DNA of 64,000 nucleotides. Origin: Eledone cirrhosa (taxonomy: Eukaryota). The stretch spans positions 176,328,001-176,392,000 of the forward strand of contig OZ024742.1 of assembly GCA_964016885.1 (NCBI GenBank), given 5' to 3'. Within the stretch, counting starts at the first letter, position 1; the number at the start of each line of letters is the position of its first letter. The notes beneath the pieces are model-generated. The model worked only from the letters and a program-made list of their open reading frames with translations. It was not told the DNA's origin and did not search any database. A program made the translations under genes and the position numbers. Positions 1 through 64,000 of the stretch are shown here, piece after piece.

Positions 1-445
1 TGTATGGTAGTGAGACATGGGCAGCAACTGCAGAGGATATGCGACGGCTGGAGAGAAATGAGGCAAGCATGCTCCGTTGGATGTACAATGTCAATGTGCT
101 TGAACGACCCAGCATAAATGTGTTGAGAGAGAAACTGTGTCTGAGAAGGATAGAATATAGTCTACGGGAGAGGAGACTGGGGTGGTATGGACATGTGATG
201 CGCATGGAAGATGACCAATTGGTGAAGAAGTGCCAGGAAATGCCAGTTGAAGGACGTCGTGGTAGATGTAAACAACCAAAAACGTATATATGACACACGG
301 GCGGAGGTGGTGAGAACAGACCTCAGATCGCTGAAGCTCAGAGTGGAGATGTCGAGGGCCGTGACAAATGGAGAGATGCTGTGTTGAATAAGACCCGTCC
401 CACCCTTGCAAGCAGGGAAAAGTGGGCGTAAAATGAGGATGATTG
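1..445 (+). mobile_element. RTE-clade LINE 3' fragment (family A), degenerate
   Basis: Translates to YGSETW...RRLERNEASMLRWM...RLGWYGHVMRM...GRRGR (RTE C-terminal region). Ends in CCCACCCTTGCAAGCAGGGAAAAG and a GAT-like tail. Same family as 33377-33925. Confidence 0.85.
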
Positions 446-505
446 TGATATATATATATATATCACAGGCAAATAGATAATATATATAGAACAGCAAAAA
501 TATAA

Positions 506-531
506 TCTATATATATAAAACTGAGGATGTC

Positions 532-577
<46 letters not shown>

Positions 578-1260
578 TTTGAATCCCTAAAACTCGAGAA
601 GCACCCAACTGACTGTTTTCAAAATTTACACATGTAATACTTATGTTTCCGGAAGTGTTCTGAGTGTTTCAAACTGTCAATGTCCTAGGGACCGCATTAG
701 GCGATTTATCGATCTCTCTCTATAATTCTTAGTCTTTTTCTTTTTAGATTGATACATATATATAACGTCGCGCCCTTATAATATCTGTCTGTATATCTGG
801 CTATCTGCATTACGTCACCTCCCACAATTCCCTCCGCGTCCAGAACGCGCCCTTATAATATCTGTCTGTATGGCTGGTTGTCTGCATTACGTCACTTCCC
901 AAAATTCCCTCTGCGTGCAGATTTTCCACTTACGGCTCACTGCCTTCAGTTATTCTGCCACCCTTGCTCAAGACGAATCTCACACTCAATCCCCAAACAG
1001 TTGGTAAGTGCACACAACTTCTTCCTCACGTTGTAAGCCACAGTGTTGCTTACTTACGTACCACCAGAACCTTACTCCTTTGCCAGCCGTGGCTGTGGCA
1101 ATAAAAATGAAAGCCGGTAACTATGTATTAGTCAATCTCTTCTTCATACCGTGAGCAAAGAACATCCAACTTTTAGTTGAGCGAGTGAAATAAAGTCGAT
1201 CCTGCTGTGATTCAAAGATCAGGTTTGCAGGTTATATATTTCACACACACTAAACATTAA
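506..1260 (+). mobile_element. Non-autonomous Helitron-like element (family H1), 5' part
   Basis: A|TC start followed by TATATATAAAACTGAGGATGTC-(TG)n-GAATCCCTAAAACTCGAG, shared with 1477, 29523 and 63747. Internal ~78-bp tandem at 768-920. Confidence 0.6.
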
Positions 1261-1264
1261 AGCC

Positions 1265-1470
1265 GGTAAAACCACCACCACCACCACCATCGCCACCATC
1301 CTCACCACTATCCCGATCACCACCACCACCACCACCATCGCCACCATCCTCACCACTATCCCGACCACCACCACCACCAACACCATCGCCACCATCATCA
1401 CCACTATCCCGACCACCACCACCACCACCATTACCACCACCACTACCACCATCATCACCATTATCCCAAC
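1265..1470. repeat. (CAC/ACC)n-based minisatellite
   Basis: Repeated ACCACCACCATCGCCACCATCCTCACCACTATCCCG units. This is the source of the Val-rich ORF 1219-1473. Confidence 0.85.
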
Positions 1471-1476
1471 CAATTA

Positions 1477-1537
1477 TCTATGGATATAAAACTGAGGATG
1501 TCTGCCTGTATGTGTGAGTGAGTGAGTGAGTGAGTGA

Positions 1538-1590
<53 letters not shown>

Positions 1591-1925
1591 AATCCCTAAA
1601 ACTTGAGAAGTACACAACAGATTTTTTTCAAACTTTACATGTGTATTACTTATGTTTCAGGGAGTGTTATGCCCGCATTAGGTGAAAAACTGCGTTTTTT
1701 CATCTTTTTAGGGTTTTTTTAGGCGTTACGTCAGACCGATTTCCGTGAAATTGTAACTATGTATTAGTCAGTCTCTTCTTCATACCGTGAGCAAAGAAAA
1801 TCCAACTTTTTTATGGCCTTTTTTATGGCATTAGGTGAAAAACTTCATTTTTTCAGCTTTTTATGACTTTTGTGAGGTGTTACGTCTAGCCGATTTTCCT
1901 GAAATTTCAAGGCATATTATGCACA
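1477..1925 (+). mobile_element. Non-autonomous Helitron-like element (family H1), truncated
   Basis: A|TCTATGGATATAAAACTGAGGATGTC start. The body aligns by eye to 29523-30345. Confidence 0.6.
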
Positions 1926-2909
1926 ATTTGACATTTTTAAAGAAAGACTCAGTAAATAATAGGATCGATCATTTTAAAGGTGTTTATGATATAGTCAAGT
2001 TCAATGAATATTATAGATTAAAAATACTTCGGAACGTAGAAAATAATTCTGGGTTTAAATTAATAGAGTTTTGACGGTTAATTATATAAAAAATGTAATT
2101 TCTTTAAAAATTTAAAATTTTATTTCTTTAAAAATTTAAAATTTTTAAATGATCTTCCTTCTTAAATTTAATATTTTTACCATTTGATATTCTTTTCTTA
2201 ATGATACTCTTTTTAATATATTTTTTTAGATGTAGATTGATACTCTTTAATTGACATTCTGAAAGATATCCTCTTTTCGATAATCCTTCGAAATGCACTT
2301 TTGACTTATCTAATAATATATTTTTTCCTCTTTTTAATCTTCAAACTTTTCACATCTTTCGACGTAAATAATATGTAATTGAAATTCTCATCCTTGAAAA
2401 ACATATAATATAAAATACCTTATAATCTCACACAAAATAATATATAATTTTCTCTACATACTTTCTAAGTAAATCATTCATCAAATTTAATGGTTAGCAA
2501 ATAATATTGGAGTTATCTTTTCCTTTACAATTGAGCAAACATAGACATGATAACTTGTAAGATAAATTATATAATTTCGCTAAATTAACAATAATCTGAA
2601 AATATTTTCAATGCTGCAACAAAAGATTTGATTCTACAAATTGTTCTCCTCTTACAACTTGAACTACGTCTTTTTCTTAAATATTTATGTAAAATGAACA
2701 CCTACGTAATTCATATGAGAAATGTAAACAATTAATACATGTGGTTTATTTCTATAAAATCACCAATAATACGTATACTTGCACAATTATTAATCTATAT
2801 AGATATTTATATACTTACAGCCTGTTGTAATGTAATAAGATAAAATATACTTACAACCATAATTCTTAATATAATCTAATTGATTATATATACAATATTA
2901 TAACTCATA

Positions 2910-3097
2910 ATTGTTTCTACGTTAGGCACAAGGCCAGCAATTACCCAGTGTATTACTGGTACTTTATTTTATCGACCCCGTAAGGATGAAAGGCAAAGTT
3001 AACCTCGGCGGGAGTTGAACTCAGAATGGCAAGGGCCGTAACTCTATGCGCCAAAGAATGGCATCCGACACTCTACCAATATTGCCAATCCATCGGC
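2910..3097 (-). mobile_element. tRNA-type SINE (core GCCTTTCATCCTTACGGGGTCGATAAAATAAAGTACCAG)
   Basis: B-box-like GAGTTCAA plus the conserved core. More than 15 copies in the window. Confidence 0.85.
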
Positions 3098-3379
3098 ATT
3101 ATAACTCATAATATCGCTAAATACTTTTTTTAAATTCTGGAATCATATTCCAACATTCCTATAAACTGGTAATTATTTTTAAATTCACGTAAATACAAGC
3201 TTTTCTTTCTTTCTCTTTCTTCTCCCTACACATACATACATATATATCCTAATAATTATTTAAATCTACCTAGCGTCTAAAAATAACGTTTTTCAACCCT
3301 ATACCTCAACCTGATTTGCATATTCATCTTAATAATTTGAAATATTTGACTTTTCTTCTCTTTCCCTTCTTTCCTTTTA

Positions 3380-3553
3380 CTATCCAGGAAAACTTGAACC
3401 GTTAAGATCTTCTTCCTGGATATGTCAATATTTATAAAACAAACTTTGTATTTTATCTGACGAGATCGTACCAAAGTTTTGGTACCCTTGAAATATATAT
3501 AATAGAATAAATATGGTTTTATAAATATAGTTTCCATTTATTTTATATCATTG
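3380..3553 (+). mobile_element. HHR-bearing PLE-terminus element (family N1), single arm with short hairpin
   Basis: Similar to 47905-48055 and to the 3' end of the PLE at 22600-22761. TATCCAGGAA...TTCCTGGATA hairpin at the 5' side. Ends in (TA)n. Confidence 0.75.
3446..3512 (+). ncRNA. Type-I hammerhead ribozyme (minimal helix III)
   Basis: CTGACGA at 3457, helix II GTACCAAA/TTTGGTAC, GAAA at 3490, TATATA-TA, helix I TGTATTTTAT/ATAGAATAAA. Confidence 0.8.
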
Positions 3554-3563
3554 TATATATATG

Positions 3564-3613
<50 letters not shown>

Positions 3614-3685
3614 CATAATATATATATATATATACATAATATATGTATATATATACATAATATATGTATATATATACATAATATA

Positions 3686-3746
<61 letters not shown>

Positions 3747-4289
3747 TATATATATATAATATATATATATATATACATAATATATATATATATATATATA
3801 ATATATATATATATATACATAATATATATATATATATATATATATACATAATATATATATATATATATACATAATATGGATAACACGACTACCATCTAAG
3901 CTGGAACCGACCCATACAGCAAACAAAGAGGGGACAGCCCTTCGCTTTTGACCAGTCGCGTGTGGGCTTGGAGTTCGTAATATACCACCCCAGTCAAATC
4001 CACACTGGTTTTTTTACCAATATGGCATGTAGACCAATACATCCTATGTAGCGAGACCTTGGACTTAGAACCGACCGAAAGCGTGCAACCCCTGAAACTA
4101 AAAGTTCGAAAGGACCGCACCCAGCAACCACTAGCTATTGGAACCACAGGTACATCTCCCAGAGAGTCCACGCAGCTGATAGTGAATCCCAGTTGATCCG
4201 TGAACTATGAACTTTTAAACAACACCAGCTGTGCCTGGAGCTATGCAGATGACTACATACGCATAATGGATATCGCACCCACACGGTCA

Positions 4290-4560
4290 CCAGTACTGTT
4301 TATCCTGTTGTATGTATGTAAATATCCGTGCGCGGGATATCCCTGAGTACATTTTCTTGACCATCAATTGTTAATCGATTGTTTGTTAATTAGGCAGGAA
4401 TATACCATTATATCTGTGCTAATCCTATATGTTGCTGTATGTGTGTAAAGTATCCGAGCGCGGGATATCCCTGAGCTAATTTTGCCTGACTGTTAATAGT
4501 GTTTTGATTACTTGTTAATTAGGCAGGAATATATATTATTATGTCTTTGTTAATCCTGTA
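4290..4560. repeat. ~128-bp tandem duplication
   Basis: GCGCGGGATATCCCTGAG and TTGTTAATTAGGCAGGAATATA each occur twice. Confidence 0.7.
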
Positions 4561-6019
4561 TCAATAATCTTATAATAATTTTTTGTGATAATACATTGTT
4601 AGATTACTGAAGCTACCTTATACCTTCTTAAAAATACATTTTATAATTATTGTCTTTTTGCTTATGTATTTTCTTATTTACCACTCTCTTTAATCTTGCC
4701 CAACTTGATAAACTCTTTGAATTGCTCCCTAATTAAATTACTTAAATTACTTAAATTATTGTATCTATTATGCCTAAGTTGTATCTGTTGAAGCAGCCCT
4801 TTGAAAATTCCTCGGATATCCCAAATACCGTAATTTTTAACTTTTAATGTATAGTTTTCCTCAATTCGTTTTTATATATATCCTTAAAGGCTCTCTAAAA
4901 TGTTAATTCTTCGAAGGGTCTCTCGGAGGAGGTTCCTATTAAAAATATTAAAGGGGCCTTTTCTGAGAGAACTATAGAAGGCTCTTTGAATTAACCTTTA
5001 ATTGATTAGTTTCTTTCAACTTAGTAGGGAATATCAAAACTTCGTAAGTTTTCTGAAATTTGTAAACGTGATCAACAGAGATAGCTTTAAGCTAAACTCC
5101 GACTGGTAACCATCTCACTCAACAAACATTAGGTTATACGTTAGTATAAACCCAATTTAAGTGTTTGGGGTGCTAACTATATGTATTTTGTGGAAAGCGA
5201 GTTGTATTATTTTATATGAGATATAATTAAAGTTAAAATATATCTCTCTTTCCAAACAATTGTTTCATTATAAGTTTTCTTCAAGTTGGGAGAATGTTTC
5301 CAGTTTATGTAGAAGCCTAACATATTTTCATGTAAGAATATATTTAGGTGGGCACTTATAAATCTTCAGTGGAAGCCCATTAAACTTTGATATAAGAAAA
5401 AATTTCTTACCGCAGTTAATGTTCGTGTCTGTTAAGTTGTCCCTTCACGCATCGAATGACCGCCAAATTTGAAATTCCAGCAGTCTTTTGACTGAGGAAG
5501 TATCATAGCGTCACGAAGCGGAAAAGGGAGTCAACCACTAGTCACGAGAAAAATAAAATAATATACACTTGGGTTAATTAGTTTTTTCAAAAACATTATC
5601 AATCCAATGTGTTAAGAACTCAATTAATTTAAAAAAAATAAATTTATGCGTGTATTAATTAGACACGCATATAGATATTTTCTTAGTCTAAAAACAGAGA
5701 AGTGAATACCTAAAAACCAACCATGCTTCACAACTGTAATAAATACGGAAAGTTACGCTTTAAAGGCGTTTGGGAATGTAAATCTCTGGCCAAATTAAGA
5801 GTAAAATATTTAATACACGCGAGTTAATTAGTTATTTCAAAGTACTCAATACATAGCAGAGTATAGAAGTTTTAATATACATGAGATTCTACAGGACTAG
5901 AATTGTTTCATTATTTAAAAATCATCAGGAATCTGGCTGTCCAAAATAAATGTATTTATATCGTTTCTGGTGGTAGGAGAGGGGATGCTTGGGATGAGTG
6001 GAGGTCATCGGTTGAAAGA

Positions 6020-6350
6020 AAAGGGAATTCATTAAAAGCTAATTCTTTAAGGCTATCATTTACATTTAGAGTGACAAAGGCAGAGAGAATTCTATAAACA
6101 AGTTCAAAATGGGGAACCACTCCTTATTTTTAAGTTTCTCTTAATCTAACAATGCCTATATTTCAGGTGTATATGAGATGGTTGGGGGTCGGTCATGCTT
6201 GATGGATTTAATTAAAAGGGAAATTCTTTAAAAGCTAATTCTTTAAAGCTCTACTTAAAGTAACAAAGGCCAAGAGAATTCTGTAAACCAGTTCAGATAT
6301 TGGGTGCCTATCCTTATTGTCATGTTTCTCTTAAGCTATATTACAGGTGT
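6020..6350. repeat. ~195-bp diverged tandem duplication
   Basis: AAAAGCTAATTCTTTAA...AGAGAATTCT...AGTTCA is repeated at ~6035 and ~6230. Confidence 0.65.
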
Positions 6351-6363
6351 CAACAGACACGTT

Positions 6364-6459
<96 letters not shown>

Positions 6460-6506
6460 AAAAATATACACATATACAACATATGCAAACACATCTACAC
6501 ATATAA

Positions 6507-6596
<90 letters not shown>

Positions 6597-6603
<7 letters not shown>

Positions 6604-6929
6604 ATATTAACAAATGGAAACTATATTGACATACCCTGAAAAATGCAACATTCACAGTTGAGACTCCAACCGTGAAGATTGCATTTTTCAGGGTATGTCA
6701 ATATATATTTATAAAACTAATCTATATTATATTTTATCTGATGAAGTCGCACTATAATCTGCCTTGGTTGCCCTTGAAATATGTATAATGAAATAAATAT
6801 GGTTTTATAAATATAGTCTCTATTTGTTAATATATTGTATATTTACTCCAATTAATTTGTTGAGTGCTTTATATCAGTTATAAACATATTTTGCTTGTTG
6901 TATCCCAACAAATTAAATATAACCTCTCT

Positions 6930-6930
<1 letters not shown>
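6597..6930 (+). mobile_element. Family N1 fold-back element (left arm internally deleted)
   Basis: Inverted repeat TATATTGACATACCCTGAAAAATGCAA.../...TTGCATTTTTCAGGGTATGTCAATATA centred near 6663. The long right arm matches the reverse complement of 16420-16620. Flanked by (TA)n/(CA)n. Confidence 0.75.
6724..6800 (+). ncRNA. Type-I hammerhead ribozyme (helix II diverged)
   Basis: CTGATGA at 6738, GAAA at 6776, TATGTA-TA, helix I ATATTATATTTTAT/ATGAAATAAATAT. Confidence 0.65.
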
Positions 6931-7000
<70 letters not shown>

Positions 7001-7003
<3 letters not shown>

Positions 7004-7484
7004 CAAAGGAATTGTGGTAAGGAGCCAAATGGACCATAACGCACCAGAGTACTCAATACTTATGGTAGTAGAGTGGGAAATAGGAAAAAGTATGACGCCG
7101 ACGGCAGAGCTCAAGCCGTTTCAATGGCTATTTCTGGACTAAATTAGAATGTTTAGCATGGTGAATAAATAGCCGAACTTGTCAAGGGGATACTTCCTTA
7201 TATGGGAAGATTGTAGTTGTCAAGAGAATTGGTTAAAATTTGTTGTAAACACAAATAAGTCTATCATGGCATTTGGTGGGAGGTAGGGGTGGCTGAACTT
7301 GCCTGTAGAACTCGGGTCGTTATAGGGTTTGAGGGCCAGGTAAGTCCTACGCTATCTGTGTTTGCATGCGGTTACCAGTTCATCTTTCTTGTTTAGGAGT
7401 TGGTCCTTCTAAAACAGCATTTGTAATGTTTCCTCCGAGCATAAGTTACACGGGCGGCGTCCTCACGTGTAAGAGTTAGCTCTT
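7001..7484 (-). mobile_element. 5'-truncated PLE remnant (GIY-YIG C-terminus + 3' UTR with decayed HHR)
   Basis: Minus strand 7484-7340 reads RANSYT*GRRPCNLCSEETLQMLF*KDQLLNKKDELVTACKHR, the same CxLCxxE...LN...CxHR tail as ORF 18152-19462. The 3' end abuts (TA)n. Confidence 0.8.
7088..7195 (-). ncRNA. Degenerate hammerhead ribozyme
   Basis: Core reads TTGACAA instead of CTGACGA. Helix II GGCTATTT/AAATAGCC, GAAA-CGGC...GCCG-TC helix III, helix I AAGTATCCCC/GGCGTCATACTT. Confidence 0.55.
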
Positions 7485-8014
7485 AACCTCTGTATTAGCT
7501 TATTGCCTCTATTGTTGTTATTGTTGTCTTATTCATGCACTATTTGTTATTGATGCTGTGAAAGCTAAACAACCTCCATGATTCGAACTAACCATCCCTA
7601 CATCTACTATAGACCACTTAAATAACGTATCCACTTTACACCACATAAAGATTACCATCCTCACTACAATGAAACACACACACACACACAATATATATAT
7701 TCTCTTCATCTGAACTTGCAACCCATACTCCCACACACACACAAAACACCCATACACACACATAACCCCCCCCCACACACACACACATAACACCCATACA
7801 CACACACATACCCCCCCCCACACACGACTCCCTCCCCCATTTCTACTAATAGAATTACTTTCCTACACGCATATATACACACACACAAAATATATATATT
7901 CGCTCCCACACAAACATAACACCCATACACACACACACACATACACACACACAACTGCCTCCCCCATTTCTACTAACATAATCATCTTCCTATACACACA
8001 CACAAGTACACAAA

Positions 8015-8570
8015 TAAACATATCTTTACTTTCTTTATTTCAATAGAATATCTGAATTCTGACACAACAGCGAACTAACCATATTCACTGAACCAGAACA
8101 ATTCTCCCATCCCATTTCTCTTGACCATTATATTTTGCTTGTCATAAAATTCTCTAAAATGGCTACAGAATAGATTTCTAAATTCGGGCGCCGCGAAATT
8201 TAATGAAAACTTGTCCACGTGACAGCCATAATTTCATTTATAACCAATCAAATTACGTTTATTAAAAAAAGGCCTTCTTAGCTCTTTTTTTTAAAGTAAA
8301 AAGAAATCCCCCCCCCCCCCCACACACACACATAAACATACATATCTTTACTTTCTTTATTTCAATAGAAAATCTGAATTCTGACACCCCAGCGAACTAA
8401 ACATATTCACTGAACCAGAACAATTATCCCATACCATTTCTCTTGACCATTATATTTTGCTTCTCATAAAATTCTCTAAAAAGGCTACAGAATAGAGTTC
8501 CAAATACGGGCGCGAAATTTAATGAAGACTTGTTTCTTATAATTATTGACCAACCAATCAAATTACTTCT
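8015..8570. repeat. ~305-bp tandem duplication in an unclassified repeat
   Basis: CATATCTTTACTTTCTTTATTTCAATAGAA...CCAATCAAATTAC is present twice (~8020 and ~8341). Confidence 0.8.
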
Positions 8571-8841
8571 CTAAAAATCAGGCGTTTTGAGCAACTTTTT
8601 TCCATATAAAACAAGTAACATTCAAAGACCAATCAGATGTGAGAAAAACCACAGACCCCCCCATCTCAACTCTACTTTTGGAAAGCAGAAGAACTGCGAA
8701 ACCGGTAAAGGAACCAAATAAATATATATATTTTTTTTAAAATAAGACCCGAATTGTATTTTCGATTTCATCTTTTTCTCTTTATACTTTCACTCGTGTA
8801 GGAAACCTCGGTTATTTTTCATTTTGTAAAAGAAATCTCAC

Positions 8842-8936
<95 letters not shown>

Positions 8937-8968
8937 TATATACATATATATATTATGCATAATATACA

Positions 8969-9004
<36 letters not shown>

Positions 9005-9044
9005 CGTATATATTGTTATTATTGATATTATGTTTTTTTTGTTT

Positions 9045-9149
<105 letters not shown>

Positions 9150-9155
9150 GTATAC

Positions 9156-9230
<75 letters not shown>

Positions 9231-9644
9231 GAGAAAAAATATTTTCACTTTGTAAGGCTGAATACAATAAATGTAATCTAAGTTTTTCAAATATTAATAA
9301 TAACATTCGATTCGTTTTCAATTATGCAAACAACCTTTATTTTTAAAGTCATGTCAGCAGAATGAACCCTTAAATTCTTGCTCTTGTGTTGGCATATATA
9401 AACATGCCTACACAAGAGCAAGTAAATAGAATGTTGAATTGGCAGTATTAGTAGAGGGTCAGACATGCTTTCCAGCGTAGTTACGTCCATTTGCGATCTG
9501 AGTTCAAATCCCGCCGAGGTTAACTTTGCTTTCATCCTTACAGGGTCGATAAAATAAAGTACCAGTAATACACTGGATATTTGCTGGCCTTGTGCCAAAA
9601 GTAGAAACAATTATTAATATTCGAAAAACTCAGATTACATTTAT
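9231..9644. mobile_element. Family N4 element with 35-bp inverted arms enclosing a SINE
   Basis: 9267-9301 is the inverted repeat of 9610-9644. 9262-9430 is homologous to 46803-46925. The SINE occupies 9437-9612. (TA)n on both sides. Confidence 0.7.
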
Positions 9645-9695
9645 ATTTATATATATATATATATATACATACATATATATATATACATATATATA

Positions 9696-9733
<38 letters not shown>

Positions 9734-9789
9734 TATATTTATATATATATAATATATATAATATATATATATATACATAGTATATATAT

Positions 9790-9829
<40 letters not shown>

Positions 9830-9845
9830 ATATATATATATATAA

Positions 9846-10400
9846 TCTCTCTATATATAAAATGGACGATGGCTGTCTGTGGGTGTGTATGATTTTTATG
9901 CATTTCCACATTTTTCTACCGATTTTGATGATTTTTCTCCCAATGTGCTCCAAATTTACAACCGATGGTCAACACGTAATAAACTTTGCTAAAAATATCC
10001 TGCTTCTATGAAAAAAATCGATAAAACTAAATACATGCTGTAACCCTCTCTCTAATACCTTATGCACTCTCTCTAATACCCAATAGCGATAAAACTTCGT
10101 TCAGGAACGCGAAATAAACTTTGAAAACTAAGCAACACATCATTATATTATACAACAAACATAGTCATAACGCTCTCTCCGTCGCTCTTCGTTTTCTCTA
10201 TAATAGATCATTCCCCCTCTCTATAATTTAACTGCGTTACTCTCTTCATGATTTGAGGTTTAACACACCTCCCTATAGATTCTTAGCTTTACCCTCTTCG
10301 TCGCTCTTCCCTCTCTCTATAATAGATTATTCCCCCTCTCTATAATTTAACTGAGTGCAAAACAGAGCTGGAAAAGTGTTTCACAAATATACGTTGGAAT
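9846..10400 (+). mobile_element. Helitron-like non-autonomous element (5' part)
   Basis: A|TCTCTCTATATATAAAATGGACGATGGCTGTCTGT start typical of these elements, with internal short tandems. No 3' CTAG identified. Confidence 0.45.
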
Positions 10401-10929
10401 GCAAAAGTAAACAACAACAATCACTATACGGACAACAACAACGATAATAACGGTAGTAGTAATATAAACAATAATTCTGAGTATAGAAATAACAGCTATA
10501 ATAGTAATAACAATAACAATAGCAGGAGAGTGAGAAATAGTAATAATGGTAATAATATTAACGATAGACAACAACAACAACCACAATAATAATAATAATA
10601 GAAACATTAACTACAGACACAGCAGCAGCGACCATAGTAGTAATAACGGTAACAATACGAATAACAACAACAACAACCACAGTGGTAATAATAGAAATAA
10701 TACATGTGGCAAAATTAATGATAGACACAACAAAAACAAGAAACATAATAAAAGTAACAACCACAAAGGTAGAAATAACAGTAACAACAACAATAACGGT
10801 GGAGAAAACAACAACAATACATCTAACAATCACAGCAACAATACATCTAGCAATCATAACAATAATAATAATAATGCTAATGATAGGAATAACAACAACC
10901 ACCATAATAACAATAATAGCAACACACAT

Positions 10930-13369
10930 AACTATGATGATAGATATAATGACAACCTCTTAGAGAAACTATTCTTCAACCCAGCTGACAAAACATATAA
11001 GATGGGTAATATTTATCCTTTAATAAAAGAGTTTGCATACCACAACAAATAGCTGGCGAGACAGAGGCACAGTTCACCATAGCTAGAAATAAGATTAGAC
11101 AAATAGTAGACCGGTACACTAAGAGACAGAGCAGACCAGAGGTCCAACAACTTGTGAGGAAAACTGTAGAAGCCTTGGTTAGCCTCAAGCAGTGCACAAG
11201 GGATGGTGAGGTAGTATGTCTACCCACGGATAAGTCTGGTAGAATGGCAATAGGCAGCATGCCGAACTACATCAAGGCTATGCAACCCCACATCGCCAAC
11301 ACGAGCGAAATTGCACAGCAACTACATGATGGGAGATGGAAAATCCTCAACGCTCACATGATGATGTGGACCGACATTCTAAAACCAAGCAGACGCACTG
11401 CCAACAACTTCCAGGCGTCTAACAATGTCATACCACCCTTGTATGGGCTGCGCAAAGACCACAAGACAGTCGACGACCCGACAACAGGACCACCAACAAG
11501 ACCCGTATGCGGAACAAATACAGCTAGCAACTACAGGATCTCCTACTTCCTCTCAATGGTTATACACCCCATAATCAAGATGTCCCCAGATGTATGTGAC
11601 AGTACAGAGGACCTCCTCAGCAGGATCAGTGAGTGCAACAAAAACAGGAACCTATCCAACTGCATAATAGGCAGCATGGATGTGGTATCACTGTACCCAT
11701 CCATTAACATTGATTTTGCTGTGGAAAAATGTGTGGAGATGATCAATGAGATGAGGTGGAGTTCTGCGACGTCGACACAGACGAACCGGGCCTCCTACTT
11801 AGACTTACCTACGACACTGACTACCTAGACAGCCATGACCTTAGACGTTTCTGTCCCAGTAGACCCATAATAGGTAGACCCCCCACCCACCCCCCACCAT
11901 GACGTCAATGGCTAAAAAGACTCCCATGGGAAGGTGGATGGGTGGACCAAAGCTATACGGACCCCCAAAAACAATGATCAGGTAAGAAAAATGGTCGCAC
12001 ATGCAATAGCGGCTAGTATCAAAACTACCCTAAAGGGCCACATATTCAAGTTGAACGAGAAGATCTACACCAAAAATGAGGGAGCAGCCATTGACGTCAG
12101 CATAGCTGGTGACGTTGCCAACCTTTTTATGGTATGGTGGGAAAGGAGACTTAAAGTTCTCCTTAATGAGAGCTCCATAGACCTCATCATGTACTCTCGT
12201 TACGTAGACGACATCAATATTGTAATAAGAACATCCCCCGCAACAGAGCACTAACAAGTTTGATTTAGAACGTAGCACAATGGAAAGCATCCAGCAGATA
12301 TCTAATTCCATACACCAGAGTATAACTGTAACTATCGACTACCCTTCCAAACACCCTAACAATAGACTACCTGTATTAGACACGGAACTCTGGATTAACA
12401 CTATAGACCAGGGAGCCCAAATTCTCCACTCACACTATGCTAAACCCATGACATCCAAATACCTGATACTCAAAAGCTCAGCAATGTCCAGTAGTGCTAA
12501 GTTTAATATTCTGATCGCAGTCTTGGTATGAGTGATGAGGAACGTGTCCCGCATGTGCGACCCAACAGAAATGGAAAGACACAGCCAACACTTCATCAAC
12601 CGCATGCAGTTCTCTGGCTACAACCAAAGAGACAGAATCAGAACATACGAAGGAGCCACGGAGAAGTATAAGACCGATATAGAACTGGACATGAAAGGAA
12701 TCTGCTCATTATACAGGGGCAAATCATGGAATAGCCTAGATAGGGCTAGACATAATATAGGGAAAGCCACCTCATGGTACGACAACCAGAGATACCAGAG
12801 TGTCATTTTGTGGACGCTACCCCTGGAGGGAAAATAGCTAACCAGTGTAGAAAGGCCTTGAGAAAGACCCACTTAAAGATTAAGGTGGTAGAAAATCAAG
12901 GAACCACCATAAAATCCCTGATCAGCAAAACCTATCGTTTTAACGAAACCCATTGTACTTATAGGAAATGTATCATATGTAAGGTAAACCTCTGGATACA
13001 CTGTAAAACTAGAAACGTAGTCTATAGCATAAGATGTACAGAGGGTACTTGCAGAAACATGACAACAACATACATAGGCGAGATAGCTCGTAGTATAGGT
13101 GAAAGGATAGACCAACAGTATGTGGGGGGGGGGGGGGACTAAAAGGACGAAAAAACGGTTCAGTACTATACAAACATGCCAGACAACAACACGACGGTAA
13201 CATAGACACCATAGAAATTAGAATAATATCTAAACATAGAAATAACCCAGCAGATAGGCAAATCAGAGAGGCCAGTGAAATAGAACTTAGAAGGCCAAGG
13301 CTAAACAGAAAAAATGAATGGAATAACAACAACACCCAAACAAACAACACTGACCACAAGAGAAGTATA
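10930..13369 (+). pseudogene. Penelope-like element ORF (RT + Cys linker + GIY-YIG), frameshifted; Neptune/Nematis-like
   Basis: TDKSGR, LYGLRKDHK, RPVCG, SMDVVSLYPSI, YSRYVDD, LPVLD, C-x4-C-x2-C...C linker, VVY...YIGE, LYKH...H, RQIREA, LNRKNEW across ORFs 11154-13142 and onward. Clade assignment is uncertain. Confidence 0.9.
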
Positions 13370-13614
13370 AATAAATAAATAAATAGATAAATAAATAAAT
13401 ACATACACAAGCACAATAACAACAAACACATATAAACACACACTAGTAAAGATAGAATAGATTAACCAATACACAGTCACCCAATCACGAACACACATCA
13501 AACAAAACACTATACACACACGCAAACGCATGCGCAAAGAAGACAAAATATATATATATAAACAGACTAAATAAAGATGGCGTAGAAAATAAAATGCAAC
13601 GGGAGGAAACAATA

Positions 13615-13665
13615 GCACCACTGACGATGTTGCAGATGTGCAACGAAAGAAATTTGATAAACTAT
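13615..13665 (+). ncRNA. Hammerhead ribozyme core in PLE 3' UTR
   Basis: CTGACGA-T-GTTGCA-GATG-TGCAAC-GAAA at 13621-13648. Helices I and III are unclear. Confidence 0.55.
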
Positions 13666-13846
13666 ATATAAGTGTTTGTGTCTATGTGTCTATATTGTAT
13701 CTGTATTTCTGACCGTTGGTCAGTCAATGGCAACATTGAGGACCGAATAAATTAAATTAATCGATATAAAAGACACAGAAGCGAAAAGCGAAAACCAACC
13801 AAACAGTGAGTGTGTTCTGTTATTAAATCTGGCAATATTACACAAA

Positions 13847-14031
13847 TATGACCCTGACGGCAGAGCTCAATCCGGTTCGACGGCTATATCGAGTCCACAA
13901 ATAGCCGTCGAAACGGCTTGAGCTCTGCCGTCGGGGTCATACTTTTTCCTACTACCCACTCTACGCCCCTAAGTATTGAGTACTCTGGTGCGTTATGGTC
14001 CATGTGGTTCCTTACCACAATTCTTTCGTTA
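13847..14031 (+). mobile_element. Fold-back PLE-terminus fragment (same family as 7001-7195)
   Basis: IR 13847-13887 / 13901-13941 folds back inside HHR helix II and keeps GAAA-CGGC...GCCG-TC. The tail ends in (TA)n. Confidence 0.75.
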
Positions 14032-14098
14032 TATATATATATATATATATAATAACATCGTTACATATATATATAGATAATAACTTGAAATTCCTTCG

Positions 14099-14158
<60 letters not shown>

Positions 14159-14358
14159 CAATTCCTTCATTATATATATATAAATAATATAAAAGTTTCT
14201 CGTATAATATATATACATATATATATATATATAAACAAACTGAACAGCCTGAATTGTTATGCCGTACGGTGTTAAGGCAACCACGTCACCTTTTTGTTCA
14301 ACACTGACACAGGAAAGTATATACTTTCGAACGTTCAACTATCTGGCAGATGGGTATA

Positions 14359-14399
14359 CGGTGCTGATGATAGCTAACAAGCTTGAAACTAGTACATCG
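14359..14399 (+). ncRNA. Minimal type-I hammerhead ribozyme
   Basis: CGGTG-CTGATGA-TAGCT AACA AGCTT-GAAA-CTAG-TA-CATCG, with palindromic ACTAGT helix III as in PLE minimal HHRs. Confidence 0.85.
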
Positions 14400-14552
14400 T
14401 TCCTGTATCAGTGTTGAACAAAAAGGTGACGTGGTTGCCTTAACACCGTACGGCATAACAATTCAGGCTGTTCAGTTTGTTTACAAACGAACAAAGCGTC
14501 GTTATAATAAGCGTCCGCTAAACTGATACGTACATATATGTATGTGTACCTG

Positions 14553-14592
<40 letters not shown>

Positions 14593-14829
14593 TGCTACTG
14601 TACGTCTGTATACATATATGTATGTACGTATACACACATACTTACATTTAAGTAAGTGCCGTACTAAGAGTGAGAAACGAAATTTCGTTTTCATTTTATT
14701 TCAACTTATCGTTTTCGGTATGCCTGACCGACTTAGCTCACTCGATATGCAAATTAGGCTGCTCAGCCGTTAATTTTCATAAGTAAAGTATATACTTTCG
14801 AACGTTCAACTATCTGGCAGATGGGTATA

Positions 14830-14870
14830 CGGTGCTGATGATAGCTAACATGCTTGAAAGTAGTACATCG
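14830..14870 (+). ncRNA. Minimal type-I hammerhead ribozyme (second copy, 2 substitutions)
   Basis: CGGTG-CTGATGA-TAGCTAACATGCTT-GAAA-GTAG-TA-CATCG. Confidence 0.75.
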
Positions 14871-15022
14871 TTCCTGTGTCAGTGTTGAACAAAAAGGTGA
14901 CGTGGTTGCCTTAACACCGTAGGCATAAAAATTCAGGCTGTTCAGTTTGTTTACAAACGAACAAAGCGGCGTTATAATAAGCGTCCGCTAAACTGATACG
15001 TGCATATATGTATGTGTACCTG

Positions 15023-15078
<56 letters not shown>

Positions 15079-15126
15079 TGCTACTGTACGCCTGTATACA
15101 TATATGTATGTACGTATACACACATA

Positions 15127-16402
<1,276 letters not shown>

Positions 16403-16544
16403 ATTTATATATATACATGTAAATTTATATTTAAAATTGTTGGGTTACAACTAGTAAATATTTATAACTGATATAAAAGCACTCGACAAATATTTGGAGT
16501 ATATTTACAACATTAAATAAATGGAAAACTATATTTATAAAACC

Positions 16545-16621
16545 ATATTTATTTCATTATATATATTTCGGGGATATCATATTAACAATATGCTATGCCT
16601 TCATCAGACAAAATACAATAT
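16545..16621 (-). ncRNA. Type-I hammerhead ribozyme (left arm)
   Basis: Exact mirror of 22646-22722. Confidence 0.8.
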
Positions 16622-16975
16622 AAACAGTTTTATAGATAAATATATTCAACATACCGTAATAAACATCAACTTCATTTGAAGAGGTTTACGCTAGCAGTGA
16701 AAATACAGAGAGAAAGAAAGAGAGAGAGAAAAGAGGGAAATAAGAAAGAAAGAAAGACAAAACAAAGAAAAGGAAGAAAAAGAAGAAAAAGAAAAAGAAG
16801 AAATGCATGGGACAAAATAGAGAGATGGAAAAATAGATAAAGCGAAGAGCTTCATGTAAAGAGACAGAAAGAGATATATATATATAGAGAGAGAGGAAAT
16901 AGAGATAGATACATATATATATATAGAAAATTAGGTAGTGGGAGGTCATTTTGAGTAAGTGTATCAATGATGCAT

Positions 16976-17010
<35 letters not shown>

Positions 17011-17935
17011 GCTCAAGTATTAATGTAAGGGAGATATATAGAGAGATATAGAGAGATATAGAGAGAGAAAAAATTTAAAAATAGCCAGACATATTCGAGG
17101 CGTAGAAAACCCTATGTTTTAATGTATTAGTATTTATAAAACTTACACTATATTGTAAATATCAGTATTCCTGAATGAAACAAGTATTCACAATGCGTGA
17201 AAATTCATTATCTTATGTTTAGTTTTTAAAAAATTCATATGTCTATGTGACAGCTACAAACATCAATGTGAATCCAACTGATTCACTCCGCAAATTCTAA
17301 GTTACCGGAAAACATTCTCAATGTGGTATAAAAATTTGAGCGTATTATTATTCTTGCGATTACTCTACAAGATTATCTATCAAGCAGAAATAGAGAGCAG
17401 ATTTCAATATACTAATCGAAAATATATATTATATTATAAACAAAGATAACAATAATAATGATAATAAGTAAAAATATATAAAAATATAGAATATAGAATA
17501 GAAAACTAAAAAAAAAAAAAAATATTACGAAAGAATATTACATAATAAAAATATTGCATATTAAAAATACTACGTATTAAAAATATTACGTATTAAAAAT
17601 TTACATATAAAAATATTAAAAATAAAAATTTACATATAAAAATATTAAAAATAAAAATAAAATAAAATAAAAAATAAAAATATTATAGAATACTAAAATA
17701 CTAAAAGAATAAAAATAAAAATAAAAATAAAAATAAAAATGAAAATAAAAATAAACCACAAAGAACAACCCTTGAAAGTTAATTGACAATATATTGCCAA
17801 GTTCATTACAAGACAAAGCCAAAAATTATCTATCAAATCACATCTAGCAAGGAATATCGCAAAAAAAAAGATTATGATATGTCTACATATGCTCCTATAT
17901 TTAATATATAAGTTTATCTAGTGTAAGGTTAATTC

Positions 17936-17967
<32 letters not shown>

Positions 17968-18151
17968 GAGCATCGGCTTTTAGGGTAGCTTAATTTTTCA
18001 TGAGGAATGTTTAGATAAAAATGTTTAGATAAAAATAAAAATAAATAAAATAAAATAAACAATAAAAAGAGTAAAAAGAGGGAATCAAAGATTTAGGAAT
18101 CAAAAGATTTATCGGCTAGTTCTCATATAAATATAAATCAAACTAAATATA

Positions 18152-20007
18152 CTACATTTTAAATTTAAATTTATATTTAAACGTTGAGTTTAATCTATGT
18201 TTGCAACAACTGAATAAATTTGTCCGTAGGTTAAGGGAATTTTTAGATTTTAGTATAAAGAATATCTCCTCTGCGCAGAGGTCACATGTCTCAGAGGATG
18301 AATTAAAAGGAATCCCTCTTGAGACTATATTCCAAGCCGTCGAATATCTAACGTTATCTAGCTTAAGTTGCCAGAGTACCCCTGATAGTGCCGTTGAAGA
18401 TTTTTTATTTGGATCTGTGAAAGAATTCTTGTGGTTATTATAGCGAAGTTTAAATTCCGTCGATGTGGAGCCGACGTAGTTAAAAGAATTAGAGTCAGTA
18501 TTAACATTACAATTGTATACTATATTTTTAACTAAGCAGTTGTTATTTAACGGACATTTAGATCTATCTCTACAGTTACATTTGTTAACTTGTATATTAT
18601 TTATGCTATTATCAGTAGGTTTTAAGTTCCTATTATTTATTCTATTAATATTTTGTGCTAAATTTTTGGTGGATGAGTAGGTTAATTTAATTGTATGCCT
18701 ATTGAAGATTGAGTGGTACCTATGTGTTCTAGGGAAGCGATTATCAAGAGCTTTGAAAAATAATTTAGCGATGTGGGTTTTAATGTTTAGTGAGAAAGGG
18801 GGGGCAAACCAAATTATGTTCCTAGTTCTATTTCTTTTTTGTCCTTTGGAATTATTGTAATGCTTTCTATTATAGTTGTTAATGTTGTTGCCGTAATTAA
18901 AAAAGTTGTTACTTTGTTTAGTTTGTTTATCATTATCTATGTACACAATCTTATCAGCATACCCTGCCCTAGCTAGTGCATCATTATAGTATTGGGCCTT
19001 TTCGTCAAAAATCTTTCTATTCGACGAGATCCTAGAGATACGTTTTTGGACTGAGTTTACTATAGTGTTTTTGACAGATCTGGGGTGGTTAGAGTTAAAG
19101 TTGACATAGTTTAAGTTTTCATTCAACTTGTGAAAAGGATAGTGGAGACATGTGTTGAGATTTAATGTTATATCTAGGAAATTGACTATTCTATGGTTGT
19201 TCTCAATTTCTATTTTAAGGTTAAAGTAATTAAAAAATTTTGTAATTTGTTTACATTTTCTATTTAGTTCAGGGTTATTATTATTAATAAGTAAAAGCAT
19301 GTCATCCCTATATAAACCTCCGGTAGTACCAGGTATTTTCCTATGTAGCGAATTGATTAAAAATAAGCCCACAAGGTCAGTTACCTGAGCTGAGTCGGTA
19401 GATCCCATAGTTATGTCAAAAATTGCTATCTCTATCTGCTCTGGTCCATAATTTGTCATCAAATTCTATCAAAGTTTTCCTAGCCGATAATATAATATGC
19501 ATTTCTTTGCTAGTTAGGTCAGTATGTTTGAATGCGTAATTTAGTGCCTTATTTAGTAGACTAGGGGTAATAGAAGAATAATAGTTAGCTATATCAAGTT
19601 GAATAAACCTATTATTATTGTCATATTTAATTTGCCTAAACCACTCAACAACCTCTCCAGTTCCCTTCCGCAAGCTCAGGTTAGATACACAATCCAAGTT
19701 CTTAATTTGCAGTATCACCCTGTCAAGAATGTTTTTGCTTAATTTGCCCAGGTCCGATTTTGAAGGTGCGATCAATCTAACTGGCAGGTCAATTTCAAAA
19801 TTCCTCTTGTGGTCCTTCATATTGATCTTCGGTTTCCTGGGCACGAAAGGTTGTGTTCTGTTCTCAATTTCCAACTCATGCATTATACAAGATGCTTCAA
19901 CATTCATTTTCTCAAGTTCGGCCTTATCTGCTACCTTGTATTTTTTCCTCAGCTCTTTCAGTATGAGGCCATTATACATGTCTTTCCGCACTCCATAGAG
20001 GTTGTTT
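18152..20007 (-). CDS. PLE reverse transcriptase + GIY-YIG endonuclease, 5'-truncated, one frameshift (extra T at 19418-19422)
   Basis: KINMKDHK, VRLIAP, FIQLDIANYYSSI, MGSTDSAQV, LYRDD, NFLDIT, C-x-C-x5-C-x5-C linker, IVY...YVG, FKLRYNNH, CDLCAEE...LNLR...CKHR. Confidence 0.92.
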
Positions 20008-21086
20008 ATTACTTTAACCTTAAAATAGAAATTGAGAACAACCATAGAATAGTCAATTTCCTATATATAACATTAAATCTCAACACATGTCTCCACTATC
20101 CTTTTCACAAGTTGAATGAAAACTTAAACTATGTCAACTTTAACTCTAACCACCCCAGATCTGTCAAAAACACTATAGTAAACTCAGTCCAAAAACGTAT
20201 CTCTAGGATCTCGTCGAATAGAAAGATTTTTGACGAAAAGGCCCAATACTATAATGATGCACTAGCTAGGGCAGGGTATGCTGATAAGATTGTGTACATA
20301 GATAATGATAAACAAACTAAACAAAGTAACAACTTTTTTAATTACGGCAACAACATTAACAACTATAATAGAAAGCATTACAATAATTCCAAAGGACAAA
20401 AAAGAAATAGAACTAGGAACATAATTTGGTTTGCCCCCCCTTTCTCACTAAACATTAAAACCCACATCGCTAAATTATTTTTCAAAGCTCTTGATAATCG
20501 CTTCCCTAGAACACATAGGTACCACTCAATCTTCAATAGGCATACAATTAAATTAACCTACTCATCCACCAAAAATTTAGCACAAAATATTAATAGAATA
20601 AATAATAGGAACTTAAAACCTACTGATAATAGCATAAATAATATACAAGTTAACAAATGTAACTGTAGAGATAGATCTAAATGTCCGTTAAATAACAACT
20701 GCTTAGTTAAAAATATAGTATACAATTGTAATGTTAATACTGACTCTAATTCTTTTAACTACGTCGGCTCCACATCGACGGAATTTAAACTTCGCTATAA
20801 TAACCACAAGAATTCTTTCACAGATCCAAATAAAAAATCTTCAACGGCACTATCAGGGGTACTCTGGCAACTTAAGCTAGATAACGTTAGATATTCGACG
20901 GCTTGGAATATAGTCTCAAGAGGGATTCCTTTTAATTCATCCTCTGAGACATGTGACCTCTGCGCAGAGGAGATATTCTTTATACTAAAATCTAAAAATT
21001 CCCTTAACCTACGGACAAATTTATTCAGTTGTTGCAAACATAGATTAAACTCAACGTTTAAATATAAATTTAAATTTAAAATGTAG
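20008..21086 (+). CDS. Inverted duplicate of PLE thumb + GIY-YIG region (no RT catalytic core)
   Basis: Protein identical to the 18152 ORF from YFNLKIE onward except NFLDIT to NFLYIT. The N-terminus of track ORF 19809 is antisense RT read-through. Confidence 0.88.
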
Positions 21087-21270
21087 TATATTTAGTTTGA
21101 TTTATATTTATATGAGAACTAGCCGATAAATCTTTTGATTCCTAAATCTTTGATTCCCTCTTTTTACTCTTTTTATTGTTTATTTTATTTTATTTATTTT
21201 TATTTTTATCTAAACATTTTTATCTAAACATTCCTCATGAAAAATTAAGCTACCCTAAAAGCCGATGCTC

Positions 21271-21305
<35 letters not shown>

Positions 21306-22254
21306 AATTAACCTTACACTAGATAAACTTATATATTAAATATAGGAGCATATGTAGACATATCATAATCTTTTTTTTTGCGATATTCCTTGCTAGATGT
21401 GATTTGATAGATAATTTTTGGCTTTGTCTTGTAATGAACTTGGCAATATATTGTCAATTAACTTTCAAGGGTTGTTCTTTGTGGTTTATTTTTATTTTCA
21501 TTTTTATTTTTATTTTTATTTTTATTTTTATTTTTATTTTTATTTTTATTTTTATTCTTTTAGTATTGTAGTATTCTATAATATTTTTATTTTTTATTTT
21601 ATTTTATTTTTATTTTTAATATTTTTATATGTAAATTTTTATTTTTAATAATTTTATATGTAAATTTTTAATACGTAATATTTTTAATACGTAGTATTCT
21701 TAATATGCAATATTTTTATTATGTAATATTCTTTCGTAATATTTTTTTTTTTTTTTTAGTTTTCTATTCTATATTCTATATTTTTATATATTTTTACTTA
21801 TTATCATTATTATTGTTATCTTTGTTTATAATATAATATATATTTTCGATTAGTATATTGAAATCTGCTCTCTATTTCTGCTTGATAGATAATCTTGTAG
21901 AGTAATCGCAAGAATAATAATACGCTCAAATTTTTATACCACATTGAGAATGTTTTCCGGTAACTTAGAATTTGCGGAGTGAATCAGTTGGATTCACATT
22001 GATGTTTGTAGCTGTCACATAGACATATGAATTTTTTAAAAACTAAACATAAGGTAATGAATTTTCACGCATTGTGAATACTTGTTTCATTCAGGAATAC
22101 TGATATTTACAATATAGTGTAAGTTTTATAAATACTAATACATTAAAACATAGGGTTTTCTACGCCTCGAATATGTCTGGCTATTTTTAAATTTTTTCTC
22201 TCTCTATATCTCTCTATATCTCTCTATATATCTCCCTTACATTAATACTTGAGC

Positions 22255-22293
<39 letters not shown>

Positions 22294-22645
22294 ATGCATC
22301 ATTGATACACTTACTCAAAATGACCTCCCACTACCTAATTTTCTATATATATATATGTATCTATCTCTATTTCCTCTCTCTCTATATATATATATCTCTT
22401 TCTGTCTCTTTACATGAAGCTCTTCGCTTTATCTATTTTTCCATCTCTCTATTTTGTCCCATGCATTTCTTCTTTTTCTTTTTCTTCTTTTTCTTCCTTT
22501 TCTTTGTTTTGTATTTCTTTCTTTCTTATTTCCCTCTTTTCTCTCTCTTTCTTTCTCTCTGTATTTTCACTGCTAGCGTAAACCTCTTCAAATGAAGTTG
22601 ATGTTTATTACGGTATGTTGAATATATTTATCTATAAAACTGTTT

Positions 22646-22722
22646 ATATTGTATTTTGTCTGATGAAGGCATAGCATATTGTTAATATGATATCCCCGAA
22701 ATATATATAATGAAATAAATAT
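22646..22722 (+). ncRNA. Type-I hammerhead ribozyme (right arm)
   Basis: CTGATGA at 22660, helix II with CATATT/AATATG core, GAAA at 22698, TATATA-TA, ~13-bp helix I ATATTGTATTTTGT/ATGAAATAAATAT. Confidence 0.8.
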
Positions 22723-22873
22723 GGTTTTATAAATATAGTTTTCCATTTATTTAATATTGTATTTATATATATATATATTTATATATTTATATATATATAT
22801 ATTTATATATACATATATATATATATATATACATTTATATATATATATATATATTTATATATTTATATATATT

Positions 22874-23091
<218 letters not shown>

Positions 23092-23447
23092 AATATATAT
23101 ACGCACATATATATATCCAAACAAACACATACATACATGTGTATACATATATACACACATCTGCCTATACACGCACGTATACACACACGCGTGTACGCTT
23201 ACACTTAACTGTGCACATAGACGTAATCGTAAAGATATATATACACACAGACATACAGATATGCATGCTGATACATGACCGCACACACACGTATAGGCAT
23301 AAAACCACAAACGTACAATTAGAAAAAACGCCACACACACATGCATAAAATCTAACTAGGAAAGTAGTGAAGGGAACACATATGGAAATAAATAAATCAA
23401 AATTTATCCTAAGCTATGTTTTCAAATCCATATCACTTTCAATAATA

Positions 23448-23515
23448 CATTTTTTCTGATGAATTAAGACAGGCATAAGTGTCAAGCTCTTCAAGAAACC
23501 ATTGGTAAATGAATT
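23448..23515 (+). ncRNA. Possible hammerhead ribozyme (old)
   Basis: CTGATGA at 23456, GACA/TGTC within helix II, GAAA-CCATTGG-TA. Helix I is weak. Confidence 0.5.
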
Positions 23516-24944
23516 AATTACCTTATGTTGTTTATTACATAACTATATATAATATGGGTTAGACGGGTCGTCCTGTTGTGGGTAGTAGCCGGTCAGCTGA
23601 CCATGCCTTGCTCAAACAGGAACTGATTATGGCTTGATTTCTACATCTAACCTAATATCTTCACTTTCCACTTTTTACTTCCCTATTTTCTACACTACCT
23701 GATTACACAGTCACTTGCGTTTTCCACTACAGATATTTTTTTATTATTTTTTTTATTTTTTCGCAGCCAATCTTATAATTTTAATTTTGTACTTACTTAT
23801 CCACAAGTTTTTTACACCCTGTATCTATGTGTCTGAACGCCTTAATGTGTGTATACTTTCTATATATGTACACGAGTGCCTCCGTATGTGCGCGCGCGTG
23901 CGTGTATATATATATATATATATATATGTGTGTATGTATATGTGTCTTTATATCCGTGTTTTTACATCTATGTTTTTTGTTTTGTTTTTCTTCTTCCTTT
24001 TTTTACATCCTCATTTTTATGCGTGTGCATGCAAACAGGTCAATATACGTGAGTGTATTATGTGTGTGTGTGTGTACGTACCGAATGTATGGATGTGTCA
24101 GTGTGCGTGTGTATATAAGCATGTATATTTGTGTGTGTGTGTGTGTGCGGGTGTGTATACAGTCGCGTGCGTGCGCGTGATTAGATATACATGGGGCGAG
24201 GCGTATATGTGTATATATGTGCATCCTGTGTATGTAGATGTGCTTGCATACGCTTTTGTTGCACTTGTTTTGCGTGTATATATATATATTTAAATATATA
24301 TATACTTAAATTGAGTGTAGCAATCCCTATTGTCTGTAGTTAGTATTTTTTTCACCTTAGCGATTTTGGTCCATTATGATTTGAACACACATATATATAT
24401 ATATATATGTCTGTGTTCGTTTTTCCTTTTGGTTCAGTTATATACGGCTCGGAAAAATCTTTTTCCTATAGCTAATTTACTGTAATGTGACTATTTTGAG
24501 TTTCTAACTCAATACATGCTTTTGATATATATACACACACACACACCATAAATATATACACAACACTTACATACTTACATGGGAGTAGCCCAGCACCTTG
24601 GCCTCTGCATGTGCGAACCACTCATATGCTTTGTGGGGCTGTTGTAGACAAGTTTGGCGTGCACTCGCTATCATGCCAACTTAGTACAGGCTGGTTTCCC
24701 TGATACACCACTCTGAATGACATCATCAAGAGGAATCTCTATGTAGCTGGCTTCCCATCACAGCTGGAGAGTTATTATAACTTTATTTTAACGACCCCAT
24801 AAGGATGAAAGGCAAAGCTAATCTCGGTAGCATTTGAACTCAGAACTTAAAGAACTGTAACTATATGCCACAAAGCAAGTTGTCTGATGATCTACTGCTA
24901 CTGCCAATCTACCACCGAAAATAAGAACATAAATGTATTACTTA

Positions 24945-25112
24945 CCGTATCTCCCGGCACCGAAGACACTTCATCCTCGAAGACGCACCATAATTTTGAC
25001 AACCAAAAATTCGAAAACAAATGATAAACAACCTTCGGCCTCCAGGATGCATGGTAGATTTTTTAGACTAATTCCAGGAAAAAAGTAGCGTCTTCGACGC
25101 AGGGAAATACGG
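24945..25112. mobile_element. Tc1/mariner (pogo/Tc2-type) MITE
   Basis: TIRs CCGTATCTCCCGGCACCGAAGAC / GTCTTCGACGCAGGGAAATACGG with TA target duplication. Confidence 0.8.
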
Positions 25113-25583
25113 TACATTGCAAAGTATAGTTATACAGCTGTCTTAAACCACCAAGAAAAAAATATACTAATTACCATAGTTAAAATATACAAGATAATTA
25201 ACAAATAAAAGACTAGGTTTTCCTTGGCAGGTATGTATTTTTATTACTACAATGTATATGCTATGCATTGGGAGCTCAGTAGAAAACTTACTTATATGTG
25301 TTGTAAGTTACACAAGTAAAGTCACGTGGGAATCAACGAGACACCATGTGCTTTCTAGCATCAAGTGGACAGCGAAGAGGTTCATAGGAGAGATAGAATT
25401 ATCTCATCAACTCCTTCAAGTAGAGCAGCTCAACCCACATATAGACATACACGCATATATGATTTTCTATGCCACATTTATATAATGTTATATCTGTGAA
25501 TTTGTGTGTATGAAAGTACAATCATCATATATGTATATTTGCATTCACACACACACACACACAGACATTCACAGATATTATAA

Positions 25584-27547
25584 TCTACTTATATATATAA
25601 CCAGCAATTTCTCTGTCTGTCTGTCCGACAGTGGAAACACGTGCGTAGAGAGAGAGTGAGAGTGAAAGAAAGAGACAGACTACGAGAGGGGGATAGCGGG
25701 AGGGAGAGAGAGAGAGTGAATAGATGCTAAAACACGTGCTACAGAAACATTACCTCCCCCTCTCCACTGACTTTGGGCACTGAGGCCGAGGGAATCGCTG
25801 GTTGCTATAGAGACACCTTGCACAAGCCAGAAGTAACCAGTTCGAGGCGTTTCTGACTTGACACCATGCGAAGAAGTTGGCATTGAATTTGTGGTTTGAA
25901 GAAGGTTGCCATTGAATTTGTGGTTGTTGCTGCTGATAATAAGGACCATTTGAAGAAGGTTGCTGCTGATGAGGTAATTTATTAATCAGATTGCGCAGTT
26001 CCATAACCTACGTTTGATTTGTTCAATTTTTTTCTTCAATTTTTTTTGTTGTTTTTTTTTATTTCTTATTCAAAAAATATAAATAATAAAATAAGGTTAG
26101 AAATTTAAATACGATTTAATTTCCATTTCCAGCAGCCAATGTCCAGTGTTCAATTTCATGAAAAAATTGGAAATAATTAAAAAAATTGAAGTTTATCTTT
26201 TGAACATTTGTTTTGACAATAAAAAAATATTTCCTTGTTCACACCTAATGGTATGATTAACATTTCATAGGAATATTTTTTTCTAACCGCCAGTTATTTA
26301 TTTTCTCCTTTTTCGTTTTAACATATATTTATTTCAAAGATTTCACCGTATAAATAACATATATATTTATACATGCATAAAAGACACACCGAGAGACGGT
26401 GAACATGTGGTGCCGAAAACATTTCTCATCCAAATCTCAACAATATCAGTATATACACTAGATTTGCTAGCAGAAAATCGCCCACCGGGTGGTTTTCTGC
26501 TAGTCTACTTATATATATAACCAGCAATTTCTCTGTCTGTCTGTCCGACAGTGGAAACACGTGCGTAGAGAGAGAGTGAGAGTGAAAGAAAGAGACAGAC
26601 TACGAGAGGGGGATAGCGGGAGGGAGAGAGGGAGAGAGAGAATGAATAGACGCTAAAACACGTGCTACAGAAATATTACCTTCCCCTTCCTTTCTCCAAG
26701 AGAAACACTGTCGCTATAGAAACATTACCTTCTCCTCTCCACTGACTTTGATCACTGAGGCCGAGGGAATCGCTGGTTGCTATAGAGACACCTTGCACAA
26801 GCCAGAAGTTACCAGTTCGAGGCGGTTCTGACTTGACACCATGCGAAGAAGATGGCCATTGAATTTGTGGTTTGAAGGTTGCCATTGAATTTGTGGTTGT
26901 TGCTGCTGATAATAAGGACCATTTGAAGAAGGTTGCTGCTGATGAGGTAATTTATTAATCAGATTGCGCAGTTCCATAGCCTACGTTTGATTTGTTCAAT
27001 TTTTTTCTTCAATTCTTTTTGTTGTTTTTTTTTATTTCTAATTGAAAAAATATAAATAATAAAATAAGGTTAGAAATTTAAATACAATTAAATACGATTT
27101 AATTTCCATTTCCAGCAGCCAATGTCCAGTGTTCAATTTCATGAAAAATTTGGGAATAATTCTAAAAATTGAAGTTTAACTTTTGAACATTTGTTTTGAC
27201 ACTAAACAAATATTTCCTTATTCACACCTAATGGTATGATTACAATTTCATAGGAATATTTTTTTCTAACCGCCAGTTATTTATTTTCTCCTTTTTCGTT
27301 TTAACATATATTTATTTCAAAGATTTCACCGTATAGATAACATATATATTTGTACATGCATAAAAGACACACCGAGAGACGGTGAACATGTGGTGCAGAA
27401 AACATTTCTCATCCAAATCTCAACAATATCAGTATATACACTAGATTTGCTAGCAGAAAACCGCCCACCGGGTGGTTTTCTGCTAGTCTCCTTATAATAT
27501 ATAACCAGCAATTTCTCTGTCAGTCTGTCCGACAGTGGAAACACGTA
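25584..27547 (+). mobile_element. Head-to-tail array of non-autonomous Helitrons (family H2): 25584-26503, 26504-27486, partial third
   Basis: A|TC start. Each unit ends in a GCTAGCAGAAAA...TTTTCTGCTAG hairpin plus CTAG, followed directly by the TC of the next unit. Confidence 0.85.
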
Positions 27548-27772
27548 CGCGCGTGGTTGCTATCTCTCTCTCACTACAGCTATCCTTCTCTTTTAGTCTG
27601 TCTGTTTCTCTCACTCTCACTCTCACTCTTTCTCTTTGTAACACACTAACATTCCTCCCCTCTATCGCTGTGACGAATGGGGAGATGGAGGAGGAGGAGA
27701 GAGTCACTTCGTCACTTCAGCTCTGCTTTTCTTTCTCTCCCCTCTCACTCCCTCATTACGTACAGACATTAG

Positions 27773-27960
27773 GGCGGTGGATTGGCAGAATCTGTCGTGA
27801 GTCGGACACCATGCTTCTTAGCATGGAGTTACGTCCCTTTACGGTTTGAGTTCAAATACCGCCGAGGTTAACTTTGCCTTTCCTTCCTCACGGGGTCGAT
27901 AAAATAAAGTACCAGTAATGTACTGGCTAATTGCTGGCCTTGTGCCAAAAGTAGAAACAA
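27773..27960 (+). mobile_element. tRNA-type SINE
   Basis: TGGATTGGCAGAAT...GAGTTCAAAT...GGGGTCGATAAAATAAAGTACCAG...GTAGAAACAA. Confidence 0.85.
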
Positions 27961-28079
27961 TGATTAGAAACATTGCTTCATTTTTACATATCTAAGCATT
28001 AGTAAAATAACTAATAATTTTAAAAGTAATTTTTCAATTCCAATTGTTATGAACAGCAAAACATTAATAATAATTTTGT

Positions 28080-28187
28080 TCTAAGAAATATATATACATT
28101 TCTATGTGTGTGTAATATATATATATATATACACACACAGAAATATATATATATACACACAGAAATATATATACATTTCTGTGTGTG

Positions 28188-28226
<39 letters not shown>

Positions 28227-28315
28227 GAAATATATATACATTTCTGTGTGTGTAATATATATATATATATACACACACAGAAATATATATACATTTCTGT
28301 GTGTAATATATATAT
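28080..28315. repeat. Palindromic minisatellite
   Basis: CACACAGAAAT-(AT)n-ACATTTCTGTGTG units repeated about four times. Confidence 0.7.
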
Positions 28316-28350
28316 AGACTAGAACTGTTTCATTCTTGAGAAATCACCAG

Positions 28351-28409
<59 letters not shown>

Positions 28410-28411
28410 TT

Positions 28412-28462
28412 AGTTTCAGAAGATCCCTTTAAGGGTGAAAGCAGCGATTCTTTGCTTAAACT
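28412..28462 (+). ncRNA. Stand-alone hammerhead ribozyme (U4A variant)
   Basis: AGTTT-CAGAAGA-TCCCT TTA AGGGT-GAAA-GCA...TGC-TT-AAACT. All three helices pair. Embedded in (TA)n. Confidence 0.65.
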
Positions 28463-28668
28463 TTAATATTTTATTTTAATAAATATATATATATATATAT
28501 AAATAAATGTACGTATGTAATATATTAATAATATATATATAATGTATGTATATATAATATATATATATATATATGTTAGTTTAATACGAAGAAATATTTA
28601 TGTTAGTAAATACGAAGAAATATTTATACACACATATAATATATATTTATACACACATATAATATATA

Positions 28669-28870
28669 TGTTATGTCGTCGACCACTGTTTCCAACACCC
28701 AACGTTCTAAGCCAGCACGTGACACCTGCGTTCCCAGCTATGGCACGCGTGACCTTGGAGTAGTTACCATGGAGATCTAGCCAGACACAGCCGAGTTCTT
28801 TGAATTTACAGACGACAACTTTAAGACTGGCTTTTGGCGTTTTATTCAACTCACTGAGGCTGAGCATATA

Positions 28871-28873
<3 letters not shown>
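28669..28873. mobile_element. Short solo-LTR-like insert in (TA)n
   Basis: TGTTATG...ATATAATA ends, GC-richer body, AATAAA on the minus strand near 28845. Confidence 0.35.
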
Positions 28874-28908
<35 letters not shown>

Positions 28909-29522
28909 TATATATGTGTGTGTGTGTATTATATGTGTGTGTGTGTTATATGTGTGTGTGTATATTATATGTGTGTGTGTGTTATATGTGTGTGTGTATG
29001 TGTGTGTGTATGTGTGTGCGTGTTTTATATATGGGTGTGTGTTATATGTGTGTGTGTATATATAATATATATATATATTATATATATATATTATATATGT
29101 ATATTATGTGTGTCTCTCTATATATATACATATATATAGATTTAAGTGTGTATGTGTGTGTTAGCGTGTGTGCGTATCTATGAGTGTGTGTATGGTATGT
29201 GTGTGTTAGCGTATGTGTCTGTATGCGTGTGTGTCTGTCTGTGCGTGTGTTTGTGTGTATCTGTGTAAGTGTTTGTGTGTGTGTGTACAGGAATTCATAA
29301 GTTTCCTAAAATATGTCTGTATGCTTAATTTTTCTTAAAAATTATAAACTGGTTCTTCCTGTCAGAGATAATAATCTGATTTGAGAATAATACATCTCAA
29401 AATATGAACATGGGTGTATATATATATATATGTACGTGTGTGTGTGTCTGTATTTGTGTTTGTGTGTGTGTTAAATATATATCGACTAGCAGAAAACCAC
29501 CCACCGGGTGGTTTTCTGCTAG

Positions 29523-30345
29523 TCTATACATATAAAACTGAGGATGTCTGTTTGTGTGTGTGTGTGTTCGAATCCCTAAACCTCGAGAACCACCCAACCG
29601 ACTGTTTTCAAACTTTACACGTGTAATACTTATTTTTCATGGAGCGTTCTAAGCAAAGAAAATTTAAATTTTCCATGCCCTAGTGACCGCATTAGGTGAT
29701 TTGGCGATCTCTCTCTATAATTCTTAGTCTTTCTCTTTTTAGATAGATGCATACATATCACGTCGCGCCCTTAGTATGTCTGTGTGTGTGTGTGTGTCTG
29801 TGAGTTTGAATCCTTAAAACTCGAGAAGTACCCTGCCGACTTTTTTCAAACTTTACATGTTTCAGGGAGTGTTATGCACATAAAAAATTCAACTTTTTGA
29901 TCCTCTAGGGCCCGCAGTAATTGAAAAACAGCATTCTTTCAGGTTTTTAGGGTTTTTTGAGTCGTTACGTCGGACTGATTTCTTTGAAATTGTAACTATG
30001 TATTAATCTGTCTCTTCTTCATACCGTGAGCAAAGAAAATCCAACTTCTTTATGGCCTAGGGCCCGCATTAGGTGAAAGACTTCATTTTTTAAGGTTTAT
30101 GGTTTTTTGAGGCGTTTCGTCTAGCCGATTTTCCCGACATTTCAAGGCATATTATGCACATAAAATAAATTCATTTTCTTGATCCCCTAGGGCCCGCATT
30201 AGGTGAAAACCTGCATTTTTCCTGCTTCATCGAGGAAAATCTTAAAGATTATCCAGCCATCAGAGTATTCGGTTTATTTTCTTTACATATTGTCCACGCA
30301 TGCAGTTTTTCCACGATTAGGTCTGTTGGCGAGTACCCCTGCTAG
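29523..30345 (+). mobile_element. Near-complete non-autonomous Helitron (family H1)
   Basis: TCTATACATATAAAACTGAGG start, CTAG|T end, internal repeats of GGGCCCGCATTAGGTGAAA. Confidence 0.7.
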
Positions 30346-30832
30346 TATCATATAATGCGGAAACGCATAATTATATATGCATGTGTTAATGTGTATGTCT
30401 ATATGTGTGTCAGCACATGGCTTGTTGGTTAGGATGTTTGGCTGATGATCACAAGGTCATGAGTTTGATTCCCATTGGCATGTTGTGTTTTTGAGCAAGA
30501 CACTTAATGTCATGTTATTTCAGTTTCTCAGATGGATAAAATGAGTTGAACATTTAATTATAAGGCGTAACCTTGCTACATAAGTGTATGCATGTCTATG
30601 CATAGTTATTTCATGAAGAGGGTGTTCCAATAGTGGTGATGGATGTAGTGGTGTCAATGTTGGTAGAGGTAATAGTAGTGGTGGTGATGATGGTGGTGGT
30701 ATTGATAATTGTGTTAGTATGATGGCATTGTTGTATGTGTAAATGTTTACATGTAAGTATGCATACATATATGAATGTTATATGTATGCATGAAGGTATA
30801 CATGGTTGTATGCATATATATATATTTGTATA

Positions 30833-30930
30833 CATTGTGTCCTGAAAAATGTATAGGCACTACAACAACATTCTAATACATATTGCCTGTACAGATAATC
30901 AAAGTGTGTATACATTTTTGGGACAACCTG
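30833..30930. mobile_element. Tc1/mariner MITE
   Basis: TA-flanked imperfect TIRs CATTGTGTCCTGAAAAATGTATA / TATACATTTTTGGGACAACCTG. Confidence 0.6.
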
Positions 30931-31992
30931 TATGTGTATGTTTGTGTGTGTGTGTGTGTACATGTATGTGTATGTATGAATGTAAACATGTATGTATACA
31001 TGTATCTATGTATGCATGCATGTATGTTTGTATCAATGTGTGTTTGTATGTATATATATATCTTATCACAAAAAAGTTTTGGAATCTGAAATTCTTTACT
31101 TTCTTCTGTGTCTGTGAGACAAAAGAATTAAGAGAACAATTAAAAGTTCAGGCTGGCCATAAATCTTGCTGTGATTGCTATACATAAATTTCTGCAAGGA
31201 CCTCATTAGCACAGCTGCTCTCAATTTACGATGGAATTATTCAAATAGAATTCAAGACAAATTAAACGAAGATAAACATCATATTCTTTTACTTTCTTTT
31301 ATTCTTTTACTAGTTTCAGACATTAGTCAGCGGCTATGCTGGGGCACTACTTTAAAGGGCTTTAGTTGAACATACTAACCCAAGTACATATCTTTTCAAG
31401 CTTGGTACTTCATTTTATTGATCTCATTTTGTTAGACAGTTAAGTTACAAATCTTAAACTAACACAGACATGACCACACATACACACACATATATATATA
31501 TAGTGACAGACAGAGTGGGAAAACGAGAAAGAAAAATAGACAGGAAAGGAGTAGGAGAGAGAGAGGACAGGCAAATAAAGAGTGTAATAGAGAAGGAGAG
31601 CGAGAAAGACAGACAGGCAGATATGGAGTGAAAGAGAGAAATAGAGACTGGCAGACATGGAAGGAAAGAGAAACAGACAGACTGACTAGGAGTGAGTAAC
31701 AGAGCAAGAGGGAAATATATATGTACAGCAGACTTCTGCACTTTCCATTTACAAGTATATTGGTCAGTTCATGGCTACAGTAGAAGACAGTTAGCCAAGG
31801 TGCTATACATTGGGATTCAATCTGAATCTATATGGTTACAAAGTAAGCTCCCTAATAACACAGCCATGTCTGCATCTACATGATATGTGATTGCTATGAT
31901 TATTTTACTTAATTACCTTTTTTCAATCTGAGGACTATATAGAAACAACAACAAAATAACTATAATCTGTACCTTGATAATTGAAGTATGAT

Positions 31993-32860
31993 AATTGTTT
32001 CTACTTTTAGCACAAGGCCAGCAATTATCCCAGTGCATTACTGGTACTTTATGTTATCGACCCCGTAAGGATGAAAGGCAAAGTTAACCTCGGCGAGATT
32101 TGAACTCAGATCATAAAGGGCTGTGACTCTATGTTGCAAAGAATAGCGTCCGACCCTCTACTGATACTGCCAATCCACAATGGTTTCTAATTTAGGCAGA
32201 AGGCCAGAAATCTGTTACACTTTCTGGGAGTCGATTAAAATGGCACCCATACTTGACTGGTACTTTGTGATATGTGATGCGCTGAAAAGCATAGTTGACT
32301 TCGTTTGAATTTGAACTCAGGACAAAAAATACAGAACACAGGACACTGACGCAAAGCATCATTCACACTCTCTAACAATTCTACCAATAATAATGATTTC
32401 TACTATAGACACAAAGCCAGCAATTTGGGAGAGGAGAAAGTCAATTACATGGAGCCCAGTACATTACTGGTACTATATTTTATCGACCCCGTAAAGATGA
32501 AAGGCAAAGCTAACTTCAGTGACATTTGAACTCAGAACGTAACATCCAAAACAAATACGGTGAAGCATATTGTCCGACGCTCTACCAATACTGCCAATCT
32601 ACCGCCCTATTCTACCAATACTAATAATAATTGTTTCTACTTTAGGCACAAGGCCAGCAATTACCCAGTGCATTACTAGTACTTTATTTTATCGACCCTG
32701 TAAGGATGAAAGGCAAAGTCAACCTCGGCGGGATTTGAACTCAGAATGGCAAGCACTGTAACTATGCGTTAAAGCATGGCGTCCGACTCTCTACCGATAC
32801 TGCCAATAATAATAATAATGGTTTCTAATTTAGCTACAAGTCCAGAAATTTGGGGCGGAA
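31993..32860 (-). mobile_element. Cluster of four or more co-oriented SINEs
   Basis: Successive copies at ~31993, 32182, 32395 and 32630, each with TTTGAACTCAG and the core, separated by AAT tails. Confidence 0.85.
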
Positions 32861-33280
32861 TGTAATTAGTTGAGACAAATATCACAAAGCTTTTTATCTG
32901 ACATTCTACTGCTTCTACATAATAGGCAGCTGTAATCATTGAAATCTGAAAACATTCTTACATATGTCTGCCAGGTAATGAGTTGCTTAAAGAAAAAAGT
33001 ACTCAATAGAATTTAAGGATTATATTTATAAAACACAAAACTTAAGAACATAATGATAAATGTAAAAAAAATGTAATAAAATTGTGTAAAATAAGTGCTA
33101 AAGGACATTTGGTAATATGCAAATGAATCTTAATTAATTAGAGGTCATGGCCTCGATTTATTAATTTAGCTAATTACTGCCTTCATAAATGTTTCACAAT
33201 ATTTTTCAATTGATTTTTTTCTTAAAATAACATTGTAGTCTAGTTGTCTGTTACATATATGTGTGTGTGCATATACATAT

Positions 33281-33314
<34 letters not shown>

Positions 33315-33376
33315 CTATATATAAATATGTATATGGGTGTAAAATATATGTAAATGTGTAAAATGTATATAATGTG

Positions 33377-33925
33377 TATCATCATCATCATCATCATCAT
33401 TTTACATCCGCTTTTCCCTGCTTGCAAGGGTGGGACGGGTCTTATTCGGCACAGCATCTCTCCACTCGTCACGGTCCTTCGTCATCTCCACCGTGAGCTT
33501 CAATCATCTGAGGTCGGTTCTCACCACCTCCGCCCATGTTTTTCGTGGTCTACCTCTACCACATCTTCCTTCAACTGGCATTTCCTGGCACTTCTTCACC
33601 CATCGGTCATCCTCCATGCGCATCACATGTCCATACCACCTCAGTCTCCTCTCCCATACACTACATTCTATCCCTCTCAGACACAGTTTCTCTCTTAACA
33701 CATTTATGCTGGGTCGTTCACGCACATCCAACGGATCATGCTTGCATCATTTCTCTCCAGCTGTCGCATATCCTCTGCAGTTACTGCCCATGTCTCACTA
33801 CCATGCAGCATCGCGCACCTCACACAGGCATCATATAACCAGCCTTTCGTACGCAGGGAGAAACCCTTCTTCGTCAACAGAGGAAGCAGCTCCCTAAACT
33901 TCTTCCAACCTGTCCTTATTCTAGA
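33377..33925 (-). mobile_element. RTE LINE 3' fragment (family A)
   Basis: ERRLRWYGHVMRMEDDRWVKKC...GRGRPRKTW and a (GAT)n tail at 33378-33400. Confidence 0.9.
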
Positions 33926-35123
33926 TACATATATATATGTATGTGTGTGTGTGTTTGTGTGTGTAAATATATATATGTATGTGTTTGTATATATAGATAT
34001 ATGAACACATACATATATATATACAACTTAAGCCAAAATCCCTATTTGGGGGGATATAAGCTAGTCCAACTAAAAAAAGGATGTTTTACTTGTAGACTTT
34101 GGCTTAACCATTTAGCATTTAAACTGGCCGTATCCTGTCAGAATTCTCTCATTTCTTTCTGTTCAAACCAGCTATAACTGGCTGCTCAAACTTATGTTAA
34201 GTTATTGTTTTCAAATAATATCAAAATCTTGTAGATTCGATATTATGTGAGATATTTATCTGAAATAAAGTGTTTACCATGAAAATAAAATAGTAAATAT
34301 AGAATAATGTAAATTTTAAAAGGTTAAGTTTGATATGTGTAATTACTTCTCTGAGTAGATAATTTATTAATATATCTTATCCTTTCATTGAGATATTAGA
34401 GACAGATCAATTTATAAATTGATTTATATATATATGAATGAAGATGATGTTGATGGTATATACATATACACACACACATATGCATACATACACACACACA
34501 CACATACACATATATATATATATTTATAAAAGTGTGTGTGTGAGTGTGTATGTATGCATATGTGTGTGTGTATATATGTATATACCATCAACATCATCTT
34601 CATTTTAACGTCCATATTCCCTGCTAGCAAGGGATGGACAGGTCATCACAGACCAAACCATCCTGAAAGAAGGCCACAGATCTCCTAGACAGGCCAGGGA
34701 TCTGCATTTTACTTATGTACAGTGTCACTTTCTAGCGACTGCACAGGTGTGTTTGTCATGTTATTGGCACAACTGAGGGTCCTACCAACCATTGTTTGGC
34801 AACTTTTCTATGGCTGGATGCCCTTCTTATCACCAACCACTGTACTGGATGTGTTTATCATGTAGATCACTTCTGTCATGTCCTTGACATGACTGAAAGA
34901 TCCTCCCAACCCTTTCTTTGGCAAGCCCTCCACAACGGGTTTCCCTACGCATCAACAACCACTTCACAAGGGGAAAGTGGCTAGGAATGTGTGTGTGTAA
35001 TGGGGGTGTGTAATGAGTATATGATGATGATGTTTATATACACACACAAATATGTAAATAACATCATCATCATCGTTATTTATACATGTTTTCCATGCTT
35101 GCATGGTTTGGACTGGTCCTTAA

Positions 35124-35166
<43 letters not shown>

Positions 35167-35179
35167 GTTTATGTGTATA

Positions 35180-37670
35180 TCATCATCATCATTGTTTAAC
35201 AACTATCTTCCACACTAACATAGGTTAGATGGGAAATTGTCCCGCTTGAGGCAAGATTTGATCGGGTGACCGTATCTCGCTCGTATAGGAATGTATCTAG
35301 CAAGTTTTCTATGGCTTTTTCTACATACTGAGTGCTTTTTGTCGTGACCCCTACATGACCACTTTAGTGTGGACTGGATGTTCTGTGGTACCAACATTAC
35401 TTTAGAGCGAAAGGTTGGTGTGTGTTGAAGTGTGAGGATGGAGTATGGGTAGTGGATTGGGGTGCATATTTGGTCAAGAGGTGCCTACTGACTTTAGGTT
35501 CAACTTCGTAGGTAAGGGAAGGCGGGTCTTCTGTATTACTGTGTAGTGCCAAAGGTCTTTTAGAAGGTTGGTATTAGTAAACATATTACATGTAATATTT
35601 ATAGAAAGAATAAGAATGGTTGTGCATGTTTATACAAAGTTTTATTTCATAGAAGTGAATAATGGAACAATACATATACTTTACCATGAGTAGTGAGTAG
35701 GCTGCAGGCTCTTAGGCTGTTGGTGAGTTGCATCTCGACTCCAAGACTGGAGCGTGGAAAGAAGAGAGAGAGAGAAGGCAGAAGTCATCTCTTCAGCTGC
35801 GGCAAGTGGAAACTGAGAGAGAGTATGGTCTCACGCTCACAAATATATAGTCTCCATGGGGACCTATGTCCGTTTAGCTCATGGATGTGACACTAGGGGT
35901 CACGACCGTCATAAAGGGATGCAACTCTTATAAGTTCTGAGTTCCAGCCCTAGGGGCCACTAAAGTCTCAATCCAGAGACATTAGCTTAGAGAGCTGTAA
36001 GTGCGCAAGGTCAGATTTTATCTTGTCGTCCCAGGTTTTTCTGGGTCTACCTACTCCGTAGCTACCATCAATTTTGATCGCCTTGCACTTTTCTATACAG
36101 CTGTCGTCGTTCATGCACATCACATGACAATTACCAATGTAATCTCCTCTCAAGTAAACTACATCTGATCCCTCTTATTCCTAATTTCTCACTTAGTTCA
36201 TTTATGTTTTGTCATTTGTGTATATTACTATTACACATCCAACGAAGCATGCATGCTTCATACCTTTCCAACCTGCACAGGTCCTCTGCACACAATGCCC
36301 AAGTCTCACTGTCATGTAACATTGCTGTTTGTATGCAGGCATCATGCAATCTGCCTTTCATTTTTAGAGAGAAACCATTTTGTGGGCAACAGCGGTATTA
36401 GCTTTCTGAACATTTTCCCTCCCGTTCTAACTCTGGCTATTGTACTTTCAGAGCACCCTCCTCCACTGCTGATTTTGTCACCCAGGTAACGGAAAGTGTC
36501 TACTATTTCTATAGGACCATCTGGGCAGTTGAAAGAGCTAGTATTTAGTGGGCACTTGCTACCTACTGCGCCTGAGCATCGGCCACGTATAAAATCTACA
36601 TTCTTAAATAGCTTGCCTGTGATCGCACTACATCTTTTATGTACCCATAATTTACATTTGGGGTATAGAATGGAATTTCTACCTACTCCTTTCCTACACA
36701 CTGATCATGGCCATTTCCCAGAGGGCACCTGTGCTCTATTTTCCTTTCTACATACTAGAACTTTACTCTTAGAGAAGTTAACATTAAGGCCTTTTGATTC
36801 TAAGCCATGCTTCCATGCTAAGAATTTCTTCTCTAGTTCAGCCATTGTTTCAGCTATGAGAGTTAGATGATCTGCATATAGAAATTCCCATGGGCAACCA
36901 GTCTTAAACTCTTCTGTTATAGCCTGTAGGGCAATAATAAACAGGAGGCAGCTAAGGACAGAGCTTTAATTAACACCTATTTTATGCTAAATTCTTCACT
37001 ATATTCAGTGTTAATTCTAACCTTGTTGACTGTCACTCTATACATGGCTTGTATAGCTCTCATGAGCCATTCATCTACTCCTAGTGTTTAAGAGCCCCCC
37101 AGATAATGGAGCGGGGGACTCAGTAAAAGGCTTTCTCCAAGTCAACAAAAGCTAAGTAGAGGGGTTTACTTTTAGCTAGGTGCTTCTCCTGTAGTTGCAA
37201 TACAAGGAAGAGAGCATCCATGGTACTTTTATCTGGCACAAACCCGAACTGCATTTCATCTAGATCAATTCGGTCTCTAATGAGTTGTGCAATAACTCTT
37301 TCCTTTCTGTGACCTTCATGACCTGGTCAACTAACTTAATGCCTCTATAGTTTTCTCTATCTAGAGCATCTCCTTTGCCCATGTAGCTGTTAACGATGAT
37401 GCTGCTATGCCAGTCATTTGGTATGACCCTATTCTGTATTACATTGTTTACTATCCGGGTGTCCATAGTATGTCCCACCACTCCAGATGCTTTAAAAATC
37501 TCAGCAACTATCCGAAGGCCCAGCTGCCTTGCCTGTCTTCATATCTTTGATTGCCTTACTTATTATTAACTTGCACAACTGGTCCCTCTATTGGATAGAT
37601 TTGGGGCAAACTATATTTATCCCATTCATTCTCCTCATTTGGTAGTCTCATGTAGTGACACTTCCAAGCT
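35180..37670 (-). mobile_element. Decayed RTE LINE, interrupted at 35559-35964
   Basis: Fragments GKGDALDRENYRGIKL, CRKGVGRNSI..CKLWVHKRC, FRYLGD, GRPRKTW. 3' UTR and (GAT)n tail at ~35180. Confidence 0.9.
35559..35964 (-). mobile_element. 406-bp solo-LTR-like insertion with TTTAG...CTAAA ends and 4-bp TSD GTCT
   Basis: GTCT at 35555-58 and 35965-68. Removing the insert restores the RTE sequence. TATA-like and AATAAA motifs on the minus strand. Confidence 0.7.
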
Positions 37671-39524
37671 ACCTATGTTATTAAATTTTGTATAAGAAAT
37701 GGTTCCCTTGCTATATATAGCTAGGAAAAGGTTTCCTAGCTACACATAGCTTCAGGCCTCAATGTGTGTCTAAATCATGCACTAATATAAACAAAAATCA
37801 TCATCATCATCATCATTGTTTAACATATATTTTCCATGCTTGCATGGGTGATATGCGTTGCCACATTCTGAGGTTTGACCAATCTGGTCGCTACATCTTA
37901 TTCATACATTCAGTCTTGGACTTGGCTTTTATAGCTGGATTGATTTCCTGACACCGCCTACTTTTCAGTATGTACTGGAATAATTTTATCATGTTGCCAG
38001 CACTACCATCTCACAGGGTGGATTCGATGGTTTTTGTCATCACACTGGCACAACCACTTTACAAGGTACTCTGGGTGCTTTTTATTGTTGCAGAAGCACT
38101 GTGACTTTAGAGAGTGAGCTGGGTGCAGTGGGCAGGATTCATTGGTACCAACACTACCTCATTACTTTATATCAGTAAAATAAATCAGACCACTTATGTG
38201 GTTAATAATACAAAATACTCCTAACCTTTACTTCTATCACATTAACTCCATCTCTCTTTATTGCTTTCGTCTTGGAACATATGTTTGTTTCAGAGCAGGA
38301 AACCTTCTAGAATGGAACAAAATAAATTGCACTCAAATGATAACAATATTGGAGTAATCTTCACTCATGCCAAAGACATGGCAACTTCTTCAGTGTTGAG
38401 TTAATTGTAAAGTGGTTGGTGTTAGAGAAGCTATCCATTTGTAAAAATCATGTGAAAAGTATAAGCACTCTTCAGTTGTGTCATTGATTCAATATTGTCC
38501 TTAGTACTGTTGCAATGAGAAAATGCACCCACTACACTTTGTCAGTGGTTGGCATTAGAAAGAGTTATTCAGCTTTAGAATCTATGCTAAAAGGGAACAT
38601 ATTCAAACAAGATGTCATCCTTGGACTTTCAAGCAGGACAGTACCTCAAATTACATACTGATATGGTCTCTAATGAACAATTCAACCTATGACAGTATGA
38701 ACATCAATGAAAGTAATGATGATGATGATGATGATGTTGATGATGATGAGAAGTAGGTAGAGGGTGATGATAATGAATACATATTACACCAATCTGAAAT
38801 AGAAACAATACAAGTAATACACTTACAAATTTTTGTTTTGTAGAAAATCCTAAATCTTTGAACCGGTACCTATCAATCTTGATAATATTTTCAATAAAAC
38901 ACGAAACAATTATCTTTAAATAGTATATATTACTTTGAAAACAAATATTCATAAAAAATAAGAAGAAATAAAAGTTATCAAATTTCTCACATCTTACTTA
39001 GTGCCATGCAAAGGTTCTCAAATTCTTTTATAATCTAAATTTACACCTTAAACAAAATAAATAAATCTTTTGTATTCAATTGTGTGAATTTTATTTATCA
39101 ACCATAGCAATCATTTAAGTAGATAATAGACTATTTATCAGTCAAAGAATTCCGTCTAAATTTATTTTTCCTTTAAAACAGACTGAAAATGTGAGCCAAT
39201 ATCAATTTGTCTGCTTACTTTATGACAATAAAGACAAATTGCATTGTGTCAAACTAGTTACCAGTTTCTAAACACATGAATAAGAAACTTCATTTCATGT
39301 GTGTTTTTGTGTATGTGTATGTTTGTTTTCCACAGAAACACCACTCACATATACACATATACAGAAACAACTAAAATTAAAACTAGCATCTTATTTCTAT
39401 TCTAATGCTTATTTTTCTCTTACACTCTATATAAATTAAGTTATATTCATTTCCATAGCTATTTGGTTAAGTAATGTCTGTGAAATGTTTTTAATGCTGT
39501 TGTCGTTCTTGATGTGCAGTAGAG

Positions 39525-40190
39525 TGACAGAATGAGTCAGTAGAGCATCTGACAGAAACAAAAAGTTGCCTTTCTATTCTTTGTTCCAGCTCTTTAGATT
39601 CAGATTTCAAGCACAGCTTAAATCAACATCACTTTTAATCTTTTCAAGGGCCAATAAAATAAAGTACCAGTCAGTAATTTACCAGTTATATACTGAAGTT
39701 GATTTAATCAATATTCAGGCAATTAACAATTCCCCACCCTCTGCCAAAATTGCTAATCTTGTGTCTAAATTAAAAACCATTATCGGGCAGTGGAAATGCA
39801 GAATTGTCAGAGCTAAAACAAGATTTCTTTTAATATATATTTTAACTATTTACATTCTGAGTTCAAACACTACCAAGTTCAACTTTGCCTTTTATTCTTC
39901 AAGCATTGATAAAATAAGGTAGTAGTAAAATATCGACTTTCATTCCCCACATCACTCAACATTGTTGGCCTGGGTAATTGCTGGCCTTGTGCCTAAAGTA
40001 GAAACAATTATTATTAAAGAATGATGGATTGGCAGAGTTGTTAGAGTGTTGGGTTTAGCAGTATTTATTCTTGCACTTTAAGTTCTAAGGTTGAGATAAA
40101 CTTTTATTTCTATCCTTCAAGGGTCAATAAAACAAAGTACCAGTAATACACTGGGTATTTGCTGGCCTTGTGCCTAACGTAGAAACAGTT
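39525..40190 (+). mobile_element. Cluster of old SINE copies
   Basis: Repeated AAAGTACCAGT / GCTGGCCTTGTGCCTAA.GTAGAAACA motifs. Confidence 0.75.
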
Positions 40191-41030
40191 ATTATTATTG
40201 ATGGTTTGTACAGCGAATATGATACTTACTGGATGTTATAGTGCTTGTCTGGTCTCAAGAAGGATGGACCTTCACCAGACAGTACATTCCTGGGTATTGT
40301 GCAGTGCCTAAAAGAGCAGTCTTTTGAAGGAGAGTAATTTGAGGTGTATTTGCTAAAGATTCCCTCTCAATATTAATGGTGTCAAGCCCGAAGCTCCAAT
40401 GACAACTGACATTATCTTGTTAGATGGTATTGACCATATTCATTGAATTTCAAACTTCAAGTCAGTATATTTGTTATTTTGTCAATTTCTTCAAAGACTA
40501 TGTTGTCGTCTCCTGGGATAGTAATATCAATTATCCGGCATTCATGCCCATTTTTGTGCATGACAACACTATCACACTTCTTTTGTTCAAGTCTATATTG
40601 TCTGTTTGGATAGTGAGGTCTCAAAGTATCTTGGGATTGTCTCTTTCATCAAGAATACTTTCTGGTATATGCTGGTACCACTTATCAGAAAAATGCTATA
40701 CATATTTTTTAACACATTAACCAATGAAGGTACATACAGATCCTATCATCTCTTCTTTTATATTCTTTTTGAGCTACCGTTTTGCATGTCTCAATATGTG
40801 GGTGACATTTTGTTTATTTATTCCCCACAGAAGGCACATCACACTTTCACCAACATGATATATCCTTTAAGCTTGAACTTGGGCATGATCAGCAGTGTTT
40901 TAAGTTCCCTTTTTAGATAATTTCAGGAGAGCTAATCCTAAGACCTTTCAGACGTTATTTCACATATTTCTGATTCAAGTTGACCATGCAATGTCATACC
41001 AAATACTGCTTCACATTTATTCACAGAGAC
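40189..41030 (-). pseudogene. R4/Dong-type LINE 3' remnant (CCHC + restriction-like endonuclease)
   Basis: Minus-strand fragments of a decayed CCHC motif, KIL*DLTIQTD, RIIDITIPGD, KYTDLKFEIQ*IW, VVIGASG, then a (TAA)n tail. Confidence 0.75.
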
Positions 41031-43329
41031 ACTACACTTAACCCTTTCATGGCTGCATTTCTAATGAAATACTATTTAAATTAATTAATAATGAATTCTG
41101 AAGGATTTACTAAAATTACTAATTATTTTATGACTTAGATTGTAACTTAATGTCAGTTTCTTATATAGAATTATGCTGGAAGATTTTAATTGGACACTTT
41201 TAAAATGGGTGGTTTTATTTCATAGACCAGTGCTTGTTTTGGCTGGATTGGTAACAAAGGTGTTAAATTGTTCATTACTTTCCATCTTTCCCTTTTCCAT
41301 ACCCATTGCTGCTGAAGCATACTGAATAAGAGATTGATACCAGGCTTAACAACATTATGTACCGGGGTTCATATGGTTAACTAAATCAAGGCAATCTCCC
41401 AGCATGGTTGCAGTTGAAAAAGAACTGAAGCCAGTAGAAGAATAAAAGTATAAAGGTATTGATTATATTCAGATTATGAGATTCTGTGTTTGACTACACT
41501 GCACAGAACCTTGGGTAAACCTCTTTGCCATAGCCTTGAGCAACGAATCTTTGTGTGTATATTTGGGTTGAAGGAAACCATGTGGAATCTCTTGGATGGA
41601 TTGTACCTAGAATTCAAAAGTCCATATTTGTCTCACAGCCTCACCCTTTGCCTGCAAATTAATAAATTATATTAAAAGTATAAGTGATTCAGCCACATAC
41701 ACAATAATTTAATGTTGTTCTGTCTATTGAATAACCAGAACTCTCATCATCATCCTCAACATCATTTTAAATATGCTTTAAAATTATAATGCTGATGATG
41801 AAACCTAACAAAAGACATAGTTGTGTAGCTGTATATAAAATTCCTTGCAGGCATGGATTGTTGTTTGTTTGTTATCTTTTATGATAGATCCTAATTTTGA
41901 ATAATAATTATATACTAAATGCACTCATTATGTAAAACATGTTAAATATTCTTAATAAAAAAAAACATAAAGACTTGTTTTGGGAAGCCATTGTAGAAAC
42001 TTTCGTCTTCTCATCTTACTTCCCACTGATTACATAATTTATTTCAAATATTACCATTAATTTTAATATAAACCATTTTGATTTCATCAAAACAGAACCA
42101 TGAATCCTACTTCATTGTCCATAATTTAGACAGTTATCATCATATCTAATTTCCAAAATATTTCCATATTACTTTAATTTACTTTTAATTAAAGTCCATT
42201 TTTATTTTGTTTTTGGTTTCAATATAAATACTAATTAGAGTAATATGATAATTAAAGTACATAATTGGTATTATAGAAATGAAATTTCCCCTGAAGTGAT
42301 GAAATGGAAAGAAAATATTCTCAAATATTTATCCTGTAAATTTTATATTCAGAAATGTCCAGAGATAGTGTGAATGGACACAGTAGTTAGAGAGTTAGAT
42401 AGAATGCTTTGTGATGTTCATTCTAGATCTCTGTGCTCTGCTTTATTCCTCTTTTGTACATGTAATTATAATGAAATGTACTATATGTCAATTAATTAAT
42501 TAAGAATGTTGATGGTACGTCCTGAAATGATTAATTATTTAATGACTAAGATAGTAACATAACAGGGTTCTTATATAAAATTATGTTGGAAGATTTGATC
42601 TGACATAGAAACCCTTAAAATTTGGTGGCTTTGATTTATAAAATCAAAGCTGGTTTTGGCAAAATTACTATCAAAAAGGGTAAATTCTGCCCAAGGACAA
42701 AGTTGGCGTCAATTGGAGTTAATTAATCAAGCAACATTCCAATACTGGAGTCAATGATTCTTCATTCGCACTTCCTTGTTTTCCTTCTCACATTATCTCT
42801 TTCTCCCTCCCTCCCTCTCTCTCTATGTATATATATATGTATATATATATATATATAATAGAAACACACTTAGAATATCCTATTCTACAACTCCCAACCT
42901 CACACACAATATCATAGCATCTAGCTTAGCTAAATTAAGTAGCCGTAGTAATATAAACGATCCTAAATTTAGTTCTAGCTGCAATTGTATTAATAAAAAC
43001 TACTTTCCTCTAACCTATCAAGCAAGTTTATGAATATAAGGTTAATACACCAATTACTAGTAAAGCTTACATAGGGTTAACAGTCAATATCTTTAAGCAG
43101 GGTTTATACTTGCAATTTCATTCATATTGAAATCCTTTAAGAAGGAATATGACTTCACTTTTGGCCTATATCTGCACGTAAAAGGCAATATCATCCAATA
43201 TAGGTTACACTGGCAAATTTTAGTTAAAGCTAGATCCTATAACAACAATAAAATACCTTGTGATCTTTGGGCTGTTGAAGCCCTAAAAATCCTTTAACCC
43301 CAACCAATGTATTTTAAACAAAAAATCTG

Positions 43330-43822
43330 AGGCAATTTAGCTTGTAAATCTAAACTGAATAAAACATTCTTATTTTACACCAGCATAACATCTGATGACT
43401 CTTGTCAACAACATGACAGGTTAGTGACGAAAATCTCATAGGTGTGCCAGGATCAAGTTCCTGTTTGATTCCTTTGTGATAATGCTCAGCTACATACATC
43501 AATGATTACCCATGAGAAGCTGCTGAAGCTAAGTTGGGAAGTTATGCTTTACCTGCCTTATTCACCTGACCTTGTGCCTCAAGACTATCAACTTTTCTCT
43601 CAATGAGCAATGCAATGATTTTTGCCAATGAAGATAAGTTAAATAGGGGGTTGATGGAATTCTTTGCGTTGAAGCCAGAAGTATTCTACAGAGATGGAAT
43701 TATGTGCCTCCCTCAACGATAGTTGATGGCAATTAATTTGATTTGTAACATTTTCTTAACGTTAAAAAAGCCCCAAACAATACAAATTTGGAACATGGCG
43801 AGAACATTCTATCCAACCTACC
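43330..43822 (+). pseudogene. mariner transposase C-terminal relic with right TIR
   Basis: From 43478: DNAQLHT...WEVMLYLPYSPDLVPQDYQLF, then FFALKPEVFYRDGIMCLPQR. TCCAACCTA TIR-like end. Confidence 0.85.
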
Positions 43823-44138
43823 ATATATCTATATGCTAGCATGAAAGTCTAACCCATGCTAGAATGGAAAATGGATGTTATACGATGATGATGAAGATTT
43901 TATATATACACATATCTATATATATACAGATACACATACAGTGAGAGAGAAAGAGATTAAAATATATATACAATGTAAATATATAAATAATTATAAATAC
44001 CGACCTGTTGATCATAACCCCTCAATGCAAATTTGGTGCTAAAATACTAAAACTAAAGGCAACTCACTAAGAAATTTTAGAGTAAAACATTATTAAAAAC
44101 AATTTAATCAAGTAAAACAATGAAATATTAAAATTACT

Positions 44139-44178
<40 letters not shown>

Positions 44179-44324
44179 TTTTGAGTTTATGTTGGTTGCA
44201 TACCAACACCTCAGTATGCAGGCTGGAGCACTCGACGAAGTGCGCAGGTTGGTTTGGTTACTCCGGAGTATTGTAAAATAAAGTTAAATAAAAGTCAAAT
44301 GATTAAAATTTAGCTTCGTTTATT

Positions 44325-44379
44325 ACTGCTATATATATTTCAGTGACAGCCATCTTTGGCTGTGACCTCTTCAGGCAGT
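44325..44379 (-). ncRNA. Type-I hammerhead ribozyme
   Basis: Mirror of 44623-44677. Confidence 0.85.
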
Positions 44380-44622
44380 TTGAATTAGTATGGTATAGAC
44401 AAGTACATATGTTGTTTAGGTGTATGATATTGTCAATACTCTGATATGCCCAGTTCCTTGTTGGGTTGTTAATTCACTGGGGAACTGGAGTCATACTGGA
44501 GTCATATATGACTCCAGTTCCCCAGTGAATTAACAACCCAACAAGGAACTGGGCATATCAGAGTATTGACAATATCATACACCTAAACAACATATGTACT
44601 TGTCTATACCATACTAATTCAA

Positions 44623-44677
44623 ACTGCCTGAAGAGGTCACAGCCAAAGATGGCTGTCACTGAAATATATATAGCAGT
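44623..44677 (+). ncRNA. Type-I hammerhead ribozyme
   Basis: ACTGC-CTGAAGA-GGTC ACAGCCA AAGA TGGCTGT CACT-GAAA-TATATA-TA-GCAGT. Confidence 0.85.
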
Positions 44678-44721
44678 AATAAACGAAGCTAAATTTTAAT
44701 CATTTGACTTTTATTTAACTT

Positions 44722-44805
<84 letters not shown>

Positions 44806-44929
44806 TGTGCAACTTGTGGTGCACCTTTCTCGGTGTGAGAAACCTATAGATTATTATTTATTCAAGATGGTCCAGGTTAACCTTCAATCTGTTGTATTTA
44901 TTGTTGTTGTGATATAAACTAAGGTCACA

Positions 44930-45392
44930 TGCCTCCCCTAAAATTGTTGGCCTTGTGCCTATATCAGAAACAATTGTTATTATTATTGTTATTATTATTA
45001 TTACAAGGGTGGTGGATTGTTAGTACCGTTAGAGGGTCAGATGCAGTGATTTGCAGCATGATCTCATTTCAAATCCCGCTGTGGTTAACTTTGCCTTTCA
45101 TCCTTACGAGGTCGATAAAATAAAGTAACAGTCATGAACTGGGGTTTGTTTTAATTGACTTTCCCCCACCCCAAAACTGCTGGCCTTATTATTATTATAT
45201 ATATATATATAAGGCGCTGAATTGGCAGTATCGGTAGAGGATCGGACATGCTTTCCAGCATAGTTACATCCCTTTATGATCTGAGTTCAAATCCCGCCGA
45301 AGTTAACTTTGCCTTTCATCGGGGTCGATAAAATAAAGTACCAGTAATGTAATGGGATAATTGCTGGCCTTGTGCCTAAAGTAGAAACAATT
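44930..45392 (+). mobile_element. SINE cluster (fragment + two copies)
   Basis: Core motif at 45085-45130 and 45300-45345. Confidence 0.8.
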
Positions 45393-45434
45393 ATATATAT
45401 AGATAATATATATATATATATATATATATTATTA

Positions 45435-45742
45435 TGGAGGCACATGGCACATGGCTTGCAATCGAAAGGTTGTGAGTTCAATTCTCAGACCGGGTGATGT
45501 GTTGTTTCCTTGAGCAAGACACTTTATTTCACATTGCTCCAGTTTACTCAGCTGTAGAAATGAGATGATAGGGACTGGGGTCCCTATCATTCCACTGCAA
45601 AGTGGTCATGGAGGTGCCACGGCAAAAAAGCACCCAGCACTCACTGTAAATGAGGTTGGTGTTAGCATCCAGCTGTAGAAATCAAGCCAGAATCAGTTCC
45701 CGTCCCACCCTTGCAAGCAGGGAAAAGCGGACGTAAAATGAT
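45435..45742 (+). mobile_element. Second SINE family with RTE-derived 3' tail
   Basis: tRNA-like head (GAGTTCAATT) and CCTTGAGCAAGACACTT. The tail matches the RTE family B 3' UTR, then the family A terminus. Confidence 0.7.
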
Positions 45743-45765
45743 TTTAAAAAAAATATATATATATA

Positions 45766-46290
45766 TATGGACATGTGATGCGTATGAAGGATGACAGCTG
45801 CATAAAAAGGTGCAGAGCACTAGAAGTTGATGGAAACCGCGGAGTGGGGAGACCCAAGATGACTTGGGATGAGGTGATAAAAGCCGACCTTACCCAACTA
45901 CACCTCTCAAAGTCAATGACACACGACCGTGACTTCTGGCGTCACGCAGTAATACAGGGTACCCGACCTCCCATGGGTACATGCTGAAGCATATAAACAA
46001 TATGCCCCCCCCCCACCGCAAGGTGGCCGTGGAGGTGCCACGGCAAAAAAGCACCCAGCCCACACTGTAAAGTGGACGTGTAGGCGCCACGAAAAAGCAC
46101 CCAGCACTCACTGTAAATGAGGTTGGTGTTAGGAAGGGCATCCAGCTGTAGAAATCAAGCCAGATCAGTTCCTGTATGAGCAAGGCATGGTCAGCCGACC
46201 AGACGCTGCCCACAACAGGACAACCCGTCTAACCCATGCTAGCGTGGAAGAACGGACGTAAAACGGTGATGATGATGATGATGGTGATGA
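45766..46290 (+). mobile_element. 5'-truncated young RTE copy (family B)
   Basis: Near-identical to 50756-51277, with a (GAT)n tail and (TA)n flanks. Confidence 0.92.
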
Positions 46291-46802
46291 TATATATATA
46301 TATATATATAAAGAGTAAAATAACCAGGATTGCATTAAGCTATTTAATTGATTTATGAACATATCTATCAATGCAATAAGATGTTCCATTGTTTTCTTCT
46401 GTACTGATTTATTCAGAATAAAATAAACAATATAAATAATATATTTAACATTAATGTCCAGATATCTCCGATTAGAAAATATAAACAAATTTCAAATATT
46501 TTAACACCTTACCAATTGTATTTTAAATTTGCTTACATTTTCAAAATACAGACAAAAATAAAGAAACATCGAACCGTAATGAGAGAAACGTTTGTAAATC
46601 AATAAATAATTCAATATAAGTTAATGCTGTTTATTTTATTTTGTGATATTGTAAAACTATTGTGATTGGAAATTAACCAATTGGATTAATCTCTGAACTG
46701 TCATTGCTTTGGACTATAAAATCACATTTGATCTTTGAATTATTCTTTGCCTCATATGGTTATGTTATCAACTCATCTAAACTATTATATATATATATAT
46801 AT

Positions 46803-47259
46803 ATAAATGTAATCTGAGTTTTTCGAATATTAATAATATTCGATTTGTTTGCAATTATGCAAACAAGCCTCATTTTTAAAGCCATGTGAACCCCTCATTT
46901 TTGCTCTTCTGTTGGCAAGTAAACAGAACTGCAGACACTAATGTTTCTGGGTACTACCCTTCATTAGTACAGTTAACTGTTCACCTGCCAACTGTCAGAG
47001 CTAGTGAAAATATATGATATTTTCTAAAATATACAGTGACCTGAATATCTGACTGACTTGAATTGCATATTAGCAGACTGGCTGATCAGTCAGATCTGCA
47101 TATTAGCAGATCCACTGATCAGCCAGATTTTCATATCAGCAGACTGGCCAGTCAGTTTCCTGTACACAAGCAATGAATGGCCAGCTTTGCCATATTCAAA
47201 TAAAAAATAAAACTGGATGAATACAATAAATGTAATCTGAGTTTTTTGAATATTAATAA
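46803..47259 (-). mobile_element. Terminally redundant HHR element (family N4), 423-bp unit + ~34-bp repeat
   Basis: ATAAATGTAATCTGAGTTTTT.GAATATTAATAAT at 46803 and 47226. Internal ~30-bp tandem at 47045-47160. Confidence 0.75.
46927..46974 (-). ncRNA. Hammerhead ribozyme with G5A core mutation
   Basis: AACTGTA-CTAATGA-AGGGT AGT ACCCA-GAAA-CATTAGTG-TC-TGCAGTT. All helices pair. Confidence 0.7.
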
Positions 47260-47261
47260 TA

Positions 47262-47620
47262 ACAATGCCTGTGTTTTGAAGGGTTTTTAAGTGGGGAAAG
47301 GCCTTGCATGCGACCAATCCCACTTTCTGAGCATCGAAAACACTACCTGAAAACGAAAACTGGTCAACATCATTGGATACTGCCGAAGCCGCAGTTTTTT
47401 TTCAGAGTTTCCTACTCCTAGAAAGGTGTTGTGACAACAACTGGGGTTATTTCACTCCCAGGTGAAAAAAAAAGTACTATTTGAATGGCCATTGACTCTG
47501 TTGAGTTCCTCTGACCTTTGCCGTATTTCATCCCGCAGGGTGCCCAAATATCACCTTCCTCACCATGAGACTGGTTGCACTGGGTTACATGTTACCAGTA
47601 ACACTCGAGAGTGACCTAAC
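47262..47620. repeat. Unclassified dispersed repeat (related pieces at 53970-54480, partly inverted)
   Basis: CATCCC.CAGGGTG.CCAAA and GGTTACATGTTACCAGTA are shared. AACTGGTC.ACATCATTGGAT is shared in the opposite orientation. Confidence 0.6.
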
Positions 47621-47659
<39 letters not shown>

Positions 47660-47783
47660 CAAAGAGATATTTAATTTGTTGGTAATTCTATAAATATATT
47701 TATAACAGATTCGAAGCACTCGACAAGTTTTCTGGAGTATAATATCAATGCTATTAATAAATGGAAACTATATTTATAAAACC

Positions 47784-47853
47784 ATATTTATTCTATTATA
47801 TATATTTCAAGGGTACCAAAACTTTGGTACGCTCTCATCAGATAAAAAACCAA
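47784..47853 (-). ncRNA. Type-I hammerhead ribozyme
   Basis: TCATCAG at 47835-41 and TTTC at 47805-08. Mirror of 47945-48014. Confidence 0.8.
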
Positions 47854-47944
47854 AATTTGTTTTCATAAATAGTGACATACCCAGGAATCAGACTTTAACA
47901 GTTCAGGTCTGATTCCTGGGTATGTCACTATTTATAAAACAAAT

Positions 47945-48014
47945 TTTGTATTTTATCTGATGAGAGCGTACCAAAGTTTTGGTACCTTTGAAATATATAT
48001 AATAGAATAAATAT
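47945..48014 (+). ncRNA. Type-I hammerhead ribozyme
   Basis: CTGATGA at 47957, helix II GTACCAAA/TTTGGTAC, GAAA at 47990, TATATA-TA, helix I. Confidence 0.8.
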
Positions 48015-48059
48015 GGTTTTATAAATATAGTGTCCATTTATTAATATCATTGATATATA

Positions 48060-48652
48060 TCATAGATTGAGTTAGAAACTCAAAATAGTCTTTTTAAATA
48101 GCTCAAAGAAGAGAATCTTTCTGAGCCGTGTAATATAATTGAATATATGAGAGAGATGAACTCAGATGTAAATATATAAATCAATAAAAATAACAAACCT
48201 ATATCGGGCAACAGCCTTTGATACCCAGACAGACTTAAATCTGTTTTGCAACAATTATTAATAGAAAGCCACAATTCCTGTGCTCTTCAGCGAATATTCA
48301 GAAAATTCGTACCTTTCACTTCAAAGGATCTAAGAAGACTGAAGGATATGCTGATATAAAAGCACATGTCGCAGCGACTAGCAAGTCTCATACTCATGCC
48401 GCTAAAAATAGCAGCCGGGTTTATGAGGAATTGTGGCTTTCATTTAATAATTCTTGCGAAACAGATTTAAGTCTGTCTGGGTATCAAAGGCTTTTGCCCG
48501 TTATAGGTTTGTTATTTTTATTGATTTATTACTTTAAATCGAGTCAGGCAAACTATATTGTTTTAAATTAGTATTTTTTCAACCTAGCTAACCTGGTCAT
48601 TTGCAATTGGAACACATGTGTTCATCTCTCTCTCATATATTCAATTATATCA
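48060..48652. mobile_element. Older fold-back HHR element (family N3)
   Basis: IR arms 48176-48279 / 48427-48530 and 48134-48162 / 48620-48650. HHR on the minus strand at 48220-48298 (CTGAAGA-GCA...TGC-AAAA-CAGAT..GTCTG-TC). The right arm retains CGAAA. Confidence 0.75.
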
Positions 48653-48653
48653 T

Positions 48654-48692
<39 letters not shown>

Positions 48693-48715
48693 CACACACA
48701 CATATATATATATAT

Positions 48716-50977
48716 AAGATCTGGAAGCTGAAAGTCCCCTCAACCAGTAACAGATTTAAAGATATTTTACTCAACGCCTACGACAGTAAAGAAGAACAGA
48801 TAGAGACATTTAACGTAGAAGAGAACTGGGAGTTCCTAAAAAATAACTTACTAGAGGCGACGGATGAGGTTTGTGGCTGGAGTAAGACCTCAAGCAGGAG
48901 GAGAGTGACTTGGTGGTGGAACAATAAGGTAGATGAAGCAGTCAAGGCCAAGAGACAGGCATGGAAAGAATGGAAGAACGGGGGGAGCAGGGTACATTAC
49001 ATAGAGACCAAGAGGGAAGCTAGGCGACAAGTATACTTAGCTAGGAGGGAAGCAGAGGATAGAAAATTCAAGCATGTTTTACAACGTGAGGACCAGAAAC
49101 AGGAGGTATTCAAGATTGCGAGGCAGTGTGTCAGAGATAGTTGTGATGTCATTGGAGAGAAGTGTATCCAGAATGATAAAGGTGAGCTTGCCCTCACAAG
49201 TGCTGAGAAGAAAGATGCATGGAAGAGTCATTATGATAGATTACTAAATGAGGAGAATGCATGGGAAGAAGAGACCCTACCCCACGTAGACCCTATAGAG
49301 GGACCAGCAGTACAAGTCAGCGGCAGCGTAGTAAGTAAGGCAATCAGAGATATGAAGATAGGGAAGGCAACCGGTCCATCGGGTATAGCTGCCGAGATGC
49401 TGAAGGCATCTGGGTCTGTAGGTCACACTATAACCACACGTATCGTTAACCAGGTAATACTAGAGGGGGCCATACCAAAAGATTGGTGCAGTAGCATCAT
49501 TGTCAACTGCTACAAAGGTAAAGGCGATGCACTAGATAGAGGAAACTATAGAGGTATAAAGTTGATGGACCAGGTCATGAAAGTAACAGAAAGAGTTATA
49601 GCACAGCTGATTAGGGACCGGGTGAATATAGACGAGATGCAATTTGGGTTTGTACCAGGGAAAGGCACCACTGATGCGCTCTTCCTTGTGAGGCAATTAC
49701 AGGAAAAGTACCTAGCTAAAAGTAAGCCACTCTACTTGGCATTTGTCGACCTTGAGAAAGCCTTTGACAGAGTTCCACGTGCAGTAATCTGGTGGGCTCT
49801 TAGAAAACTAGGAGTAGATGAATGGCTTGTGAAAGCGGTACAAGCCATGTATAGGGGAGCAGTCAGCAAAGTTAGGATTGGCAATGAGTATAGCGAGGAA
49901 TTTAGCGTACAGGTTGGGGTCCACCAGGGCTCTGTTCTTAGCCCTCTCCTGTTCATCATAGTCCTGCAGGCAATAACGGAGGAGTTTAAGACCGGATGCC
50001 CATGGGAACTCCTGTATGCTGATGACCTCGCACTCATAGCTGAATCTATGGTAGAACTAGAGAATAAATTCCAAACCTGGAAGCAGGGACTAGAGAGAAA
50101 GGGCCTCAAAGTCAACATGACAAAGACTAAGGTCCTTATAAGCAGACGAGAAAACAGAACCCAGATCCCCTCAGGGAAATGGCCTTGCTCAGTATGTAGG
50201 AAAGGTGTAGGTAGGAACTCCATTCTTTGCCCCAAATGCAAACAATGGGTACACAAGAGATGTAGCGGGATCTCAGGAAGCTTAATTAAGAATGTAGGAT
50301 TCACATGCAGCAGCTGTGCTGAAACAGCAAGCAAACAGCCACAGGAAACAAGTACCACCAATCTCTGGGAGGGCCCTGTAGAAACAGTAGACAGCTTCTG
50401 CTACCTAGGTGACCGAATTAGCAACGGAGGTGGGTGCTCAGAAAGTACAATAACTAGGGTAAGAACGGGATGGAAGAAGTTTAGGGAACTACTACCACTG
50501 CTAGCTGCAAAAGGCTTCTCCCTCAGAATGAAAGGCAGACTGTATGATGCGTGTATCCGAACAGCGATGTTGCATGGTAGTGAGACCTGGGCGCTGAAGG
50601 TGGAAGACTTACGTAGATTAGAGAGAAACGAAGCCTGCATGCTCCGATGGATGTGTAACAGTAATATACGTGAACGACAAAGCATAAAGGAATTGAGAGA
50701 GAGACTGAGCATAAGAGGAATCAAATGCTGCGTGCAGGAGAGGCGGTTACGCTGGTATGGACATGTGATGCGTATGAAGGATGACAGCTGCATAAAAAGG
50801 TGCAGAGCACTAGAAGTTGATGGAAACCGCGGAGTGGGGAGACCCAAGATGACTTGGGATGAGGTGATAAAAGCCGACCTTACCCAACTACACCTCTCAA
50901 AGTCAATGACACACGACCGTGACTTCTGGCGTCACGCAGTAATACAGGGTACCCGACCTCCCATGGGTACATGCTGA
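48716..50977 (+). CDS. RTE LINE ORF (5'-truncated; RT with inserted PHD-type finger), uninterrupted
   Basis: KGKGD..NYRGIKL, QFGF..GKGTTDA, FVDLEKAFD, VHQGSVLSP, LLYADD, C-x2-C...C-x2-C-x4-H-x2-C...C-x2-C, FCYLGD, LHGSETW. The track ORF start at 48653 is microsatellite. Confidence 0.95.
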   Translation, partial: KIWKLKVPSTSNRFKDILLNAYDSKEEQIETFNVEENWEFLKNNLLEATDEVCGWSKTSSRRRVTWWWNNKVDEAVKAKRQAWKEWKNGGSRVHYIETKREARRQVYLARREAEDRKFKHVLQREDQKQEVFKIARQCVRDSCDVIGEKCIQNDKGELALTSAEKKDAWKSHYDRLLNEENAWEEETLPHVDPIEGPAVQVSGSVVSKAIRDMKIGKATGPSGIAAEMLKASGSVGHTITTRIVNQVILEGAIPKDWCSSIIVNCYKGKGDALDRGNYRGIKLMDQVMKVTERVIAQLIRDRVNIDEMQFGFVPGKGTTDALFLVRQLQEKYLAKSKPLYLAFVDLEKAFDRVPRAVIWWALRKLGVDEWLVKAVQAMYRGAVSKVRIGNEYSEEFSVQVGVHQGSVLSPLLFIIVLQAITEEFKTGCPWELLYADDLALIAESMVELENKFQTWKQGLERKGLKVNMTKTKVLISRRENRTQIPSGKWPCSVCRKGVGRNSILCPKCKQWVHKRCSGISGSLIKNVGFTCSSCAETASKQPQETSTTNLWEGPVETVDSFCYLGDRISNGGGCSESTITRVRTGWKKFRELLPLLAAKGFSLRMKGRLYDACIRTAMLHGSETWALKVEDLRRLERNEACMLRWMCNSNIRERQSIKELRERLSIRGIKCCVQERRLRWYGHVMRMKDDSCIKRCRALEVDGNRGVGRPKMTWDEVIKADLTQLHLSKSMTHDRDFWRHAVIQGTRPPMGTC

Positions 50978-51277
50978 AGCATATAAACAATATGCCCCCC
51001 CCCACCGCAAGGTGGTCGTGGAGGTGCCACGGCAAAAAAGCACCCAGCCCACACTGTAAAGTGGACGTGTAGGCGCCACGAAAAAGCACCCAGCACTCAC
51101 TGTAAATGAGGTTGGTGTTAGGAAGGGCATCCAGCTGTAGAAATCAAGCCAGATCAGTTCCTGTATGAGCAAGGCATGGTCAGCCGACCAGACACTGCCC
51201 ACAACAGGACAACCCGTCTAACCCATGCTAGCGTGGAAGAACGGACGTAAAACGGTGATGATGATGATGATGATGAT
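48716..51277 (+). mobile_element. Young RTE LINE (family B)
   Basis: ORF plus a ~280-bp 3' UTR and (GAT)n tail, inserted in (TA)n. Confidence 0.95.
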
Positions 51278-51278
51278 A

Positions 51279-51333
<55 letters not shown>

Positions 51334-51583
51334 GAGAGGTATAGAGATTGTTTTAGCAAGAAGCTAACGGCATTCTATAACATATATGCGACTATAACGT
51401 CAAGATGGGAAAAGTAGTTAACGAAAGATTTAGGAAAAATAACTCAAACTCATCTCAAAAGAGAATCAGGATATAAATTCATCCACAGAATTTAGTAAAA
51501 TCCAGGGAAAAATCTATAGACCTTTAACTCATGATAAAATACAGTTTGAAACACTTATCCTTCAATTTGGAATAACATCAAAT

Positions 51584-51664
51584 GCTCTGTATAGTCTTAA
51601 AAGACTATTTCATGAAAACTTTCAGTGGAGATGGTCACGGTTGGATTTCATTCATCAGCAGAGC
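51584..51664 (-). ncRNA. Full type-I hammerhead ribozyme with stable helix III
   Basis: GCTCTG-CTGATGA-ATGAAA...TTTCAT-GAA-ATAGTCTT TT AAGACTAT-A-CAGAGC. Confidence 0.9.
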
Positions 51665-52211
51665 TCAACAGAAACCAGGGCTCTCACAGTAGTATAATCC
51701 GAAAAAGGGAATTCTAAAACTGGCTAGTTCGCCTTCATGTGTATTTATGAAAAAGCACATGAGGAAAAAACGGGGCTAGTGACGTCAGGATGGAAGTGAA
51801 TGTTTATTTACAAGAAATAGCAGTCAAATACATTCTGAAAAAAACTCTACAAAGGAGTTCAGCAAAATAGCAATAATTATCACAGTTTTTATGAAAAAAA
51901 CCGGGATTAGTCACAGATAGTTTAAGCACTCTAGGAAAAGAATCCGAGTATAAATATAAATGAGAGGTATAGAGATTGTTTTAGCAAGAAGCTAACGGCA
52001 TTCTATAACATATATGCGACTATAACGTCAAGATGGGAAAAGTAGTTAACGAAAGATTTAGGAAAAATAACTCAAACTCATCTCAAAAGAGAATCAGGAT
52101 ATAAATTCATCCACAGAATTTAGTAAAATCCAGGGAAAAATCTATAGACCTTTAACTCATGATAAAATACAGTTTGAAACACTTATCCTTCAATTTGGAA
52201 TAACATCAAAT

Positions 52212-52292
52212 GCTCTGTATAGTCTTAAAAGACTATTTCATGAAAACTTTCAGTGGAGATGGTCACGGTTGGATTTCATTCATCAGCAGAGC
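52212..52292 (-). ncRNA. Full type-I hammerhead ribozyme (second unit)
   Basis: Identical to 51584-51664. Confidence 0.9.
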
Positions 52293-52975
52293 TCAACAGA
52301 AACCAGGGCTCTCACAGTAGTATAATCCGAAAAAGGGAATTCTAAAACTGGCTAGTTCGCCTTCATGTGTATTTATGAAAAAGCACATGAGGAAAAAACG
52401 GGGCTAGTGACGTCAGGATGGAAGTGAATGTTTATTTACAAGAAATAGCAGTCAAATACATTCTGAAAAAAACTCTACAAAGGAGTTCAGCAAAATAGCA
52501 ATAATTATCACAGTTTTTATGAAAAAAACCGGGATTAGTCACAGATAGTTTAAGCACTCTAGGAAAAGAATCCGAGTATAAATATAAATGAGAGGTATAG
52601 AGATTGTTTTATATATATATATATATATTCATCCATCTATCCAACTAGGTTTATTAATACAGATGTTTATAGTCTCTGACAGTATTAGAGTAAATCATTT
52701 CTTATTTTAAATTGTATGCAGTCATAGTGTTTTTACATATTCCACATGTTACAATTTTCACAGAATGTTAAGAATTGAACCAGATCGATACAGATCGAGC
52801 CTTGAGTTGATCAACCACGAACCGTGCATCACACCCTAATAAATAGAATGAAGATCTAACACCTCATCCTTTTTATTATTATTATTACACTCTGCTTATT
52901 ACAGAATCTTTATACCTACTGGAAGCTATGAATTGAGTGTTCACTTTCGTGCACCTAGTGTAACTGGACGTTACA

Positions 52976-53007
<32 letters not shown>

Positions 53008-56000
53008 GCTTGAATATAATAATACTTGAGTATTGCTGGAGATTGCATGAATATATATGTGTGTGTTTGCATTTACCGTTTCTTTGTCCTATAACTTATT
53101 GTCTGAATAGAAAATGTCAATAAAATCAGTAGCTGATTATAGAGAAATGTGTACAAGGGTTGATAAATCTTGCCCAAGCATTGCTTCAGTAAGGCCATAG
53201 TGTAATCACTAAAACCAATAAACAAATATTGGATAAAACTGGGAGATACGATTTTTCAGCACAGTTATTTCAGATTGTGTGGGATAATTTATAAATGACA
53301 AGTCTACCAGAGGATATTATTGTTAAAGGAAATTTCTCTGGATATAAACTGCTCATTGTAATACATGCCACAGAAAAAATAATGCTACTGGCAAGTATAG
53401 ATGTTCTTATGTTTAGTTAAGCCATATCACATTATCTGTACAGCATTTAACTACCCTTAGGCAAGCTATAGATGTCAGAAACTTCATTTTTTGCCCTGGG
53501 TGAAATGATATCTAACTTAACTGCAGTTAACCCTTTTAATTTTAAATTGCCTGAAACTACACATGGTTCTATGATATAAATCTATTTCTTTTATATCTCG
53601 ATATATATATATATATAATCTTTCTGTTATAATTTTATATAAAAAAAGCTTTATATTATGTTCCAAACACCATGTAAAATAACTAACTTTCTCATTATTC
53701 AGCTGGTGTTTGGAACATGAAATTGGCAGGGAACATCATATGCTGTGGATGATACACAGCCTTACACTCATAGACAGATCAGGCTTTTGCAATTACCCCT
53801 CAATAAAATTTCACTCACTAAGCATTGCTCACTTTAAGGGCTTGCCCAAAGTGTCATGCTGTGGGATTGAATCCAAAACCACATAGTTGCAAAATAATCT
53901 CCTTAACCACACAGCCATACCTGCACTTACACACACACACATATATGTATGTATGTATATTTTGTTTTTCATCCCACAGGGTGTCCAAAATCCCTCTCTT
54001 CACCAAGTAAGCTTGGTAAGGTTGCTGGTTTAGTCACCAAAAACCCAACCATGCATAGGTTGTACTAGGTTACATGTTACCAGTAGCACTAAAGAGCAAC
54101 CAGTCATGAGAGCAGAGGAACACAGGAGAGTCAACAGCCATCCAATCAACATTTTTTCTGAAGTCACTTTTTTGTTTAGTGGAGCGAGAGACCCCTAGTT
54201 TTCATTAAGACATCTCTGTACGAGAAGGTCACTCTGATATAAAACCTGCGACTTTGTTTGCATCCAATGATGTAGACCAGTTCTTTTGGGGGGAAATATG
54301 CATTCAATGTTCAGAGAGTGGTATTGGCCCTGTGCAAAGCCTTTTCTCATGTAAAAAAACTTCAAGCACAGGCATCGCTTGATATGTGACATTTTCTGTG
54401 ATGCATGGTATTGTTGGCCATAGGCAAGTCCCTAGCACGACTAAAAAGCCACGTCAGTTCATGCTTAAGTATCAAACGATGACATTACTCCAAATTAAGT
54501 TGCCACCATCATGTAAGTATGAATATGTATGTATTCATGTGTATGTATGTATGTATACAAACAGATACACAATACTTCCCGATTTGGTTGAAACAAATGT
54601 TTTATAAAAGGTTCCCAACAGCAACCCTGATGTGAAAGTGAATGTGATATTGATGTGAAAGTGAATGTGATATTGATGTTCAGCTTGGTTATCAAAGTGG
54701 AGTAGATTATTTGAGCCTTCAGCTTAAATGTCCTGTTCCTTCATCTCTTCGGTTCCATGTCAATGAAGAAGCTGCTGAAAAGTCCAGTTCACTTCTGATA
54801 GTCAATTCAATTATTAAAAATGAAAAAAAGAATACAAATCTAAAGAAAATCTTTATTCAGTGGAATATAGGGATCAGGGTTAGGGGTATGGTTGATGTTG
54901 GTTAAAATTTTGGTTTAGAAAAATAATTTTTTTTCCCTCTTTATTTTAATAACTTCCCCAGGTATGGACTGATCACTTAATCTTTGAATTTACTGCAAGC
55001 TAAATTCTTCTTCCTGTCATAACACATCCATAAAGTAGCATTGAATGTAATAACCTTATCTTGCTGAGCGTGGGTGTGCAGACAGTTAAACCTTTTAAAA
55101 AAATTAACTTTATTCTTGGATAGAACTTTAATCATCTCCACTGTCATCACTCTTTTTCTCTCCCTCTCTCTTTTTCTCCATCTCTCTCTCTCTCTCTTCT
55201 CTCCCTCTCTTTTTAACTCACATATTTTTCCTTTTTTCAAAAATCTTTTATTGATTTAACAGACAAAAATAAAAAAAAACTACGAAAAAAAAACATTTCG
55301 TTTATTTAATCAATCAAAATTTAATTAGATATGCTCTGAAATGAAACTTCAGTAGAATCCAGATAACTTTGAAGAAGTTGCTGTGTTTCTCTGAGCAGCT
55401 TCACATCTGTTTGTCTATTCAAAACACTATACTCTTGTGTCAATAGCTGTCCATGCTTTATATTTCATACATCGTAAAGTATCATAACCTGCATGAAAAA
55501 CAGTGATAAGCGTCAATGAATTTTTATTATAGTAATATCTAAAAAAATGGTTTGCATGATTGAGAAACTCATTTAACGAAGTAGAAGGTACCAGTTCTTT
55601 AGGCTACTTTCAACAACACTTCTATTAATAAATGGTGTTGATACAATAAATTCTAGCTCATATCTGTAGCTATACAGTTCCCATTAGTTAATGGCATTCA
55701 CTAAGATGGAACTCACTGCTATTTCCCCATTGAATAGTCCTTTTTATGACTTTTGCTCATTGATGCCAAAGACATGGCATGGAATTTATTGACACAGACA
55801 CTTAACTGGTGAATACTTTTCCCATATGATTCTGTTAAACATACCTGGCTGAAACTATGGATTTTTGCAGTGCATAAAGCCAGGTTTTCGGTAATAACTA
55901 CAAAAGTAGATTCCATTAAAATTTGGTTACTTGTAGATCGATAGATTTCAAAATAATGTTACCAAAATTTTAGTATTCTACCTTCACTAGTAACTATACT

Positions 56001-57109
56001 AAAATTAAACTGATTATAAGAAGACTACCAGGACACTTGTTTAATTGTCACACTCAAACTCATGAAGCAATCTATAATTTACAATGGATGCAACATATCT
56101 CAATGGTTAAAAAGTTCTCGTAATGATCATAAGTTTCTGGGTTTATTGGACTGCAAGTTATATAGAGCAAGTATGGTTTACCATAGACTCAGGTCAACCC
56201 AAGCCTTATGGAGGAAACTGAGTAGATGGAAACTGTTTAGAAACTCCTTTGATGGACTGTGACTCTAATTAAAATGACCAGCCATGATAGACACTGTGTC
56301 ATGTTGAATCTCTGAAAATTATGTTAAGGTACACATGATTGTGAAATGCTCAGCCACTTGCATAATAATTTCACTACAGGGCTGATCAATTGATTGAACA
56401 ACTAAAGCTCATAGCATTGTAAATGACAGAGGTTCATTTCTTGCTGCACATAAACACCTACAGTAAAGCAGCCTCTGTAGTCATTGAACTTGTTAGAAAT
56501 ACCATGGTATAATACCATCATAGGGCCCTAGAATATCTTTAATGAAGTATTGGAAGCATTTGAGCCTGGTCTCTGGTTTGAGGAACACGCCTGTCTGGTA
56601 CTAGTCTTAGAGGCCATGATTAAAAGTCATGGGCACTGCACTTGCCACTGTAATTAAACAGTGAAACAAAAATGGACAGACAGACGCCTGGTACACATAA
56701 TCCCTGAAATAGAAAAATATGGGTAAGTGATGGTTAGAATGTATTTTATCCATAGGTTTGATTAATTAAAGTTGATTTAGAGCTAAATAACATCTCTGAC
56801 ATTCAGTTCTTGAGCCACTGATGAAATCACTGCTATGTCTTTGCCTGAGATGCTGAAAATAGTAGTCAGATACTCCTCATATCATACCCTCCAAAGCTTT
56901 AAAAAAGTGGCAATACTGGATAATGTAGTTCTGGATACACTGTGTTTGAAGAAAAGATAAGCTATTCATAGCTGGAGTGAAGTTGATGATAGGTCTTCCT
57001 GATCTGTACTGACCCCAGATAGGGATAGGGTAAGCAACAACAATAACAACTACTATAAAAGGTCGACTTCTGTTTATTAAGATGATGTGGGTTCCATTTC
57101 TTTTTATTA

Positions 57110-58210
57110 ATCGAACAGCTTACTCATGAAATTAACATGTATGTGACTCAGCATTCCACCGACACAGGCAGCCATAACATAATTCTCTGAGATATCAATG
57201 TGATAGCATCACACAGTTGGTTGTTTGAATTACAACTACAGTCCAGTTTGTATTGTAGCACAAGTGGATGAGTATTCCACAGACATATGTACCTATAACA
57301 TAATTCTCAGGGAGATTCTGATTGATACAGTGTAACATTGCTAGCTCTTTGAATAACAGGTACATCCCATCTTGTATTTTAGTGCAAATGGCTGAGTATT
57401 CCACATAGGCAGAGAGATTCAGAATGACACATTGTGTGGTAAGGTTCACCTGTTAAATTACAGGTATAGTCCACCTTGTATTTTACTGGAAGTTGATAAG
57501 TATTCTACAGACAGAAGTACTTATCAGGGTGAGTCAACATGGCACGGTATGTAACAAGACTGGTTCTTTGAATTACAGGTACAAATCACCTTGTTGGCAG
57601 TATCGGTAGAGGGTCGGACGCCATGCTTTAATGCATAGAGTTACGGCCCTTGCTATTCTGAGTTCAAATCCCGCCGAGGTTAACTTTGCCTTTCATCCTT
57701 ACGGGGTCGATAAAATAAAGTACCAGTAATGTACTGGGTAATTTCTGGCCTTGTGCCAATAGTAGAAACAATTATATTATATAAGGCAGTAGATTGCCAT
57801 TATCAGTAGAGGGTCTGATGCCATGCTTTTCAGCATAGAGTTATGGCCCTTTACGGTCTGAGTTCAAATCCCACCAAGGTTAACTTTGCCTTTCATCCTT
57901 ACAGGGTGATAAAATAAAGTACCAGTAATGCACTGGGATAATTGCTAGCCTTGTGCCAAACGTAGAAACAATTATACTATATATGGCTGAGCATTCAACA
58001 AAAAACATATCCTTAACATAATTCTCAGGGAAATTCAGTTTGACATCACATAGGACAAGACTGGCTCTTGAAATTACAGGTACAGCCCATCTTGTATTAT
58101 AAAATATATTGCTCAGTATTCAATAAACATGTACACTTAACGTAATTCTCAGGATGATTCAGCTTGACAATGTATGACAAGACTGGCTGATTGAATTACT
58201 GGTTTAGTTC
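57110..58210 (+). repeat. Diverged ~120-bp tandem array interrupted by two SINEs (57594-57972)
   Basis: GGCTGAGTATTCCACAGACA...AATTCTCAGGG...TGAATTACAGGTAC units. Related pieces lie on the minus strand at ~41570-41750 and ~56200-56440. Confidence 0.75.
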
Positions 58211-58954
58211 ATCCAATAAACTTCCTCACACTTTTCCCTCTACAAAATGCCACTCGCAAGGCATAGATTGAGCTGAGTCTGTGGTAAATGACAGTTGCCC
58301 AATAGATAATGCAGTGGGATTGAACCCAGGGCCTAATGATAGCGATACAAAATTCTTAAATATTGGGCCATGCTGCAACCACACACCAATAATACCAGCA
58401 TTGATATAGTTCATTATGTTTGAAAGTGTCTTTGATGCTTTGTTGTGGAAAGTTTCATTATTCAATGTCATGTGAGGAAGTGTATTGAGCGAAATATATT
58501 AGATTTCGAGTTTATAGAGAGTTGAAGTATACTTGTATGAGAAAATGGCAATGACAGTGTGTAAGAGGAGAGGAGGTAGATAGACAGGGACTAAATGATA
58601 GATTAAAGGTGCGAAAAAGAGAAAAAGGCAGATAGACAGAGTGTTAAAGAGAGAGAGAGAGGAGAAGAAAGAAAATTCCCTCATGAGAGAATAAGGACAG
58701 TGTAGGTGGAGGAGAGGTAGATATTCAAGGGACTAAGAGATAGATTAAAGTTGAGAAAGAGAGAAGGAGAGTTCCTATATGAAAGAATGGTAATGATAGT
58801 GTGTGATAAGAAGGAAGGTAGAGAGGGAGAAAAAGGTGAATAAACAGAGGGTGAGAGATAGATTAAAGTTGAGAGAAAGAGTTGTTGCATGAGAGAATGA
58901 CAAAGACTGTGTTTAGATCTAGGATTATGCTCAGCTGTAGTCATCACATCTCTA

Positions 58955-59357
58955 TTTGGCAGTATTGGTAGAGTAATATTGGTAGAATGTCAGACAACAT
59001 GCTTTGCATCATTACTGTATTGATAAACTAAAGTACCAGTAACACACTGGGGTTGATTTAACCGTCTTTACCTCTATCATTCAAATTGCTGGCCTTGTGC
59101 CTAAATCAGAAACCATTATTATCATTATTATAATCATTATTGGACAATGGGTTGGCGGTATTGGAAGAACATCAGACAACATGCTTCATGGCATAGAGTT
59201 ATGGCAATGTACATTCTGAGTTCAAATCTCACCGATGTTAGATTTGCCTTTCATCCTTAGAGGGGAGGGGGCGTAAAAAAAGCGTCAGTTTAACACTGGG
59301 GTCAATTTAGTTGACTTCCCCACCCCAAATTGTTCGCCTAGTGCCTAAATCAGAAAT
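58955..59357 (+). mobile_element. Two old SINE copies
   Basis: TTGGCAGTATTGGTAGA head, CTGAGTTCAAAT, TGCCTTTCATCCTT. Confidence 0.75.
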
Positions 59358-59369
59358 AAGAAATTTTTT

Positions 59370-60612
59370 GAGAGGAAGCTACATTGAAAAGTCGGGCAAA
59401 GGTGGTGAACGCATACATCGCTTCCATCATCTACTACTGACACCATCATACCGTGTCCTGATTCTTGTCTGACTACACAGGAGCATTTGCTCTTTCACTT
59501 TTTGCTAATGATCAGGTGGTCATTTTGCTGCCAACATCTACTAAGTGGATGATTGGGCATGCTGTAGCTTTACCTCACTGATGAATGATGAATAGGTGTG
59601 GTCACTGTTTGCTAGACACAGTTTTCCACAGATAATCTCCTTGATAGAGCTGCAGTCCTGGATCAAGCGAACACTGAGAGGCAGTGCTTGAAAACTGGAA
59701 TGTATCCAACTCCTCACAGCTTTCAGCCAACCAGGCAGTGCAATCAGTGGAAACTCCACCTTAACTTTCTATAGTGGTTTAGCAGTGGGTAAAATTGATG
59801 ACATTGTTGGAGAGATTATAGGGGTCGACAAAAATCAATTAGCCACTCTTTTCCTAAGGAATGTTCAGTTCAGAGTCCATGGTTAACTTCCAGAAATCCA
59901 TGGCCTAGCAGTGCTGCTGAGGAGCTTTACCAGCTCAAGATAAACTCTACAGGCATGGAAATGCTGCTAGCCAAGCCTGTCTGAGATGTGCGCAGAGTGA
60001 CAAACCTACCCTGCATGTACTCATCAGGTGTCCGAGTATTGCTGACCTGTGGGTTTATGTCAAACATCTTCTATCAAATGTAGGATTGATCAGACTATCA
60101 ACTGAGGCCATTGGGAAGATTGTTCCACCATCTTCCTTTTAGGGGTAAGGACAGGCAGTTTTGATGTGATTGGTGTTCCATAGTGAAAGAGGTCATGTGG
60201 TGGACAAGCACTTTCCTCTTCAGCAAAGCCCTATTTAACTTTTTCAGGTTTCACTTGAAGAAAACATCTATTTGGAGAGTGAAATGCTGCCTTGCAACCA
60301 CTTTGTTGAAAGATGGGTGAGAGAGGCGAGTATGGTTCAAGTGAATGGGCTTGCTCTGAGTACACAGCTGGAAAATGGAGGAAAACATCTGTGAGAGAGC
60401 ACTTGCACTAGTGGCTTTTTGTGGGGTTTTTCCATGGAGGTATCCCCACTTTTGTGGAATTTGTTTTATTTTAAATGTTTGTTATTTAGCCTTCTTTATA
60501 AACTTTTTCCCCTCTCACAAAAAACCCACACTTTACTGTCCTGTACCATCCTTAATGTTCTCTTAATGTAAGCCCTGTGTGGCTAATAAAGACATCATTA
60601 TTATTATTATTG
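59370..60612 (+). pseudogene. L1/Tx1-type LINE 3' remnant
   Basis: LKSRAKVVNAYIASIIYY and CCHC motif CLRCAQSDKPTLHVLIRCPSIADLW (~59978). AATAAA plus (ATT)n tail. Confidence 0.75.
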
Positions 60613-60894
60613 TTGTTGTTGGTATTATTATTATTAAATCAGTGACAACATTGTCAAGTAAGATTTTCTGAAAATGTGTGCTAGGGTGTGATATGAACTC
60701 ACATATTTGCCTTTAATTTTAGTTAAAGACTCTTCATATTTACAAAAGAAAATACAGTATGTTCATTTCATCCAACTATAATTGTTCTCCTATTGTGTAA
60801 TTTTAAATATTGCATGAACACCTGCTATTGACAGAGACATTGCTTCACTTTAAACACCAGATTAATTAGTCAAATATATACATAGTTAATCCAT

Positions 60895-61372
60895 GGCAGG
60901 TGACACAATTAAGTGCAAGAATTGCAGGCATTGGTGTAGTAATGCACCAGCTTCAGTATTTGGTAATCAGAAGAAGGAACGTAGGTGTAAAAACCAAATT
61001 CGCTATCTTCAATTCGGTATTCATGCCAACCCTTACCTGTGTTCATGAATCTTGGGTAATGACCAAAAGTATACAATCACAAATTCAAGCGACAGAAATG
61101 GGGTTCCTCTCAATGGTGTTTAGAGTAATATTACTTGATAGAGTGCATGTCTCAGGAAAGAATTGCTGGTCAGATGTTACTGGCAAAACCAACCGGCAGG
61201 AGACCCAGGAGTAGACCCCGGGCAAGATAGTTAGATAGCATCTATGAACTTGGCTGGTTACACTTGGGGATCAGGTGGATTAGATGAAGACGATTGCTTC
61301 AGACAGGACCTGCAGGAAGGAGTGTTTGAGGACTCTTTCCCTAAGACCCTGCAAAGTGAGCAAAGAAGAAGA
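60895..61372 (+). mobile_element. Old RTE-like LINE 3' fragment (third family)
   Basis: KTKFAIFNSVFMPTLT..ESWVM...IQATEMGFL, then a GRPR-like motif and GAA tail. Confidence 0.7.
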
Positions 61373-61419
61373 ATCCAAGAAACATTCTAATTACATGAAT
61401 CAGAAAAGAAAATGAATCT

Positions 61420-61730
61420 ATAGGTGTAACATATCTCTGTTGATGGAACATATATGTTATCTACTCTTTAAATATTTTAGCTATATATCTATATGTTATC
61501 GATATTTGTTGAGGGAACCATGAAGTTAACTATCTCGGTTGAATAGAAATTACACATCTAAGCTGAACATCTAGATGTTACATATCTCTGTTGATGGTAC
61601 TAAGATGTTAACTAGAAATTCTTCTTCTTAAATGGATATCTAGATGTTACATATTTCTGTTGATGGAATGCTGATGTCTACACATTACATATATCTCTGT
61701 TGCTGTTACCAAGATGTTAACTACATATAA
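61420..61730. repeat. Degenerate tandem repeat
   Basis: ACATATCTCTGTTGATGG recurs about five times. Confidence 0.7.
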
Positions 61731-62683
61731 CACATCTATCCATTTATTTGATCTTCTGCCTCTCACTTAATCCAGAGATGATGGGTATGGAATAAGATGG
61801 CATATTACAAACATTTGTTACAAACAAACAGACAGACAGTAAGTTAGAGGGCGAGAAGGGTAAGGGAGTGAACAATTTCCTTAGAACACAAAGCAGGTAT
61901 TTATTAAATTCCATTTAAGCAAGTAATTGAAATTTAACACTTAATAACATATTGCTACAAATGGCCTACACACATTGGATATAATCAAATTTACTATATG
62001 TCTAAATCCAAAGTGAATATATTTGAACTAATATATAGTCTTTGAATACATTGAATAGCATAAGATATGACATTGATTCTCTCAATATAGAATGTCTTAA
62101 TGCGTTTAATCAAGATATCTTGGTTTGGTCAAAGAATCTTAAAATTACCTTACAATGAATGCCGGCTATTATCCACCTTCTAAGAAATGAAGCATTGTCA
62201 TTAACCACATTTCCGATTTAAGAAAATGGCATGAAAGGTTCAGCAGAAGGTTGCCAAAATTTCTATTTTATTTGCATAAAGCTTATTAGAAATTGCATGG
62301 AATAAGTGTGTTTAATGATAGGTTTCCTTTAATGTAACACTGGCCGATAGAATATTCTTTCACTCATACATTCAGAACATTACCAAATAATTCAAACTTT
62401 CTAATCCTCTCTTAGATGCTGAAAGTATTTAAAAAGAAATCATACTGAAGTTATATCTATATATATTTGTATGCAAATACATATATATATATATAAGCAC
62501 ACACACACACATACATATATATATATACACACACCCACACAGTTTCTCCGACTAAGAACAAACTTAATGTGCAATTAATGACACATATGCCTCTTACTTG
62601 TCACAATGGATATGTGGATGTAGAATTATAATATTAATAGTATTTGTTATAATGATGATGATGATGATTCTATCTCTCTCTCT

Positions 62684-62749
<66 letters not shown>

Positions 62750-63746
62750 GGAAAAGATTGTTTTGGTAAAAAACAGGAGAAAGCTCTCAACAATCGTTGC
62801 TTTTAGTTATGATGGAGAATTTTATAAAAATAACAAAATAAGATGCTGAGGTTACATATATCGTTTAATCATTATAATTATTTTCCCGGTTCTCCATGCA
62901 ATTGAGATGTCTTTCATGCATTTGCTGTTGATTATGACAAATGAAAAACCGATGTGTTTGATATGTCGCTGGCAGGAAAAAACACACATCCTGTTGTTGT
63001 GTGCCCAGCAGACATACGAGTTCCTTGAAATGCCAGCCGTCGTGTTTGCTAGAAAAAGCTATCAATGAAAAAAAACGAAAAACTGTGTGTAGCCAAAACC
63101 AAGTAGACAGTGGAAGCAATAAATGGAGCTCCGAGGAAGTGTGGGATATATATTTTGTTGACAACTACCTATAGACAACAACAACAACAACAACAATAAC
63201 AGGTAAACGCCGCCCAATATCGTCCACACTGGCCGTAGCAGTCGTAGTGATATTACTGCCCTACTGACAACAATAACGAAATCAACAGCTACAGTAAACA
63301 GTTACAACAACAACAACAACAGCAACAATAACAACATCAGCTAAAGCACTCACCAGCGTCGTGTACACAGGTCGTAGCAGTTGTAGTGACGGTATCACCC
63401 TGTCGACAATAACAACGATACAGCCAAAGCAATAACAGGAGTTCTGAGGTAGGTAGGTCGGTACACAGAATAGGTGGCATCAATCACCAAGACCATATAT
63501 AGCAACAACAACAATGGCAACGGCAACAAACATTAACACCGCCCATCACCTACCCTGTTCGTCGTAGTAGTGGTGGCATCATTTATATTAGTAGCAAGCC
63601 CATTGGTAACACCAGTGATGATCCCACCACGGTGATGACGGCAACAGGAAAAGGCCACGCTTGCATGAAAAATAAACTAGCCACAATAGTAGTCCATTGA
63701 AACAAGGAAGCGAAAAATGGGATAGAAATATAGATGGGTATCTATA

Positions 63747-64000
63747 TCTATATATCTAAAACAGAGAATGTCTGTCTGTCTGTCTGACCCCTAAAACTCG
63801 AGCACCACCCAACCGATTGTTTTCAAACTTTACACATGTAATACTTATGATCCTGTGAGTGTTTTGAGCAAAACAAATTTCAAATTGTTAATGCCCTAGG
63901 GACCTCATTAGGCAATTTAGCGATCTCTCTATAATTCTTAGTCTTTCTTTTTAGATAGATACATAGATATAACGTTGCGCCCTTATAATATCTGTCTGTA
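63747..64000 (+). mobile_element. Helitron-like family H1 5' part (runs off the window)
   Basis: A|TCTATATATCTAAAACAGAGAATGTC. Aligns to 506-790. Confidence 0.65.

Follow-up and report, generated by a model that had tools for sequence, protein, structure and literature searches.

A 400-bp palindrome of Penelope-like 3' ends in Eledone cirrhosa and its probable origin by fold-back at a UTR hairpin

Within a 64,000-nt stretch of Eledone cirrhosa DNA (the window), positions 47658-48056 hold a severely 5'-truncated insertion of a Penelope-like element (PLE) of the Hydra clade. We give odds of roughly three in five to the reading that this palindrome consists of two PLE 3' ends placed head to head in (TA)n by a single insertion event, in which the new strand folded back at a 3' UTR hairpin that probably existed beforehand. 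The hairpin is likely to be a facilitating hot spot and not an obligatory switch. A first-pass annotation had seen in it a programmed snap-back site that generates MITE-like palindromic retroelements; the PLE derivation, a probably native hairpin and fold-back as the most likely route are retained from that proposal, but not the programming or the MITE-like character. The product itself is most likely ordinary, inert and dead on arrival.

Anatomy and family of the palindrome

Compared with its own reverse complement, 47742-48056 is 94.6% identical over 317 nt (E 4e-138), with the centre of symmetry at 47900 (Table 1). The layout is that of two head-to-head, 5'-truncated copies, each arm comprising only the last 150-250 nt and devoid of an ORF. 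The tail is homologous to 16427-16500 and to about 6843-6920, and is missing from the short arm and from the one-armed copy at 3381. An artefact of assembly is unlikely, given the several differences between the arms and the agreement of the tail with other copies. TA repeats occupy both sides of the insertion, so that the edges of a target-site duplication cannot be delimited.

Table 1. Features of the palindrome and of its relatives in the window
Feature	Position	Strand	Basis
(TA)n target microsatellite, left flank	47624-47657		sequence
PLE tail of about 84 nt, confined to the long arm; sense-oriented 3' end of the element	47658-47741	-	homology to other copies
Long arm, 3' UTR/pLTR of a Hydra-clade PLE, inferred first strand	47742-47893	-	alignment
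Putative minimal type I hammerhead motif, long arm; core start 47841	47789-47849	-	descriptor scan; stem II folds
Imperfect 13-nt central loop, centre 47900; homologous to the 3381 hairpin loop	47894-47906		
Short tail-less inverted arm (inverted pLTR); ends in a TA-rich stretch of the element itself	47907-48056	+	
Putative minimal type I hammerhead motif, short arm; core start 47957, predicted cut after 48001	47949-48009	+	descriptor scan
(AT)4, right flank	48053-48060		sequence
One-armed, tail-less copy of the palindrome's subfamily	3381-3558	+	
Hairpin in the one-armed copy (loop centred on 3400), with a 35-nt pyrimidine tract before it	3381-3422	+	folding
Older inverted copy; long tail-bearing arm at right, centre 6663.5, short arm without hammerhead	6597-6920	+	
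Head-to-head Hydra-clade PLE insertion of 6.3 kb; minus-strand long arm with tail	16420-22761	-	

The hammerhead descriptor matched at 47957 (+), 47841 (-), 22660 (+) and 16607 (-), in each case as part of an opposite-strand pair and below Rfam thresholds; the two cores of the palindrome lie 116 nt apart on opposite strands. At gathering thresholds Rfam gave no match anywhere in the window, hammerheads included, and in its E-value mode it returned generic hairpin matches only, the best being mir-9223. A microRNA identity for 47860-47940 was rejected, since this best model reached 50.6 bits against a cut-off of 53; the sub-threshold match, with 18 of 22 letters identical in one stretch, is probably a chance hairpin match.

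A profile search placed four loci of the family in the window, namely the palindrome, 3381-3558, 6597-6920 and both ends of 16420-22761, and found there no second copy of the 400-bp unit. All four loci have (TA)n at their ends. The core of the palindrome is 94% identical to the 3381 copy, 82-85% to the 6597 copy and 79-80% to the ends of the 6.3-kb element. Its description as a miniature with the long-arm/short-arm layout of the 6.3-kb ends was thus borne out by the palindrome, the one-sided tail and an identity of about 79%, although these identities make it a miniature of a related subfamily and not of the exact 6.3-kb element.

The 6.3-kb element supplies the coding context. Its long arm contains an RT-GIY-YIG ORF that is 5'-truncated and frameshifted near 19420, its short arm spans 20002-22761, and the inversion falls inside the ORF, the arms ending at 19236 and 20002 around a 765-nt spacer. 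Pfam gave no match for this ORF, which has 681 relatives at E<=0.001 (best 2e-104). Translation and alignment reveal RT motifs, a C-terminal GIY-YIG-type domain, a CxCx5C linker, a terminal CxxC plus CxH and no CCHH; RWK and DKT are present in longer homologues, the window ORF being truncated at the position of DKT. According to the available text of PMC8557442, the Hydra clade is marked by a CxCx5C linker, the lack of CCHH, CxxC plus CxH near the C-terminus, a sense hammerhead near the 3' end and (TA)n targets. The linker, the absent CCHH, CxxC plus CxH, the hammerheads and the (TA)n targets assign the family here, so that by these defining motifs the 6.3-kb element and its kin are Hydra-clade PLEs. 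Neptune and Naiad were rejected for the ORF, the endonuclease being C-terminal, CCHH absent and the linker of the CxCx5C type. Since the hammerheads have the same sense as the ORF, each arm of the 400-bp element is an outward-pointing 3' end and the extra segment is the PLE 'tail'.

The window family differs from the published clade in its long (about 1.6 kb), AT-rich 3' UTR, and it looks uncatalogued, its hammerhead being unlike every Hydra motif in the available supplement table of PMC8557442 on comparison by eye. The same source lists one Hydra-clade family, Penelope-13_HM, with an attached inverted copy.

Other retroelements share the window. A degraded Hydra-like endonuclease fragment runs from a TA repeat at 42842-43375 (+), with a hammerhead-like core at 43392, and fragments of another PLE-like ORF lie at 11010-13142 (+), with a DKSG motif, a cysteine-rich linker and a GIY-YIG-like end but no Pfam match; we take the latter to be Neptune-like. 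An 801-aa open frame at 48572-50977 (+) with RT and PHD-finger matches belongs to a LINE, presumably RTE-like, with degraded relatives at 1-449, 33384-33927 and 35980-37669.

The hairpin at the turning point

In the palindrome as in the one-armed copy, 57-59 nt separate the centre (47900 and loop centre 3400, respectively) from the hammerhead core downstream of it. The two 13-nt loops are identical at 10 of 13 positions and both depart from Watson-Crick pairing at +/-4 and +/-6, from which shared ancestry follows. The resemblance that the first-pass annotation had noticed extends to position: the centre falls exactly on that hairpin.

The 3381 hairpin is real and of modest strength: it folds at -7.1 kcal/mol as DNA and at -14 as RNA, 4 of 200 shuffles being as good in either case. 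No centred hairpin in the 300 nt before the hammerhead is stronger than the one at this site (top 1.3% of 300 positions). In the 6.3-kb element the corresponding site, which is read through in both arms, likewise has the best local hairpin (top 2%, -4.2 kcal/mol), but that rank is inflated by unfoldable pyrimidine tracts, and the fold is not significant against shuffles (36/200 as good as DNA, 58/200 as RNA).

On balance the comparisons between copies, the local rank of the 6.3-kb site among them, make it fairly likely that the 3381 hairpin is native to the PLE 3' UTR. A tract with 32 pyrimidines in 35 positions precedes the site at equal spacing in the 3381 copy and in the read-through 6.3-kb element, and only 0.3% of window positions qualify for such a tract. 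Moreover, the DNA upstream of 3381 was the best of 156 window stretches when compared with the 6.3-kb 3' UTR in sense (62, 62, 52, 52; next 45; antisense 36). This AT-rich DNA, reaching to about 2000, is probably the diverged 3' UTR of the 3381 copy. Neither tblastn with 120 homologues nor a profile search revealed a remnant of an ORF upstream of 3381, so that the assignment as UTR depends on similarity of low complexity; comparison with the 6.3-kb UTR by tblastx produced low-complexity matches only. Inside the probable UTR, at 2899-3099, sits a SINE-like repeat of about 185 nt with a 13-nt target-site duplication, which has at least eight relatives in the window.

The opposing reading, that the 3381 copy is a former palindrome which lost one arm, its loop being shared with 47658-48056 by inheritance from one ancestral fold-back, we hold to be very improbable. 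It would account for the tail-less end, which is typical of short arms, and for the lack of a detectable ORF upstream. It would also fit one stem pair of the 3381 hairpin that differs from the 400-bp palindrome on both sides, the stem mirroring a private variant; copying from the other arm, as a fold-back relic, requires one event where a native hairpin requires two, and to that extent the pair counts against a native hairpin. Set against these points are the pyrimidine tract and its spacing, shared with the read-through 6.3-kb element, the sense-strand likeness of the upstream DNA to the 6.3-kb UTR and, weakly, the loop: read against the long arm the 3381 loop differs by three transitions, and against the other orientation by three transversions, on a background of 7 transitions in 16 changes, so that it reads weakly like the long-arm orientation. 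Both arms of the 400-bp palindrome carry derived changes relative to 3381, which is consistent with decay after insertion.

Turning points of other inverted copies

The centres of inversion are scattered: they precede the hammerhead by 13, 57-59, 74, about 83 and 127 nt, and others fall inside ORFs. Scatter of this kind is what the first-pass annotation had itself named as refuting its proposal, and it speaks largely against a programmed turn. The 6597 copy, said to turn at the same relative position as the palindrome, does not do so: its centre is 74 nt from the hammerhead and about 8 nt upstream of the loop-homologous centre at 6671. An internal deletion of about 120 nt has removed the hammerhead from its short arm (6597-6630). 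The ends of the missing stretch match the base of a long stem enclosing the hammerhead, as if the polymerase had jumped over a folded single strand, and short arms at 14233 and at 7722-7797 of a further locus (L008, below) likewise have no hammerhead.

Other families in the window turn elsewhere. One, at 44178-44728, turns 127 nt upstream of its hammerhead, and the joins of 13836-14030 and 14233-14530 rank in only the top 38% and 30% as centred hairpins, one adjoining a 14-bp palindrome and the other falling within the loop of an 8-bp stem. Among the short inverted copies for which a one-armed reference is at hand, one of five turns exactly on the strongest hairpin, another within 8 nt of it, and three at no notable centred hairpin.

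The element at 44178-44728 is a second hammerhead-bearing palindrome, from another PLE family and young, its arms being 100% complementary over 222 nt; it has a tail of about 95 nt at the left, with two short motifs in common with the tail of the 400-bp palindrome's family, and an 11-nt tandem duplication at the centre. At 14233-15136 a hammerhead-bearing unit of about 470 nt forms a partial head-to-tail tandem, retrozyme-like, preceded by an inverted arm of about 80 nt without hammerhead and joined at a 14-bp palindrome that is also present in the direct copy at 14785. The short inverted copy at 13836-14030 has a one-armed relative at 7000-7480 (-), following the C-terminus of a Hydra-like endonuclease; neither contains a clear hammerhead core.

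A scan of a prokaryotic genome collection, in which 10 of 23 candidate stretches were confirmed, added nine loci (L001-L009). The contigs come from bacterial bins; the presence in them of Hydra-clade PLEs together with TA microsatellites makes an animal host their probable source. Inversion falls inside the ORF at four of the nine (L001, L004, L007, L008), a proportion enriched by the way in which the loci were found. L008 also carries two short two-hammerhead palindromes between TA repeats, with a tail on one arm; their turns precede the hammerhead by 13 and about 83 nt, and where the first of them turns, an ORF-linked copy in L009 that is 97% identical to it shows no hairpin. Of 10 hammerhead-upstream regions from these loci, 2 contain a hairpin of at least -7 kcal/mol between -45 and -80, and on that count we rejected the idea that the clade as a whole has a hairpin 45-80 nt ahead of the hammerhead. 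Palindromes without hammerheads were seen at L009 6529-6690 and L001 7658-7859, and three L009 hammerheads match the Hydra-2_aMil motif in the available supplement of PMC8557442, by eye.

MITEs of DNA transposons are short and non-coding, fold into a long hairpin and insert at TA targets. The 400-bp palindrome shares these traits, the TA site included, but membership was rejected: the 84 nt at its left end have no mirror image, and the homologous coding element encodes an RT/GIY-YIG protein and not a DNA transposase. With a single copy of the unit in the window as well, the 'MITE-like' label of the first-pass annotation was given up.

A stronger version would make the palindrome the retrotransposon counterpart of a MITE: a selected 3' UTR stem-loop would set the point at which reverse transcriptase turns, and the resulting non-autonomous palindromes of about 400 bp with two hammerheads would be remobilised as a unit and so propagate themselves. 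It would suit this version that the family's two short inverted copies in the window have their turns no more than about 8 nt from one hairpin, and likewise that the tail and both hammerhead motifs are retained. We nevertheless consider both the selected, programmed turn site and the self-propagating family unlikely, given that the four family loci include a single copy of the unit, that the two short copies differ in their centres and share 82-85% identity, and that the 6.3-kb copy reads through the site. The two L008 turns, one of them without a hairpin in its 97% identical reference, and the 2 of 10 regions with a hairpin of sufficient strength weigh on the same side; in addition, in a transcript of the unit the hammerhead would presumably be hidden within a duplex of 150 bp. 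Were it true, such a programmed family would offer a natural readout of Penelope second-strand synthesis.

Routes to an inverted copy and what they may tell

In the fold-back that we favour, the RT/GIY-YIG protein of an autonomous relative would nick (TA)n, and reverse transcription would start at the tail's outer end, as the in vitro behaviour of an anole PLE suggests. After about 250 nt the UTR stem-loop would be copied, whereupon the self-complementary end of the cDNA may leave the RNA and prime on itself. The second strand would then run back along the cDNA, stop at the inner tail boundary and join the target through TA microhomology, and the short arm would be tail-less because the second strand stops and joins there. 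Other copies would read through the hairpin, or turn at other places where a few bases of microhomology allow it.

The fixed end of the short arm is more than simple fold-back by itself explains: it is identical in the 400-bp palindrome, the 6597 copy and the 6.3-kb element, and the one-armed 3381 copy ends there too. This common end is what would be expected of twin priming, in which a dimeric PLE protein would nick both target strands and two cDNAs would grow from two RT start sites bounding the tail; being of like polarity, these could be joined only at self-complementary sequence and would therefore anneal through the hairpin. In the available text of Frangieh et al. 2024 (PMC11167929), the anole PLE Poseidon_Ac has such a pair of RT start sites, both target strands are extended in vitro and the protein is predicted to be dimeric. 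Twin priming is thus a serious rival to fold-back, if one of rather low probability.

What separates the two is the ownership of the central spacer. Twin priming predicts a spacer on either arm, whereas in five of five clear cases (the 6.3-kb element, 13836-14030, 14233-14530, L007 and L008 6370-6653) it goes with the tail-bearing arm, p being about 0.03 under a symmetric null. The 6597 copy, 44178-44728, L001, L004 and three L008 elements were left unscored, two of these being tail-less; the spacer of the 400-bp palindrome itself is tentatively placed with the tail-bearing arm. On these very small numbers the rule, which is modestly new, favours fold-back over twin priming, though twin priming would be rescued if the first cDNA were systematically longer. 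Also on the side of the favoured reading, arm mismatches cluster at the centre in the 400-bp palindrome (2/6 against 6/147) and in the 6597 copy (4/17 against 2/53), p being 0.03 in both comparisons, which were made post hoc.

Several elements of this account are already published, namely the inverted pLTR with a tail, self-priming at junction palindromes and hammerhead pairs lying near each other on opposite strands. The available text of PMC8557442 (Craig et al. 2021) and PMC8969392 presents inverted, 5'-truncated copies that have a tail on one side as typical of PLEs, the former giving a tail length of 30-40 nt. For Adineta, the accessible part of PMC3846280 (Arkhipova et al. 2013) reports palindromes of 18 and 38 bp, placed either at the junction of the inverted copy or at the 5' ends of pLTRs, and takes them as a sign of self-priming on an antisense template; it and PMC8557442, as available, call the origin of tandem and inverted PLE ends unresolved. 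The inverted-pLTR EN+ PLE insertions of these two sources share with the present element the head-to-head 5'-truncated copy, the tail at one end and the junction palindromes. They differ from it in that the arms here are only 150-250 nt long and without ORF, that the tail measures about 84 nt and not 30-40, and that a one-armed relative maps the centre onto a specific UTR hairpin.

In Schistosoma mansoni, opposite-strand pairs of minimal type I hammerheads, 100-700 bp apart, have been linked to PLEs (Cervera and de la Pena 2014, PMC4209133, as available). These pairs match the arrangement seen here, with its 116 nt, but arms, tail and junction, described here, are absent from the available account of them. 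Poseidon_Ac resembles the window family in its two fixed 3' ends bounding an optional tail and in its AT-rich targets, although it belongs to another clade, and the available text of PMC11167929 does not treat inversion. Non-LTR retrozymes, as presented in the accessible part of bioRxiv 10.64898/2026.07.22.740005, are likewise PLE-derived, non-coding and furnished with type I hammerheads; they form head-to-tail tandems with hammerheads on the same strand, whereas 47658-48056 is head to head with hammerheads on opposite strands, and membership was rejected on that ground. In the literature searched, which left aside repeat databases and most subscription papers, we found no paper that places an inversion centre on a native UTR hairpin or that describes a palindromic non-autonomous PLE family.

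In TA tracts, palindromes of this kind will probably be mistaken for MITEs or microRNA hairpins during annotation, as the sub-threshold microRNA match illustrates, and if transcribed they may be sources of double-stranded RNA. Tiny inverted copies that have a one-armed reference provide a cheap genomic test of PLE end formation, and both the association of spacer with tail and hairpin-biased turning can be counted on thousands of copies, setting cDNA fold-back against twin priming. The coincidence of centre and hairpin, together with the spacer rule, thus offers small, testable clues to the PLE mechanism.
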